Position numbers and translations under genes: made by a program
Shown here: piece by piece, positions 1-64,000 of the stretch
Position numbering within the stretch: position 1 is the first letter of the stretch
How the letters are laid out: every line of letters begins with the position of its first letter
Notes under the pieces: model-generated
The model's input: the letters and a program-made list of their open reading frames with translations, nothing else
What the model was told of the DNA's origin: nothing
Database searches by the model: none
Origin: an uncultured bacterium
Lineage (GTDB): Bacteria > Planctomycetota > UBA1135 > GCA-002686595
Direction of reading: 5' to 3'
DNA: 64,000 nucleotides
NCBI GenBank assembly: GCA_943787795.1
Contig: CALSNU010000001.1
Span: 1,376,001-1,440,000 of the forward strand

Positions 1-333
1 GAGGTCTTCCTGCACACCCCGGTCACGGCCGCAGATGGCGGCTTCGAGGGCTTCGGGATCGTCTACCTGGAGGCGGCGGCGGCCGGGACGGTGGCCATCG
101 GGACCCTCGACTCGGGCGCCGAGGACGCCATCGTGGACGGCGATTCGGGGTGCCTGGTGGCGCAGGAGGCGGACGCCGTCGAGTCGGCGCTGCGTGAGGT
201 CCTCTCGGACGACGGCCTGCGCTCGCGGCTCGCCGCGGGCGCGCGCGCCCACGCGGCGGCCTCCTCATGGGACGAGAACGCCCGGCGCGTCCTGGAGATC
301 TACGACGCCGTCGCAGGTGGGGGGGCGAAATGA
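1..333 (+). CDS. GT4 glycosyltransferase, C-terminal part (5' truncated by window edge)
   Basis: Frame 1 is open from base 1 and reads EVFLHTP...EGFGIVYLEAAAAG...SWDENARRVLEIY, the GT4 E-x7-E motif; stop at 331-333. Confidence 0.85.
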   Translation, partial: EVFLHTPVTAADGGFEGFGIVYLEAAAAGTVAIGTLDSGAEDAIVDGDSGCLVAQEADAVESALREVLSDDGLRSRLAAGARAHAAASSWDENARRVLEIYDAVAGGGAK

Positions 334-1580
334 ACGTCCTCTTCTTCTGCGAGATCGCCGACCCCGGCGTGGGCTCCAGCGTGCGGCAGATGTACGGCCT
401 CGCCCGGGAGCTCCGGGCACGGGGGCACAAGACGGCGGTGGTGGCCACGGTCCGAGAGGCCGCGGACGCCACGCCGACGGTGATCGAGGGCATGACGGTC
501 TTCCGGCTGCACTCGGACTATCCGCTGCGCTGGAGGGGCTGGGTGTCCCTCCGCAATCGCGCCATCGAGCGGCCCCTCGCCGCCGTGCTGGGGGAGTTCC
601 GGCCGGACGTTGTCCACGCCCACCTGGTGCACACGCACCTGGGGTACCACTCCTTGACCATGGCGAAGCAGGCGGGGGCGCGGGTGATCTTCACCTCCCA
701 CGACGCCATGACGTTCTGCTATCAGAAGCTCACCTGTTTCCACGGCGGCGAGGCGCACGGCGGCGAGCTGGATGACGTGGTCGCCCGGGCGAGCAAGTGC
801 ATCCCGTGCCAGCGCTTCCGCTTCCGCCCGGGCCGCAATCGACGCATCAAGGAGGTGCTGGAGCGGGACGTGGACCGCGTGACGGTCGTGTCCGATGAGC
901 TGGGGCGCGTGATGCGGGCCAACGGGCTCCCCGTCCACCGGACCGTGCACAACGCGCTGGAGCTCAGCGAGGCCCCGGAGGCTGCGGCGGTGGAGGCGTT
1001 CCGCTCACGCCACGGCCTCACGGGCTGCCAGGTGCTGGCGATCGGCGGCCGGCTTCACGAGCAGAAGGGCGTGGGCAAGCTGCTGGAGATGCTGGCGCTC
1101 CTCCGCCCCGAGTTCCCAGGGGTGCGGCTCATCGTGATGGGCCGCCGGGAGACCTACGACGGCGAGTTCAGGCCCCATGCGGCGAGCCTCGGTGTGGAGG
1201 ACCTGGTGGTCCCCACCGGCTGGCTGGGCCCCGAGGAGCTGCCGCTCGCCTACGCCGCCGCGGACGTCTTCGTGACGCCCTCCCTGTGCTTCGACACCTT
1301 CGGGATCGTGAACCTCGAGGCCATGGAGCAGCGCCGGCCGGTGGTGGCCACCCGCTTTGGCGGGTCCATGGAGGTCGTGGAGGACGGGGTCTCGGGCTTC
1401 ATCGAGAACCCATTTGATGTCCCCGCCTACGCGGAGCGCATCGCGGGCCTCCTGCGGGACGGCGAGCTGCGGACGAGGATGGGGGAGGCCGGGCGTGCGG
1501 CGCTCGTGGAGCGGTTCTCCATGGGGAGGCTCGCCGACGAGTTCCTGGACGAGTACACGGCCAGCGAAGCGCCCCAGTGA
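330..1580 (+). CDS. GT4 family glycosyltransferase
   Basis: ATG at 330 overlaps the upstream stop (ATGA); RPDVVHAH, EQKGV and DTFGIVNLEAM motifs. Confidence 0.9.
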   Translation: MNVLFFCEIADPGVGSSVRQMYGLARELRARGHKTAVVATVREAADATPTVIEGMTVFRLHSDYPLRWRGWVSLRNRAIERPLAAVLGEFRPDVVHAHLVHTHLGYHSLTMAKQAGARVIFTSHDAMTFCYQKLTCFHGGEAHGGELDDVVARASKCIPCQRFRFRPGRNRRIKEVLERDVDRVTVVSDELGRVMRANGLPVHRTVHNALELSEAPEAAAVEAFRSRHGLTGCQVLAIGGRLHEQKGVGKLLEMLALLRPEFPGVRLIVMGRRETYDGEFRPHAASLGVEDLVVPTGWLGPEELPLAYAAADVFVTPSLCFDTFGIVNLEAMEQRRPVVATRFGGSMEVVEDGVSGFIENPFDVPAYAERIAGLLRDGELRTRMGEAGRAALVERFSMGRLADEFLDEYTASEAPQ

Positions 1581-1798
1581 CGTGTCAGGCCGTCGCAGGG
1601 TAGGCCCTGCGTGCATCAACCTGGGAACTCACCGCTCCTGGGGCGTGAATAAGCCGATACTCGGTACGAGTCCAGAGTGTCGACGGCTCTCTCCTGAGCG
1701 TCGTAGACTTCAGCCCCATCCCATCGGTTGGAGTTGAGGCTCTCCCGGCCTCCAGGATATTCCTTATCGCCCGCGCCACCCCGCAGGGGTCGCCCACG

Positions 1799-3205
1799 AT
1801 GCAGAAGACACTTCTCACCTACGTCAAGCCGCACGTCCAAGAGGATCCCCTTTCGATGATCCTCGGCATCGGCTACCTCGGCGCCCAGATGGAGCGCGAG
1901 GGACTCCCGATCGCCCTGCATGACGAGCGCATCGGCACCGACCAGGAGATGAAGGCCGCGATCGACGCCAATGACATCATCGGCTTCAGCGCGCTGACCC
2001 CGAACATCCGCCGCGCGATCGCCTGGGCGAAGTACGCCAAGGAGCAGGGCAAGACCACCGTCATGGGTGGACCGCACGCCTCGGTAGACCAGGGCGTCTT
2101 CCTCGACAGCGGCCACTTCGACTACGTCCTCAAGGGCGAGGCGGAGCACACCCTCCCGCAGCTCATCCGCGGGATCGAGGGCAACGATGACAAGGCGCTC
2201 CAGGATGTGGCGGGGCTCGCCTCCATGCGTGAGGGCGAGCTCTGGGTGGACAACCCCGCGCCGCCGCTCATCAAGAAGCTCGACGAGCTCCCGATTCCCG
2301 CCCGGCACCTCCTGCCGATGGAGTCGTACTTCAAGAACAACCCCGAGCACCTCTGCTACATCTTCACCACGCGCGGATGCCCCTTCAAGTGCATCTTCTG
2401 CCAGAAGGAGCTCACGGGCCGCGGCTTCCGGGTCCGCTCGACCGAGGCGATCGTCGACGAGCTCGAGCACATCATCAAGACCTACGACCCGGGCGTGATC
2501 CTGTTCGTCGATGAGATCCTCACGCTCAGGAAGAAGCGCATCCACGAGATGTGCGACGAGATCATCCGCCGCGGGCTGAAGTTCGAGTGGGTCGCCAACA
2601 CGCGCGCCGACTGCGTGGACTACCCGCTGCTCAAGCACATGCACCGCGCCGGCTGCCGCCGGATCTACTACGGCTGGGAGTCCGGCTCCCAGCGCATGCT
2701 GGACGTGCTCAAGAAGGACCTCACCCCCGAGGTGATCGTCAACGCCGCCAAGATGACCCGCCGCGCGGGCATCTGGGCCAAGGTCTACCTGATCGTGGGT
2801 TCGCCCGGCGAGACGCCTCAGGACGTGGCGGAGACCGAGAAGGTCCTCCGGCTCGCCGGCCCGGACCTGATCCGGATCTCGGTGTTCAACCCGCTGATCG
2901 GCACCGAGTCCTGGGACAACTACCAGGCCTCCATCGACATCTCCGACCTGTCGGAGAACTACGTGTCGTCCAACCGCTCCGGCTACAAGCACGAGCACTT
3001 CAGCCAGATCGAGCTGGAGGAGCTGCGCAAGCGCATGGTCCGCTCCTACGAGCAGTGGTACTACTCGATGCCGCAGCGCCTGCGCCGGGTCTACGAGCGC
3101 GCGCTCTACTACATCGAGAACCCGCAGCACGGACGCAAGCGCGTCGGTCGCGCGGTGGGCCTCGTGCCCGCGCCCCAGCGTCACGTCGTGACGAGCCACC
3201 ACTGA
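1799..3205 (+). CDS. B12-binding domain radical SAM protein (class B methyltransferase-like)
   Basis: N-terminal GGPHAS / GEAE cobalamin-binding motifs, then TRGCPFKCIFC (CxxxCxxC) and GWESGSQRML. Confidence 0.9.
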   Translation: MQKTLLTYVKPHVQEDPLSMILGIGYLGAQMEREGLPIALHDERIGTDQEMKAAIDANDIIGFSALTPNIRRAIAWAKYAKEQGKTTVMGGPHASVDQGVFLDSGHFDYVLKGEAEHTLPQLIRGIEGNDDKALQDVAGLASMREGELWVDNPAPPLIKKLDELPIPARHLLPMESYFKNNPEHLCYIFTTRGCPFKCIFCQKELTGRGFRVRSTEAIVDELEHIIKTYDPGVILFVDEILTLRKKRIHEMCDEIIRRGLKFEWVANTRADCVDYPLLKHMHRAGCRRIYYGWESGSQRMLDVLKKDLTPEVIVNAAKMTRRAGIWAKVYLIVGSPGETPQDVAETEKVLRLAGPDLIRISVFNPLIGTESWDNYQASIDISDLSENYVSSNRSGYKHEHFSQIELEELRKRMVRSYEQWYYSMPQRLRRVYERALYYIENPQHGRKRVGRAVGLVPAPQRHVVTSHH

Positions 3206-3245
3206 GCGCGGCGGGCGAGCCGCGCAAGGCTCGCACGGGAACGAA

Positions 3246-3281
3246 ACGGGCGGCCCCGCAGATCACTGCGGGGCCGCCCGT
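3246..3281. terminator. Strong hairpin between convergent genes, likely bidirectional terminator
   Basis: Perfect 16-bp stem ACGGGCGGCCCCGCAG-ATCA-CTGCGGGGCCGCCCGT with AA upstream and GTT downstream. Confidence 0.7.
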
Positions 3282-3382
3282 GTTGATGTGGCGGTCGCTG
3301 CGGGGCGACCTCTGCGGGCCCGGCCGTCGGTGCCCCCGGCCGTCGGTGGAGCTAGGCCCCAATGGGGCGTGCGCTCGAGCGA

Positions 3383-5050
3383 TCAGCCGAGCCGCGCGGC
3401 CACGCCGTCGACCAAGGCTTGCTCTCTGCGCCGGGCCTCTTCCTCCATGGCCCCGGCCTCGGCGAGGAACCGGGCCTTGGCGGCCTCATCGGTCAGGTCC
3501 TGAGCATTGATGCGCACGTTCAAGCCCGCGCCGAGCACGGCCGTCCGGGTGCAGAGGGCGCCCACGGCAGCGTCCGACAGGGAGGCCTCCATGCCCTTCT
3601 CTGCCATGGCCTCGCAGATCCCCATCGCGTCGAGGGAGGTACGCATGACGCGCAAGGGGACCTCGATGGCGTAGCGGGTGGCGTCCTGGATCGCCGCGGC
3701 GCGCTGGGCCTCGTCGGCCTTCCAAGCGGCCATGATCCGGTTGAAGGCCTCCGTGTCCTCGTCCACGAGCTCCAGCAGGGTGTCGTGGCAGCGCTTGCCG
3801 GCCACGGCGACCTCGGAGAACTCCTCCCAGCGGTCGTCCCAGCCGCGCTTGTGGCTGGAGAGGTTGGCGACCATGGTCCCGAGGGCCGCGCCGAGGGCGC
3901 CCACCGCAGCGGCCACCGAGCCGCCGCCAGGGGCCGGGGACTCGGAGGCGGTCTCGTGGACGATCTCCTCCACGGTCATGTCCACGAGGCGCTTGCGGGC
4001 GCCGTCGCGGATCGCGTACTCGATGACTCGCTTGCTCGGGTCGAAGGGACTGAGCTCGTCGAGCCCCATGGTGCGGACGGCGATCTTGATCAGCTCGGCG
4101 TCGCTCACGCCCAGCGAGCGGCCCTGCTTGGCGAGGTAGTGACGGCCCGCATCGAGCAGGACGGCGAGGGGCACGAGGCCGACGATCTCCGAGCCGGTGA
4201 CCCGGATGCCGCGGGCGGCGGCGCGCGCCTCGCAGGCGTCGAAGGCCAGGTGGACCGGGGTCACCGAGAGGTCGGTGAGGTTCATGGAGATCTGAGCCAC
4301 CCCGTACTCCTCGATGAACCAGCCGATGCCCTTGCATGCCTTGAGCAGCCCGGGCTGCCACACGGGGTCGCCGGCGGCGTCGCGCACCACCTCGCCAGTG
4401 AGCGGGTCCGGCTCGCGCTTGATGCGCCCCTTCTCCCGCACGTCGAAGGCGATGGCGTTGGCGCGCCTCGACGAGGTGGTGTTCAGGTTGACGTTGTAGG
4501 CCACGAGGAAGTCGCGGGCGCTCACGGCGGTGGCCCCGGTCCTCGGCTGGAACGTGGCGGGCCCGAAGTCGGGCTTCCACTCTTCGGTGCCCACGCGCGC
4601 CGCGAGGCCCTCGTACTCACCGGCGCGAACCACCGCCAGGTTGCGACGCCCCTCGGAGAAGGCCGCGTTCTCGTAGCAGTAGATGGTCAGGCCGACCTCC
4701 TCGCCGAGCCGCCGGGCGAGGGTGCGAGCGTGCTCGACCGTCTCCTCCATGGTGATCCCCGAGACCGGCACCAGGGGGCAGACGTCCATGCCGCCGAAGC
4801 GCGGGTGCTCGCCGCTGTGGCTCGACATGTCGATCCGCTCGGCGCCGACCCTGGCGGCCTGGACGGCGGCCTCGATGACCGGCTCGGGTTCACCGACGAA
4901 GGTGAACACCGTGCGGTTGGTGGCCTTGCCCGGGTCCACGTCGAGGAGTGTGACCCCGTCCACGGCGCGGACGGCGCTCGAGATGGCCTCGAGGACCGCA
5001 GGGTCGCGACCCTCCGAGAAGTTGGGGACGCATTCGATGAGCTTGGCCAT
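3383..5050 (-). CDS. ftcD: Bifunctional glutamate formiminotransferase / formiminotetrahydrofolate cyclodeaminase
   Basis: Starts MAKLIECVPNFSEGR; HPRFGGMDVCP; C-terminal SPAPGGGSVAA cyclodeaminase domain. Confidence 0.93.
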   Translation of the reverse strand: MAKLIECVPNFSEGRDPAVLEAISSAVRAVDGVTLLDVDPGKATNRTVFTFVGEPEPVIEAAVQAARVGAERIDMSSHSGEHPRFGGMDVCPLVPVSGITMEETVEHARTLARRLGEEVGLTIYCYENAAFSEGRRNLAVVRAGEYEGLAARVGTEEWKPDFGPATFQPRTGATAVSARDFLVAYNVNLNTTSSRRANAIAFDVREKGRIKREPDPLTGEVVRDAAGDPVWQPGLLKACKGIGWFIEEYGVAQISMNLTDLSVTPVHLAFDACEARAAARGIRVTGSEIVGLVPLAVLLDAGRHYLAKQGRSLGVSDAELIKIAVRTMGLDELSPFDPSKRVIEYAIRDGARKRLVDMTVEEIVHETASESPAPGGGSVAAAVGALGAALGTMVANLSSHKRGWDDRWEEFSEVAVAGKRCHDTLLELVDEDTEAFNRIMAAWKADEAQRAAAIQDATRYAIEVPLRVMRTSLDAMGICEAMAEKGMEASLSDAAVGALCTRTAVLGAGLNVRINAQDLTDEAAKARFLAEAGAMEEEARRREQALVDGVAARLG

Positions 5051-5240
5051 TTCGGTGCAGGGTCGCCCAGGTGGGCGCGATGGGGGGCCGCCGGGAGGGG
5101 CGGTGGGGCGGAGAGTCCGACCCGCGGGCGCGGGGCGGGCGACCGTTCTATCAGACCGATCCCGGCGCGTCTCGCCGGTAGGTGCGGTCGAACTCACCTT
5201 CGGACCGCTACCATCTCGACACGGCCACGCCCGACGATCC

Positions 5241-6326
5241 ATGACCCAGCCTGATTCTTCCGCAAGCTTCCGCTCCGCATCCACCGAGGACCGGGAGGCG
5301 CAGGCCGCCCTGTTCGACCGCTGCTTCAGTCGTGAGGACGGAGGGGAGGTGCTCCCCTGGCGCTACGACCAGGGGCCCCACGGGGCGGCGCTCACCACCG
5401 TCGTGGACGGGGATGAGGGCCTGCTGGCCAGCTACGCCTGCGGCCCGCGTCGCCTCGCGGGGGACCGCGAGGTGCTCGTGGGGGAGACGGGGGACGTCAT
5501 GACCGCCCCCGATGCCCGCGGCGGTGGCCTCTTCTCAGGGCTCGACCGGGCCACCATGGCGGCCGCCCGGGACGCCGGCTGGCCCGTGGTCTTCGGGCTA
5601 CCCAACCGCGCCTCGGCCCACATCTTCGTCCGGGACCTCGGGTGGGAGGAGGTCGGCCAGCTGCGCCCCTGGACGTTCGTCCTCGTGGGGGACGCGGGAG
5701 CCAGGGCTGAGCGGATGAAGGTCAGCCGCCTGGCGGCGGCCACGGTGGCCTGGACCGCGTGGCGAGGGACCATGGCCCGCGGGCGCCTGCGCAAGCGCTT
5801 CTTCGCGCGCTGCAACGTCGTGCCCATCGCGCGCTTCAAGCCCGAGGCCGACGCGGTCGCCGAGGCGGTCGCCGCGCGGCACCCCTGGTTCATCCGTCGG
5901 GACCACGAGTACATGAACTGGCGCTTCGTGGACGCGCCCTCCGGCCGGTTCCGATGCCACGGCGTCTACCAGCCGGACGGGAGCATGTGCGGGTGGTGCG
6001 TCGTGCAGCTGCCGGAGCGCGGTGAGACCGCGGGCTACGTGGTGGACCTCGTGGCCGTCGACGACGTGGCCTTTGCAGCCGCCCTCGAGGCCGGGCTCGG
6101 GCACCTGCGCAAGGCCGGCGCCTCCGTGGCGCGGGCCCACGCGGTCGTGGGGTCGGGCTGGGAACAGGAGCTCAAGGGCTCCGGCTTCCGGCCCTCCAAG
6201 GCCGACGACGTCCGACCCATCATTATGCACGTCCTGGACGAGGGGCACCCGATCTCTGAGGTGGCGCGGCAGCCGTCGAAGTGGTTCTGGACCGACGCGG
6301 ACCGTGACGCGGAGTTGATCGGCTGA
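5241..6326 (+). CDS. GNAT family acyltransferase (EPS-locus type)
   Basis: WRY..GPHG, GDVMTAPDARGGGLF (acyl-CoA motif A), VFGLPN, RDHEYMNWRF. Confidence 0.8.
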   Translation: MTQPDSSASFRSASTEDREAQAALFDRCFSREDGGEVLPWRYDQGPHGAALTTVVDGDEGLLASYACGPRRLAGDREVLVGETGDVMTAPDARGGGLFSGLDRATMAAARDAGWPVVFGLPNRASAHIFVRDLGWEEVGQLRPWTFVLVGDAGARAERMKVSRLAAATVAWTAWRGTMARGRLRKRFFARCNVVPIARFKPEADAVAEAVAARHPWFIRRDHEYMNWRFVDAPSGRFRCHGVYQPDGSMCGWCVVQLPERGETAGYVVDLVAVDDVAFAAALEAGLGHLRKAGASVARAHAVVGSGWEQELKGSGFRPSKADDVRPIIMHVLDEGHPISEVARQPSKWFWTDADRDAELIG

Positions 6327-6337
6327 CCGCCGGCGTC

Positions 6338-7423
6338 GTGGGTCTCAAGCACCGGATCAAGGCGGGCCTGCGCGGCCTGTACGCCCGTGTCCTTTGGGGC
6401 ACGGGGCTGCACCGGGTTGTGGACCGATTCTCCCGGCCGCGTCTGCTCGTGCTCTATGGTCACTGCGTCGATCAGCCGAGGACCAACGGCTCCCTCGACG
6501 CGGACATGAAGATCTCAGGGGCCCGCCTCGAGAAGATCCTCGAGACGCTGGGTCGAAGGCACGACCTGGTGACCCTTGGTGAGGGGCTCGAGCGGTTGCG
6601 CAGCGGGCGCGCCGGTCGCTCGATGGTCGCCCTGACCATGGACGACGGGTACCGCGACAACCTCCACGACCTGGTGCCGCTGCTCGAGCGCACGGGGGCG
6701 CGCGCGACGGTCTTCCTCGAGGGAGGCGCCGTGGCCTCGCGCGAGCTCCCCTGGCTCCACGCGCTCGGGTGGCTCGTGGGCCGGCTCGGGGCGACCGAGG
6801 CAGCCGCTCAGGTCGCGGCCAGCCTCGGAGAGGTGCCGGGATCACCGGTTGGCGTCACGGATGCGGGGACGCTGAAGCGCCGGCTCAAGTACGACGCGGA
6901 CCCCGACCGTCGGGACGCGGCGCTGCAGGCGCTGGTCGAGGCGGAGGGAGGAGACCCCGTGCAGATCGTCGACGACCTCTACCTCTCCATGGACGAGGCC
7001 CGGGCGCTGGCAGCGGCCGGCCCCGTGGAGGTGGGCGGGCATACGGCGCATCACCCGGTCCTCGCGAGGCTCGGCGTGGACGCTCAGGAGCGTGAGATCT
7101 CGGGCGGCGCCGCCCTGCTCAGGGAGCTTCTCGACGAGGAGGTCTCCGAGGAGGGCCGGGCGCCCCTCGGGGCCTCGGGGCACGCGTTCGCCTACCCCTA
7201 CGGTCGGCGCTGGGACATCGGTGAGCACAGCCCTGGCGTGGTCGCGGCCGCAGGATACACCTGCGCCGTCACGACCCATGCGGGGGTCAACCATCGGTCG
7301 ACCGATCCGTACCTGCTCAAGCGCTGGCCGATCCACGACGGCACGAGGCTGCACGAGGTGGGTGTGGAGGCCTCGGGCGGCTTCGAGCTGCTGCGCCGTC
7401 TCGGGATCGACCTCGTGGAGTGA
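6338..7423 (+). CDS. Polysaccharide deacetylase (CE4/NodB-like)
   Basis: TMDDGYRDN, GHTAHHPVL (HxxxH) and FAYPYG motifs. Confidence 0.9.
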   Translation: MGLKHRIKAGLRGLYARVLWGTGLHRVVDRFSRPRLLVLYGHCVDQPRTNGSLDADMKISGARLEKILETLGRRHDLVTLGEGLERLRSGRAGRSMVALTMDDGYRDNLHDLVPLLERTGARATVFLEGGAVASRELPWLHALGWLVGRLGATEAAAQVAASLGEVPGSPVGVTDAGTLKRRLKYDADPDRRDAALQALVEAEGGDPVQIVDDLYLSMDEARALAAAGPVEVGGHTAHHPVLARLGVDAQEREISGGAALLRELLDEEVSEEGRAPLGASGHAFAYPYGRRWDIGEHSPGVVAAAGYTCAVTTHAGVNHRSTDPYLLKRWPIHDGTRLHEVGVEASGGFELLRRLGIDLVE

Positions 7424-7476
7424 ACACGTGGAGTGAACTCGTGGAGTGACCTCGTGGAGTGAACGCGGGGAGTGAA
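7412..7476. repeat. 13-bp tandem repeat x5 (CTCGTGGAGTGAA consensus) starting at the deacetylase stop codon
   Basis: Units at 7412, 7425, 7438, 7451 and 7464 with 0-2 mismatches each. Confidence 0.9.
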
Positions 7477-7525
7477 CTCGCAGACTCAAGGCGCGGAGCG
7501 AGGCGCTATATCCCACCGGGCGGGG

Positions 7526-7585
7526 CCACACCGCGCTGGACCACACCGCGCTGGACCACACCGCGCTGGACCACACCGCGCGGAC
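7526..7585. repeat. 15-bp tandem repeat x~4 (CCACACCGCGCTGGA)
   Basis: Three perfect copies plus one degenerate copy, intergenic. Confidence 0.9.
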
Positions 7586-7656
7586 GGACAGCGCGTCGTC
7601 AGCCGGGAGAAGAATCCTCGGGTGACGCCCCGACTCGGATCCGCAAATCGCCCGCC

Positions 7657-7785
7657 TCAGTGGGTCTCGTACCCGTCGGGGCCGGAGTAGGCCCCGCCGC
7701 CCGAGGTGTAGAGGTAGACGGCCGCGGCCACGAACACCGCCACGGGGACGGCGATCCAGATCCAGTTCTCGCGAAGAAAGCGCAT
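7657..7785 (-). CDS. 42-aa single-TM microprotein, divergent SxtK/DUF5989-like (absent from ORF track)
   Basis: Manual translation MRFLRENWIWIAVPVAVFVAAAVYLYTSGGGAYSGPDGYETH*; GC3-rich host-like codons; TACTGT -10-like hexamer upstream. Confidence 0.75.
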   Translation of the reverse strand: MRFLRENWIWIAVPVAVFVAAAVYLYTSGGGAYSGPDGYETH

Positions 7786-7858
7786 AGGGTGGGGGTCTCG
7801 GTGAGAGCCACCACAGTATCCCCGGCTCGGGCGCCTGGTGGGGATACACTGCTGGCAG

Positions 7859-8986
7859 ATGAAGCGGATCCTGTCTCGACTTGCCCTCTCCGCGGGGGTC
7901 TTTCTCGCCCTGCTCGGTGGTACGGAAGTGGTGCTGCGCGCCCAGGGCTATGGGGCCATCCCCTCCGTGTGGTTCGATCCAGAGGTCGGCACGCGCTTCC
8001 ACCCCGGCCAGACCCGCCAGATCCTCGCCGCCGGCGGCGTCTTCATGCACTCGGCTGAGATCAACGACCTCGGCTTCCGCGGCCGACTGCCGGACCCCGA
8101 GCTCGACGGCGACGGCGGCCTGCGCCTGGTCTGCCTGGGCGACTCGTTCACCTTCGGCTGGGGCGTCGAGGACGCAGACACCTACCCCGTGCAGCTTGAG
8201 GCTGCCCTCGAGGAGCTCCTGGCAGCCCGCGCTGCCGGTGATACGGCGGACTCCGGGCCGCGGCGGAGCCCCGTCGGTGCAGAGGTGCTGAACGTCGGGC
8301 TGCCCGGCTACAACACCTGGCAGGAGCATCGGCTCTACGAGAAGCTCGTTCGACCGATGGCTCCGGATGTGGTGGTCCTGGGTTGGTACCTGAACGACCT
8401 CGACCCGCTGAGCTACGGGGTGACCGGCACCCTGGCGCCCCTCGATCACCCGCTGGCGGGCACCGCGCTGCTGGACTACTGGGTCCGCAAGCTCCGCAAG
8501 AAGTACCCCAAGTTCGAGTTCGAGGGCTTCGACCAGGCGGCCGCGCAGGAGATCAAGCCGTACTACGACAAGAACCGGCCGCTGGTGGAGCACAACAGCG
8601 GCCACCCGGAGGCGAGGCCCTACGTGGAGCGCAACCTCGCGGACCTCGGCGCCCTGCTCGATGACATCAAGGCCGACGGGGTGACCCCCGTGCTGACCAT
8701 CTTCCCGTCGGTGGGCCAGGTCGACGCTCTCAAGGCGGCGCGGGCCGACAAGCCCGCCGCGGAGTACGAGGCGGACCTCGCGATCATCGCGCGCATCCAG
8801 CGCGACCTGACCGAGTTCGTCGGCCTCAAGGGGGTCGCCGTCGTGGACCTCCTCGTGCCGTTCATGGACAGCGAGGTTCGGCCCTACGGTGAGGTGGACC
8901 AGAGCCACCCCAGTGTGCACGGGTACGGGATCGCCGCATGGGCCGTGCTCGAGGCGCTCGTGGCGGGCGGCCTGCTCGACCGCTGA
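7859..8986 (+). CDS. Membrane-anchored SGNH/GDSL family protein
   Basis: N-terminal TM helix; LGDSFTFG, NVGLPGY, YLND and DQSHPS blocks. Confidence 0.88.
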   Translation: MKRILSRLALSAGVFLALLGGTEVVLRAQGYGAIPSVWFDPEVGTRFHPGQTRQILAAGGVFMHSAEINDLGFRGRLPDPELDGDGGLRLVCLGDSFTFGWGVEDADTYPVQLEAALEELLAARAAGDTADSGPRRSPVGAEVLNVGLPGYNTWQEHRLYEKLVRPMAPDVVVLGWYLNDLDPLSYGVTGTLAPLDHPLAGTALLDYWVRKLRKKYPKFEFEGFDQAAAQEIKPYYDKNRPLVEHNSGHPEARPYVERNLADLGALLDDIKADGVTPVLTIFPSVGQVDALKAARADKPAAEYEADLAIIARIQRDLTEFVGLKGVAVVDLLVPFMDSEVRPYGEVDQSHPSVHGYGIAAWAVLEALVAGGLLDR

Positions 8987-9125
8987 TCCTCCGCGGCGGA
9001 GACCTCTCTCCGGCGGTGGCCACCCCGCGGCGGCGGCTCCCCCGATCCTGCGGCTACTCCGATGCGGTGACACTGCCGATCCGGCGCCACTGCCGATCCG
9101 GTGGGGCTGGCACGATGGAGGGCCC

Positions 9126-9461
9126 TCAGCGGGGCCGCAGGAGCGACCCGTGCATCCGGGTCACGAAGTCACCGACCTCGGCCGAGCTGGACTCGAGGTG
9201 GCTCGTGAGCTCCTCCAATGGGCGCTCCTCCCAGTAGCCACGCAGGATCAGGGCGTGCATGGCCTGGACCTGGGTGCGCGGGTCGTCCGGGGTCCGTGCC
9301 CGCTCGAGGAGCTCCTCTGTGGTGGGGGCGCCACTCAGGCCCAGGGTGATCGTGATCGCCGCGGCGGCGCCCAGCCCCAGGGCGAGCAGCCACTGCACCG
9401 GGCCCTCGCCGTGCGGCTCGCTTGGGGCGACCTGACCTTGAGGGTCGTCTTCGGGGCTCAT
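9126..9461 (-). CDS. Hypothetical single-TM protein (111 aa)
   Basis: MSPEDDPQ...WLLALGLGAAAAITITLGL...; ATG overlaps the stop of the upstream GT-C gene (TGATG). Confidence 0.6.
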   Translation of the reverse strand: MSPEDDPQGQVAPSEPHGEGPVQWLLALGLGAAAAITITLGLSGAPTTEELLERARTPDDPRTQVQAMHALILRGYWEERPLEELTSHLESSSAEVGDFVTRMHGSLLRPR

Positions 9462-10975
9462 CAGAGCTCCTCCAGGGATGCGAGGATCGGGGCGACGGCG
9501 AGGGTCCAGCTCCAGAGGAGCAAGCCGAGGGCGGCGACGAAGAGTGATCGACGGAAGAGCCCGCGCGCTGGAGGGCAGCGCAGGCTCGCCAGCGCAGCGG
9601 CGGCGGGGACGATCAGCAGGGCCTCGCCCGGCGCCCGGAAGCGCGACATGGCCACGACCAGGGCGAGGGGCGCGGTGGCCGCGCATGCGGCGGCGACGAG
9701 CCCCGCGGCTCCCGGAGAGAGCGGCACCATGATGGATCCGTAGGCGGCGAGCAGGAGGAGGGCCAAGACCATGGCGATGGAGACCAGGGTCAGGGGGACG
9801 CTGAACGGCCTGGAGGTCAGGACGCTGCAGTATCCGCCGGTGGCCTTGACGCCCGCGACCTCCGGGTCGGGCGGAGGCATGCGCAGGTAGCGCGTCATGT
9901 AGGACAGCGGCGTGAGCAGGTCGGCCACCTTCACCGCGCGCGTGCGGAGGAAGAAGCCCGTGTGGGCCCTGATGAACGCCCGTCCCGTGGCGACCGCGAG
10001 CCGGTTTCGCTCGGCGACGTCCGGGAGGAACTGGAACCGCCACTGCTCCATGTCCGCGGGCGGCTCCAGGAGGCTCGCGCGGAGCGAGGCTCCCGGTGCG
10101 CCGGCATCGGGGACGTCGAGCCCGACGAGGTCGAAGTTGATGTAGTCGCGGTTCCAGCCCATGTAGGCGTTGAGGCCGGCGGTCCGTCCGAGGAGCTGGA
10201 GGGACCCCAGGTCCGCGCTGGCCCGGGCGGACCAGGGCGCGATCGTCATGGCGGCGGCGCCCAGGAAGAGGACGGCCCGGCGGACTCCCGTGGACCAGCG
10301 CCGCGACTCCAGCTGAGCAGGACGGCCGAGGGAGCAGACGCCCCACAGGCCCAGGGCCCCGAGCCAGAAGAGGCAGGCCTCCTTGGTGAGGCAGGCGAGG
10401 CCGACGGCGAAGCCCGCGCCCACGAGCGCGGCGGTCCCGCGGTGCCCGCGCAGCTCCCCGGCGGCCACCGCCAGCAACAGCGCGCAGGCCGGGAGCAGGA
10501 GGGCGATGGCGAGCCCCTCGCTGAGGAGCACGTGGGCGAAGGGGACCAGCGGCAGGTACAGGGCGGCGACCCACCCCGCCAGTCGACCCGCGCGCTCCGA
10601 GTGGGCGCGGGTGGCGAGCACCATGAGCCACCCGCAGGACCACACCGAGAGGAGGGTCAGGACCACACGGGCGGCGGTCTCCCCAGCCTCGCCGAAGACC
10701 GACACGCAGGCGGCGATCAGCGCCGGGTGCAGGGGGGGCCACTGCCCCGTGTAGGCGCCGAGCTCGGACCAGGCGCGCCCGAGCCCAACGTAGGCGGGTT
10801 CGTCCCCGCGGAAGGCGCCGCCCGCCGCGGACATGAGCCACAGGCCCCGGACCACGGCTGCGCACAGGAGTGGCGCGAGCCAGCCCCCCGGGAGCCAGCG
10901 TGCCTGGCTCGGGTGCTCGGTCGGCGCCGCCACGGGGGGCGGCTCCGCGGGGGCGATGTTGGGGCTGGGCCTCAT
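9461..10975 (-). CDS. Polytopic GT-C glycosyltransferase (ArnT/PMT-like)
   Basis: GDEPAY acidic motif after TM1, WPPLHPALIA, LLSEGL, C-terminal RFRAP; many TM segments. Confidence 0.75.
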   Translation of the reverse strand: MRPSPNIAPAEPPPVAAPTEHPSQARWLPGGWLAPLLCAAVVRGLWLMSAAGGAFRGDEPAYVGLGRAWSELGAYTGQWPPLHPALIAACVSVFGEAGETAARVVLTLLSVWSCGWLMVLATRAHSERAGRLAGWVAALYLPLVPFAHVLLSEGLAIALLLPACALLLAVAAGELRGHRGTAALVGAGFAVGLACLTKEACLFWLGALGLWGVCSLGRPAQLESRRWSTGVRRAVLFLGAAAMTIAPWSARASADLGSLQLLGRTAGLNAYMGWNRDYINFDLVGLDVPDAGAPGASLRASLLEPPADMEQWRFQFLPDVAERNRLAVATGRAFIRAHTGFFLRTRAVKVADLLTPLSYMTRYLRMPPPDPEVAGVKATGGYCSVLTSRPFSVPLTLVSIAMVLALLLLAAYGSIMVPLSPGAAGLVAAACAATAPLALVVAMSRFRAPGEALLIVPAAAALASLRCPPARGLFRRSLFVAALGLLLWSWTLAVAPILASLEEL

Positions 10976-11004
10976 CAGTGATCGCAAGCTACACGATGCC
11001 GCGC

Positions 11005-12426
11005 TCAGCGCAGCGCAGAGAGCGTCTGTTGAACGCCCTCGATGGACGGAACCCACAGCAGGAGCAGCCCGGCGCCGATCACGGTGGCCGCTCGCCGGCG
11101 CGTCTTGCCGTCGTCGGCCCGAGTCCCGATCAGCGCGAGGGCCGCGAACCCGATCAGGAGCGGGAGCGCCGGAAGCCGGTAGCGGCTCATGCCGTTGACG
11201 AGGGCGGAGAGGACGACCACGCCGCTGACGCTCAGGAGAAGGCCGCGGTGGGCGGCGCTCGCCTCCATGGCCCACCAGCCCCGGAGCGCGAGCAGGAGGA
11301 GCGCTGGGACCATGAGGACCGCGCAGGCCGCGAAGGCCAGACGGGCGCCGGCGCCCCCGAGCGGCGGGCCAGGCGACGCGAGCCGAAGGCTGCGGACAGG
11401 GAAGGAGAGCGGGCTCAGCAGGTCCACGAGCTCGACGACGCGGCTCCGAAGGAAGAAGACCGGGTGGCGCGCGGCATAGCGCAGGCCCTGGGTCACATTC
11501 GCCCGGGCTCGCGCTGCGGGCGCGCCCTGACTCTCCGCGCTCCAGGCCTCGGGCGCCGGACCGCGGATCGCCGCTCGCAGGGCGCCGGGGGCCCGGGCAG
11601 GGGCGCCGCCGAGTCCGGCGAGGTCGTAGTTCACGTCGTGGGCATTGAGCCCGACGTGAGCGCTACCGCCGGTGGAGATCGCGATGGGCACCAGCTGCCC
11701 ATGCACGGCGGCGTTGCGCAGGGTCCACGGGAGGATCGTCGCGAGCGAGCAGGCCACCATCGTCAGCGCGAGGGAGGCGCGCGACGCGCCGCCGGCGGCT
11801 CCGTTCCGTGCGAGCCACAGGCCGAGGATGGGAACGAAGAGGAGGCTGCTCTCTCGGACGAGCGCCGCGAGCCCCAGGAGCACGCCCGCGCCCGCTGCTA
11901 CTCGCAGCGAGGCCGCGCTGGAGCGGCGGCTCGCGGCCGCGAGCAGGGCGAGGGCCGGGGTGAAGAGCGCGAGGTGGAGCGGCTCGGAGTAGAGGAGCCC
12001 GGCGAAGCCAGCGAGGGGCAGGTAGAGCGCGGCGATCCACGCGGCGCAGGCGCCGCCGCGGCGGCCGCCGATGATCGCGGCGAGCGCGGCGATCCAGGCG
12101 ACGTTCCACAGCCCGAGCACGACCTGCAGCCCCCGAAGGGCCGCGGTGGAGGCGTCGCCCAGGAGGCCGCCGAGGACGGCGATGAGGGCGGGGTACCCGG
12201 GGGCCCAGATGCCCTCATAGGTGCCCTCGAGGCGCCATCGCTCTCCGAGAAGGAGATAGGCGCGCTCGTCGCCCGCGGGGTCCGTCCCACTGAATGCGAT
12301 CGCCACCGCGATCCGCACGCAGGCGGCCGCCAGGAGCGGCAGCAGCAGGGAGGGCCAGAGGGGACGCTGAAACGAGCCCTCAGCCGCGTCCTCCCTCACC
12401 GCATCGTCCTCTGAGCTGGCATTCAT
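11005..12426 (-). CDS. Polytopic GT-C glycosyltransferase (ArnT/PMT-like), paralog of 9461-10975
   Basis: GDERAY, WAPGYPALIA, LYSEPL, PWTLRN, RYRLP. Confidence 0.78.
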   Translation of the reverse strand: MNASSEDDAVREDAAEGSFQRPLWPSLLLPLLAAACVRIAVAIAFSGTDPAGDERAYLLLGERWRLEGTYEGIWAPGYPALIAVLGGLLGDASTAALRGLQVVLGLWNVAWIAALAAIIGGRRGGACAAWIAALYLPLAGFAGLLYSEPLHLALFTPALALLAAASRRSSAASLRVAAGAGVLLGLAALVRESSLLFVPILGLWLARNGAAGGASRASLALTMVACSLATILPWTLRNAAVHGQLVPIAISTGGSAHVGLNAHDVNYDLAGLGGAPARAPGALRAAIRGPAPEAWSAESQGAPAARARANVTQGLRYAARHPVFFLRSRVVELVDLLSPLSFPVRSLRLASPGPPLGGAGARLAFAACAVLMVPALLLLALRGWWAMEASAAHRGLLLSVSGVVVLSALVNGMSRYRLPALPLLIGFAALALIGTRADDGKTRRRAATVIGAGLLLLWVPSIEGVQQTLSALR

Positions 12427-12477
12427 CGGTGCGAGCGGCGCGGCGGGCCGGGCAGGTGGTGCGCCGGCCGCGGATGC

Positions 12478-14007
12478 TCAGAAGAGCGTGTAGATGAAGG
12501 GGGCCACCAGCGGCGAGGAGGCCGCCACGACCAGCAGGCTGCCGACGCTGAGCAGCACGCTCAGCAGCGGCATCAGGTACCAGTGCCCGCGCAGGGTGAA
12601 GGACCGCAGAAGCTCCGCGATGGTGCCAATCCGGTCTCCGAGCTTGAACAGGACGAAGGTCAGGATGGTCAGCAGGAGGCCGAGGATCGTCAGCTGGGAG
12701 GCCTGGGGTGGGAGCGCCTCCACGAGCCACGTCACGCCGAGGCCCGTGCTGAAGACCACGGCGAGGAGGGCGGCGACGCTGCCGAAGCCAACGAGCGCGC
12801 TCTCGTCCGGATACGTCCGCCTGTATAGGGTTCCGAGCGCGCCCGTCAGAGCCAGATACCAGAGGACCCAGACGGGCACCTGGCCGCTGCTCTTCACGGG
12901 TCCTGTGGGGAGAGTCTGCGACGCGCCCTCGCCAAGGGGAGGAAGGAGCTTCGCGCCTTCCAGCGCCCCGTGGAGGGAGACGGCGAGCGCGACGTTGCCG
13001 TCGGCGTTGAGGTGGAAGTCCCGTCGGTAGTAGGGCGGGGCCTCTGCCGCGAAGGACTCGATGGCGACCAGCGGGTCGAAGACCATGGCGCCCGTCGCCC
13101 GCGCGGCCTCGATGAAGAGCGCATGGGGCCGCGCCGGGTCCAGGGGGGCGCCGGCGACCGCGGGCGGGGCGCTCGCCTGGGTCTTCGAGGGGATCGGGCA
13201 CACGGCGAAGCGCGCGCCGAGGGCCTCGCAGCGCGCTGACATGGCGGCGATCAGGGCGCGGGTGCGAGTCTCGGCTTCTAGGACCGCAGGCGGCGGGTCC
13301 GTCAGCCGTGAGGAGAGCTCTGCGGAGAGCGTGATCTCTCCCGACGTGATGAGGGGCACGCTCGGGGCGCCGCGGAGTCGATACCAGGCCTCTCCGAGGG
13401 CGGAGCGGCGGCTCCAGTGCCGGGCTGGTGGCGACGCGAGGCTTCGCTCTACGAGGACGCCTTCGCTGTCGTAGAGGGGCTTGTCCTGGCCGAGGTAGGT
13501 GGGGCTTTGATTCCACCAGATGTCGTTCTCGTAGGCGAAGTAGACGACCAGGTCAGGGGCGACCGCCTCACCGTTCAACTCGAGCCATCGCAGGGACTGA
13601 TCGGTGGAGTACCCCTGGGTCCCCGCGTTCATGATCTCCACCGGGCGGCCCTCGATCTGCAGGGCCCGCTCGAGCTGGTCCACGAAGAGGTCCTCGCGGT
13701 CCACGGTGTACCCGACCACGAAGGAGTCCCCGAGAAAGAGCGCGCGCCGGGTGCCCTCAGGCGCCGGTGCGAGGGCGTCGTAGTCGTCCCGGAGCCCCGC
13801 GCCGTCGTTGGTGAGCGTGACGTCGTACTCGCCGGTCGAGCGCTCGATGGTCTTGCCGGGGGTCTTCCGCCAGCCGAGCTCTGGGTCGAACTCCGTGTTG
13901 ACCACCGTCGGCGTGAAGCCGAGCGCGCGGAGGCCGAGCTCGGTGACCCCGAGGGCGATGCCGGCGGTGACGAGCAGCGCGAGGATGACGTTGAGGGTCT
14001 TCATCAC
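12478..14007 (-). CDS. SGNH protein fused to C-terminal TM helices and an SxtK/DUF5989-like tail
   Basis: LGDSFVVG, NAGTQGY, YEND, DFHLN; ends ELLRSFTLRGHWYLMPLL...SPLVAPFIYTLF. Confidence 0.88.
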   Translation of the reverse strand: MMKTLNVILALLVTAGIALGVTELGLRALGFTPTVVNTEFDPELGWRKTPGKTIERSTGEYDVTLTNDGAGLRDDYDALAPAPEGTRRALFLGDSFVVGYTVDREDLFVDQLERALQIEGRPVEIMNAGTQGYSTDQSLRWLELNGEAVAPDLVVYFAYENDIWWNQSPTYLGQDKPLYDSEGVLVERSLASPPARHWSRRSALGEAWYRLRGAPSVPLITSGEITLSAELSSRLTDPPPAVLEAETRTRALIAAMSARCEALGARFAVCPIPSKTQASAPPAVAGAPLDPARPHALFIEAARATGAMVFDPLVAIESFAAEAPPYYRRDFHLNADGNVALAVSLHGALEGAKLLPPLGEGASQTLPTGPVKSSGQVPVWVLWYLALTGALGTLYRRTYPDESALVGFGSVAALLAVVFSTGLGVTWLVEALPPQASQLTILGLLLTILTFVLFKLGDRIGTIAELLRSFTLRGHWYLMPLLSVLLSVGSLLVVAASSPLVAPFIYTLF

Positions 14008-14014
14008 GGACGGT

Positions 14015-15805
14015 TCAGGACACCATCTGGGTCACGGAGTCGCCGTCGTGGCGCAGGTGGAAGGTCGTCTCGGCGATCTTCTTCTTGGCGCTCGCCTCGA
14101 CGATGAAGTTGTTCATGAACAGGAAGTCCATGCCCGACAGCGAGAACGTGTTGAAGGCGTGGGCGGGCGACTCGACGATGGGCTCGCCCTTGAGGTTGAA
14201 CGAGGTGTTCATGATCACCGGCACGTCGGTGAGCTCGCCAAAGCGCTCGATGATGCGGTGGTAGGCCGGGTTGGTCTGGCGGTAGACCGTCTGGAGCCTG
14301 CCGGAGCCGTCCTCGTGGGTGATCGCTGGCAGCACGTCGCGCTTCTCCTCGCGCACGGGCGCCACGTAGAGCATGAAGCGCGCGGGCCAGTGCCGCTCGG
14401 GCTCGGGGATGTCAAAGAACTCGTCCGCGCGCTCCTCGATCACCGACGGCGCGAAGGGCCGGAAGGACTCGCGGAACTTGATCTTCGAGTTGAGCTTCTC
14501 CTTCATCTCCATGCGCCTTGGGTCGGCGATGATGGAGCGGCTGCCCAGGGCCCGTGGACCCCACTCGCAGCGGCCGCGCATCCAGCCGCAGACGTGGCCC
14601 GACTCCAGGGTCCGCGCAACGAAGTCGAAGAACTCTTCGTCGTCCGAGATCTTGCGATAGGGGATGTCGTTCGCCTCGAGGAACGACTGGATGGAGTCGT
14701 CCCCGTGCTCGCTGCCCAGGTACGCGTGCTCCAGGGCCGGGCCCCGCGGTTGGTCGAGCAGGTGGTTGTAGGCCCAGTAGGCGGCGCCGGCCGAGCACCC
14801 GTCGTCGCCGGGAGCGGGGTGGATGTAGACGTCCTCGAAGGGCCCCTCGCGCATCAGCTTGTAGTTGGCCACCGAGTTCAGGGCCACGCCGCCGGCGAGG
14901 CAGAGCTTCTTGAGCCCCGTGATCTCGTGCAGGTGCGTGATCATCTTCAGCAGGATCTCCTCGGTGACCCGCTGGATGCTCGCGGCCATGTCGCAGTAGT
15001 ACGGGTCTAGCGAGGTGTCCTGATGCTTCGGGTCTCGGCGTGGCCGGCCGAAGTGCGCCTCGAAGAGCGGGCTCAGGGTGTCGTTGGTCGAGTGGTGGTA
15101 CTTGAAGTACCGCATGTCGTGCCAGAGTGACCCGTCCTCGGCGACATCGAGGAGCTTGTAGATCTCGTCGCAGTACTTCGGCTCACCGTAGGGGTGCATC
15201 CCCATGAGCTTGTATTCGCCCTCGTTGATCTCGAAGCCGCAGTACGCAGTGAAGGCAGAGTAGAGCAGGCCGAGGGAGTGCGGGAAGCGCATCTCCTTGA
15301 GGACCTCGATCTTGTTCCCGCGACCGACGGCCATGGTGGAGGTGGTCCACTCACCCGCGCCGTCGACGGTGAGGATCGCGGCCTCCTCGAAGGGCGACGT
15401 GTAGAAGCTCGACGCCGCGTGGGAGACGTGGTGGTCCGCGAAGAGGAACTTGGAGCGCGGCACCTCGAGGCGCTTGCTCATCATCGACTTGATCCAGAGC
15501 TTGTCCGAGATCCAGCGCTGCATGGACTCCCGGAAGACCGCTGCGCTCTTCGGGAACGTGGCCATGGCGGTGAGCAGCATGCGCTCGAACTTCACGAAGG
15601 GCTTCTCGTAGAAGACCACGTAGTCCACGTCGTGGATCGTGATGCCACCCTGCTTCAGGCAGAACTCGATGGCGAGTTCGGGAAAGCCTGAGTCGTGCTT
15701 CTTGCGGCTGAAGCGCTCCTCCGCGGAGGCCGCCACGAGCACACCGTTCTTCACCAGTGCGGCGGCAGAGTCGTGGTAGTAGAAGGAGAGGCCGAGGACG
15801 TTCAT
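14015..15805 (-). CDS. Carbamoyltransferase (NodU/CmcH/TobZ family, SxtI-like)
   Basis: YHDSAA, EERFSRKKH, HHVSHAAS, TVDGAGE, AGGVALN, EWGPRALGSRS, KFRESFRPFAPS, NTSFN. Confidence 0.96.
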   Translation of the reverse strand: MNVLGLSFYYHDSAAALVKNGVLVAASAEERFSRKKHDSGFPELAIEFCLKQGGITIHDVDYVVFYEKPFVKFERMLLTAMATFPKSAAVFRESMQRWISDKLWIKSMMSKRLEVPRSKFLFADHHVSHAASSFYTSPFEEAAILTVDGAGEWTTSTMAVGRGNKIEVLKEMRFPHSLGLLYSAFTAYCGFEINEGEYKLMGMHPYGEPKYCDEIYKLLDVAEDGSLWHDMRYFKYHHSTNDTLSPLFEAHFGRPRRDPKHQDTSLDPYYCDMAASIQRVTEEILLKMITHLHEITGLKKLCLAGGVALNSVANYKLMREGPFEDVYIHPAPGDDGCSAGAAYWAYNHLLDQPRGPALEHAYLGSEHGDDSIQSFLEANDIPYRKISDDEEFFDFVARTLESGHVCGWMRGRCEWGPRALGSRSIIADPRRMEMKEKLNSKIKFRESFRPFAPSVIEERADEFFDIPEPERHWPARFMLYVAPVREEKRDVLPAITHEDGSGRLQTVYRQTNPAYHRIIERFGELTDVPVIMNTSFNLKGEPIVESPAHAFNTFSLSGMDFLFMNNFIVEASAKKKIAETTFHLRHDGDSVTQMVS

Positions 15806-15814
15806 GGTGGGCGG

Positions 15815-16024
15815 TCAGTCCTGGTGCCGGGCGGCGGCCACGTCCTCGTTCGTGCTCTCCCACTTGGTCCAGTTCCCCGCTTGGCGCCGCTTGAGGTGCA
15901 GCGGGTCGCAGACGCGCTGATACACGAGCGCGACGGGGCCGAGCACACCGTAGTAGAGGGCCGTCAGCAGTAGCCTCGAGACCATGCTGCCGAAGCGTTC
16001 CGTGAACTGAGCGAGGGCTTGCAT
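15815..16024 (-). CDS. Short SxtJ-like membrane protein (69 aa)
   Basis: SRLLLTALYYGVLGPVAL...DPLHLK...W pattern typical of the SxtJ C-terminal half; directly upstream of the carbamoyltransferase. Confidence 0.75.
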   Translation of the reverse strand: MQALAQFTERFGSMVSRLLLTALYYGVLGPVALVYQRVCDPLHLKRRQAGNWTKWESTNEDVAAARHQD

Positions 16025-16160
16025 GGGCCGCGGTGGTGGGGCGGGTCGAGCCGGAGGAAGAGGGGGGGGATGGCGCGGCCGTCGCTTACGCGGTGGCGGT
16101 CGCTCTGCTACCCACCTCTATCGGCGCAGCTTATCCACGCGGCTGTCCTCAAGCCCGGAT

Positions 16161-17630
16161 TTATCGGACGAGAACCCCCTTGAGCAGCTCCTCTCGCTGA
16201 TAGGTGGCGTCTCCATTCAGGTCGCGGTAGGCGTCGATCTCGATCTCGGTCCCCGGCTCGATCCGGTCAAGCACCAGCTGCAGGGTCGCCTTGTCGCTCA
16301 GGCGGATGGCCCCGGAGCGCGGGCGGGTCCGCGGGCGAAGGGCCGGGATCACGTCGCCGGGGCGGAGTCCAAGCTCTGCCGCCGAGCTCCCATCTCGAAC
16401 TCGCTGGACCATGAGGAAGCGACTGCGACCGAGCTGCCGCTCCGTCACGGTGACCCCGATCTCGGAGAAGAACCTGCCGTTCATGTCGTCCCAGGATCGT
16501 AGGGTCACGATCTCGGAGGCCCCTCCCGTCCCGCTGTCGGCGCGGATGATCCCCACCGTGAAGTCCGCGCCTGAGTCGATCTGAAGTGACTGGAGCAGGA
16601 AGGACTCGGAGTCGGGGATGGGCACCCCGTTCAGGGACACCACCTGGTCGGCCTGGCAGATGCCGGCTGCGGCGGCGGGACCCTGGTCCCAGACGCGCGT
16701 CACGGTCAGTTCACCCGCCCGCTCCTCGACGTCGAAGCCGAGCCATGAGCGGCGGGCGTCGGGGAACAGGCTGTCCGTGAGCACCTGGCGCACCCGGTCC
16801 ACAGGAATGGCGAAGCCGATGTTCTCTGCGTCGGTGTTCATGACCGTGTTGATCCCGATCAGTTCACCGTGAATATTCAGCAGGGGGCCGCCGGAGTTCC
16901 CGCGGTTGATCGAGGCGTCGGTCTGGATGAGCCCGCGGAAGTGGAGCTGGCGCCCGGGGACAGGGACCTCGCGGTAGAGGCCGGAGATGATCCCCGTGGA
17001 GACCGTGTAGGTCTGGCCGTGGGGGTTGCCGATGGCCACGACGCGCTCGCCTGGCATCAGGTCCGAGCTTGTTCCCATGCGGACCGTGGGGAAGGCGCTC
17101 TCCCCGGCCGGGCGCAGGTCGGCCGCGCCGTCGTCGTCCGGGAGCTCGGGCGCAGTGACCCCCGCGGCGACTCCCAGGGGTTGGATCTTGAGCAGCGCGA
17201 GATCCTCCTCGCGCACGGAGGACATCAGCCGCGCGGGGTACTGATTCGGATCGCCATCGAAGGAGACTGTGATCTGCTGGGCGCCTTCCACGACGTGGTA
17301 GTTCGTGACGATGAATCCCGAGGGGTGGATCACCACCCCTGAGCCCGAGCCGGACATCACCTGGCGCTGAAAGCCGAAGATCGTGCGGACGTTCTGGACC
17401 ATCTCGGTCTCCACGTACACCACGGAGGGCTTCACCGCCTGGGCGACGCGAGCCTCCGGTGTCTCGCGCTCGATGGAGCGCAGGGACTCGTAGAGCTCCA
17501 GTCGACCTTGGTCCACCTCGCCCTGTGCGGGAGCTGAACCCAGCTGGGCGTACAGCGGCGCGCCGCTCGCGGCGGCGAGGCAGAGGGCGGCGAGGAAGAG
17601 GCCGAGGGGGCGTCGGTTGGGTTGAGTCAT
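16161..17630 (-). CDS. HtrA/DegP-like serine protease with PDZ domains
   Basis: Signal peptide; GSGSGV, VTNYHVV, DLALLK, IQTDASINRGNSGGPL; PDZ-like C-terminal repeats. Confidence 0.92.
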   Translation of the reverse strand: MTQPNRRPLGLFLAALCLAAASGAPLYAQLGSAPAQGEVDQGRLELYESLRSIERETPEARVAQAVKPSVVYVETEMVQNVRTIFGFQRQVMSGSGSGVVIHPSGFIVTNYHVVEGAQQITVSFDGDPNQYPARLMSSVREEDLALLKIQPLGVAAGVTAPELPDDDGAADLRPAGESAFPTVRMGTSSDLMPGERVVAIGNPHGQTYTVSTGIISGLYREVPVPGRQLHFRGLIQTDASINRGNSGGPLLNIHGELIGINTVMNTDAENIGFAIPVDRVRQVLTDSLFPDARRSWLGFDVEERAGELTVTRVWDQGPAAAAGICQADQVVSLNGVPIPDSESFLLQSLQIDSGADFTVGIIRADSGTGGASEIVTLRSWDDMNGRFFSEIGVTVTERQLGRSRFLMVQRVRDGSSAAELGLRPGDVIPALRPRTRPRSGAIRLSDKATLQLVLDRIEPGTEIEIDAYRDLNGDATYQREELLKGVLVR

Positions 17631-17968
17631 GGGGGGATGAGTTGGGTCCGTGGCACCGTGCGGCTCCAGCGGGTGGGGCGGAGGCGCTCCTATTCTCGTA
17701 CGCCGGCCCCCTGACTTCGTGAGCAGAATCATGCTCCCGACCGTGGTGAGGCCAGTGTCTCGCCTTCCAGCGCTCCACCCCGGCGATCGGGCCGCGGTCG
17801 AAACCCGCTGCAGGCAGCCAGCAGGAGGACCTCAGCGGGTTGAAACCAGACCCCATCAGCCCCGGGACCCGGTCTGCGCCTGGATCCCTCTGGCCCGTCC
17901 CCGCATGGGCCAGTGCATGGGTCCGTCCCGCACGAGCCACCCCTTCGGCTCCTGAAAGGGCCATGAAG

Positions 17969-18007
17969 AAAGCCCTCGCAGGGCACTGGGCCGCCGGCGA
18001 GGGCTTT
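17969..18007 (-). terminator. Hairpin immediately 3' of tRNA-Val
   Basis: AAAGCCCTCGC...GCGAGGGCTTT 11-bp inverted repeat, followed by CTT on the minus strand. Confidence 0.55.
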
Positions 18008-18010
18008 GGG

Positions 18011-18087
18011 TGGTGGACCTAAGTGGATTCGAACCACTGACCTCTACGATGTCAACGTAGCGCTCTAACCAACTGAGCTATAGGTCC
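18011..18087 (-). tRNA. tRNA-Val(GAC)
   Basis: GGACCTA acceptor stem, anticodon arm CTACG-TTGACAT-CGTAG, GGTTCGAATCC T-arm, encoded CCA. Confidence 0.97.
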
Positions 18088-18100
18088 TCGACGGCGCGAG

Positions 18101-18129
18101 AATCTATCCGCGAAGGGCCGCGGCCTCAA
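18101..18129 (-). promoter_or_regulatory. Sigma70-like promoter of tRNA-Val
   Basis: TTGAGG-17 bp-TAGATT on the minus strand. Confidence 0.6.
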
Positions 18130-18338
18130 CGCTTTTTCCCGTGCTATCCGTCGCCTGACCGACCGCTGGCGGTTCCCGCGGACCCAGCGCGGGCCTAGAC
18201 TCTCCGCCCGGGTCTGCTCGCAGTCCCCGGTGCCCGCCCCCCTCAATCCCTCCCAGGTCACTGCGGAGGGAGCCCCCATCCTCGAGTTCGGACCAGACTG
18301 GTCCGCCGAGACCCCCTCTGAGTAGTCGAGATCAACAC

Positions 18339-19457
18339 GTGAAGATTGGCGTCGTCAAGGAGATCAAGAACCACGAGTACCGCGTGGCCCTTCGCCCCTC
18401 GGGAGCCGAGCAGCTCATCGCGGACGGCCACGAGGTCATGGTGGAGACCCTGGCAGGGAAGGGCACCAGCCTCGGCGACGACCTGTACGAGGGCGTCGGA
18501 TGCAGCATTGGCGCCTCGGCGGCCGAGGTCTGGGCGAGCTGCGACATGATCATGAAGGTCAAGGAGCCCCTCGCCTCCGAGTGGCCGCACATGCGGGCGG
18601 GACAGACCGTCTTCACCTACTTTCACCTGGCTGCGGATCGGGAGCTCACGGATGGCATCCTCGCCACCGGCGCCCACTGCTTCGCCTACGAGACCCTCGA
18701 GGTCGGGGGCAAGCTGCCCCTGCTCGAGCCCATGAGCGAGGTGGCCGGAAGGCTGTCGATTCAGGCCGGGGCCAAGTACCTGGAGAAGCCGGCCGGTGGA
18801 GTGGGACAGCTCCTGGGCGGCGTCCCAGGCGTGGCGCCTGCGGAGGTCGTGGTCATCGGCGGCGGCGTCGTCGGGACGAATGCAGCGCGCATGGCGGCCG
18901 GCCTGGGGGCCAACGTGACCGTGCTGGACGTCAACCACGAGCGGATGCGATACCTGGACGAGATCCTCCCGGCAAACTGCATGACGATCTACTCGAACCC
19001 CATGAGCGTTCGGGAGAAGCTCGAGGCCGCGGACCTCGTGGTCGGGGCGGTCCTGGTGCCCGGCGCAGCGGCCCCCAAGCTCATCAAGCGCGAGCACCTG
19101 GCGTTCATGAAGGAGGGCAGCGTCATCGCGGACGTCGCGGTGGACCAGGGAGGTTGCTGTGAGACGACGCGCCCCACCACCCACGAGGAGCCCACCTTCG
19201 TCGTGGACGGGGTCGTTCATTACTGCGTGGCGAACATGCCAGGCGCCGTGCCCCGTACGAGCACCTTTGCCCTCACCAACTCGACCCTCTCGTGGGCCCG
19301 CCGCCTCGCGCGGCTCGGTCCGAAGCAGGCGATCATCGGTGACGCCGGGCTCGCGTCGGCCGCCAACACCGTCGGCGGCAAGCTGACCTGTGAGCCGGTG
19401 GCCCAGGCCTTCGGCATGGAGTTCATCGCTCCCGTGACGGCCGCGAACAGCCTCTGA
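18339..19457 (+). CDS. ald: Alanine dehydrogenase
   Basis: [49 protein letters not shown]. Confidence 0.96.
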
Positions 19458-19469
19458 TCGGGCCCCCCC

Positions 19470-20360
19470 GTGCTCCCCATTTTCTACGCGACCATGCCCG
19501 AGGCGGCCGCCGCGGGGCGCGCTGCAGGGCAGGCAGTGCAGGAGGCTGCGGGCCTGTCGGAGGGCGACGTCTGGAGCGTCTTCTTCCTCGCGATCATTCA
19601 GGGGCTGACGGAGTTCCTGCCGGTGAGCAGTTCGGGTCACCTGGTCCTCGGGAAATCGGTGATCGGCCTCGAGACCGGTGGGATCGCGCTCGACGTCGCC
19701 CTCCACGTGGGCACCCTGGGCGCGATCGTCTGGGCCTTCCGGAAGGACGTCCTCGCCCTGTTGCGAGACCCGTTTGAGGGGCGCTACATGAGCTGGGTCT
19801 GGCTCGTGGTGGCGACGTTGCCGGTGGCGATCATCGGGCTCGTCTTCAAGGACTCCATCACCGCCGCCGCCGGGACGGCTGTGGCGGCGGGCTGCGGGCT
19901 GCTGGTCACCTCCGTGGCGCTGCTGGTGGGCGAGTTTAGCCGGCGCCGTTTCGATGCGCCCGCCTCGCCCCCTGACGAGCCGCCGGTCTTTCGTATGCGT
20001 GACGCCGTAGTGATGGGATTCGCCCAGGCGGCGGCCATCTGGCCCGGCGTCTCGCGGTCGGGGTCCACCATCTCGGCGGGCCTCGTGCGAGGGCTCTCGG
20101 CGGAGGACGCGGCGCGGCTCTCCTTCCTCATGAGCATCCCCGCCATCTCCGGCGCCGCCATTGTCGAGCTGCCTGGCGCCCTCGAGGAGGGCTTCGGCAG
20201 CCTCAACGGCGTCGTGGTGCTTGGAGCCGCCGTGCTGGCTGGGCTGGTGGGGTGGAGTGCGCTCCGGACGCTGCTCCTCGTCCTCCGCAAGGGCTCCTTC
20301 CCCTACTTCGCGGCCTACTGCGCGCTCGTCGGCACCGCAGCGCTGATCCTCTCCTGGTGA
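19470..20360 (+). CDS. uppP: Undecaprenyl-diphosphate phosphatase (start may be ATG 19494)
   Basis: QGLTEFLPVSSSGHL and PGVSRSGSTI signature motifs. Confidence 0.93.
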   Translation: MLPIFYATMPEAAAAGRAAGQAVQEAAGLSEGDVWSVFFLAIIQGLTEFLPVSSSGHLVLGKSVIGLETGGIALDVALHVGTLGAIVWAFRKDVLALLRDPFEGRYMSWVWLVVATLPVAIIGLVFKDSITAAAGTAVAAGCGLLVTSVALLVGEFSRRRFDAPASPPDEPPVFRMRDAVVMGFAQAAAIWPGVSRSGSTISAGLVRGLSAEDAARLSFLMSIPAISGAAIVELPGALEEGFGSLNGVVVLGAAVLAGLVGWSALRTLLLVLRKGSFPYFAAYCALVGTAALILSW

Positions 20361-20377
20361 CGGGGTAGTCTGGCGCC

Positions 20378-22119
20378 ATGCGCCAACCCACGCCCCGCCA
20401 CCTCGCCCCCTCGCTCGTCGCCGCCCTGTTGCTCTCCGCGTCCCTGGGGGCCGCTCCCCAGGAAGAGGAGGCCCCGGCAGCGGACGCCACCGCCGTCTCC
20501 GCGGCGGGATCCCTGATCGGGCTCGAGTGGACCGAGGCGGAGGTCGAGCAGATGCTCGGCACGATCCGCGAGCGGAAGGCTGAGTACGAGCGCCTGCGAG
20601 GCCGATCGATGGCGAACAGCGTCTTTCCCGCGCCCATGGGGACTCCGTTCGTCCCGGGGGTGGAGCCCGCCCAGGCTCAGCTCGCAGGTCGCCCCCCTGC
20701 ACAGCCCGAGGTCACGCGGCCGGATGACCTGGAGGAGGTCTGCTTCTGGAGCATCCCCGAGCTGGCGGCGCTGCTCCGCCAGGGGGGCGTCACCTCGGTG
20801 GAGCTCACCCGGATGTACCTGGATCGGCTGAGCCGACTCGACGGACACCTGCACTGCGTGATCTCGCTGCTGCCCGAGCGAGCGCTTGCCCAGGCCGCCG
20901 CACGGGACGCGGAGCTCGAGGAGGGCATCGACCGGGGGCTCCTCCACGGCCTGCCCTGGGGGGTGAAGGACCTCATGGCCGTGGAGGGGACCCGCACCAC
21001 ATGGGGGGCCGAGCCGTACAGGGATCAGGTGTTGGAGGGGACCGCGACGGTGGTCCGTCGGCTCGACGACGCGGGCGCCGTCCTCATCGCCAAGCTGACC
21101 CTGGGGGCCCTCGCCATGGGGGACGTCTGGTACGGGGAGCGGACGCGCAGCCCGTGGGACCTGGACCGTGGCTCCAGCGGATCCTCGGCGGGCTCGGCTT
21201 CGGCCACGGCCGCGGGGGGCGTCGCGTTCTCCATCGGGACCGAGACCCTCGGGTCCATCGTCTCGCCTTCGGTGGCCTGCGCCACCAGCAGCCTGCGGCC
21301 CACCGTGGGGCGCGTGCCCCGGACGGGGGCCATGGCGCTCTCCTGGACCATGGACAAGGTGGGCCCGATCACGCGCACCGTGGGGGACGCCGACCTGGTC
21401 TTCCGCGCGATCGCGGGGCGAGATCCCGCCGATCCCTACTCCCGGGACGGGCGCGTGCCCGTTCAAGGGGTGCAGGAGGAGGGGCTGCGGATCGGCGTGC
21501 CCGAGGGCGCCTTCGCCCGAGCGGGCCGGCGTCGAGGAGATCCTGGAGGAGCTCGAGGCCGCGGGCCATGAGCTGGTGCCGGTCAAGCTCCCCGCCTATC
21601 CCGTCCGCGCCATGCTCGTCATCCTTCACGCCGAGTCGGCGGCCGCCTTCGACGAGCTCACCCGGAGCGGGGGCGACGACCTCCTCCGCCGACAGGGGGC
21701 CTCGGCCTGGCCCAACTCCTTTCGCGCGGCCCAGTTGATCCCGGCGGTGGCCTACGTCCAGGCCCAACGGCTGCGGGTCGCTGCTGATGGCGGACATGGC
21801 GGAGGCCATGGCGGACGTCGACCTGATGGTGCACGCGCCCTACGCCAGCGGGGTCCTGACGATCACGAACCTGACCGGGCACCCGACCGTGTCGGCCCCC
21901 TTCGTGCCCGCCGCCGGACCCCGCGGGGACGGGGCGCCCCGGACGGTGTGCTTCACGGGGCGCCCCGATCAGGACGAGGCGCTGCTGGCCGCGGTGTCGG
22001 CCTGGCAGCGAGCCCACCCCGAGCACGTGCTCCAGCCGCCCCTGCCGTGGCTCGACGGAGCCGGCCCCGGCGCAGCGAAAGATCGGGAATCGAAGGACGG
22101 CGGGGGCGCGGGCCGTTGA
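20378..22119 (+). CDS. Secreted amidase-signature (GatA-like) enzyme, interrupted by two +1 frameshifts
   Basis: GVKDL, GSSGSSAGS, IGTETLGSIVSPS. The protein continues across frames at ~21520 and ~21775 to end at TITNLTGHP...; probably an intact gene with sequence errors. Confidence 0.8.
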
Positions 22120-22143
22120 CTCCCCGTGGGGGCGCCGCAGACT
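22116..22143 (+). promoter_or_regulatory. Sigma70-like promoter, probably giving a leaderless mRNA
   Basis: TTGACT-16 bp-CAGACT, ATG 7 nt downstream. Confidence 0.5.
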
Positions 22144-22150
22144 GGTCAGC

Positions 22151-22699
22151 ATGAGCCAGATTCCTGCCAGCGGCCGCTTCGGTGAGGCGCCCATCATGAC
22201 CGTCGAGGAGTTCGCGGCGATCCGCCCCGAACTTGAGGGGAAGATCGTGGCCACCTCCGGCGGCTTCGACCCGATCCACCCCGGCCACGCGAGCGTCCTG
22301 CTCGCGTCCAAGTCCCACGTCGAGTCCGAGACCGGTGAGCGGCCGGACCTCCTCGTCGTCATCGTCAACGGAGACGGGTTCCTCCGGAACAAGAAGGGGG
22401 CCGAATTCCAGGACCTCTCCACCCGCGCGCGGGTCGTGGCCTGCCTGCGCGAGGTTGACGTGGTCGTGACCTACGAGACCGACAAGGAGATGTCGGTGGA
22501 GGGCGCCCTCGCTGGCATCCGCCCGCACTTCTTCACGAAGGGCGGGGACCGCACCGGCGCGGACAACATCGCCGAGTGGGGCCTCTGCCAGGAGATCGGC
22601 TGCCAGATCGTCACCGGCTGTGGCGTCGACAAGGAGTGGTCCTCCTCGGATCTGCTCGGGCGTTGGGCTCAGCTTGTGAGGGACGGCGCGGTCAGCTGA
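22151..22699 (+). CDS. HIGH-family cytidylyl/adenylyltransferase (TagD/RfaE2-like)
   Basis: SGGFDPIHPGH, VIVNGD, KGGDR, SSS motifs. Confidence 0.85.
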   Translation: MSQIPASGRFGEAPIMTVEEFAAIRPELEGKIVATSGGFDPIHPGHASVLLASKSHVESETGERPDLLVVIVNGDGFLRNKKGAEFQDLSTRARVVACLREVDVVVTYETDKEMSVEGALAGIRPHFFTKGGDRTGADNIAEWGLCQEIGCQIVTGCGVDKEWSSSDLLGRWAQLVRDGAVS

Positions 22700-22712
22700 C
22701 CGAGCTCTAATC

Positions 22713-23865
22713 TTGCGCGCCCGACCCACAGGGCCGGCTCGATCGGGAGGGTCCCTCGCGCCGCTTCTGGACTATCGGCCCGCGTTGGTCGGGGGGCAGG
22801 GCGTCGGCCGATACGTTCGGGAGCTTGCGCGGGCGCTCGCGGCCGAGGAGGGCATCGAGCCTCGGCTGTTCGCGCCCACCCGCCAGGGCGCGTCGCGGAG
22901 CGCTCCGGAGGGCGCGCGGCTGTTCGCTCCCCGGCTCCCCTCGAAGCCGATCACCGCGCTCCTGAGCGCCACGGGGCTGGGAGTTGAGCGGCTGGTTGGA
23001 GGGGCGGATCTGGTGCATCACACCCAGTACCGCAGGCTCCCCACCGGGGCCCCCGAGGTCGCGATGATTCACGACCTCGTGTTCCTCGACTCGGACCGCT
23101 ATGTGAGTTCCCGCGTCTCGACGCGCATGAGCGGCTTCGTGCGCGACGCAGCGAGGCGATGCTCGATCCTCCTGACCCCGTCCGAAACCGTGGCCGATGA
23201 GGTGGCGGGACGCCTGGGGGTCGAGCGGAGCCGGGTCGTCGCGACCCCCGCTCGGGGTCGATCACGCGCTGCGCACAGTCGCCGACCAGGGGGTGGCCGC
23301 GGAGCTCGCGGCCGAGGTCCGGGGCGCGGGCCCGTTTCTCTTCACGGCGGCGCGCATTGAGACGCGCAAGAACCTCGGGATCATCCTTCGCGCGCTGGAG
23401 AGGCTCGGGCCAGAGGCGCCGAGGTGGAAGATCGCCGGCATCGCCGGCGAGGGAGCCGGGGCCTTCGAGGCTGACGTCGCGGCGTCGACGGTCTCGGGGC
23501 GCGTGGAGCAGCTCGGACACCTCACGGAGGGGGCGCTTCGGGCCCACCTCGACGCCTGCCTGGCGTTCGTGCTGGTGCCCCATGACGAGGGGTTCGGTCT
23601 GGCTCCGCTCGAGGCCATGGCGATTGGGTGTCGCGCGATCTCGAGCGATGTGCCCGTGGTCCGCGAGGTGTGCGGCGGTGCGGCCGAGCTGGTGGACCCC
23701 GAGGATGAGTCGGCTCTGGCGGCAGCCATCGGGCGGCTCCTTGAGGAGCCGCAGTCCGAAGGGGCAGCGAGCTCAGCGGCGGCGCACGCCGCGCGCTTCA
23801 CGTGGGCCAGAACCGCGGCGCGGACCGTCGAGGCCTACCGGCTCGCCTTGCGCGATGGAGCCTGA
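22713..23865 (+). CDS. GT4 glycosyltransferase with one +1 frameshift at C5 run 23245-23249
   Basis: GVGRY, IHDL, TPSE in the first frame; (P)LGVDH, IETRKNL, EGFGLAPLEAM in the second. Confidence 0.8.
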
Positions 23866-24479
23866 AGCTCGCCGTCGCGGTAGATGCCGGTTCGTGCGGT
23901 GTCCACGGACTGACCGTCGGGCAGGAAGTAGGTGGTCGGACCGGTGAGCTCCCCGTCCACAAACGTGGCCTTGCGGAGCAGCGTCCCGTCGCTCCGCCGC
24001 GAGGTCCATTGGCCAGAGCGCCGGCCATCGGTGTACGTACCCGAATCCTGAGGGGCCCCGTTCGCGAAGAAGGTGTCCCAGCGCCCCGAGCGCTTGCCCG
24101 CCACGAAGCTGCCCTTCCCCCGGGCGCCGTCCTCGTAGGTCTGGATCCACGGTCCATCCTCGAGCCCCATCTTGTAGGACCCCTCCGAGATGACCTCGCC
24201 TCGCTCGTTCCTGAAGGTGAAGGGGCCGTGCTTGCGCCACTCCCCGTCCACGAATTCCTCCACGCCCTCGGCCGTCAGCACGTTGTTCTTTCCGCGCTGA
24301 CTCAGGGGGCGCTGCGTGCCCTCCTCGACGCTGGAGCCGAAGCAGCCAGGGAGCCCCGCGCAGGCGAGGACGGCGAGGAGGGCGGCGGCGCTCCTCGCCG
24401 CGAGCTCGCACCAGACGCCGAGCCAGCACCGCGGCGCCGGAGGAGCAGGGCGTGTGGGAGTTAGCCGCGGGTGAACCAT
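23835..24479 (-). CDS. YwqK/MORN-variant repeat lipoprotein
   Basis: LPGC lipobox-like site; repeated G.Y..G...G.W..(Y/F)..NG units. Confidence 0.75.
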   Translation of the reverse strand: MVHPRLTPTRPAPPAPRCWLGVWCELAARSAAALLAVLACAGLPGCFGSSVEEGTQRPLSQRGKNNVLTAEGVEEFVDGEWRKHGPFTFRNERGEVISEGSYKMGLEDGPWIQTYEDGARGKGSFVAGKRSGRWDTFFANGAPQDSGTYTDGRRSGQWTSRRSDGTLLRKATFVDGELTGPTTYFLPDGQSVDTARTGIYRDGELQAPSRKASR

Positions 24480-25495
24480 GGCATCAGGTGACGGCCAGGA
24501 CAGGCCGTCTCTTTCCAGGCCCTGTGGGGCCGGACATTGAGCCGCGGGATCCCGAGCTTCTGCTGGAGCTCGAGCACGAGGCGGTCGAGGCTCGCGATCG
24601 AGGCCCGGGAGGGCTGGTCCTCATCGAAGTTGCCCAGCAAGCAGATCCCGACGTTCCCGATGTTGTTCTGTCCGCCGGCGTGGGCGCCTTGCCAGGTGAG
24701 CTCGCGGCCCTCGATGACTCGCCCCGCAGGGTCGATCAAGAAGTGATAGCCGATGTCGCCCCAGCCCTTGCTGTCCATGTGGTCGCGTTGGATGCCGCGG
24801 ACGGTGTCGAATGACGCGGCGGCGGAGGTGTCCTCGGTGCGCACGACCGAGTGGTGCACGGTGATCCAGCGCCAGGGGGCGCTGGCCCGGCTGAGGTCCG
24901 CGCGGTTCGCGCGCCGCGCCCTCCAGGAAGGCCGGCGGATCAAACCGCCGACGTTGGCCACGGCGGCGGGGCCGCCGCCCGTGGGTTCGGTCCCGACCCG
25001 CTGGGCGCCGCTTCGCGCCCGTGTCCGCTGATCGGCGGTCGCGGTCGAGTCGCTGAGCACCCGCTCGAAGCCCGCGAGCGCCTCGCGTCGACGCAGGGCG
25101 AGGTAGGACGCTGGCGTATTCGGGTCACGGAGCTCTCCGGCGTAGGCCAGCCGGCCCTCGGCGATCTGAAGCTCCGCTTCCACGGCCCAGTATCCCCGAC
25201 GGTTGGGGCGGTCCGCGATCCAGCGCTCGATCTCGGTGAGCTTGCCCCAGGAGGTCGGGAGCATGGACCAGGTCGGGGCGGGCCCGGCCGAGGCCGGGAT
25301 CTGTTGGCTCCTCGCGCTCACGTCCGGGCTCTTCATGGGCGTGGAGCGACGGGTGACCCCGCCGCAGCCCGCGAGCATGAGCAGCGCAACCGCCAGGGCG
25401 CCCATGCGGCCCCCCGGTCCTCCCACTGCACGCCCACCAGGTGCGTTCACCGGGGCCTCGACCCCTGTGACGATTCCGCGCATTCGTCCCACCAT
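24461..25495 (-). CDS. PGRP-like N-acetylmuramoyl-L-alanine amidase (Amidase_2), probable lipoprotein; start uncertain (25495 or 25405)
   Basis: LAGC lipobox; ITVHHS, GWGDIGYHFLI, GAH, PHR...TACPG (zinc ligands present). Confidence 0.85.
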   Translation of the reverse strand: MVGRMRGIVTGVEAPVNAPGGRAVGGPGGRMGALAVALLMLAGCGGVTRRSTPMKSPDVSARSQQIPASAGPAPTWSMLPTSWGKLTEIERWIADRPNRRGYWAVEAELQIAEGRLAYAGELRDPNTPASYLALRRREALAGFERVLSDSTATADQRTRARSGAQRVGTEPTGGGPAAVANVGGLIRRPSWRARRANRADLSRASAPWRWITVHHSVVRTEDTSAAASFDTVRGIQRDHMDSKGWGDIGYHFLIDPAGRVIEGRELTWQGAHAGGQNNIGNVGICLLGNFDEDQPSRASIASLDRLVLELQQKLGIPRLNVRPHRAWKETACPGRHLMPWFTRG

Positions 25496-25637
25496 GCCCC
25501 CTGGATAGCGGAGAGCGGGGGGCCAATTCAACGGATGGGGGCGGAACCTCGCGGACAAATGAAAGACGTTTGGCAGACGGGGCGGATCCGGCGGTCCCCG
25601 GGTTGGACGGCGCCCGGGAGCATGCGATCCTCTTTTC

Positions 25638-28600
25638 ATGCTCCGAAGCTCTCTCTTCTTCACGCGCTCACTGTGCCTCACGGCGCTTGTCGCAGCGTCC
25701 GCGCCCGCTTCGGCCGCCTCGGTTCGGTCCGCTCCCTGGATGCCCGCGGCTCCCCGGATGGCCGCGGCGTTGGCTGGATCGCCGGCCACTCCGCCGGCCA
25801 CTCCGCCGGCCACACTGCCGGCGACGGCCCAAGAGGATGTCGAAGACCTCGAGGCCCTCATCGCGGCCGAGCGGGCTGAGGCGGACTTGCTCCGCCGGCG
25901 TGGCCGGCTTACCGAGGCCCTCAAGGTCACCGACGAGCTGCTCGACGAGGACGAGGAGGACTCGCTGACCCTGGCGGTGCGCGGGCGCATTCGCCTCGAC
26001 CGGGGGGAGATCGGGCGCGCAGAGCGGACGGCCTCGGAGGCCCTGGAGCTGGCCGAGACGAACGAGGAGCGTGCCGCGGCGGGCCACGTGCTGGCGGAGG
26101 TCCTCCTCAGGACAGGACGGGCCTCTCAGGTGCTCTCGACCCTCGAGGAGGTCGCCGGGAACTCGTCCTTCCTGGCGCCGGGCGAGCGAGCGCAGGACGC
26201 CTGGCTGCTGGCCTCCCTGCGCGACGGGCTCGGGGATCGCGCGGGGGCCGAGCGCATGGCGCGCAGCGGGGCGGCCACCGACCCTGAGGCCTCGGATTGG
26301 CATGGGCTGCTGGCTCGCGCGAGGTGCCAGCGACGGGCGGGGATGCTGGAGGCAGCGTCCCGCACCCTGGTGGCGGCGGACCGCGCCTCGCGCATGGGCC
26401 CTGGCGAGGAGCCCGACGTGCTCGTCGAGCTCGCGGACCTGTACTTCGAGAGCGAGCGGGAGGTCGAGGCGCCCGGCAAGCGCTCCGCCGGCCGGCTGTA
26501 TCGCGACGCCCTTGAGATTCACCCGACCCACGAGCGGGCGCTGCTGGGGCAGTTTGCGCTGCACCGCTTCAATCGCCGGCGCATGAGCAAGTCACCGGAG
26601 TCGATCCTGGGAACGCTGCTGACGGCGATCCCGGACTCCATCGACGGACTTGTGGCGCGGGCCGCTTCCGACCTCGAGGACGGCAAGCTCGTGGAGGTGC
26701 GGGCATCCCTCGCCCGGCTCGACGAGCTCGCGCCAGGACGCCGCGATGTGCAGACCCTGCACGCCGCCTTGTCCTGGGTCGAGCATGACCGCGTGCGGAC
26801 GGCGGAGATCCTCGAGGGCCTCCTGCGGGACGCGCCCCTCGACGGCCGCCCAGAACGCGAGATCGGGGGCCACCTCAGCGAGCTCTACCGCTTCGCCGAG
26901 GCGGTCGACTTCCTCCGCGCGGCGGTGGAGCGGGACCCGGGGGACTACGAGGCCTGGACCCTGCTCGGAGAGTGCCTCGCGAACTCCGGTGATGAGAAGG
27001 GCGGGCTCGAAGCCCTGACTCGGGCCACGGAGGCCGCGCGGGGGCGTCGCGATGCGTACCGCCGAAATCTGACCCTCGTGCTGGAGCGCATGCAGCGGGC
27101 GTACGTCACCGAGTCGTACGGCTCCCTGAGCTTCTCCTGGCGACCCGACGCGGCCGAGGTGCTGCGCACGTATCTCGTGCCGTACTACCAGCAGGCTCGG
27201 GAGGAGCTGAGCAAGCGCTACGGCTTCACGCCTGGCGCGACGACGATCTCCGTCTTCCGGCGGCACCGGGACTTCTCCGTGCGATCGGTGGGCTTCGAGG
27301 GCTTCCCCGCGCTCGGGGTCTGCTTCGGCCCGGTGGTGACCGCGGTCTCTCCGCTCTCTCGCCTGCGGGGCAGCTTCTCCTGGGCGCGGACCGGCTTCCA
27401 CGAGTTCAGCCACGTGGTCCACCTCGGGCTCTCCAACAACCGTTGCCCGCGCTGGATCACCGAGGGGCTCGCCACGTGGGAGGAGATCGAGAAGAACCCG
27501 ACCTGGTCCCGCAACATGCGGCGCGACCTCCTGGACGCGAAGGCGAACGGGGATCTGATTCCCCTGCGCGAGCTCAACCGCGCCTTCAGGGGCCCCCGGA
27601 TTCTCTTCGGCTACTACCAGGGTGGGCTCCTTTGCGAGATGCTCATCGACGAGCACGGCTTCCCGCCCATGGTGGCGCTGCTGCGCGCGTTTGACCTCGG
27701 CGCGGACCTGGACCAGGCGTTCCGCTCGGTCTTTGACGTCACCCCCGAGGAGGTGGACGCGTCCTTCCTGCGCTTTGTCGACGGGAAGCTCGCTGGACTC
27801 CAGATCGAGCCTCGCTGGGCGGATCGAACCCTGCGCCGCCTCCAGCTTCGGATGGCCACCGTCCCGCCTGACGGGGCCCGCGAGCGCGCCCAATGGGCAG
27901 AGGACTGGACCACGGTCGCCTGGGGATCCCTCCAGCAGGGTCGGGCCATCGACGCGGAGCGTGCGCTCGAGGTGCTTGAGGAGGCTGGCGAAGACGGGCC
28001 GCGCATCCTGTTCCTGCTCGGGCAAATGGCCGTGTCTCGGGGCAGCATGGCCCGGGCGCGCCGGGTCTGGGAGCGCGCGGTCGAAGAGGGGGGCCGGGAG
28101 TACCGCTCGCTCCTCGCCCTCTCCCAGCTTCAGCTCGGCGGCGTCGGCGGTCCCCGGGACGCGGACGCGGCGGAGACGAGCCTGCGGCTCGCCATCGAGG
28201 CCTTCCCTGGCTTCGGCGAGGGCTCGGGCTCGGGGGAGAAGATGCTCGCGGAGCTGCTCCGTGTGAACGGTGACCCCGACGGCGCCATGGAGCTCATGGA
28301 GGAGTGGGCCCGCTGGAACGCGGGCGACTACGACGTCCGCATGGAGGTCGCCGCGTGGCACCTGGAGAACGACCGAGACGAGGCTGCCGTACGCCTCTTC
28401 GAGGAGGCCAACGAGGTGGACATGTTCCGCCGCGACCTGCACCTGTCCTGGGCCCAGGCCCTTGAGCGCCTCGGGCGCATGGATGAGGCCGCTCGGGAAT
28501 ACAGCGTGACCCTCGCCGTCCCCCCCGCGTTTGACCCCGACCACCTCACCTACGTTGGCCCACCGGGGAACCTCCCGCCCGGAGCGGACCCCTCGAACCT

Positions 28601-28775
28601 CCCCGCCGGGCTGCTCGGCCAGATCCCGGAGGAGCTCCTGGAGGCCACCGCCCTCACCACGGACGAGCAGCTGGAGATCCTGGACTCCGTGGTTCGCTGC
28701 GCCGAGGCCGCCGGCGACGAGGCGCGCGCGAAAGAGGCCATGGCGAGGGCGGACGAGCTGCGCTCCGGCGGCTGA
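25638..28775 (+). CDS. Secreted TPR-repeat protein with central peptidase MA (gluzincin) domain
   Basis: Signal peptide; TPR-like helical repeats; HEFSH followed by PRWITEGLA. Confidence 0.85.
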   Translation: MLRSSLFFTRSLCLTALVAASAPASAASVRSAPWMPAAPRMAAALAGSPATPPATPPATLPATAQEDVEDLEALIAAERAEADLLRRRGRLTEALKVTDELLDEDEEDSLTLAVRGRIRLDRGEIGRAERTASEALELAETNEERAAAGHVLAEVLLRTGRASQVLSTLEEVAGNSSFLAPGERAQDAWLLASLRDGLGDRAGAERMARSGAATDPEASDWHGLLARARCQRRAGMLEAASRTLVAADRASRMGPGEEPDVLVELADLYFESEREVEAPGKRSAGRLYRDALEIHPTHERALLGQFALHRFNRRRMSKSPESILGTLLTAIPDSIDGLVARAASDLEDGKLVEVRASLARLDELAPGRRDVQTLHAALSWVEHDRVRTAEILEGLLRDAPLDGRPEREIGGHLSELYRFAEAVDFLRAAVERDPGDYEAWTLLGECLANSGDEKGGLEALTRATEAARGRRDAYRRNLTLVLERMQRAYVTESYGSLSFSWRPDAAEVLRTYLVPYYQQAREELSKRYGFTPGATTISVFRRHRDFSVRSVGFEGFPALGVCFGPVVTAVSPLSRLRGSFSWARTGFHEFSHVVHLGLSNNRCPRWITEGLATWEEIEKNPTWSRNMRRDLLDAKANGDLIPLRELNRAFRGPRILFGYYQGGLLCEMLIDEHGFPPMVALLRAFDLGADLDQAFRSVFDVTPEEVDASFLRFVDGKLAGLQIEPRWADRTLRRLQLRMATVPPDGARERAQWAEDWTTVAWGSLQQGRAIDAERALEVLEEAGEDGPRILFLLGQMAVSRGSMARARRVWERAVEEGGREYRSLLALSQLQLGGVGGPRDADAAETSLRLAIEAFPGFGEGSGSGEKMLAELLRVNGDPDGAMELMEEWARWNAGDYDVRMEVAAWHLENDRDEAAVRLFEEANEVDMFRRDLHLSWAQALERLGRMDEAAREYSVTLAVPPAFDPDHLTYVGPPGNLPPGADPSNLPAGLLGQIPEELLEATALTTDEQLEILDSVVRCAEAAGDEARAKEAMARADELRSGG

Positions 28776-28823
28776 TGCCGGCCCGTCCGGGACCCAGCCG
28801 CGTCCAGGGGCTAGGATCTGCCC

Positions 28824-29714
28824 ATGGCCGCCCCCGCTGATCCCGCCCCCAGGACTCCCCCCGGAGAGTCTCCCCGGGTTGGGGCTGATGCCCCCGGCGA
28901 GCGCTCTCGCGGGGCGCTGGATCCCGACTCCCTGCCTGCCCAGCCCTTCATCGCAGAGGCCATGCCCACCGACGCACGATCGCCCGAGGGCCCGTCCACC
29001 GATGCGCGGGCGAGTCACGATGAGGCTGCTCCGGCCAGCGCGGGCCGACCCCTGTTCGTGGTCCTCGATGGAGTGGACGGCTGCGGCAAGACCACCCAGG
29101 CCGCGCGCCTCGCGGCGTCGCTCGCGGCCCGCCGGGCGTCCGGGAGCGAGGGGTCCCTCCACCTCAGGGAGCCGGGGAGCACTCCGGCGGGGGAGCGAAT
29201 TCGCGAGCTTGTCCTCGAGCCTGACCTCGAACTCGGCCGGGGCTCGCTCGCCATGCTCTTCGCTGCGGCGCGCCGCGAAACCCTGGAGCAGCTCGTGGGA
29301 CCAGCCATGGCCGCGGGGCGCGACGTGGTCATCGAGCGTTTCCACGCCTCCACGTACGCCTACCAGGGCAGCTCCCAGCTGGAGGGAGGGGAGGCCGCCT
29401 CGCCGTTCAGCGACGACGATCTGCTCGCGCTGCTGCGCACCTGGTCCGGGACGCCGGTGCCGGACGTGGAGGTGATCTTGGAGCTCCCGCCGGCCGTGGC
29501 CTTCGAGCGGGCTTCCGCTCGGGATGGCGGCCCGCGCGACCGCTTCGAGGCGCGCGGGGTGAGCTTCCAGGAGGGCGTCTCAGCGGCCATGCGGGACTAC
29601 GCGAGCCGGGTGCCCAGCGCCGTGGTGGTGGACGGGACCGGAGACGAGGACGACGTCGCCGCGCGCGTCCTCGCGGCGGTGCTCGGCCACGCGGGAGGGC
29701 GGGCAGATGTCTGA
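28824..29714 (+). CDS. tmk: Thymidylate kinase with ~70-aa Pro/Ala-rich N-terminal extension
   Basis: FVVLDGVDGCGKTTQ, REPG, ERFHASTYAYQG. Confidence 0.92.
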   Translation: MAAPADPAPRTPPGESPRVGADAPGERSRGALDPDSLPAQPFIAEAMPTDARSPEGPSTDARASHDEAAPASAGRPLFVVLDGVDGCGKTTQAARLAASLAARRASGSEGSLHLREPGSTPAGERIRELVLEPDLELGRGSLAMLFAAARRETLEQLVGPAMAAGRDVVIERFHASTYAYQGSSQLEGGEAASPFSDDDLLALLRTWSGTPVPDVEVILELPPAVAFERASARDGGPRDRFEARGVSFQEGVSAAMRDYASRVPSAVVVDGTGDEDDVAARVLAAVLGHAGGRADV

Positions 29715-30774
29715 CCTGGTCCGACCCCGCGGACACCAGGACGCCGTGACGGGCCTGGTCCAAAGCGCGCGTGAAGGGCGCCTGCCCCACGCGCTGCTGT
29801 TCACCGGCCCCGACGGCGTGGGCAAGTTCCGCGCGGGGTTGTGGTTCGCCGCGGCGCTGCTCTGCGAGGAGGCGGGGGACGCGCCATGCGGGGTCTGCGG
29901 CTCCTGCAAGCGAGCGCGGGCGGCCTCACACGCGGACCTGTTCCCCGTGGACGCCCGGGCCCACGATCAGGACGAGCTGACGGTCTTCTTCGTCGCGCAC
30001 CGCGAAGACCGGCCCTCCACCGCGTACCAGGGCGCGAGCATCGAGGACTTCCTCGGCCTCCGCGCGGCCGAGGGGAGGGGCAAGTTCGTCGTCATACGCG
30101 AGGCGCACCGCCTCAACGAGGTGGCCCAGAACGCGCTCCTCAAGATGCTCGAGGAACCGCGTGACGGCGTGCACTTCGTGCTGGAGACGGCGACGCCTGA
30201 CGCGCTGCTCGAGACGGTGCGCAGCCGCGTGGTGGAGGTCCGCCTGGACGGCCTGGATCGGGAGACCTGTGAGGCGGTGCTCTTCGAGGCCGGCGGGTTT
30301 GACCGCACGGATGCCGGGCAGATGGAGGAGGTCGCGGAGCTCGTCCGCCTCTCTGGCGGATCGCCAGGCGTGGCGCTCGAGCTGGGGGCGAGGCGGGCTC
30401 CCGAGCTCGCTCAACTTCTGGGCGCGGCCCTGACGGGGGAGCGTGCAGCCCACGACGTCGCCGCAGAGCTCTGGGATGTGGACGGCGACTTCCACGGCAA
30501 GACGGCCTTCGTCCGGCGCCGGGTGCGCGCGGAGACGATCCTCGACCTGGGCCTTGGGATCCTCGCGGACGCCGAGCGCTGCCTGGCCGGCGGCGACCCC
30601 GCGCCTCTTCGCCATGGCCCCGCGGCCGAGTCGCTTGCGGCCACTGCTGCCTTTGCTTCCACGCCGGCCCGACGCAGAATGGGGCGCGCGTGGCTCGAGG
30701 CCCGCGAGGACCTCCGGCTCAACCTCTCCCCCGAGGGCCTCGTGGACCGAGCTCTCGCCTCTCTGCCGCGCTGA
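29707..30774 (+). CDS. holB: DNA polymerase III delta' subunit
   Basis: HALLFTGPDGVGK, CGVCGSC, AQNALLKMLEEP, TVRSR; follows tmk. Confidence 0.9.
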   Translation: MSDLVRPRGHQDAVTGLVQSAREGRLPHALLFTGPDGVGKFRAGLWFAAALLCEEAGDAPCGVCGSCKRARAASHADLFPVDARAHDQDELTVFFVAHREDRPSTAYQGASIEDFLGLRAAEGRGKFVVIREAHRLNEVAQNALLKMLEEPRDGVHFVLETATPDALLETVRSRVVEVRLDGLDRETCEAVLFEAGGFDRTDAGQMEEVAELVRLSGGSPGVALELGARRAPELAQLLGAALTGERAAHDVAAELWDVDGDFHGKTAFVRRRVRAETILDLGLGILADAERCLAGGDPAPLRHGPAAESLAATAAFASTPARRRMGRAWLEAREDLRLNLSPEGLVDRALASLPR

Positions 30775-30782
30775 ACAACGTC

Positions 30783-31208
30783 ATGGATCCCTTACGCGAG
30801 TGCTGGAAGAAGGACCCTCGGTATCGCCTCGAGGCCTACAAGTTCCTCTTCGATGCCTTGGATAAGACCGTGCGGCTCGCAGGGAAGGACCAGGCGACCG
30901 AGGACGACAAGCACGTCTCCGGACAGCAGCTGTTGGACGGGATGAGGGTCCATGCCTCCCGCCTCTTCGGTCCGCTCGCCGCCCAGGTCTGGCGCACCTG
31001 GGGGGTGCGTAGCACGACGGACTGGGGGCGTATCGTCTTCAACCTCGTGGACAGCGAGCTGCTCCGCCGTCAGGAGTCGGACTCCATCGAGGACTTCCGC
31101 GACGGCTATGACTTTGAAGAGGTCTTCGTTCAGGCCTATCGCCCGGAGCTCCCGGTCGAGCTGGGCGCGCAGCCGCGCGGCCCGCTGGACGGTCCGGAGG
31201 CCAGCTGA
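30783..31208 (+). CDS. Minf_1886 family protein (PVC-type conserved protein)
   Basis: DPRY..EAY.F...AL, HVSGQQL, FGPLA..V...WG...T.DWG.IVFNLV, DSIEDF. Confidence 0.8.
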   Translation: MDPLRECWKKDPRYRLEAYKFLFDALDKTVRLAGKDQATEDDKHVSGQQLLDGMRVHASRLFGPLAAQVWRTWGVRSTTDWGRIVFNLVDSELLRRQESDSIEDFRDGYDFEEVFVQAYRPELPVELGAQPRGPLDGPEAS

Positions 31209-32428
31209 TGCTGGAGCGCCTCGACAAGAGCAAGCGGAACATCGGCCTGGCCGCCGTGGCGGCGCTGCTCGTCTGGGGCGGCTGGGCCGTCCGCAGCGTC
31301 CTGAACCCGCTCATCCTCGGGTACCTCTTCGCCTACATCCTGCGGCCGAGCGTCAAGGGGCTCGAGACTCGGGGGCTCGGCCGACGCTCGGCCGTCAACG
31401 TGATCTTCTCTGCCTTCGCGGTGGTGATGACCGTGACCGTGCTCGGGGTGGCCTTCCAGGCCCAGCAGGCCACGGAGCGGCTGATGGCGGCCTCAAGGTC
31501 GGGGCACGACCCCATCGCCGTGGCGGAGGCCCGCATCGACGAGGTGCTCGAGGGCGCCTCCGACTGGCTGCATGGAATGTTCGGCGAGGACGAGCCCGGA
31601 CCCGACGGGCCCCGGGACTCGGGCGGCGCTCCACCCAGCGGGTCGAACGCCGACCTCTCGGCGGAGGGCCCCACCCTCCGCAAGCTGCTCCGGTCGTGGT
31701 CCGCGGAGTTCACCGCCAAGGTCGGCGACGGGGGGTCCAGCGCGCTGGTCGTCTGGGTGCTGGCGGTCCTGAGCAGCCTCTTCGGCGGCGCCCTCAGCAT
31801 CTTCGCGTTCCTGACGCTACTGCCGGTCTACACCTACTTCCTGCTCTTCGAGCTGGAGCGCATCCACGGCTTCGTGCATGACCACCTCCCCAAGCGGGAG
31901 CGGGAGCGCGTCTCCCGGGTGGCGATGGCGATCGGCGCCGTGCTCGCGAACTTCTTCCGCGGGCGGCTGCTCATCTGCTTCCTGAAGGGGGCCGTGATCA
32001 CCGTCGGGCTCATGCTTGCCGGCGTCCCGCACCCATTCCTCCTGGGGATGCTGAGCGGATTCATGGCGCTGATCCCCTTCGCGGGGCCGTTCCTGAGCTT
32101 CCTGCTGGCCTACTTCGTGGGCCTGCAGCGCATGGAGCCCGCGGAGGCGGCGCTCTGGATCGCCCCGATCTACGCCGTCGCCGAGGCCTTCGAGGGCTAC
32201 GTGCTGATCCCGAAGATCCTCGGGGACAGCTTGGGCTTGCACCCGGTGGTGATCCTCCTGGCGGTCTTCGTCGGCGGCTCAGCCCTGGGGCTCTTCGGGT
32301 TCCTGATCGCGGTGCCCCTGGCGGCGACGCTGATTATCCTCTTCCGTGAGTTCGTGATGCCCGCCCTCGAGGAATTCGCCGAGGAGGACAGCCATGTCGA
32401 CCCCGACCCTGGGGAGCCCACGGGCTGA
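31208..32428 (+). CDS. AI-2E family transporter
   Basis: AYILRP, LIPFAGP, EGYVLIPKILGDSLGLHPV, GFLIAVPLAA. Confidence 0.9.
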   Translation: MLERLDKSKRNIGLAAVAALLVWGGWAVRSVLNPLILGYLFAYILRPSVKGLETRGLGRRSAVNVIFSAFAVVMTVTVLGVAFQAQQATERLMAASRSGHDPIAVAEARIDEVLEGASDWLHGMFGEDEPGPDGPRDSGGAPPSGSNADLSAEGPTLRKLLRSWSAEFTAKVGDGGSSALVVWVLAVLSSLFGGALSIFAFLTLLPVYTYFLLFELERIHGFVHDHLPKRERERVSRVAMAIGAVLANFFRGRLLICFLKGAVITVGLMLAGVPHPFLLGMLSGFMALIPFAGPFLSFLLAYFVGLQRMEPAEAALWIAPIYAVAEAFEGYVLIPKILGDSLGLHPVVILLAVFVGGSALGLFGFLIAVPLAATLIILFREFVMPALEEFAEEDSHVDPDPGEPTG

Positions 32429-32801
32429 GGTCAGAGCCCGCCGTGGGTCCCCTTCTGGGGGCCCGCCCTCTTGCTCATCCTGTTGCTTCCCCGGCGCGCT
32501 GCCGAGGGGGAGACCGGTGCTGCTCCGTGGGGGGGGCTGTGGGTGGGACATGGGCCCGCGCGACGCCGCCCTGGGAGCTCTGCGACCCCCAGGGAGCCCC
32601 AGGGGGGGCGAATCCCGGCCAAGATCCACCGGCCCGCGCTTCGATCCGCCCTCCCCGATCGCTACGGTCAGGAGCGAGGGGGTCGTCCGAAGCCGCTCGT
32701 TTCAGGTCCGAGGGGCCCGGCGAGCCTGGTTTGGGGCGTCCAGCCTGGTCGCAAGTCGCCAGCGCGGCGCGGCCTCCGCTGAACAGTCAGATCACGCACA
32801 C

Positions 32802-33560
32802 ATGTTCCACGCCATCAAGACCCGGCGCCAAGGCGCCAACCTACAGGCCCGTTCCGTCTCCAGCCGCGCGTCCCTGGCCGCAGGCGCTCTGCTCGCGGCC
32901 GTCGCCGTAACCTCCTGCGCCTCGCCGCAGCAGGTGCAGCAGACCCGCCAGCTCGCCAAGGAGTACGAGAGTCAGGTCTACGACCTGCAGCGCACGCTCG
33001 CCGAACTCAAGGCCGACAACGCTCGCCTCACAGACCGCCTCGCCAAGGAGCGCAAGGCGAGCCTGATCAACGCCAGCGCCGACACCACGCTCACCAAGCG
33101 CATCGACGACCTCGGTCGGATGATCGACGACATGGAGGGGCCGATGGGCGACATCGAGCGCTTCGAGCTCGAGGGCGGGTACCTGCTGATGATCCAGGAT
33201 CGGATCCTCTTTGACTCCGGGTCCGCCACCCTGGGCAACGAAGGGATCGACGCCCTGGCGGGGATCGCGAGTGAGATCGCGGCCACGCCCCACGGGGAGA
33301 TCTTCGTCCGCGGCCACACGGACTCCGATCCGGTCAAGAAGCCTGCCACGCTGAAGCGCTTCCCCAACGGCAACCTCCAGCTCTCCGCCGAACGAGCCGT
33401 CTCGGTGGCGTCGTACCTCATCGGCAACTCGCGCATCCGCGGCGGTGAGGTCGTGGTCATGGGCTTCGGCTCGCACAAGCCCGTGCGCCCGAACGACTCC
33501 CCAGACTCGAAGCGCATGAACCGTCGCGTCGAGATCTTCGTTTCGGACCCGGTCAACTGA
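32802..33560 (+). CDS. OmpA/MotB family lipoprotein with coiled coil
   Basis: VTSC lipobox-like site; ILFDSGSA, RGHTD, NLQLSAERA, NRRVEI. Confidence 0.85.
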   Translation: MFHAIKTRRQGANLQARSVSSRASLAAGALLAAVAVTSCASPQQVQQTRQLAKEYESQVYDLQRTLAELKADNARLTDRLAKERKASLINASADTTLTKRIDDLGRMIDDMEGPMGDIERFELEGGYLLMIQDRILFDSGSATLGNEGIDALAGIASEIAATPHGEIFVRGHTDSDPVKKPATLKRFPNGNLQLSAERAVSVASYLIGNSRIRGGEVVVMGFGSHKPVRPNDSPDSKRMNRRVEIFVSDPVN

Positions 33561-33595
33561 AGGACCCGGTCCACTGAAGGATCCGGTCCACTGAG
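33545..33595. repeat. 17-bp tandem repeat x3 (GGACCCGGTCCACTGAA consensus) covering the OmpA/MotB stop codon
   Basis: Units at 33545, 33562 and 33579. Confidence 0.85.
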
Positions 33596-33643
33596 GGGCG
33601 GCGGCGCGCCGCCGCCGCCTGAGACCGGGACGGACAGCCCGCC

Positions 33644-34723
33644 GTGACCGACCCCAGCCAGACCCAGAGACGACGCCCCGTGCGCACAGCGCCGCGGGGC
33701 GTTGTCTTGTACTGCATCCTGGGAGCGCTGCTCTCCTCGGCGTGCGGGCCGTGGGGAAGAGAGGGCGCGCTGGACGCGGGGACCGCGGGGGTGATCGAGA
33801 CGCTCGAGAGCTTGGCCTTCGTGCCCAGCGGGCGGACCGCGCTCGACATCGACGTCGGTGCGGACGTCGATCTGGTCGTGGACCGCTTCGAGGTGACCGA
33901 GTCGATCTGGACCGGGCTCTTCGGCGAGGACGACCCTCGTCCGGAGAACTTCGCGTCCTTCGTGGGACGGCAGGTGGGGGCCGCCCCGCCCGAGGCCTGG
34001 ATTCTCCAGGCGCCTGCCGTGGGGATGAACCTCGATGAGGCCCGCCAGGCGGCTCGCCTGCGGGGCATGCGCCTCCCCACGTTCGAGGAGTGGCTGTGGT
34101 GCGCCGCCGGGCCTCGCTCGCGTCGCTTCCCGGCGGGCCGGCAGCAGCGCGGCCTCGCCAATACGCTGGAACTGGGCCTGGTGCGGCCAACGCCCGTGGG
34201 GGCCTTCGAGAGCGGACAGACACCCGACACGGGGATCTTCGACCTCCTCGGCAACGTCTGGGAGTGGACAGAACCGCCGCCGCCGCTGTCGGGCTGGAAG
34301 ACCATCGATGCGGATGCCTGGCCTGTGGGAGGCGGCTCAGGTGCGCCCGCATGGATCCTCGGGGGGAGCTTCTCGACGCCGGAGAAGGTGCTCTTCACGC
34401 GGGATGGGGTCGCGCTCGCCATGGGGAGGACGACGGGGCACCGGGGCGCTGACCTCGGCATGCGCTGCGTGATGGAGGCGATCCCGTTCCTGGTGTCGCT
34501 CGAGGATCCTGGGAACGGGCTCCCCCAGGCGGCGCGCGCTCGGGTCGTCGCCGTGGGCGCGCGCTGGGGCTCTCGGTCCGTGGACGCGCTGGAGGCGGCT
34601 CGCGCCGCCGCGCCGGAGAGCTCCTGGGTGGAGGCCTTGCTGGAGGGCGCCGGCCGGGGACGAGAGGCCACGGGGGGCGGCGGCCTGGACTTGCCCGACC
34701 GCGATGGGGGGCTCCCGCGTTGA
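33644..34723 (+). CDS. FGE-sulfatase (SUMF1-like) domain lipoprotein
   Basis: DRFEVT, RLPTFEEW, GIFDLLGNVWEWT, GGSF, GMRC. Confidence 0.8.
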   Translation: MTDPSQTQRRRPVRTAPRGVVLYCILGALLSSACGPWGREGALDAGTAGVIETLESLAFVPSGRTALDIDVGADVDLVVDRFEVTESIWTGLFGEDDPRPENFASFVGRQVGAAPPEAWILQAPAVGMNLDEARQAARLRGMRLPTFEEWLWCAAGPRSRRFPAGRQQRGLANTLELGLVRPTPVGAFESGQTPDTGIFDLLGNVWEWTEPPPPLSGWKTIDADAWPVGGGSGAPAWILGGSFSTPEKVLFTRDGVALAMGRTTGHRGADLGMRCVMEAIPFLVSLEDPGNGLPQAARARVVAVGARWGSRSVDALEAARAAAPESSWVEALLEGAGRGREATGGGGLDLPDRDGGLPR

Positions 34724-35595
34724 GCGCCACGGATCGACCGGATCGCCCGCCCTGGGCAGACTTCAAGGGCGCTCTGGAGCGCGCAGGGTTCCACCCCTCC
34801 CGCCGCCTCGGGCAGAACTTCCTGCTCGACGACAACATGGCCCGGGCCATCGCGTCCGACTCGGGCGTCACCGCGGGGCACTTCACCCTCGAGGTCGGCC
34901 CCGGGTGTGGATTCCTCTCGGTCCACCTGGCCCACGCCGGGGCCCGGCTGCTGTGTGTCGAGATCGATCCGCGCCTCGCGCCCATCGCGCGGGACTTCCT
35001 CCAGCCCTACCCGGACGCGGAGGTGATCGAGGCGGATGTTCTCGCGAGCAAGTCCAGCCTCGCCCCGGAGGTGCTGGAGCGGCTGCCGGCAGCGGGCGAG
35101 TGGACCCTCTGCGCGAACCTGCCCTATTCCATCTCGGGCCCCTTCCTGGCCACCGTCGCTCAGCTCCAGAATCCTCCCTCCCGGGTCGCCTGCCTCGTCC
35201 AGAAGGAGGTCGCGGAGCGCCTCGCAAGCGCCCCTGGCGACGCCACCTGGGGGCCGCTCTCGGCGGCCTTCCAGGAGTCGTACGAGGTGACCCTGGGGCG
35301 CTTTGTGCCTCCCCAGCTGTTCTGGCCCCGCCCCAAGGTGGACAGCGCGGTGTTCCTGGCAGACCTCCGCGGCGACCTCGCCGCCCCCGAGGAGCGGGCC
35401 CGCCGCATGCAGTTCTTCCGGGACCTCATGCAGCGGCGCCGCAAGAGCCTGCGCCGGGTCCTCTCGGACCTCGTGGGAGGCGCTCAGGCGACCCGTAGCC
35501 TCGAGGCGTTGGACCTGGATCCCCTCCGCCGTGCCGAGACCCTCTCGCTTCCTGAGCTGCGGGCGCTGGAGCGGGAAGCTCGGGCCGACGTATAG
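34720..35595 (+). CDS. rsmA: 16S rRNA m6,2A dimethyltransferase KsgA
   Basis: LGQNFLLD, EVGPGCG, ANLPYSI, QKEVAER, PRPKVDS, RRK.LR. Confidence 0.95.
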   Translation: MSATDRPDRPPWADFKGALERAGFHPSRRLGQNFLLDDNMARAIASDSGVTAGHFTLEVGPGCGFLSVHLAHAGARLLCVEIDPRLAPIARDFLQPYPDAEVIEADVLASKSSLAPEVLERLPAAGEWTLCANLPYSISGPFLATVAQLQNPPSRVACLVQKEVAERLASAPGDATWGPLSAAFQESYEVTLGRFVPPQLFWPRPKVDSAVFLADLRGDLAAPEERARRMQFFRDLMQRRRKSLRRVLSDLVGGAQATRSLEALDLDPLRRAETLSLPELRALEREARADV

Positions 35596-35628
35596 TTGCC
35601 GGGCCCCGCCCTCGCGCGGGCTACTGCC

Positions 35629-37767
35629 TTGAGCTTCGACCCTGACTTCCGCCGCGCGATCGAAGAGATCAAGCTCCGAGCGCCCATCGAGGCCATCGTC
35701 GGGGAGACCGCAGAGCTCAAGCAGAAGGGCCGGGATCACTGGGCCTGCTGCCCGTTCCATGAGGAGCGGACGCCCTCGTTCAAGGTCGATGTTCGAGAGG
35801 GGACCTGGTATTGCTTCGGCGCCTGCCGCAAGGGTGGGGATGTCATCAAGTTCGTCCAGGAGCGCGGGAACATGACGTTCATGGACGCCATGGAGCTGCT
35901 CGCGGCGCAGACGGGCGTTGAGCTGCCTCGGCGCAAGGCGCGGCGGACCAAGGAGAACGACCCCGGGCTCGCGGCCCTCAGCTTCGCCGCCGCGTACTTC
36001 CAGGCGGAGCTCCGCCGCGAGGAGGGGCGCGAGGCGCGGCGGTACCTCGCCAGCCGGAGCTTCGAGGAGAACGCCATCGAGGCCTTCGGGCTCGGCTGGT
36101 CGCCCCGCAACGGCCGGCGGTTCCTCAAGGCTGCAGAGGCCGAGAAGATCCCGGCGGACGCCCTGGTGGACGTCGGGCTGGCTCGGCGCCGGGACGGCAA
36201 CGGCGAGCTCTACGCGTTCTTCCGCGGTCGCCTGATGATCCCCATTCGCGATCAGCGCGGCGTGGCCATCGGGTTCGGCGGACGGGTGGTGGGGGACGAT
36301 GACGGCCCCAAGTACGTCAACACGAGCGAGACGCGCTACTTCCACAAGGGGCAGGTGATCTATGCCCTCGATCGAGCGCTGGAGCACGTCCGCGCCCGCG
36401 GGCACCTCGTGTTGGTGGAGGGCTATACGGACGTGATTGCCGCGCACGCCGCGGGGCTTCCCAACGTGGCGGCGGTCCTGGGGACGGCCACGACCGAGAT
36501 GCACGCGGCGCTCGTTCGCCGCGCCGGGACGCGCCGGGTGAGCCTGGTCTTTGACGGAGACGAGGCCGGCCGGCGGGCGGCCTGGCGCGGGCTCGAGGGG
36601 CTCCTGCCCCTCCAGATCAAGCTCGAGGTCGTCCCCATGCCGGACGGCGTCGACCCGGCGGATGTGCTCATGGGAGACGGCGGCGTGGCGGCCTTTACCG
36701 CGCGCCTTGAGACCGGCCTCTCCTGGCTCGACTTCGTGGTGGAGTGCGTGGAGGCCCGCCGGCCCGAGGGCCCGCGACCCTTCGCCCAGGAGGTGGACCG
36801 TGCGCTGGAGCTGCTGCTGCGGCTGCCCAGCCCGGTGGAGATCGACGCCGCCGCCGACGAGATGGCCGGCCGCCTGAAGCTCCCCCTCGACACGCTGCGG
36901 GAGCAGCTGAGGCTCATCAAGGACCGTCGTAGGGGCCGCGGCCGTCCTGTGGGGGGCTCCCAGGGCGATGGCCGAGCCCCATCGGGCTCCTTCGGATCCG
37001 CAGGTGGTGGGCTCCCCGGCGGCCCCGCAGGGGGCTCCAGCGACGGCCCTGGCGCCGGCCTGGGAGCTGGCTCGGCGGTCGGGCGCGGCGGAGCGTCGCA
37101 AATTCCTCCGGCTCCACCGCTCGATCTCCGCGTGGTCCGGGCCTATGAGGCACTGCTGGGGGCGGCGCTGGCAGAAGCCAGCCTCGTCCCCCGACTCCGA
37201 CCTCACATCCAGGGCTGCCCAGATCCGGTCCTCGCCTCACTTTTTCAGATCCTCGTGGACCTGTGGGACAACGAGGACGCGGATATCACGGTCTCCCTCT
37301 TCCTCAACTCCGTCCAGGACCCCGCAGGCCGCGACAGGGTCCTCCCGATCCGGGAGGAAGCCCGCAAGGCCGACTCCGCCCAGAACCTCTTTGACCGGGC
37401 CGTCGCCTACCTCGAGCAGCACCAGCGCAAGGTGGAGGACACCCGCCTGAACGCCCTCCTTCAGGCTCTAGAGCCCCTCGCAGAGCACGACGAGATTGCA
37501 AAGGCCTACCTCGATACCCTCTTCGCCCGGCTCCTCGAGCTCCGAAAAGGCGGCGCAGACCCCCGGAATGACCCCGTTCCAGCGCTTGTCGGTCAAAGCG
37601 AGGTACATTTAGACTCCCCACAGGAACACCAGGCCAACTTGCTGCGCCTTCAGGCTCTGGGCCGCGCCCTCCACACCCTCGCTCCCGCAGACCCCGTGTC
37701 GGCGGGATACCTCGAGCAGGTGTCACAGCGCTACCAGATCCTGAGCCAGAACCCTCCCCCGGCCTGA
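35629..37767 (+). CDS. dnaG: DNA primase (start TTG 35629 or 35596)
   Basis: CPFHEERTPSF..CFGAC zinc finger, RLMIPI, PKYVNTSET, VEGYTDV, FDGDEAG, DPAD. Confidence 0.95.
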   Translation: MSFDPDFRRAIEEIKLRAPIEAIVGETAELKQKGRDHWACCPFHEERTPSFKVDVREGTWYCFGACRKGGDVIKFVQERGNMTFMDAMELLAAQTGVELPRRKARRTKENDPGLAALSFAAAYFQAELRREEGREARRYLASRSFEENAIEAFGLGWSPRNGRRFLKAAEAEKIPADALVDVGLARRRDGNGELYAFFRGRLMIPIRDQRGVAIGFGGRVVGDDDGPKYVNTSETRYFHKGQVIYALDRALEHVRARGHLVLVEGYTDVIAAHAAGLPNVAAVLGTATTEMHAALVRRAGTRRVSLVFDGDEAGRRAAWRGLEGLLPLQIKLEVVPMPDGVDPADVLMGDGGVAAFTARLETGLSWLDFVVECVEARRPEGPRPFAQEVDRALELLLRLPSPVEIDAAADEMAGRLKLPLDTLREQLRLIKDRRRGRGRPVGGSQGDGRAPSGSFGSAGGGLPGGPAGGSSDGPGAGLGAGSAVGRGGASQIPPAPPLDLRVVRAYEALLGAALAEASLVPRLRPHIQGCPDPVLASLFQILVDLWDNEDADITVSLFLNSVQDPAGRDRVLPIREEARKADSAQNLFDRAVAYLEQHQRKVEDTRLNALLQALEPLAEHDEIAKAYLDTLFARLLELRKGGADPRNDPVPALVGQSEVHLDSPQEHQANLLRLQALGRALHTLAPADPVSAGYLEQVSQRYQILSQNPPPA

Positions 37768-38035
37768 CACTGCCCCTTCCCCGTTCTCACTCCCCGTCCC
37801 AGAGCCTCGATCAACCCCTCCTGATCCGTCGATCCACGTCTTCGACCCGAGCTGCGCATCCACGGGCGCGCCGGTCCACGTGTGAGTCAGGTCCGGTTCA
37901 TCGAAGCTCAGCGACCCGAAGCCTCCAACGGCACGACGCCCCGCGTCGCCGCCCGTCGTGCGTCGGTCGTTCATCTTTCGAGCCCGTCGAGCCCTTCCTG
38001 CTGCCGAAGTCGCTCGACGTCCATCACCAAGCACC

Positions 38036-39778
38036 ATGACAGATTCCGTCGGACAGACGATCAAGCTCCTCGTTGATGAGGGCCGCCCCAAGGGCTTCCT
38101 CACCTACGCCGAGATGTCCAAGCTCATGGAGGACCAGTTCCTCCCCCCCGACAAGATGGACCAGGTGTTCATCGGCCTCGAGGACGCAGGCATCGACGTC
38201 GTTGACGACAACGACACCGAGGTCAGCAGCGACGTCACGGTGAAGACGGCCACGGACGCCAAGGCGTCGGTGGCAGCCGTGGCTGCCAAGGCGCTCCAGG
38301 ACGCTGGCAAGGTCAGCGTCGCCGAGAAGATCGACGACCCGGTCCGTATGTACCTGACGCAGATGGGGGAGATCCCTCTGCTGACGCGACCCGAGGAGAT
38401 CCGCCTCGCCAAGCGCATCGAGGTGACGCGCAAGCGCTTCCGCAAGTACTGCATGGGCTCGGGCGTGTGCATGGACGTGTCGCTCGCGACCCTCCACGAG
38501 GTCCAGGCCGGCAACCTCGCCTTCGACCGGACGCTCAAGGTCAATCCCAACCCCAAGCCCGACGACGACCCCAAGATCGTCGAGACGCTCGGCAAGCCGC
38601 GCCTCGCGAAGCGCCTGCCCCTGAACGTGGCCACGATCGAGCGCCTGATGGCGCAGAGCCGCGAGGAGTACAAGGTGCTGATGCTCGGCAAGCTCTCCGA
38701 GGAGGAGCGCTCGGCCGCCCTGAAGCAGTTCCAGCGCACCCGCCGCAAGCTCATCATCCTCATCGAGGAGTGCCACCTCCAGATCAAGAAGGTGCGCCCC
38801 TACATCGAGGTGCTCGAGGAGCACGAGCGCGACCTTCGATCCGTCGAGCGCAAGCTCGAGCAGTTCGAGAAGGCCGGCAAAGAGGACGCGGAGGGCGCCC
38901 GCGAGCTTCGCGAACGCCTCCACGACATCGAGCTCACGGCCCTCGAGCCGATGTCGGGCCTCAAGCGGCGAGCCAACCTGGCCCGCTTCCACTACGCGGA
39001 GTACGAGGAGGCCAAGCGCCTGCTCTCCAGCGGCAACCTGCGCCTCGTGGTCTCCATCGCGAAGAAGTACCGCAACCGCGGGCTCTCCTTCCTCGACCTC
39101 ATTCAGGAGGGCAACACCGGCCTCATGAAGGCCGTCGAGAAGTACGAGTACCGACGGGGCTACAAGTTCTCGACCTACGCCACGTGGTGGATCCGTCAGG
39201 CCATCACCCGCTCGATCGCCGACCAGGCGCGGACCATCCGCATCCCGGTCCACATGATCGAGACGATGAGCAAGCTGCGCAACGTCACCAAGAAGCTCGT
39301 CCAGGCCAAGGGCCGGGAGCCGAGCGTCGAGGAGGTCGCCGAGGCCACGGGGATCACCGTGGACGAGGCGAAGCGGGTGATGAAGATCAGCAAGCATCCC
39401 ATCAGCCTCGACCGGCCCATCGGCGAGTCCGACGACAGCTACTTCGGTGACTTTATCGAGGATGAGTCGGCCGAGAGCCCGCTCCAGGCCGCCGGCCAGG
39501 AGATGCTCAAGGAGCGGATCGATGACGTGCTCTCGACCCTCACCTTCCGGGAGCGCGAGATCATCAAACTCCGCTACGGCATCGGCGACGGCTACACCTA
39601 CACCCTCGAGGAGGTGGGCCGGATCTTCCGGGTCACCCGCGAGCGCGTGCGGCAGATCGAGGCCAAGGCGGTCCGCAAGCTCCGCCACCCCGTACGGGCC
39701 CGGCAACTCGCGAGCTTCCTCGACGGCATCCAGATCCCGGACGACGCGGAGTACGAGCTGGGCGGCAAGCCCGAGTGA
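38036..39778 (+). CDS. rpoD: Primary sigma factor sigma70
   Basis: Region 1.1, [45 protein letters not shown]. Confidence 0.97.
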
Positions 39779-40031
39779 CCGCGGCGGGGGAGCGCTTCGG
39801 CGTCACCGCTTGGACGGCTCCACAGAGCGGCCCGCCGCGCCCCCTTGGGCGCGGCGGGCCGCTCGCGTGTGGCTCGGCGGCCTGGTCGTGGAGCGCCCCC
39901 CGTCGCTGCACCGCCCCGGGTTGAGCAGCGGATCCCTCGCGCGTAGGGAGGTTTCGGGCCCACTTCGGCGGGCCCCCGGCGCTATCCTCTCTGGCTCAGG
40001 CCTCTCCGCTGACCTCCCTCACCCCGTACTG

Positions 40032-40739
40032 ATGAACCCCGTCCTCCGTTCGCTGCTCAATCTTCAGGAAGTCGACCGCGACATCTTCAAGGTGGAATCG
40101 GAGCTCGAGCGGCTCCCCAAGGAGCTCGCCCAGCGGGTCGAAGCCATCGACCTCCGCAAGGCCCAGATGGAAGAGAAGCGCGGCGAGGTCATGGAGCTGC
40201 GCGCGGCGATCAAGGAGATCGAGCACGCCACGGTGGGGATGCGCCAGCGGCTGAAGAAGCTGGAGCACGAGTCCTCCACGGGCACCGCGGACGCGGCGCT
40301 CATCGCCAGCTACCAGCACGAGATGCGCAACATCAAGCGCAACACGAGCCAGGCCGAGGACGACGGCCTCAAGCGGGTCTCGCGGGCGGACCAGATCGAG
40401 GAGGAGATCGTCGAGATGGAGAAGCAGCTCCTCGACGAGCAGGAGGCCTTCGCGGAGTTTGAGAAGAACGTCGAGGTGGAGACGGTGGCGGCCCAGGGCA
40501 AGCTCGCCGAGCTCCAGGCCGACCGCGGCACGCGCTCGGCCGAGGGCATTCCGCCGGCGAGCCTCGAGACCTACCGGGGGCTCCTCAAGACCCGCGACGG
40601 CGAGGCGCTGGCCGAGCTTGGTGACGGGCTCTGCGAGGGTTGCTTCGTCAACCTGCCGAAGAACATCGTGGTGCGTCTGGCGCGCGGGACCGAGCTGGTC
40701 CAGTGCCCCTCCTGCGACCGCATCCTCTACAACTACTGA
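40032..40739 (+). CDS. Coiled-coil protein with C4-type zinc ribbon (DUF164 / CT398-like)
   Basis: LQEVD start, long coiled coil, CEGC...CPSCDRILY; usual position after rpoD. Confidence 0.88.
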   Translation: MNPVLRSLLNLQEVDRDIFKVESELERLPKELAQRVEAIDLRKAQMEEKRGEVMELRAAIKEIEHATVGMRQRLKKLEHESSTGTADAALIASYQHEMRNIKRNTSQAEDDGLKRVSRADQIEEEIVEMEKQLLDEQEAFAEFEKNVEVETVAAQGKLAELQADRGTRSAEGIPPASLETYRGLLKTRDGEALAELGDGLCEGCFVNLPKNIVVRLARGTELVQCPSCDRILYNY

Positions 40740-40780
40740 TCCGGCGCGAACGGGGCGGCTTCGCCTCGATGGCCGCTGGT

Positions 40781-40876
40781 CTCCACTGCGGCGCGACTCC
40801 ACTGCGGCGCGACTTCACTGCGGCGCGACTTCACTGCGGCGCGACTTCACTGCAGCCGGACTCCACTTCGGCCGGT
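40781..40876. repeat. 16-bp tandem repeat x6 (CT(C/T)CACTGCGGCGCGA) between convergent genes
   Basis: Four near-perfect copies plus two degenerate copies. Confidence 0.9.
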
Positions 40877-40988
40877 CCTGACGGCAGCCTGCATGGCGCT
40901 GGCGCGCTCGCAGGCCGGGCGGCCTCAGAAGGCGAGGCGGGCGGAGCGGCTGACGAGGCGCCACCCCGGCGCGGACCCCACCGCGTCC

Positions 40989-41957
40989 CTAGCGGGCCGG
41001 CGAGGCGCAGGGCTCGCGACTGGCGGCGCACTTGGATCCTTGCCGGGCGCCCCGGCGTACGAGCTCGGCGGCGAGGCGCTCGCGGATCTCGTTCTTGTAG
41101 ACGTCCCAGCGCGGGGCGATTCGCTTCTCCAGCGGCGCGTCGCCCGTCACGCGGTGCAGCACTTGGTCGGGGTGCAGGCGCTCGACGAAGTCGGTGAGCC
41201 ACTGGACGTACTCCTCGGCTTCGAGGACCGAGAGCTCACCCTTGCGGTACTGGTGAGCCATCTGGGTGCGCTCGAGGACCATGAGGTTGTGGACCTTGAC
41301 CCCGGCGACCCTGGAGCTCGCGAGGGCGTCGGCGGTGGCCCTCGCGCCCTCCCGTCCGTCCCCAGGCAGCCCGAGGATGGCGTGTCCGACCACCAAGAGG
41401 TCCGCGTCGTGGGCGCGCGCCGCGGCGTCGTCGAACTCCTCGAGGGTGTGGAGGCGGTTGATGTCGAGGAGCACCTGGTCGTTGGCTGACTCCAGGCCAA
41501 GCTCGAGCCAGACATCCGTGACTTCCCGCAGGCGCGCGAGGGCCGCGAGGGTGTCGTCGGGAATGCAGTCCGGGCGAGTGGCCACGGAGACCCCAACGAC
41601 GGGGCTCCCGGGCGCCTCGACGGCCGGCCGGAGGGCGTCGAGCACCTCCTCGAAGCGGGCACCGTCGACGTAGGTGTTGGAGTAGCTCTGGAGGTAGGCG
41701 ATGGCGCCCACGCCGTCCCCCCGGCGGGCGATCCGCGTCAGGCCCTCCTCGAGCTGGGCTGCGAGGCTGGCGCCGCCCTTGAGGGCGCCGGTGCCCGATC
41801 CCTCGACGTCGCAATAGGTGCAGCCCCCGAACCCCTTGGTCCCGTCGCGGTTCGGGCACGTCGATCCGGCGTCCAGGGCGACCCGATACACGGGGCGGCC
41901 GTAGCGCTCCTTCAGCCACGGGGCGAAGGTGCGGAAGGGAATCGGGGGAGAGGTCAT
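40989..41957 (-). CDS. TIGR01212 family radical SAM protein (YhcC/YtqA-like)
   Basis: DAGSTCPNRDGTKGFGGCTYC, YLQSYSNTY, ATRPDC, ELGLES, VKVHNL. Confidence 0.92.
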   Translation of the reverse strand: MTSPPIPFRTFAPWLKERYGRPVYRVALDAGSTCPNRDGTKGFGGCTYCDVEGSGTGALKGGASLAAQLEEGLTRIARRGDGVGAIAYLQSYSNTYVDGARFEEVLDALRPAVEAPGSPVVGVSVATRPDCIPDDTLAALARLREVTDVWLELGLESANDQVLLDINRLHTLEEFDDAAARAHDADLLVVGHAILGLPGDGREGARATADALASSRVAGVKVHNLMVLERTQMAHQYRKGELSVLEAEEYVQWLTDFVERLHPDQVLHRVTGDAPLEKRIAPRWDVYKNEIRERLAAELVRRGARQGSKCAASREPCASPAR

Positions 41958-42021
41958 CGCTCAGATGCTACGCGGGCGGCCCGCGAGCGATAACATCCGC
42001 CCCAGCAACCTCGTACTCGCC

Positions 42022-43938
42022 TTGGATATTCAGCCCATCGTTGTCGGAACCGCTGGTCACATCGACCACGGCAAGTCCACCCTCGTCAACGCCCTCACCG
42101 GGACCGACCCTGACCGGTGGGCCGAGGAGAAGGAGCGCGGGATGACCATCGACCTGGGCTTCGCCCGGTTCGAGCTCCCCGACGGGCGGCGTGTCGGGAT
42201 CGTGGACGTGCCCGGCCACGAGCGCTTCATCCGGAACATGGTGGCCGGCGCCACAGGGATCGACCTGGTGATCCTCGTCGTGGCTGCGGACGACGGGGTC
42301 ATGCCCCAGACGCGCGAGCACCTTGCGATCATGCAGCTCCTTGGCGTGGAGCGCGGCTTCGTGGCGCTCACGAAGGTGGACATGGTGGACCCGGAGATGG
42401 TCGAGCTCGCCGAGGAGGACGTGACCGACGCGGTCACCGGGACCTTCCTCGAGGGCGCGCAGATCCTGCGGGTCTCGGCCATCACGGGCGAGGGGATGGA
42501 TGAGCTGCGGGCGCTGGTCGCCGAGCTCGCGGCGACCGCAGAGCCGCGCTCTTCCGGCGGCGTGTTCCGCATGCCGGTCCAGCGCGTGTTCACCGCGCGG
42601 GGGTTCGGGACGATCCTCACGGGCATCCCGGTGTCGGGCTCGGTCCAGGTGGGGGACGTCGTTGAGATCTTGCCGGGGGGCCAAAAGGGCAAGCTGCGCG
42701 GGATCCAGGCCTACCACGAGAGCGCGAAGGTCGCTCGGGCGGGGCACTCGACCGCCCTCAACGTCGCGGACGTGGACCACCATCAGATCGAGCGCGGCCA
42801 CGTGGTGGCGGCCCCGGGCTTCTTCAAGCCGCAGTCGATGGTCGGCGCCAACCTGACGGCCCTCAAGTCCTCGGGGATCGCGGTGACCAACCGCATGCAG
42901 GTGCGGGTGCACACCGGGACGACCGATGCCGTGGGGGAGGTGGTCCTGCTCGACGCAGACGAGATCGCCCCGGGGGAGACCGGGCTGGTGCAGTTCCGGA
43001 TGGAGCATCCGCTGGTGTGCGCGCCGGGCGACCGGTTCGTCCTGCGCCTCGCGTCGCCGGTGCTCACGCTCGGCGGCGGGTCGATCCTGGAGGAGAGCCG
43101 CTACCGCCTGAAGCGCTTCAAGCGCTTCGTGATCGAGGAGCTCGAGCGTCAGGCGTCGAGCCTCGGCTCCACCGAGGCGCTTCTCGAGGCGCACCTCGCC
43201 CGCGCGTCCGCGCGCTGGGCCCCGACGGAGGAGCTCTCCCAGGCGCTCAAGCGCTCACGGGGGGAGACAGAGGAGCTCCTCCGTGAGCTGGAGACCGAGG
43301 GCAAGGCCTGCCCACTCGCCTCAGGCCAACGCTGGATCCACTCGGACACCCTGGAGCTGTGCCTCGCGAACCTGCGGGACGGGCTCACGGGTTGGTTCGA
43401 GAAGAACCCCATGCGGAGCCGCATGGACGTCCGGGACCTGCGGAGCGCGCTCTCCATGGACAAGGGGCTGGTCTCGGAGCTCCTCCAGCGGGAGGAGGCC
43501 GAGGGGCGTGTCGTCCTCGAGGCGGGCGGCATGATCGCGCTCGCCGGGCGGGAGGTGAGCCTCGATCCGGCCCAGGCGAAGCTGCGCGGGCAGATCCTTG
43601 AGCGGATGGTCTCGGGACGGCTACAGCCGCCGTCGCCCGCGGAGCTCGCGGACCTGCTCAGCTGCGGCCGAGCCGACGTCGACACGGTCCTTCAGCTGTG
43701 CGTCGACGAGGGGTCCATCGAGCGCGTGGGCGGTGAGCTGTTCATGGCGGCGGAGATCGTGGCCGAGGCGCGCGAGGCGGTGACGTCGAACTGTGAGCGC
43801 AACGGCCACCTCGAGATCCCTGAGCTGCGGGACGCGCTCCAATCCACGCGCAAGTTCCTCATCCCCCTGCTCGAGCACTTCGATACGGAGGGGCTCACCC
43901 TCCGCCAAGCGGGGCGCCGGGTCCTGAAGCGCCACTGA
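42022..43938 (+). CDS. selB: Selenocysteine-specific elongation factor
   Basis: [33 protein letters not shown]-terminal winged helices ending [13 protein letters not shown]. Confidence 0.95.
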
Positions 43939-44461
43939 TCCCAGGGCCCGGCTGGCCCACGGGCTCGGCCCCGGCAGCAGGCGAGTGGTCGGCGTCCATC
44001 GCGCCTGAATAGCGTGCGAGGTGCGCTTCAGGGGACCGCCGGTAGGACCGCCTGAGGGACAGGTGGGGGCGGTGGAGGGAGCCGACCTGCAGGGTGAGCG
44101 CATGAGCGGTGGAGCACGCTCCTCACGTTGGCCCCGCCTGCAGGGGAGCGCCGCTCGCTCGACTGCGCGCCCGTCGGGCTTGGGGCCTCTTCCGTTGCCG
44201 GGATCCGCGTCGAGAGCGCCCGCCCGCAGGGCGACGGGCAGGCGCGCGGAAGATTTTTCGGGGTCGTGCTCACCCTCGAGGCGTGGCCGGTCACCGCCCG
44301 CCAAGCTCATGGGTCCCGGAGCGGGACAGCCGGGGCCGTCGAATCACTCTCTTATCCAAAGGGTGTACGGCGCTGGCGTCGATACGCCCCTTGGTTGCAC
44401 CCCCGACAGGTACCAGGTCGAGGGCAGCGATCTTTCCCCACCTCGCTAGCCAGACGTATCT

Positions 44462-47400
44462 GTGATGTCGGAAGACTCGAACCTGCCTACACCGCCGCCC
44501 TCTCCGGGCGACCGCCCCGCCCAGCCTGACGCCGGGGCTCCTGAGGGGGGCCTGGAGGGAGACTCCTGGCTCCTCGACGTCGGCCCTGAACCGGGCACCG
44601 AGTTCGGTGAGCATGAGGCCGTGCCGGCGCTCCCCATGGACTGGGACGAGAAGGCGCAGCCCGCGGGTTGGACGCACGAGCCCGCGGCCTCCGAGGTGCC
44701 GCCCTCGGTCGCCCAAGGCGTCGAGGTGTTCGAGGACCACGCGCAGCCGCTGAGCGACTACGAGGAATTCGGCGACGCCGGCGAGGCGTCCTTCATCGAG
44801 CCCATGCCGAGGTCGAGGCCGGTGATCGAGGCCATCCTTCCGGGCTCGCTGGCCATGCTGCTCTCGTTCTCGGGGATCGCGGTGTGGAGCTTCCTGCGGA
44901 CCCCCAGAGCCTTCATCGAGAACGTGGAGTTGGCCCGGAGCCAGCACGACATCAACTTCGTGGGGAACGAAGATGACGTCCAGCTCGCCACGCCGCTTCC
45001 CATGGACTCGGTCTCGTCGACTGGCGAGCGCGTCGTCGGGTGGATGGAGGTCGGTCAGAGCCCGAGCGAGTTGAGTGAACCGGACGAGCTGGGTTATGAC
45101 ATGCACCCCGCGGACGAGGAGGCGACTCTCGCCTCGGTACCCACCGGAGGCGAGGCGTCCGTGATCGCCACCTTCGAGCCCAACGGTTCTGCTTCCGTGG
45201 AGACAGTGCCCACGGCAACAGTGCTCACGGCGACAGTGCCCACGGCAACGGGGGCCGAGCCCACGACAGGTGAGGGCGAGGTCGTGGATGCGCCCGCTCC
45301 CGAACTCTTGGTGGCCGGATCCATGGACTCCGACTCCATGGACTCCGAGTCCACAGATGACGGGTCCGCAGTCACCGAGGCTCCCGTCCAGCAGCCTGTG
45401 GTCGTGGCATCCGCCGAGCCCACATCGCAGCCCATGACGGCGGCTCCCGACAAGGAGACTCCTGGCCAGGGGGCTCCCGACATGGCGGCTCCCGGTGCTG
45501 TGGCTCCAGGCGCCGCGGCGCCAGCTCAGGCCACCGTGGATCCGATCGCTTCCGAGCTCGTCGCCTCCGATCCTTCCGCGGCCGAGCCCGCCGCGGTCAA
45601 GCCTTCCGCTACCGAGTCCGTTGCTTCGGAGCCCGCTGCTTCGGAGCCTGCCGTCCTGGAGCCTGTCGCTGCCGATCCGGTCGCCACGGGCCCGGTGACT
45701 CCCGAATCCGCCGTCGGGGAGGCAGACCGCGTCGCGAGCGACGCGGCGCCGGCTGCCGAGACGGCCGCCGATCCCGCGCAGGCCGGGGATGAGGGGGCCG
45801 TTCGTGCCCTGGAGGAGATCTTCGGTGACATCGAGGGATGGAGCGTCGTCTCGGTCGAGTTCGTGGGCGAACCGGAGACGGCCTTGGGTGAAGGCGAGGC
45901 CTTCGGCGACGAGGCTTTCGGCGACGAGGCCAGCGGCGACGGACTCGCCGGGTCCACCGCGGGAATGGGTGAGGATGAGCCTGGGCCTTCGCAGCTGGAG
46001 CCCTCGCAGCCGAACAACACGCAGCCGCAACCGCAGCCGACCCTCGCAGCCGAACCCCTCGCAGCCGGGGGCGATCCTGCCCAACTGGCTGATGGCGCTC
46101 GCTGCCCCGTCCAGTCCCGTCTCGGTGGACGAGAGTGCTGACTCACCGACGGTGGCAACGCTCAGCCTCCCGGAGCCCGAGGTGCAGACGATCGTCGAGA
46201 GGCCGGCCTTCGACGACGCCCCCGGCACGGTCGAGCCGTTCGACTGGACGGCGCGCACCTGGTCCTCGGAGAGCGGGATGAACGAGGTCGCGATGTCCGA
46301 GCCTGAGCCCGAGGCCGCCTATGAGCCCCGGGTGGTGGAGATCGAGGTCATGGAGCCCGTCGCCGTCATGGAGCCCGTCGCCGTCATGGAGCCCGTCGCC
46401 GTCATGGAGCCTGTCGTCATGGACCCTGAGGTCGATGACCTCGCGTCCATGGACGAGCCCACCGAGGTCGACCCGATGGTTGCGGCCGAGGCCGTCGACG
46501 TGGCCGCCCTCGGGTGGCCGTCGGAGTGGCCGAGCCCCTGGGAGGTCGACCCCGCCTCCGAGGCGGCCGAGCCCAGCGATGCCATCGATGCCGAAGCGGG
46601 GCTGGAGCTCGTTGACGTCGAGGACCTCGCGGACGCCAAGGAGCCTTCCGCTGCACCGGACGCGGCCGTTCAGGTCGTCGTGGCCGAGACCGCGCGCTCC
46701 GAGGGGCTGCGCGAGCCCGAAGGCCCGTTCGAGCCCGAAGGTCCGACAGGATTTGTGGCGCCCGCCGAGAGCGAGGTGGCCTCGGTTGAGATGCGGGTTG
46801 AGGGTCCCGTCGAGGGTCCAGTCGAGATGCCGGTGAACGAGCCGGTCGTAGGGGCCTCCGAGGACCTCCCGATCGTCGCCGCCGCCGAGCCCGAATCCAA
46901 TGACCTGGAGAGTGCCGAAGAGCCGCTCGACGTCGTCGAGTCTCTCGACCTCGAGGGGCCGCTGGTCGCCAGCGATCCCGCCCCGACGGCAGCCGAGGGC
47001 GCCCTCCCGAGCACGATGGCCGCGATGGAGCCCGCCGTGGAGCCCAGCATGGAGGCCAGCATGGAGCCCAGCATGGAGCCCGCCGCGGAGCCCGCAATCG
47101 GGGCCTCCGAGACCGAGGTCGCCATGGCCGACAGCACTCCGGCCGACCCGCTGGGTCCCGTGAGCGCCGCGCCCGAGGGGGATATGGCGGGCATGGCAGC
47201 CATCGGTTGGCCTTCGGACTGGCCCCTGGCATGGGGTGAAGGTCCCGGCCTGGTGGCTGGCGAAGAAGCCTCGCCGATCGACGCCGAAGGGGCAGAGGAT
47301 CTGATCGAAGCCGACCTGGCCACAGCGCCTGCCGACGAGTTGGAGTCCCTGGTGGCTGCCAACGTCGACGACGCTGCTGACGACGACGCTGCTGACGACG

Positions 47401-48683
47401 ACGTTGCTGACGACAGTGCTGACGACATTGCTGACGACATTGCTGACGGCGATGACCCCGCCAGCGATGGCGCTGGCGACGGTGACGCCGCGGCCGGGAT
47501 TGACCAGGCCGAGAGGATGGACTTCCTCGCCTGTGTGGTGCTGCTGCGCCAGGGACTCGGGATTGACCTCGAGCATGGGACCATGACCGACGCGCCGTCC
47601 ACGGCGATGACGGAGGAAGCGTTCACTGGGACCGCCGACGCGGCCCCCCTCGAGGAGGACGTGTTCGCCGGAGCCCCCTTGGTTGGAGACGAGGTCACCG
47701 GGCAACCCATCGATGAGGAGGCGGTCGTCGCAGCCATCGACGAGGAATCCTCTCTTGAAGCCGGCGTCGACGGCAGCGGTGACCTGCCCGAGGTGTCGGT
47801 CGAGTTTGAGCCTGAAGCCATGGAGCAGATGGACGAGTCCGCTGTCGAGGGCATGGTCGCCGATCAAGGCGATGTCGCGGAGCCCGCAGCGGCGGAGCCC
47901 CAGGAAGCGGAGCGCGAAGTCGTGGCCGCCATGGTGGGGCCGGCTCTCCCCGAGTTCGCCCCCGTCCTGCTCCCGCCCTCACCGGACCTGGTGGCGGACC
48001 TGTTCGCTGAATCCTCTGCTGATCCGTCAGGCGCTGAAGCCGATCCGGCCTCGCCCGTGGTGGCCGCTTCGATCCCCGCTGGCGCGGACCCGGAGAGCGT
48101 CGCGACCGAGTTCGAGAGCGCCGGGGTGAGCCGCGAGGTGGCCCAGGCCGAGATCGAGGTCGAGGTGGTGGGGAGCGTCGCCGAGGAGGCTCCGACCCGA
48201 CGTCGGCGCCGTGTGCTGGAGCGCGTCGAGGACGATCGCTACTGGCGCTTCAAGAGCGTCCCGAGTCGCAAGTTCGATTCGGACCACATGATCTTCACCC
48301 CCAACGTTGGCCGCGTGCGCGTGGTGCTCAACGGGGGAGAGGCCTTCGATGGCCGGCTTCACTCGGTCGGCCAGGGCAAGATCATGCTCGACACGAAGAT
48401 GGGACGCATGGCGGTGGACTCCCGCCGCGCCGAACGGGTGGACCGTCTGACCGACGACCGGAGCGAGCTGCGGGACCCCTCAAGCTCGACGTCGACCGTC
48501 GGCCTGAAGCGGGTCAAGGTGAGGACGAGCGGCGGGACGTTCTACGGGCACCTCGTGTCCAGGCGCGGAGACCGGGTCACCCTGTTGATGGACGAGGGCT
48601 TCCGGATCACGCTGGAGAGCAATGACGTGACCGAGGCGGCTGACAGCCGCGGCGGACGGCTCCGTCGCGTCGGGCCGCGCTGA
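44462..48683 (+). CDS. Giant (~1400 aa) acidic low-complexity single-TM protein with small C-terminal beta domains; frameshift near 46040
   Basis: ORFs 44462-46141 and 45789-48683 join within a (P)SQPN repeat; TM LPGSLAMLLSFSGIAVWSFL; internal tandem repeats VMEPVA, MEPS, ADD. Confidence 0.7.
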
Positions 48684-48907
48684 GGACGCTCCCTTGAGAC
48701 CCGCGGTTCACGCCGCGGTCCGGGCCTGCTGGAGAGGCCGCTGCGTTCCTGACGCGGCGGCCTCTCCGCGTTCCTGTGGGGGGGGGAGCCCCTGGGATTC
48801 GGCGCGGGGTGGAGGTTGGCGCGGCGAGAGGGCGTAGCCAGGGGGGCGATGGCGGCTAAGCTCTATCCCGGCGCCTGCGCGCCTCCACCCCGCGTCTCCC
48901 ACACGCC

Positions 48908-50500
48908 ATGATTCGATTCTCCCTCGTCGCTCTCACCGCCCTGCTCTGCCTCGGATCGGTCGCCGCAGCTGCGCCCGTTGTCTCTCCCACGGCGAGCTCG
49001 GCGCCAGCCGGCTGGTCCCCGCAGGACGAGGAGATCGTCAAGGAGTTCAAGAAGTACTTCCGCAAGTACAAGGACCCCGATGCCCGCACGGAGGCCGTGC
49101 TCGCGCTCCTCGGCGCCGAGACCGCCGGCGTGGTCGAGGTGCTCGTGCCCGTGCTCGGGGACAAGGAGCCAGAGGTGAGGCGGGCGGCCGCGCGAGTCCT
49201 GGCGAGCTTCGAGACGCGGCCGCCGGTCGACGCGCTGATCGCGCGTATGGAGAAGGAGAAGAAGGAGCCCGTTCGACTCGGGTTGCTGGAGGCGATGCGG
49301 GCGGGCAAGTACACGGCGCTGGGTGAGCCCGTGGTGGAGGCCCTGGAGGATCGCGGCTGGGCAGTTCGCAGGATGGCGGTGCTCGCCCTCGCGGCCGGGG
49401 GCGACCCTGCCGTGGTGCCGGTGATCGCTCCGCTGGGGGGAGACGAGGAGCCTGCGGTGCGCTGCGCGGTCCTCGACTCGCTCGCCGCGCTGGGCGCGGA
49501 CGGCGCGGCCACGCTTGGGGCGGCCTTGATCAACGACGAGACCTGGCAGGTGCGAGCCTCCGCGATCGCCGCCCTGGGGAAGGTCCGGCGCACCTCGTCC
49601 ATTCCGATCCTGATCGAGCGCTACAAGGTCGAGGAGGGGCGGTTGCAAGTGGACGCGGCCGACTCGCTGACCAAGCTCACGGGAAAGGCATACGGCATGC
49701 GGATCGAGCTCTGGGAGCGCTTCTGGAACAGCTATAGCGACCGCTATGAGATCCCGACCGATGAGGAGATGAAGAAGCTCGAGGAGGCGCGCGCCAAGGC
49801 GAACCAGAAGTACAGCATCCAGAACGCCTCGAACTTCGTCGGGGTGGAGACGCCGAGCCGCTCGATCCTCTTCGTGATTGACGTCTCCGGATCCATGGAG
49901 GATCTGGTGGTGGACCGGGAGCAGTTCCAGGAGGGCGCCTATCCCTCCTGGGCGCGCATGGACATCGTGAAGACGGAGCTTGCGCGGACCATCGAGGGGC
50001 TCGAGCCCTACGTGAAGTTCGGGATCATCTCCTTCGCCACGGGCACCAAGCGCTGGAAGAAGAAGCTCGTGCCCGCCAACGTGGTCAACAAGTCCAGCGC
50101 CCTGGACTTCGTGAAGAAGCTCGAGCCGCTCGGGGGCAACAGCAAGCTGGACCTGCCCCTCGGAGGCCTCGGGGCCGGACCGGACCTCTCGGCGGGCAAG
50201 ACAAACACCTACGGGGCGCTGGCCCAGGCCCTCGGGATCGAGGACGGAAAGTCGCGGGCGCCCAAGTCCGGCTCGAAGGAGCAGTACACCGTCGAGGTGG
50301 ACACCGTGTTCTTCCTCTCGGACGGCAGGCCGACCTTCGGGAAGTACATCGAGACCCGAGAGATCCTGGACCGGATCACCGAGGGCAACCTCCTCCGGAA
50401 GGTCGTCCTCCACACGATCGCCATCGGCAACTTCGACAAGGGGTTCATGAGGAGCCTCGCCGTGAAGAACGGCGGGGTCTTTGTGGACCTCGGAAAGTAG
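48908..50500 (+). CDS. Secreted HEAT-repeat plus vWA domain protein
   Basis: Signal peptide; (D/E)..VR..A..AL HEAT repeats; MIDAS DVSGSM ... T ... LSDG. Confidence 0.88.
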   Translation: MIRFSLVALTALLCLGSVAAAAPVVSPTASSAPAGWSPQDEEIVKEFKKYFRKYKDPDARTEAVLALLGAETAGVVEVLVPVLGDKEPEVRRAAARVLASFETRPPVDALIARMEKEKKEPVRLGLLEAMRAGKYTALGEPVVEALEDRGWAVRRMAVLALAAGGDPAVVPVIAPLGGDEEPAVRCAVLDSLAALGADGAATLGAALINDETWQVRASAIAALGKVRRTSSIPILIERYKVEEGRLQVDAADSLTKLTGKAYGMRIELWERFWNSYSDRYEIPTDEEMKKLEEARAKANQKYSIQNASNFVGVETPSRSILFVIDVSGSMEDLVVDREQFQEGAYPSWARMDIVKTELARTIEGLEPYVKFGIISFATGTKRWKKKLVPANVVNKSSALDFVKKLEPLGGNSKLDLPLGGLGAGPDLSAGKTNTYGALAQALGIEDGKSRAPKSGSKEQYTVEVDTVFFLSDGRPTFGKYIETREILDRITEGNLLRKVVLHTIAIGNFDKGFMRSLAVKNGGVFVDLGK

Positions 50501-50549
50501 GGTTCTGAGCCATCCTGCGCCTCCGGAGCGAGGTGCGGGCTTCCGGAGG

Positions 50550-50578
50550 TTGACCTCCCGCCCTGGCGTCCCTACATT
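50550..50578 (+). promoter_or_regulatory. Sigma70-like promoter of tRNA-Pro
   Basis: TTGACC-17 bp-TACATT, 11 nt before the tRNA. Confidence 0.7.
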
Positions 50579-50589
50579 CCTCGCCCTGT

Positions 50590-50666
<77 letters not shown>

Positions 50667-50845
50667 CCCTTCTTTCTTGGGTGGTCCCCCCCCGGCTCTT
50701 CGCTGGCTCTTCGCTGGCCCCTCCCAGGCCCACCCTGGCGACCTGCCGTGGGCTGGACGGCTGGACGGCTGACCGGAGTGGATGTCGCTGGCGACCCGCG
50801 AGGTGCCGCTGGGGAACGACCAGGCCCCACTGGAGGCCCGCCAGT

Positions 50846-50897
50846 GACCTCGAGGCGGGACCTCGAGGCGGGACCTCGCGGTGGGACCTCGCACGGA
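50846..50897. repeat. 13-bp tandem repeat x4 (GACCTCGAGGCGG, degenerating)
   Basis: Two perfect copies plus two degenerate copies. Confidence 0.8.
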
Positions 50898-50975
50898 CCC
50901 ACCTTGGGCCCTGGATGGGCTCCAGCGAGCTGGACTCGTCGTTCGAGGACGATGCCGGTGACGGAGAAGAGCGCC

Positions 50976-51014
50976 CTGCCGGCCCCCTCTGCCGGCCCCC
51001 TCTGCCGGCCCCCT
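50976..51014. repeat. 13-bp tandem repeat x3 (CTGCCGGCCCCCT)
   Basis: Three perfect copies. Confidence 0.85.
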
Positions 51015-51231
51015 GCCTTGCGGTGACGACCCCGGTCGGGGGAGCTGGCGCGAGTGGGCGCCCGGAACAGGCCGCTGCGAATCGCTGACGGCGACGAGGC
51101 TCTCCTTGGGGTTTCGACCTGCCCCCGGCGGATGGCGGGCCCGGATCCCCCTGGAATCTCCTCCTGGGGCTCCTGAAGGGGCCCTCAGGTCGATCCAGGG
51201 CACCAGGGAGGGCGCCGTCCGGCTCTGACGC

Positions 51232-51260
51232 TTGCAATGGCTGGAGTGGGGGTCCAGACT
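51232..51260 (+). promoter_or_regulatory. Putative rho promoter
   Basis: TTGCAA-17 bp-CAGACT, about 285 nt upstream of the rho start. Confidence 0.45.
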
Positions 51261-51544
51261 CTGGAGGTGGCGCGAGACCCCAGGGGTCAGCGCCGAGGTC
51301 CCTGATCGGCCTGGCCGGCGTTCGCCTGCCCGCCGCAGCGGGACCTCCGCCCCCCCGCGGGGCCACCTGTCGAGCGAGACGTTCAACGTCCCCCGTTCGA
51401 TCGTTCCCCGCGACCAGAGGCCACTGCCTCGACCTGGCCAGCCCTCGTGCTGGCTGATCCTCAGTCGCTCGCGGCTCCGCTGCGCCGGCCCCGGATGGCC
51501 CCCTGCCCTCCGACTCGCACCGTGTCTCCCCGAGACCCATTCAC

Positions 51545-53560
51545 GTGACATCGAAAGACTCCACCAGCGCTGACGGGACCCTGCCCTTCGGGGCGATCTC
51601 TGACGGGGCCGAGGCTCCTCGCAAGAAGAAGAAGGTCACGCGCAAGAAGAAGGCGGCCCCCAAGGCGGCCCCCAAATCCCGTCGTTCCGACGACGAGGGC
51701 GCTGATGGAGGAGAAGGGGAGGCCAGCCCCGCTCCGCGCAAGAAGCGAGCGTCCAAGAAGACGGCCTCGAAGAAGACTGCGGTGGAGAAGGCACCCGCCG
51801 AGGCGCCCGACGCTGGAGCGAGCGACGCTCCCGAGCCGCTCGTTGAGGGCGCCGAGGCCCGCGAAGACGGGTCGTCGGATGGCGAGGGGCGCAAGCGTCG
51901 GACCCGTCGCGGCCGTCGTCGCCGTGGTGGAGAGGATGACGCCGGAGTAGACGCTGGGGCGGACGCTGGCTCCGATTCCGGCCAGGAAGGCCGCGCAGAA
52001 ACCACCCGCGGCGAAGAGTCCACAGCGGACTCCGGAGCTGGCCGAGCCTCCGGGAGGGGCGCGGCCCGTGACCGTGATGCCGAGGGCGAGGGGCGCGACG
52101 ACGACCGCGGCCGCCAAGAGGGTCGTGACCGGGACGCCGAGGGTCGTGATGAGGGGCAGGGCGACCGCCCGGGCCGCCGGCGCCGTCGGCGGCGTCGAGG
52201 CAAGAAGAACACAGAGGGTGACGGCGAGAGCCGTCCGAAGGAGGGCGGCGAGAGCGCCGACGCCTCCTCCTCCGCGCCCGCCGCGGACGGAGAGGAGGGT
52301 GGGGGCCGGTCCCGTCGGCGCCGCCGCAATCGAAACAAGAACAAGGATCGCCAGGGTGACCGTGACGAGGGCCGCAGCGAGGGAAGCGGCGAGGGAGGTC
52401 GCGATGGCGGCCGCAACCGAGGCGGCGAGGCAGACTCCGACGCCGCCCCCACGACGGGCACGGGCATGTTCATCCTCGACAAGGGCAACGTCTCCGTGCT
52501 CCGCCAGAAGGAGGCCGGATACCTCTCCTCGAAGAAGGACATCTACGTCTCCAAGAGCCTCGTCCAGAAGCACAAGCTCCGGGACGGGATGATGATCTCC
52601 GGGCCGGTGCGACGCGGGTACAAGCACAAGCTCGAGCTCGGCGCAGTGGAGGAGGTGGACGGCCACCCGCCCAAGCACTGGGACAAGAAGCCGACGTTCC
52701 AGAACCTCACGAGCGTCGACCCTGACTTCCACTACGCGGTGGGAGACGTGACCGATAACGTCTCCATGCGCGTGGTCGACCTGATCTCGCCCATCGGGCG
52801 CGGCCAGCGAGGCCTCCTCGTCGCGCCTCCGCGTACGGGCAAGACCACGATCATGCGCGAGTTCGCGGCGGGCATCGAGAAGGGCTACCCCGACGTGCAC
52901 CTGATGGTGCTGCTCATCGACGAGCGGCCCGAGGAGGCCACCGAGTGGCGGCGCAGCGTGGAGCACGGCGAGGTCTTCGTGTCCACCGCCGACGAGACCA
53001 GCAAGCACCACATCCAGGTGGCCGAGGTCGTCTGGAAGCGCGCCATGCGCATGGTCGAGATGGGGGAGGACGTGATCCTCCTGCTCGACTCGATCACACG
53101 CCTCGCCCGGGCTTACAACAACAACGCGGGGCCGGGCAAGACCATGTCCGGCGGCCTGGATAGCCGGGCCATGGAGCGTCCGCGGAAGATCTTCGGATCG
53201 GCGCGAAACACCGTGGAAGCGGGCAGCCTGACGATCCTGGGGACGACCCTGGTGGAGACGGGGAGCCGCCTCGACCAGCTGGTGTTCGAGGAGTTCAAGG
53301 GCACCGGCAACATGGAGCTGATGCTCAACCGCAAGCTCTCGGACCGCCGGATCTTCCCGGCCATCGACATCGAGAAGTCCGGCACCCGCAAGGAGGAGAA
53401 GCTTGTGGGCATGAAGCGCCTGAAGCAGATCCACATTTTGCGGCGCGTGCTGGCCCGCATGCACTTCGCCGAGGCCGCGGAGCTCCTGATCTCGAGGCTC
53501 ATGGACGTCGAGAAGACCACCGACTTCCTGGACCGATTCTCCGTCGACCCCGAGGATTGA
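51545..53560 (+). CDS. rho: Transcription termination factor Rho with ~300-aa disordered N-terminus
   Basis: DIYVS, PIGRGQRGL, APPRTGKT, LIDERPEE, LLDSITRLARAYN, EEFKGTGNMEL, SGTRKEE. Confidence 0.95.
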   Translation: MTSKDSTSADGTLPFGAISDGAEAPRKKKKVTRKKKAAPKAAPKSRRSDDEGADGGEGEASPAPRKKRASKKTASKKTAVEKAPAEAPDAGASDAPEPLVEGAEAREDGSSDGEGRKRRTRRGRRRRGGEDDAGVDAGADAGSDSGQEGRAETTRGEESTADSGAGRASGRGAARDRDAEGEGRDDDRGRQEGRDRDAEGRDEGQGDRPGRRRRRRRRGKKNTEGDGESRPKEGGESADASSSAPAADGEEGGGRSRRRRRNRNKNKDRQGDRDEGRSEGSGEGGRDGGRNRGGEADSDAAPTTGTGMFILDKGNVSVLRQKEAGYLSSKKDIYVSKSLVQKHKLRDGMMISGPVRRGYKHKLELGAVEEVDGHPPKHWDKKPTFQNLTSVDPDFHYAVGDVTDNVSMRVVDLISPIGRGQRGLLVAPPRTGKTTIMREFAAGIEKGYPDVHLMVLLIDERPEEATEWRRSVEHGEVFVSTADETSKHHIQVAEVVWKRAMRMVEMGEDVILLLDSITRLARAYNNNAGPGKTMSGGLDSRAMERPRKIFGSARNTVEAGSLTILGTTLVETGSRLDQLVFEEFKGTGNMELMLNRKLSDRRIFPAIDIEKSGTRKEEKLVGMKRLKQIHILRRVLARMHFAEAAELLISRLMDVEKTTDFLDRFSVDPED

Positions 53561-53669
53561 GCCGGTAGTGCGTAGCGAGGGAGCTGAGCGCCCGCGGGTG
53601 ACTGCAGGCGCCTGAAGGCGCCAGCAGGCCATCGGGACGGTCCGAGCGCCATTCCTCCACCTCCTCACC

Positions 53670-54719
53670 ATGACCACAGACCCCACCTCCACCGTGGCAG
53701 CGCCCTCCAGCGCGGCCGCCCCGGCTGCGTCCGGGGCATCGGAGCCGCCGATGATCGTGGCAGAGGGACTCTCCAAGTCCTTCGGCCCGGTCCACGCGGT
53801 GAAGGGCGTGTCGTTCACGGTCGCGCGGGGGGAGCTGGTGGGCTTCCTCGGGCCCAACGGCGCGGGCAAGTCCACCACCATGAAGATGCTCACGGGGTCG
53901 CTCCTTCCTGATGGTGGGCGGGCCTCGATCGCCGGCGTCCCGCTGGACGGCCGCGCCCTCGGGGCGCGCGCCGCCGTGGGCTACCTGCCCGAGCACACGC
54001 CGCTCTACCGCGAGATGCGGGTGCGCCCCTACCTCGAGTTCGTGGGCGAGGTCCACGGCATGGGGGGCCGCGCGCGCCGCGACGCCCTGGAGCGCGTCAT
54101 CGCCTCCTGTGACCTCGAGGGCTACGTCGGGCGGCGGATCCACACGCTCTCGAAGGGCTATCGCCAGCGCGTGGGCCTCGCCCAGGCGCTCTTCACCGAC
54201 CCCGACGTGCTGGTGCTCGACGAGCCCACCAGCGGCCTTGACCCCGCGGAGATCGTCAGGATCCGCGACCTGGTCGTGGACCTCGCGCGCTCGAAGACGA
54301 TCCTCCTCTCCACCCACGTCCTCCCCGAGGTGGAGGAGGTCTGCCGCCGGGTGCTGATCATCGCCGGCGGTGAGCTGGTGGCGGACGGTCCGCTCCACGA
54401 GCTGGCCGAGGACTCGGCCGACGCGATCGTGGTCGTGGTGGGGTCGGCCGAGACGCCCGCCGAACGAATCGCCGGTTCCCTGGCAGCCTGCGATGGCGCG
54501 AGCGCCGCTCGCGGGACCTTTGACGGGATCCGCACCCGAGTGCACGTGACCCTGGAGCGGGGGGCCGACCGCCACGCCCTGGCCGAGGCCCTCGCCCGCG
54601 CCGTGCACGACGCCGGGTGGTCCCTGCAGGAGCTCCGTCACGAGGTCCCGACCCTCGAGCGGGTGTTCCTCGAGCGCACGCGCCAGCTGGCGGCAACGGG
54701 CGGGGGCAGCGCGAAATGA
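53670..54719 (+). CDS. ABC transporter ATP-binding protein (GldA-like)
   Basis: GPNGAGKST, LSKGYRQR, VLDEP, LSTH. Confidence 0.92.
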   Translation: MTTDPTSTVAAPSSAAAPAASGASEPPMIVAEGLSKSFGPVHAVKGVSFTVARGELVGFLGPNGAGKSTTMKMLTGSLLPDGGRASIAGVPLDGRALGARAAVGYLPEHTPLYREMRVRPYLEFVGEVHGMGGRARRDALERVIASCDLEGYVGRRIHTLSKGYRQRVGLAQALFTDPDVLVLDEPTSGLDPAEIVRIRDLVVDLARSKTILLSTHVLPEVEEVCRRVLIIAGGELVADGPLHELAEDSADAIVVVVGSAETPAERIAGSLAACDGASAARGTFDGIRTRVHVTLERGADRHALAEALARAVHDAGWSLQELRHEVPTLERVFLERTRQLAATGGGSAK

Positions 54720-55486
54720 GCTCTCGTCCCCGTGCCTTGGCCGGTGTGCTGCCGTTTGCGCGGCGCGAGCTCCGGAGCGCCTTCGAATCGCCGGTCGCGT
54801 ACGTGGCCATTGGCCTCTTCGTGCTCGTGCTGCCTGCGCTGTTCTTCTTCCTCGGCTACCCCGTCGGGCGCACGCCGCTGCCCGGCCTTTGGGAGGGCGG
54901 GCAGGCGAGCCTGATCGTGCTCTTCTACTGGCTGCCGCTCCTGCTGGCCCTGGTGGTGCCGGCGCTCAGCATGGGGGCCTGGGCCGAGGAGCGACGGGCG
55001 GGGACGGAGGAGCTCCTGCTCACCTACCCCGTCCGAACCGGGGCCGTGGTGCTCGGCAAGTTCCTGGCGACGTGGACCCTCACGATGCTCATGGTCACCC
55101 TCGCGGTGCTCTCCGCCGCGCTGACCGTGGGGTTCCTCGGGGACCTGGACTGGAACACCGTCGTCGCCGGGCTCGTCGGCGCAGCGTGGCTGTGCGCCGG
55201 CTACGCCTCCGTGGCGCTCTTCCTCTCGGCGGTGAGCTCGGAGCAGCTGGTCGCCTTCCTCCTGGGCGCCCTGGCCCTGGGCCTGCTCTGGGCGCTGCCC
55301 CTGCTCGTGCGCGTGCTCCCCGGCGGAGCTGCAGGCGCCCTCGAGGCCGCCAGCCCCACGACCCACTTCCTCGGCAGCGCCGCCCGCGGCGTGCTCGACC
55401 TCTCTGACCTCATCTACTTCGTGCTGCTCACGGCCCTCGGGCTCGTGGCCAACACCCTGGCCGTGGAGCGACGTCGATGGAGATGA
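54716..55486 (+). CDS. ABC-2 permease (GldF-like)
   Basis: RELRSAFESPVAY, AEERRAGTEELLLTYP, VLGKF; multiple TM helices. Confidence 0.88.
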   Translation: MSSRPRALAGVLPFARRELRSAFESPVAYVAIGLFVLVLPALFFFLGYPVGRTPLPGLWEGGQASLIVLFYWLPLLLALVVPALSMGAWAEERRAGTEELLLTYPVRTGAVVLGKFLATWTLTMLMVTLAVLSAALTVGFLGDLDWNTVVAGLVGAAWLCAGYASVALFLSAVSSEQLVAFLLGALALGLLWALPLLVRVLPGGAAGALEAASPTTHFLGSAARGVLDLSDLIYFVLLTALGLVANTLAVERRRWR

Positions 55487-57324
55487 CCCCCCGAAGCGCT
55501 CCCGACGCGCCGCCCCTGGCCCACGCCGGTCGGCGGGTGCTGCGGGTCAACGCGGCCCTCACCCTTGGGCTCCTGGTCCTGATCGCGGTGCTGGGTAACG
55601 TCCTCGCCGCGCGCCACCTCGGCCAGCGGGTGGACCTCAGCGCGGACCAGCTCAACGCCATCTCCGACGCGACGCAGCGCGTGGTGGACCGGGTGGAGGA
55701 CCGCCTCACCGTGCGCCTCTTCGCCAACCAGGAGGTCGCGGACGGACGCCTGGCCCTGCGCGGTGCCCGGATTCGCGCGCAGTTGGAGGAGATCCTGGGC
55801 CTGCGCCCCGAGGTCTTTGACCTGCAGGTGCTCGATCCCGCGCGCTCCTCCGAGGCGAGGCGGCAGGCGCGGGAGGCGCGGCTGCAGCCCCAGCGCGCGG
55901 GCCGCGGCGGGCTGGGACAGGCGGGCGAGGAGGAGGTCTGGCTCGGGCTCGTACTCGGCTATCGCGGCCGTACCGAGATCATCACCACCCCCGAGCCCTG
56001 GCGCTTCGAGGTGCAGATGGCCAGCGCCCTGCACGCGCTCCTGAGCGACCGGAAGATCGGCATCGGCTGGATCGGCGAGCCCTTCGAGGTGGCGCCGGAC
56101 TCCGAGACGGCGGCGCTGGAGCGTTGGGAGTCGACCTTCGGCGTCATCCGAGGCGCCCTCAGCCGCCGCGCGCGCATCGCCCAGCTCCCCGGGCTCGCCA
56201 CCGGGAACCGCGTGCCCGATGACGTGGACGTGATCTTCATGGTGCGGCCCGGCGCCATGCACGAGCGCGAGGTCTACGCCATCGACCAGTTCGTCCAGCG
56301 CGGCGGTCGGCTGGTCGTGTGCCTCGATGACCCCGACTACAACCTCGCCTACCCCCGGGCCGACGTGGCGCCCGAGGAGTTCGAGGGGTCACCCCTCGCC
56401 CAGCTCCTGGACTCCTGGGGCATCAGGGTCGCCGCCAAGCACGTCTGGGACGACGCCTGGAAGACCGACAGGATCACCCTCTCGGCGGTGGGCGGTCAGC
56501 TCCGCCAGGGTGTGATCAGCGACCCCCTGGTGATCACCGTGCCGCCCGAGGGGCTCGCCACGGACCTCCCTCCGACCCGGGGCCTGCCCGGCGTGGCGTT
56601 CGCCTGGGCGCACCCGCTGTTCCCCGAGGAGCTTGCGCCCACGCCCCCCGGCGTCTATCGCGCGGACCTCGCGTGGTCGTCGGAGGGCGCCTACCTCACC
56701 GACGTGGCGCCGCGGCTGACCACCGACCCCGGCGGGCTCCGGAGCCTGCGCATGGCGCTGCGCAACGGCACGGCCGGCCGGCGCACTCTGGCCGCGGTGT
56801 TCAGCGGCCTGTTCCCCTCGCCCTGGGCGGGGCGGGAGGCCCCCGCGCCCCTCGACCCCCTCGGCCTCGGGCGAGCGCAGGATGAGCCGGCGCCGGTCTC
56901 CGCCGTGACCACCTCCCAGGTGGTGGTGTTCGGGGACGCCGACTGGCTGCGGGACCCGCGCCCCGAGGGCACCTTCGTTCAGGCGGGCGGTGGTGTGCTG
57001 GCGGTCAATCTCGTGGACTGGCTGACCCTCGATGAGGACCTCATCGGGCTGCGCTCCCGCGCGCCGCGGCTGCGCCCCCTGCGAGACTTCGTGGCGGAGC
57101 AGGAGCTCGCCCTCGGCCTCTTCGAGGAGGACGTCTATCCCACCGAGGCGGAGCGCATCGAGGCCAGCCGCAAGGGCGACCTCGCCCGCCGCCGCGCGCG
57201 CCGGCAGCAGTGGCTCACCATGCTCGCGCCGGCCCTCTCCGCGCTCGTGGTCGTGGCCCTGTTCGGCGTCCTGTGGAACGGCATGGCGCGCCGCCGCGCC
57301 GAGCCGGTAGGAGAGCGCCAATGA
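55483..57324 (+). CDS. GldG family ABC auxiliary protein
   Basis: N-terminal TM, RVDLS...ISDAT, IDQFVQRGG, VVFGDAD, NLVDWL, LIGLRSR, C-terminal TM. Confidence 0.85.
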   Translation: MTPRSAPDAPPLAHAGRRVLRVNAALTLGLLVLIAVLGNVLAARHLGQRVDLSADQLNAISDATQRVVDRVEDRLTVRLFANQEVADGRLALRGARIRAQLEEILGLRPEVFDLQVLDPARSSEARRQAREARLQPQRAGRGGLGQAGEEEVWLGLVLGYRGRTEIITTPEPWRFEVQMASALHALLSDRKIGIGWIGEPFEVAPDSETAALERWESTFGVIRGALSRRARIAQLPGLATGNRVPDDVDVIFMVRPGAMHEREVYAIDQFVQRGGRLVVCLDDPDYNLAYPRADVAPEEFEGSPLAQLLDSWGIRVAAKHVWDDAWKTDRITLSAVGGQLRQGVISDPLVITVPPEGLATDLPPTRGLPGVAFAWAHPLFPEELAPTPPGVYRADLAWSSEGAYLTDVAPRLTTDPGGLRSLRMALRNGTAGRRTLAAVFSGLFPSPWAGREAPAPLDPLGLGRAQDEPAPVSAVTTSQVVVFGDADWLRDPRPEGTFVQAGGGVLAVNLVDWLTLDEDLIGLRSRAPRLRPLRDFVAEQELALGLFEEDVYPTEAERIEASRKGDLARRRARRQQWLTMLAPALSALVVVALFGVLWNGMARRRAEPVGERQ

Positions 57325-58313
57325 TTGCCTCCGTCCTGCCCCTCAACCGGTGGCTGTTGGCCATCGCGGTGGCGCTCGGTGTGGCCCTTGCCGCCCTCGA
57401 AGGGGGCGGCATCGAGGAGCGCGCAGTGGAGCCGCTCTTCCCGGGCTTCGACGGGGCCCGCGCCGTCGCGGTGGAGCTGAGCTCCCCCGTGGACGAGGCC
57501 TTCCCCGCGGTGACCATCCGCAGGGCCGAGGTGGGGGAGCCGTGGCGCATCGATCAGCTGTTCGGCGCCGCGGCCTCGCCGATCTTGCTGGACGTGTTCC
57601 TCTCGCGGGTGGGGGCCATGACCAACCTGGACCTGGTGAGCGATGACCCCGGCCGCATCGCGGAGTACGAGCTCGGCGAGGACGTGGCCACGCGGGTGGT
57701 GGTGCTCGGGGCGGCCCCCGACGACGAGGACGGCGCGACCCCCTCGTCTGATCCGGCGGCGACCACCATGCTGGACTTCTACGTGGCCACAGCATCGCCC
57801 ACGGCGGCCTTCGTCCGCAGGGCGGGTGAGGCCGAGGTGTTCCGCATCCCGCGCCTCCGTGTGCCGCCCACCCGGCCGTTCACCTGGTTCGGGCGCGCGT
57901 CGTTGGTGCCCTTCGAGAGCGTCCAGGTACGACAGGTGACCGCCTCCGGAGCAGCGGTGGGCGGCGAGCGTGTGCTGGTGCAGACCATGGAGCGCTTCGG
58001 CAGCTTCAAGAGCGGAAGCGGCGCCGAGGTCTCGGGGCAGCGAGCGCTCGATGTGCTCCAGCGCCTGCGGGCCCTGTTCCCGGTGGCGGTGGAGGGCGAG
58101 CGGGCGCCCGCCGACTTCCCCGGGGAGCGCGCGGCCTTCGTGGTCACGGTCGAGCAGGTCACCGGGGGCGAGCTGCAGCTCGCCTTCTCCGAGGCGGAGC
58201 TCGATGGCGCCACGAGGTGGCTGGCGCGACGGTCCACGGATCGCCTGATCCTCGAGTGTGACCCCACGGTCACCGCGGGCCTGGTGGCGGCGCTCCGGGC
58301 GCTGCCGGAGTGA
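57321..58313 (+). CDS. DUF4340-like membrane-anchored protein
   Basis: N-terminal TM, PLFP, (Y)ELG; customary fourth gene of GldA/F/G-like operons; ATGA overlap. Confidence 0.65.
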   Translation: MIASVLPLNRWLLAIAVALGVALAALEGGGIEERAVEPLFPGFDGARAVAVELSSPVDEAFPAVTIRRAEVGEPWRIDQLFGAAASPILLDVFLSRVGAMTNLDLVSDDPGRIAEYELGEDVATRVVVLGAAPDDEDGATPSSDPAATTMLDFYVATASPTAAFVRRAGEAEVFRIPRLRVPPTRPFTWFGRASLVPFESVQVRQVTASGAAVGGERVLVQTMERFGSFKSGSGAEVSGQRALDVLQRLRALFPVAVEGERAPADFPGERAAFVVTVEQVTGGELQLAFSEAELDGATRWLARRSTDRLILECDPTVTAGLVAALRALPE

Positions 58314-58585
58314 CGGCCCCCGCGACGTTCTGCGTGCCTCCCTCTGGGCGGCGCGGCAGGTGAGCGCACTCCGACCGTTGGACGCCGATTCGGCCACAGG
58401 ATCGCCCCTGGGCTCGCCGCGGCTCGGACTCCGTGATGACACCTGGGCCGACACCTGGAGCGGCGCAGTGGAGGCTCGGATCGAGGCCACGGAGGAGCCT
58501 GCCGCGAATCCATGGCACGCCGGGGCCCGGATCTGGGCCCCTCGCATGGTTCGGGGGGGCGGCGAGCGGTAACCTCTCGTCCGTC

Positions 58586-61500
58586 ATGGCCATCGACTTC
58601 GAGCAGGAGTACGGCGTCAACGCCGGGTACGTTCAGGAACTCTTTGACGGCTGGCGGAGCGATCCCGCCGGCGTGGAGGAGAGCTGGCGCAAGATCTTCG
58701 AGCGCCTCTCTGCGGATGGGATCGGGGGGACTCCCGCCCCCGCCGGGAGCGGGGGGGCGTCCGCGGGCGGACCCGCCGCGGCCGGCGCCTCGTCCGCCGT
58801 GGCCGCGGCCGACGGGCCCGACCTCTCCGAGGATCCCGAGGTCGAGCTGCTGGTCGGGATCGCCGGCAAGATCGCTACCAACATGGAGGCGAGCCTCGAC
58901 CTGCCCGTGGCCACCTCGGTGCGGAACATGTCCGCCAAGGTCCTCGGGGAGAACCGCTCGATCATCAACGAGCACATGCTGGTCCGCGCGATCGGCAAGT
59001 CGTCGTACACCCACCTGTTTGCCTTCGCCCTGGCGCGCGCGCTGGGCGAGATGCCGCGGGTGCAGGCCTCCTACGTGGAGTCCGGCGGCAAGCGCTACCG
59101 CCGCGTGCCCGAGCACGTGAACCTCGGCATCGCCATCGACGTGCCGGGTCCCAAGGGCCGCATGCTCGTGGTGCCCAGCATCAAGGCCGCCGAGACCCTC
59201 GACTTCGCCGAGTTCTACGGCGCCTTCCAGGACCTCGTGGACCGCGGCCGTGAGGGCAAGCTCACCAGCGCCGACTTCGCAGGCACCACCTGCACGCTCA
59301 CCAACCCCGGGGGCTTCGGCACCGCCATGAGCGTGCCGCGCCTCATGCCCGGCCAGGGGGTCATCATCGCCACCGGCTCCATCGGCATCCCGCCGGAGCT
59401 CGCGGGCATGTCCAAGGGAGCCCTGGCGGAGAACGCCATCGGCCCGGTCATGACCATGACCAGCACCTACGACCACCGCGTGATCCAGGGGGCCGAGTCC
59501 GGGCTCCTGCTCAAGCGCGTGGACGAGCTGCTCCACGGCGCGGACGACTTCTACGACGACATCTTCATGGCGCTGCGGGTGCCCTGGCAGCCGGCGCGCT
59601 CCGGCGAGGACATGCGCCCCACCGGCGGCGCCGACCACGCCGAGATGCAGACCAAGGTCTGGACCCTGATCCAGGCCTACCGCACCCGCGGCGGCCAGCT
59701 CGCGGACCTCGACCCCCTCGGCTATCAGCCGGAGCTGCTGGAGTCCCTGGACCCCAGCTCCTACGGGCTGTCCCTGTGGGACCTCGACCGCACGTTCCTG
59801 TGCGGCGGGATGAACGGCAAGACGTCCATGACCCTGCGGGAGATCCTGCGCACCCTGCGCCGGGCCTACTGCCGTCGCTGGACGAGCGAGGTCGGCCACA
59901 TCACCGACCGCGACCGCAAGCTCTGGCTGCGCGAGCGGGTGGAGAACGACGACCACTTCGTCGAGTTCGACACCGAGGAGCGCAACCACATCCTGCGCCG
60001 CCTCAACCGCGCCGAGAACTTCGAGCGCTTCCTCGCGAACACCTACGTGGGCAACAAGCGCTTCTCCCTGGAGGGCGGCGACACCATGATCCCCGCCCTG
60101 GCGGAGGTCATCGAGCGCGCCGCGACCAAGGGCGTCGAGAAGGTCGTGATCGGTATGGCCCACCGGGGCCGGCTGAACGTCCTCGCGAACCTCATGGGCA
60201 AGTCCCACGAGCAGATCTTCCGGGAGTTCGAGGGCGGGCTTCTGCCCCTCTCCACGGAGGGCTCGGGCGACGTGAAGTACCACCTCGGTCAGGTGGGGAT
60301 CTTCCGCACCCGCGACGGCAAGGAGGTCGAGGTCTCCCTGTCCGCCAACCCCAGCCACCTCGAGGCGGTGGACCCGGTGGTGTGCGGCATGACCCGCGCC
60401 TACCAGGACGCCATGGGGGACGGGGACCGGCGCAAGGTGCTGGCGGTCCTGATCCACGGGGACGCGGCCTTCTCCGGCCAGGGCGTGGTGACCGAGACGC
60501 TCAACATGAGCGAGCTGCGGGCCTTCAGCAACGGCGGCACGGTCCACCTGATCATCAACAACCAGATCGGCTTCACCGCCGGCCCGCGGGACCTGCGCTC
60601 GACGCACTACTGCTCGGACGCGGCCAAGGCCATCGAGGCCCCGGTCATGCACGCCAACGGGGACTTCCCCGAGTCGGTGCTGCGCGCCTGCCGCCTGGCG
60701 GTGGACTACCAGCGCGAGTTCGGCGCCGACGCGGTCATCGACATGGTCTGCTACCGCCGCTGGGGGCACAACGAGGGCGACGAGCCCGCGTACACCCAGC
60801 CGGCGCTCTACAGCCGCATCGCCGAGCACCCCACCGTGTGCGCGATCTACAGCGACCTCCTCGTGCGCCGCGGCGCCCTGACCCGGGAGGAGGCGGACCT
60901 CATCAGCTCCGAGGCCGAGGACGAGCTCCGCACGGCCCTCGCCAAGCACAAGGCCAGCGCCACCGAAGAGCTGCCGTTTGAGGAGATCGTGGACGTGGAG
61001 CTCGACGACCCGCGGGACTACGTGGCGGGGCTGTCGCCCGAGACGGCCGTGCCCGAGGAGGACCTGGTCCAGTTCATCGACGACCTCAACATGATCCCCG
61101 AGGGGTTCGTGGTGCACCCCAACCTCCTGCGGCAGCTGCGCCGCCGGGAGCGCATGGTGCGCGGTGAGCTTAACGTGGACTGGGGCTGCGCCGAGGCGCT
61201 GGCCTTCGCCACCCTGCTGCGCGATGGAGTCTCCATTCGCCTGGAGGGCCAGGACTCCGGCCGTGGCACGTTCAGCCACCGCCACGCGGTCATCCGCGAC
61301 CAGTCCACCGAGGCGGAGCACGTGCCCCTCCAGGCGCTCTCCGAGGGCTCTGGCCACTTCGAGGCCTGGGACTCGCTCCTGAGCGAGGAGGCCGCCCTGG
61401 CCTTCGAGTACGGGTACGGCCTCGCGCGACCGGAGTCCCTCGTCCTGTGGGAGGCCCAGTTCGGCGACTTCGCCAACGGCGCCCAGATCCCCATCGACCA

Positions 61501-62224
61501 ATTCCTGGTCTCCGGCGAGGCCAAGTGGCGCCAGCTCTCGGGCGTGGTGATGCTGCTGCCCCACGGCTACGACGGCCAGGGACCCGAGCACTCATCGGCC
61601 CGCCTCGAGCGCTTCCTCCAGCCCTGCAGCGGCGGGAACATCTCGGTCGTGAACTGCTCCACCTCGGCGCAGATCTTCCACCTGCTGTGCCGCCACGGCA
61701 GGGCCGAGTCCAAGCGCCCGCTGATCGTCATGACGCCCAAGAGCTTCCTGCGCGACAAGCGCGCGGCGAGCCCCGATCGAGGACCTCGCCTCCGGGGGCT
61801 TCCAGGAGGTCATCGCGAGACCGCACCGCGGAGGCCGGCCAAGGTCAAGCGCCTCGTGCTCTGCTCCGGCAAGGTCGGCCACGAGCTCGCCACCGCCCGC
61901 GCCGAGGCGGAGCGCGACGACGTCGCCATCTGCCGCGTCGAGCAGCTCTACCCGTTCCCCAAGGACCAGGTCCTGGCCCAGATCGGCCGCTACCCGAACC
62001 TGGAGCACGTGGTCTGGACCCAGGAGGAGCCCCGCAACATGGGCGCCTGGTCCTTCATCCTCCAGCGCTTCCACGACCTCGGCCGCCCCGACATCAAGTA
62101 CGCGGGCCGCGCCGAGTCCGCCAGCCCGGCCACCGGCTCCTACAGCCGCCACAGCGCCGAGCAGGCCTTCCTCATCAAGATGGCCTTCGGGGACGAGCAG
62201 CCGCGCACCAGCCTCGACCGCTGA
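58586..62224 (+). CDS. kgd: Multifunctional 2-oxoglutarate dehydrogenase E2-E1 fusion (Kgd/OdhA type)
   Basis: YGVNAGYV start; E2 domain with TNPG and YDHRVIQG; E1 motifs KRFSLEG, GMAHRGRLN, HGDAAF.GQG, WEAQFGDF, GPEHSSAR. Confidence 0.93.
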   Translation: MAIDFEQEYGVNAGYVQELFDGWRSDPAGVEESWRKIFERLSADGIGGTPAPAGSGGASAGGPAAAGASSAVAAADGPDLSEDPEVELLVGIAGKIATNMEASLDLPVATSVRNMSAKVLGENRSIINEHMLVRAIGKSSYTHLFAFALARALGEMPRVQASYVESGGKRYRRVPEHVNLGIAIDVPGPKGRMLVVPSIKAAETLDFAEFYGAFQDLVDRGREGKLTSADFAGTTCTLTNPGGFGTAMSVPRLMPGQGVIIATGSIGIPPELAGMSKGALAENAIGPVMTMTSTYDHRVIQGAESGLLLKRVDELLHGADDFYDDIFMALRVPWQPARSGEDMRPTGGADHAEMQTKVWTLIQAYRTRGGQLADLDPLGYQPELLESLDPSSYGLSLWDLDRTFLCGGMNGKTSMTLREILRTLRRAYCRRWTSEVGHITDRDRKLWLRERVENDDHFVEFDTEERNHILRRLNRAENFERFLANTYVGNKRFSLEGGDTMIPALAEVIERAATKGVEKVVIGMAHRGRLNVLANLMGKSHEQIFREFEGGLLPLSTEGSGDVKYHLGQVGIFRTRDGKEVEVSLSANPSHLEAVDPVVCGMTRAYQDAMGDGDRRKVLAVLIHGDAAFSGQGVVTETLNMSELRAFSNGGTVHLIINNQIGFTAGPRDLRSTHYCSDAAKAIEAPVMHANGDFPESVLRACRLAVDYQREFGADAVIDMVCYRRWGHNEGDEPAYTQPALYSRIAEHPTVCAIYSDLLVRRGALTREEADLISSEAEDELRTALAKHKASATEELPFEEIVDVELDDPRDYVAGLSPETAVPEEDLVQFIDDLNMIPEGFVVHPNLLRQLRRRERMVRGELNVDWGCAEALAFATLLRDGVSIRLEGQDSGRGTFSHRHAVIRDQSTEAEHVPLQALSEGSGHFEAWDSLLSEEAALAFEYGYGLARPESLVLWEAQFGDFANGAQIPIDQFLVSGEAKWRQLSGVVMLLPHGYDGQGPEHSSARLERFLQPCSGGNISVVNCSTSAQIFHLLCRHGRAESKRPLIVMTPKSFLRDKRAASPDRGPRLRGLPGGHRETAPRRPAKVKRLVLCSGKVGHELATARAEAERDDVAICRVEQLYPFPKDQVLAQIGRYPNLEHVVWTQEEPRNMGAWSFILQRFHDLGRPDIKYAGRAESASPATGSYSRHSAEQAFLIKMAFGDEQPRTSLDR

Positions 62225-62409
62225 GCCGGCTCCCGGGCCCCTCCCTGCGGGCTCCGGGTTGGCTGCCTGCGGGCAAATACTCGCAGGAGATCCGGCGGCC
62301 CTTCAGCGAAGGTGAAGGGCGCCTCAGGAACCCCTCAAGGCCGAGGGGCCTGCGCTCGGTCCTCCACAAGGGGCGAGGGCGGCGGAGCCTGCTGACGTCT
62401 GCCCTGGGC

Positions 62410-62595
62410 TCAGGGCAGCAGCAGTCGGCTGTAGAAGAGCGCGATCAGGCTGAGCCCGTCGTGCAGGGTGCCGGCGCGCAGCATGGCCTCGACCTCGTCG
62501 GGGGCGAAGGTCTCCACGATCATCCGCTCGGAGGGGTCCAGCTGCTGCTCGTGGCGCAGCTCGCAGTCGGTGGCCAGGAAGGTGTGGATCCAGTG
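62410..62595 (-). pseudogene. Orphan duplicate of the last 61 codons plus stop of the Nudix gene
   Basis: Manual alignment to 63132-63317: 186 nt, 15 differences, no indels. Confidence 0.9.
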
Positions 62596-63131
62596 ATCTC
62601 TGAGGGTGCGGACCTCGAACGCTGGCAGCGGGTGAAGCCTGTCCAGCTCTGACCGTTCAGGGGATGAGGGTGTGCGCCAGCCCCTAACTCGCACTGGCGA
62701 TGGCGCCGGAAGTGCCTGGGGCAGGGCTGGAAATAATCGTAGATGACCCGTCACAAACGGAGCCGGACCTCTCTCTCTCGTGATCGCAACAGGTCCTTCA
62801 GATCTGCCCACGCGGTGCCTTCCCCAACCCAGGAGTGTCCCATGAGTAAGGTCAACAAGGTCGTGAAGTTCAATGTCTCCGGTGGCCTGATCGGCATGTT
62901 CGCCGGAGACGAGGCGTCCAAGCTCGACAAGATCCTACGCGCGGAGAATACGCTTGGCTGGCGCTATCGGTCTCACGGATCGAACACGTTCAACCTGATC
63001 AGTCTCTTGATCAATCTCCTCTTCTTGGTGATTACCTTCACCCTCTGGTCCCCAGGTTCGAGGTACCTCCTCGTACTCGATCGAATGGACTGATCCTGCC
63101 TGCGCCGACTTGCTTGGCGGCTTCCTACCAC
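62596..63131. mobile_element. Mini-islet between the two Nudix 3'-end copies (no integrase)
   Basis: Flanked by diverged direct repeats; visibly more AT-rich than its flanks; carries one gene. Confidence 0.55.
62842..63093 (+). CDS. 83-aa hypothetical membrane protein (DUF4177-like arrangement)
   Basis: AGGAG 6 nt before ATG; MSKVNKVVKFNVSGGLIG...LDKILRAENTLGW...hydrophobic hairpin...YLLVLDR. Confidence 0.7.
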   Translation: MSKVNKVVKFNVSGGLIGMFAGDEASKLDKILRAENTLGWRYRSHGSNTFNLISLLINLLFLVITFTLWSPGSRYLLVLDRMD

Positions 63132-63788
63132 TCAGGGAAGCAGCAGGCGGCTGTAGAACAGCGCGATCAGGCTGAGGCCGTCGTGGAGGGTGCCGGCGCG
63201 CAGCATGGCCTCGACCTCGTCGGGGGCGAACGTCTCGACGATCATCCGCTCGGAGGGGTCGAGCTGCTGCTCGTGGCGCAGCTCGCAGTCCAGGGCGGCG
63301 AAGGGGTGGATCCAGTGGTTGCTGATCCCGTTGCAGGTGTAGTACCCGGGCAGCGGTACGAGGCGGCCGGCCTCGTAGCCCGTCTCCTCACGCAGCTCTC
63401 TCGCCGCGCACTCGATGGGCGCCTCACCGGCGTCGATGCGCCCCGCGGGGACCTCCCAGTGGGTGTGGCCGTGGGTGTGGCGGTGCTGGCCCACCATGAC
63501 CAGGCGCCCGTCCGTGCGGAAGGGCACGATGCTCACCGCGTCGCCGACCTCGACCACGTGGTGCTCCTGCAGCTCGCCGTTGTCCAGGCGGAGCATGTCC
63601 CTGCGCAGGCCGACCCAGGGTGAGTCGTAGATCCGCTCGGTGGAGTCGAGCGGGAAGGGCTCGAAGGGGGCGGGCGGCCCGGGGACGCCGATGACGTCCC
63701 CGGCCCCTCGGCCGGCGGGGCCCGCGGAGTCCTTCGTGTCGTCGCCGCGCTCAGGGGCGCGGCCGCCCTCGGCGGAGTGCTGGCTCAA
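63132..63788 (-). CDS. Nudix hydrolase (ADP-ribose pyrophosphatase-like)
   Basis: Nudix box PAGRIDAGEAPIECAARELREETG. Confidence 0.92.
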   Translation of the reverse strand: MSQHSAEGGRAPERGDDTKDSAGPAGRGAGDVIGVPGPPAPFEPFPLDSTERIYDSPWVGLRRDMLRLDNGELQEHHVVEVGDAVSIVPFRTDGRLVMVGQHRHTHGHTHWEVPAGRIDAGEAPIECAARELREETGYEAGRLVPLPGYYTCNGISNHWIHPFAALDCELRHEQQLDPSERMIVETFAPDEVEAMLRAGTLHDGLSLIALFYSRLLLP

Positions 63789-63807
63789 GGTCTGGACCTG
63801 GTCGGGC

Positions 63808-64000
63808 TCAGTCCTTCACGGGCGTCGGCCACAGCTCACGCCAGTCGCCGATGCCCGCCTGGCGCGGGGCGCCGGCGACCCGGTCGAGGGTGGCGGAGGA
63901 GACCCGGACGTCCTCGAGGGCCGTCTCGGAGAGCACCTTGCCGCAGGCCTCGGCGATGGAGTCCGCGTCCAGGTGCTGGTACTTGAAGACCTCGGAGGGC
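63808..64000 (-). CDS. C-terminus of a CDS, possibly transketolase / pyruvate dehydrogenase E1-like (partial)
   Basis: Manual translation PSEVFKYQHLDADSIAEACGKVLSETALEDV...WRELWPTPVKD*; resembles the ThDP-enzyme terminal LD..SI motif. Confidence 0.5.
   Translation of the reverse strand, partial: PSEVFKYQHLDADSIAEACGKVLSETALEDVRVSSATLDRVAGAPRQAGIGDWRELWPTPVKD

Follow-up and report, generated by a model that had tools for sequence, protein, structure and literature searches.

A carbamoyltransferase, SxtJ and a tyrosine-tailed DUF5989 protein form a conserved unit that may feed an MBOAT-free carbamoyl relay to SGNH enzymes

The precedent for a shuttle of acyl groups by an FXYXXF tail is found in the Dlt system (the MBOAT DltB, DltX and the SGNH protein DltD) and in PatA/PatB, in which, according to PMC12148441, the tail is borne by a single-pass microprotein or is fused, is predicted to point outward and works with an SGNH protein that is anchored in the membrane and has a Ser-His-Asp triad. 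The locus described here resembles the MBOAT-SGNH shuttles (Dlt, Pat, Alg) in that an FXYXXF motif follows a transmembrane (TM) helix and an anchored SGNH is predicted on the same side, whereas the MBOAT loader is missing, the donor being a soluble carbamoyltransferase (CT) of the Kae1/YrdC fold across the membrane. Moreover, the group would be a carbamoyl supplied as adenylate rather than a thioester acyl, the tail is joined to the SGNH rather than to the donor, and the partner SGNHs mainly retain the block II Gly instead of exchanging it for Ser or Asn.

Characterised class III CTs transfer the carbamoyl group directly onto the final substrate. TobZ, GdmN, NovN and NodU, which share with the CT of our locus the two-domain fold, the catalytic His and the iron ligands, modify small molecules, and in the portion of PMC9633730 drawn on here partners are not reported as needed; our CT is set apart by an additional helix and by a basic acceptor motif specific to its clade. 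Class II offers a carbamoyl-adenylate-forming enzyme whose target is the last residue of a partner protein: HypF transfers the carbamoyl to the C-terminal Cys of HypE (PMC9633730). That acceptor is the thiol of a soluble enzyme, and both a membrane and an SGNH are absent there. The HypE-bound carbamoyl is subsequently dehydrated to cyanide. In crocagin biosynthesis (CgnD/CgnI), CgnD, the nearest solved SGNH structure, is encoded together with a CT in a cluster whose product is carbamoylated, and knockout of the CT yields the des-carbamoyl product; unlike our SGNH, CgnD is soluble and was assigned as a slow leader-peptide protease whose serine is poorly nucleophilic (PMC10070186).

All four gene types match those of sxtI-sxtJ-sxtK-sxtL, where SxtJ and SxtK are called unknown helpers and SxtL is a proposed decarbamoylase in the parts of these sources that bear on them (PMC2679770, PMC2684587, PMC5132012, PMC3037375). 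The sizes of sxtI, sxtJ, sxtK and sxtL (1839, 405, 165 and ~1280 bp) compare with ~610, 135, 49-55 and 350-450 aa at canonical loci, a member of which matches Pfam SxtJ. SxtK presumably belongs to DUF5989, as size and gene order agree. The locus studied here departs from the sxt clusters in its SxtJ, which appears to be only half-length, and in the joining of tail and SGNH in one protein. The present analysis suggests that SxtK-type proteins may be carriers and SxtL-type proteins transferases.

The locus lies in a window of 64 kb, the whole stretch of DNA that was analysed (Table 1). The sequence-only reading had listed an SxtJ-like protein, an intact CT, two GT-C-like proteins and an SGNH ending in FIYTLF, with another SGNH and a Tyr-tailed micropeptide beside them. 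This inventory is real; the micropeptide keeps the Tyr but has lost both Phe. The 69-aa ORF, the CT, the SGNH fusion and the two GT-C-like genes form a minus-strand run with intergenic gaps of 9-51 nt, and the second SGNH gene is divergent from that of the micropeptide. No sigma-70 promoter was found in a search of the region, and RNA contigs from four marine runs of one study covered it patchily, too sparsely to show transcription. As also claimed beforehand, the window encodes neither an MBOAT nor an AT3; the host genome (85% complete) has three MBOATs, and AT3 genes at two places outside the window.

Table 1. Genes and gene parts of the locus (positions within the window)
Feature	Position	Strand	Remarks
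Short SxtJ, 69 aa	15815..16024	-	Probable C-terminal half; proposed membrane partner of CT
Class III carbamoyltransferase (CT; NodU/TobZ/GdmN), 596 aa	14015..15805	-	PF02543 + PF16861
SGNH-DUF5989 fusion, 509 aa	12478..14007	-	N-terminal TM anchor, SGNH, three more TM helices, DUF5989
DUF5989 (SxtK-like) part of the fusion	12478..12627	-	Amphipathic helix, TM helix, tail PFIYTLF; Tyr506 is the proposed carbamoyl carrier
GT-C-like (PMT_2-like) membrane protein 1	11005..12426	-	Variable passenger, outside the conserved module
GT-C-like membrane protein 2	9461..10975	-	Paralogue of protein 1, 38% identity
Single-TM protein, 112 aa	9126..9464	-	Overlaps the stop of GT-C-like protein 2
Second membrane-anchored SGNH	7859..8986	+	Same family, tail absent; Ser96, Asn179, Asp347, His350
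Free single-TM micropeptide, 42 aa	7657..7785	-	Ends GYETH; diverged DUF5989 paralogue

CT, SxtJ and DUF5989 form a conserved unit. A neighbourhood survey took in three phylum samples with 135 DUF5989 loci. There the tail went with a CT within 5 kb in 112 cases, SxtJ was found in 107 and an SGNH in 70, and an MBOAT was rare (2/135); among metagenome loci of at least 8 kb, CT and SxtJ were present in 19/19 and an SGNH in 14/19. The arrangement is of the sxtIJK(L) type, the CT, SxtJ and a 50-aa membrane peptide being adjacent and a GDSL/SGNH gene often nearby. At control CT loci, from which DUF5989 and SxtJ are absent, an SGNH stood beside 2 of 27, and one of these two (L228) falls inside the DUF5989-linked CT clade and carries a soluble Tyr-tailed ORF. 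When proteins were picked by motif and judged by their best five Pfam families, 45/56 from SGNH-less DUF5989 loci and 18/18 from control loci were without SGNH.

The window CT matches both Pfam domains (PF02543, Kae1-like, E 1.5e-84; PF16861, YrdC-like, E 3.6e-67) and the NovN, GdmN and TobZ chains (E 1e-101 to 1e-77), is not a NodU equivalog (NF041651, 157 bits against a curated cut-off of 1000), and has no hydrophobic segment, signal or TM helix. His11, His125, His129 and Asp148 align with GdmN 27, 133, 137 and 156; the catalytic His11 and the iron ligands His125/His129/Asp148/Asp334 are invariant across 126 alignment rows. The CT tree places 48 of 49 DUF5989-linked CTs inside one 52-row clade (SH-aLRT 97), and the clade features of the window CT are the motif K68-K72-R75 and an additional helix at 88-105. 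Related sequences do not count as independent cases, and conservation throughout the clade reflects common descent in part. K72 and R75 map onto the helix lining the acceptor pocket in GdmN, and the additional helix is moderately amphipathic (moment 0.42; best-window means 0.69 versus 0.64 in controls). A two-chain complex prediction, covering the CT and the 55-residue DUF5989 portion, scored 0.23 and 0.21 against a mark of 0.32 and is evidence neither way.

A soluble form of the tail exists beside viral CTs. A soluble peptide with a PFIY-like end was found at 30 of 80 viral CT loci, none of which had SxtJ or an MBOAT, and no match to the soluble-tail pattern occurred among 4574 opposite-strand control ORFs. 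The membrane tail co-occurs with SxtJ and with anchored SGNHs (68/77), and SxtJ was found solely alongside this form, whereas the soluble tail co-occurs with unanchored SGNHs (anchored 0/16) and no SxtJ; SGNH and peptide stood together in 3/80 viral loci, as counted with a profile trained on membrane forms. As in the membrane type, the viral soluble-tail CTs carry K72 in 22/23 and R75 in 22/23, compared to 15% and 31% in 26 control CTs. Since PFIY peptides accompany phage CTs without SxtJ and the basic acceptor-site motif is shared, the tail belongs with the CT rather than with an MBOAT.

DUF5989 (PF19451) occupies residues 461-509 of the fusion, whose C-terminus is APFIYTLF. The tail Tyr lies at position -4 in 147 of 149 tails and the two Phe are found in 140 and 138, making the Tyr the least variable tail residue; an alignment (A2) with an invariant Tyr was excluded from these counts as it had been filtered on that residue. 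Among free micropeptides, collected by a search that imposed no tail requirement, a Tyr lies within the last five residues in 54/54 and the Phe are variable. By charge bias the tail is predicted outside in 126/126, and many free paralogues have acidic linkers that are expected to resist flipping. The DUF5989 profile had no real match among PDB sequences, tblastn of the tail against plasmids gave no match, and our literature search found no assigned function for DUF5989.

The 69-aa ORF has no match to Pfam SxtJ (PF19588). However, a profile made exclusively from full-length SxtJ proteins (41, all of distant loci) aligns with it over profile positions 75-135, with 35 bits compared to 4.9 for the best of 500 shuffles, and it therefore appears to be the C-terminal half of SxtJ. 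It consists of a single hydrophobic helix with a conserved Pro, followed by a basic D-P-L and W tail. SxtJ shows neither a conserved His nor another catalytic residue. That the fusion, in its three additional TM helices, retains the lost N-terminal half of SxtJ was considered and is unsupported (profile-comparison probability 2.5%).

The SGNH domain of the fusion (PF13472, residues 91-338) carries Ser95, Asn161, Asp330 and His332. In partner SGNHs the catalytic triad is intact, and sequence and model predict that they lie on the tail's side of the membrane; in the fusion, four TM helices separate the two, so that both face one side. The block II Gly, which denotes a hydrolase-like state, Ser or Asn being the transferase signature of PatB/OatA in the account of PMC12148441, is kept in 67/94 partner SGNHs, including both in the window. 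The best structural match of the window SGNH is CgnD (Z 21.6 over 243 aligned residues at rmsd 3.8 A, the next match reaching 16.5). Generic esterases score at least as well as PatB (Z 13.4) and OatA (Z 12.2), and DltD, AlgJ and AlgX are absent among the best 50 structural matches listed, though all of these may yet be kin.

Based on these data we propose, with a probability of about one half, that the CT carbamoylates the tail Tyr and that the group then moves, by way of an SGNH enzyme, onto an acceptor outside the cytoplasm. The cytoplasmic CT would form carbamoyl-AMP from carbamoyl phosphate and ATP, as is established for the family and for which the residues are intact here, and its acceptor would be the tyrosine of the PFIY tail rather than the final substrate, yielding an aryl carbamate. 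Unsubstituted aryl carbamates can decay to cyanate. In the weakest step, SxtJ and the extra CT helix would keep the enzyme at the inner face and give rise there to a thinned or grooved membrane patch, which may let the short, outward-ended tail dip to the CT and then return; as the tail is predicted outside in every case, the CT has no TM helix and SxtJ no catalytic residue, this crossing is without known precedent. The anchored SGNH, here fused to the tail, would then accept the group on its serine and pass it on to a hydroxyl group, be it on an envelope glycan or on some other molecule that is exported. The final acceptor would be set by the SGNH partner and not by the CT, and spare free tail peptides and SGNH paralogues may allow one CT several acceptors. 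An MBOAT-free relay of this kind had been put forward from the window alone; what comparative evidence supports of it is the tie of the tail to the CT, the conserved Tyr, the association of SxtJ with the anchored form, and the triad and predicted sidedness of the SGNHs, but not the acceptor, as discussed below for the GT-C-like proteins.

The Tyr could instead be a docking residue, since the entire PFIYxxF motif is conserved. SxtJ and DUF5989 would then merely anchor or activate the CT, which would carbamoylate a lipid-linked sugar or small molecule directly before export, and the SGNH would be a dispensable esterase that edits or removes the group. Such a scheme is near the published view of sxtIJK and sxtL and agrees with the direct action of every characterised class III CT, with the lack of an SGNH within 5 kb of 48/112 CT-linked DUF5989 loci and with the retained block II Gly; topology is no obstacle if the CT contacts solely the cytoplasmic helix of DUF5989. 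We nevertheless consider it rather unlikely, as it leaves unexplained why an outward C-terminal PFIY is the conserved element, why soluble peptides by soluble CTs bear this PFIY as well, why both CT types have acceptor-pocket residues in common despite very different neighbourhoods, and why tail and SGNH are fused, while the decarbamoylase role of SxtL is a proposal only in the relevant parts of PMC2679770 and PMC3037375. Less probable still is that the Tyr is carbamoylated but never crosses, a re-entrant hairpin or inverted topology permitting the relay, or a transfer straight to a lipid-linked acceptor, to take place in the bilayer or at its cytoplasmic face. The 11-14 residues of canonical DUF5989 beyond the TM helix are free of Lys/Arg and mainly hydrophobic, and the soluble versions necessarily operate in a single compartment; yet basic residues precede both the DUF5989 TM helix (mean 3.3) and the SGNH anchor of the window fusion, the fusion sets SGNH and tail on one side, and the bilayer is too thick for a 12-residue helix to span.

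It is very improbable that DUF5989 is a DltX-like carrier of acyl groups for an MBOAT or AT3 encoded elsewhere, the CT being just co-selected. The tail fits FXYXXF, the host genome has its three MBOATs, MBOATs lie near 3/139 genome and 4/80 metagenome loci, and no CT lies within 5 kb of 23/135 DUF5989 loci. However, every complete MBOAT examined bears a tail of its own (3/3 in the host genome, there of FxYxxF type, and 5/5 near DUF5989 loci, two further ones being truncated where the contig or locus stops), three CT-less loci have CT and SxtJ elsewhere in the genome, and MBOATs are absent from viral loci. No consistent alternative donor emerged from 23 DUF5989 loci with no CT near or with odd tails. 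The neighbours there comprised one self-tailed MBOAT, one radical SAM pair, and GT-C or SGNH genes.

No earlier proposal of a carbamoyl relay of this MBOAT-free kind was found in our literature search. If true, the relay would widen tyrosine-shuttle chemistry from acyl to carbamoyl, remove the requirement for an MBOAT or AT3 catalyst, question the universal direct action of class III CTs and predict a common, overlooked O-carbamoylation of envelope molecules; it would give genes of the sxtJ, sxtK and sxtL types testable roles and explain several small proteins without assigned role in a very common, unstudied gene trio. More tentatively, and as something we would not yet expect to hold in full, this may be a third route for modifying molecules past the inner membrane in a family of thousands, in which a soluble CT loads a Tyr arm, the arm crosses with SxtJ and no membrane-embedded catalyst, and interchangeable SGNHs are true O-carbamoyltransferases; SxtL (decarbamoylase) and CgnD (slow protease) would in that case be mis-assigned or bifunctional. 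DUF5989 is present in 99/201, 72/301 and 22/101 genomes of the three phylum samples and in at least 7996 protein clusters. A Lyngbya acetyltransferase replacing sxtI was considered as a membrane AT3 enzyme, which the source text, as far as it treats the matter, does not bear out.

The sequence-only reading had named glycans built by the two GT-Cs as the acceptor, and this is unsupported, as GT-C genes follow the module in 5/46 close relatives and lie near 13/139 distant loci. Neither GT-C-like protein has a Pfam match. The ESM Atlas neighbours of protein 1, the only one so tested, are rich in PMT_2 (score 0.99), protein 2 has a weak STT3 match (E 0.0015), and in both a G-D-E follows the first TM helix.

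The gene run described in the sequence-only reading is borne out: an SxtJ-like ORF, a class III (NodU/TobZ-type) carbamoyltransferase (CT), an esterase-like SGNH protein ending FIYTLF and two polytopic proteins lie on the minus strand with intergenic gaps of 9-51 nt, and the second SGNH gene and second Tyr-tailed microprotein said to adjoin the run were found as well. The 69-aa ORF, which has no match in a Pfam search, aligns at 35 bits, against 4.9 for the best shuffle, with the C-terminal half of an SxtJ profile for which only full-length proteins (41, all of distant loci) were used. The two polytopic proteins are 38% identical to each other, and the GT-C label comes from Atlas neighbours together with a weak match to STT3. 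Contigs of two RNA runs join window positions 9361 and 12070, which may point to a relative whose GT-C region is shorter; alternatively, the junction could stem from a repeat or another organism.

Features of the module and its surroundings (window positions unless a locus is named)
Feature	Position	Strand	Remark
69-aa ORF	15815-16024	-	no Pfam match; matches C-terminal half of SxtJ profile
CT, 596 aa	14015-15805	-	carbamoyltransferase
SGNH-DUF5989 fusion, 509 aa, ends APFIYTLF	12478-14007	-	last 49 residues are DUF5989
Polytopic protein 1, GT-C-like	11005-12426	-	Atlas neighbours
Polytopic protein 2, GT-C-like	9461-10975	-	weak STT3 match; paralogue of protein 1
Second SGNH	7859-8986	+	divergent from 42-aa ORF
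42-aa single-TM ORF ending GYETH	7657-7785	-	member of free micropeptide set
GT4, B12-radical SAM, GNAT and polysaccharide deacetylase genes	267-7423	+	converge on module
Soluble 59-aa ORF ending FVYPH	L228:10057-10236 (G285:C16)		between CT and unanchored SGNH

The description of the CT as signal-less with intact motifs also held. Its His11, His125, His129 and Asp148 align with GdmN His27, 133, 137 and 156, the first being the catalytic base and the others iron ligands according to the excerpted text of PMC9633730; together with Asp334 they are invariant across 126 homologues, and the window CT has no hydrophobic segment. Both window SGNH domains retain Ser, Asn, Asp and His (Ser95, Asn161, Asp330 and His332 in the fusion), and among 94 partner SGNHs the Ser is found in 92 and the His in 88, the remainder being alignment gaps. 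From these alignments the window CT and both SGNHs look intact. At the PF16861 match in the C-terminal domain, an insertion of ~20 residues (570 vs 510 nt) is present in the majority of the CTs linked to DUF5989 in the first phylum sample, and the window CT has only ~4 residues at this site.

Judged from sequence, the conserved unit is CT, SxtJ and DUF5989 (PF19451), the last of which we take to be SxtK. PF19451 is present in 72/301 genomes of a phylum sample centred on an Alphaproteobacteria record, in 99/201 Planctomycetota genomes and in 22/101 genomes of a third sample centred on a Verrucomicrobiota record. Of the 139 neighbourhoods, the first sample gave 78, the Planctomycetota 42 (loci selected by score and by length of contig) and the third sample 19 out of 22, with some genomes supplying several; a filter of >30 bits and a Tyr at position -4 from the C-terminal end left 135. 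The co-occurrence survey suggested in the sequence-only reading, carried out with purpose-built profiles within 5 kb of these 135 loci, found CT in 112, SxtJ in 107, SGNH in 70 and MBOAT in 2; in the 112 CT-bearing loci SxtJ accompanied the CT in 107 and SGNH in 64. As the relatives are not independent, the neighbourhood counts are descriptive and carry no statistical test. All 19 metagenome loci of at least 8 kb, out of 80 sampled, hold both CT and SxtJ, with SGNH in 14, MBOAT in 2 and GT-C in 1, and the same module occurs in annotated plasmid records of Methylosinus, Sinorhizobium meliloti, Paludisphaera and a rhodobacter. Among 30 control CT loci with no DUF5989 nearby, which span 8-18 kb and hence are in part shorter than the test loci, SxtJ was found in three, whose genomes encode DUF5989 elsewhere, and SGNH in 2 of the 27 lacking SxtJ. 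In a midpoint-rooted tree of 78 CTs, calculated with no bootstrap, 48 of the 49 DUF5989-linked rows fall within one 52-row clade (SH-aLRT 97).

The proposal that the module has no need of an MBOAT agrees with the rarity of MBOATs in the survey and with the finding that complete MBOATs close to DUF5989 loci have a tail of their own (5/5), as do the three MBOATs of the source genome (85% complete), each with an FxYxxF-type tail. That genome, assigned through its relatives to the Planctomycetota, encodes one CT, six related SGNH genes (E < 1e-22) and AT3 genes far from the window. It also has, on a different contig, a third peptide of the tail type, a 38-aa orphan ending GYAIR (G000:C2:248436-248549; neighbourhoods L005 and L227), near which there is no CT, SxtJ or SGNH.

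Conservation of the tail tyrosine among homologues, on which the proposed relay depends, was confirmed in two sets. The Tyr is at -4 in 147 of 149 DUF5989 tails, the two others being half of a frameshifted copy and a tail with Tyr at -3, and the flanking Phe residues are kept in 140 and 138. Since the DUF5989 profile includes the tail, micropeptides were also gathered by N-terminal and TM pattern alone; the 54 free micropeptides thus obtained from 40 loci of close relatives, including the window GYETH peptide, all have a Tyr among the last five residues (at -4 in 36, -3 in 17 and -5 in one), the other positions being variable. In L060, L054, L036, L199 and other close relatives the fusion gene is followed on its 3' side by two to four unannotated single-TM peptides of 41-48 aa in tandem, whose variable tails contain Tyr; possibly they are adaptors for different SGNH partners.

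A soluble form of the module ties the tail to the CT. Among the best 80 viral CT loci, a soluble PFIY-type peptide, found by sequence pattern (0/4574 matches among opposite-strand ORFs), is present in 30; none of these peptides is hydrophobic, and SxtJ, DUF5989 and MBOAT are absent from the viral loci. A purpose-built profile detected SGNH in 14 viral loci, anchored in 0/16, and only three loci hold both peptide and SGNH. The bacterial control locus L228, of the DUF5989 CT clade, encodes in order a CT, a soluble Tyr-tailed ORF and an unanchored SGNH, and so represents the soluble module, lacking SxtJ, in a bacterium. We compared 23 peptide-linked viral CTs (from 25 loci chosen among the 30) with 26 sampled membrane-type and 26 control CTs. 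The viral CTs share with the membrane type K72 (22), R75 (22), K68 (17) and D38 (23), residues found in 15%, 31%, 12% and 4% of the controls, respectively; K72 and R75 align to the helix lining the GdmN acceptor pocket. The segment ~88-105, a helix with conserved W98 and K102 in membrane-type CTs, is absent from 23/23 viral CTs, and the L228 CT has its length and lacks both residues. Thus, the PFIY peptide, itself conserved, comes with a conserved acceptor pocket; only where it is membrane-bound are SxtJ, TM anchors and one further CT helix present as well. In distant samples the CTs are mostly 44-58% identical to that of the window and the SGNH partners 17-30%, a contrast that would fit a CT facing a single acceptor and SGNHs facing many different ones.

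These comparisons give good support to the module, to its not depending on MBOATs and to the tail-CT link. That the carbamoyl group is relayed from the CT via the tail Tyr to the SGNH is, in our estimate, about an even bet (probability roughly 0.5). DUF5989 carries a mean of 3.3 Lys/Arg on the N-terminal side of its TM helix and none on the C-terminal side in 126/126, and a hydrophobic segment precedes the catalytic Ser in 68 of 77 partner SGNHs. As modelled by AlphaFold2 (pLDDT 94, pTM 0.90; tail block 65), the fusion has one TM helix ahead of the SGNH domain and four that separate this domain from the tail, so that both would be on the same, predicted outer, side, a placement that suits hand-over from tail to SGNH. 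The main gap of the relay is the crossing step: the CT, an ATP-dependent enzyme, carries no export signal, and the residues conserved in SxtJ are all structural and include no His. A Pro-kinked SxtJ helix and the extra CT helix, which is only moderately amphipathic, might thin a patch of membrane into which the 11-14-residue tail would dip; we found no precedent for this. Crossing with no membrane catalyst is a tentative suggestion and, if true, would make the system close to a new kind. The main rival, which we consider unlikely, gives SxtJ and DUF5989 a docking role and lets the CT transfer the carbamoyl group directly. Lyngbya wollei, with a truncated sxtI, no sxtL and no carbamoylated forms made (excerpts of PMC3037375), fits either reading.

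If the relay is true, the system extends a tyrosine-shuttle type of chemistry beyond MBOATs. The FXYXXF acyl shuttle is established for MBOAT-SGNH pairs in the excerpted text of PMC12148441, in which the word carbamoyl does not occur. The likeness to Dlt and Pat is in the outer half, and as the MBOAT is missing here the module is not a member of that group. In addition, the block II Gly, replaced in PatB and one OatA (same excerpts), is kept in 67 of 94 partner SGNHs. A precedent for the inner half is HypF, which loads the C-terminal Cys of HypE (excerpts of PMC9633730). Of the solved structures, the one closest in fold to the SGNH domain is CgnD (Z 21.6, rmsd 3.8 A, 243 aligned; next 16.5). 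It belongs to the crocagin cluster, where a CT is also encoded and the product is carbamoylated; CgnD is reported to show slow proteolysis and a poorly reactive serine (excerpts of PMC10070186). Searches of the open-access literature turned up no suggestion that a tyrosine carries a carbamoyl group, and none of a role for DUF5989.

The acceptor had been assigned to glycans built by the two window GT-Cs, an assignment that the neighbourhoods do not support: GT-C genes lie 3' of the module in only 5 of the 46 close relatives that have long flanks and near only 13 of 139 distant loci. Among acceptor classes, an envelope glycan is the most likely; glycan genes are frequent and varied neighbours. 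The opposite-strand block of the same 46 relatives, the commonest module neighbour among them, includes a deacetylase in 26, GNAT in 25, radical SAM in 15 and GT4 in 14, and its window counterpart may make the real acceptor. Intergenic short direct repeats (units of ~12-16 nt) follow the deacetylase gene at 7420-7580.

Some neighbourhoods show other arrangements. In six planctomycete loci (L204, L205, L207, L066, L068, L072) DUF5989 is joined to the three extra TM helices of the fusion and to no SGNH, and no SGNH lies within the fetched stretch. DUF5989 immediately precedes a self-tailed MBOAT and an SGNH at L197:8899-11670, with no CT in 18 kb, and at L148:6451-11990 it is flanked by two radical SAM/SPASM genes on one side and a TMEM260-like GT-C on the other, again with no CT, possibly as part of another donor system. 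In Saltatorellus ferox (L013:7784-16817) the SxtJ-CT-fusion block occurs twice, 5.5 kb apart, with identical CT proteins, by recent duplication or as an assembly repeat.
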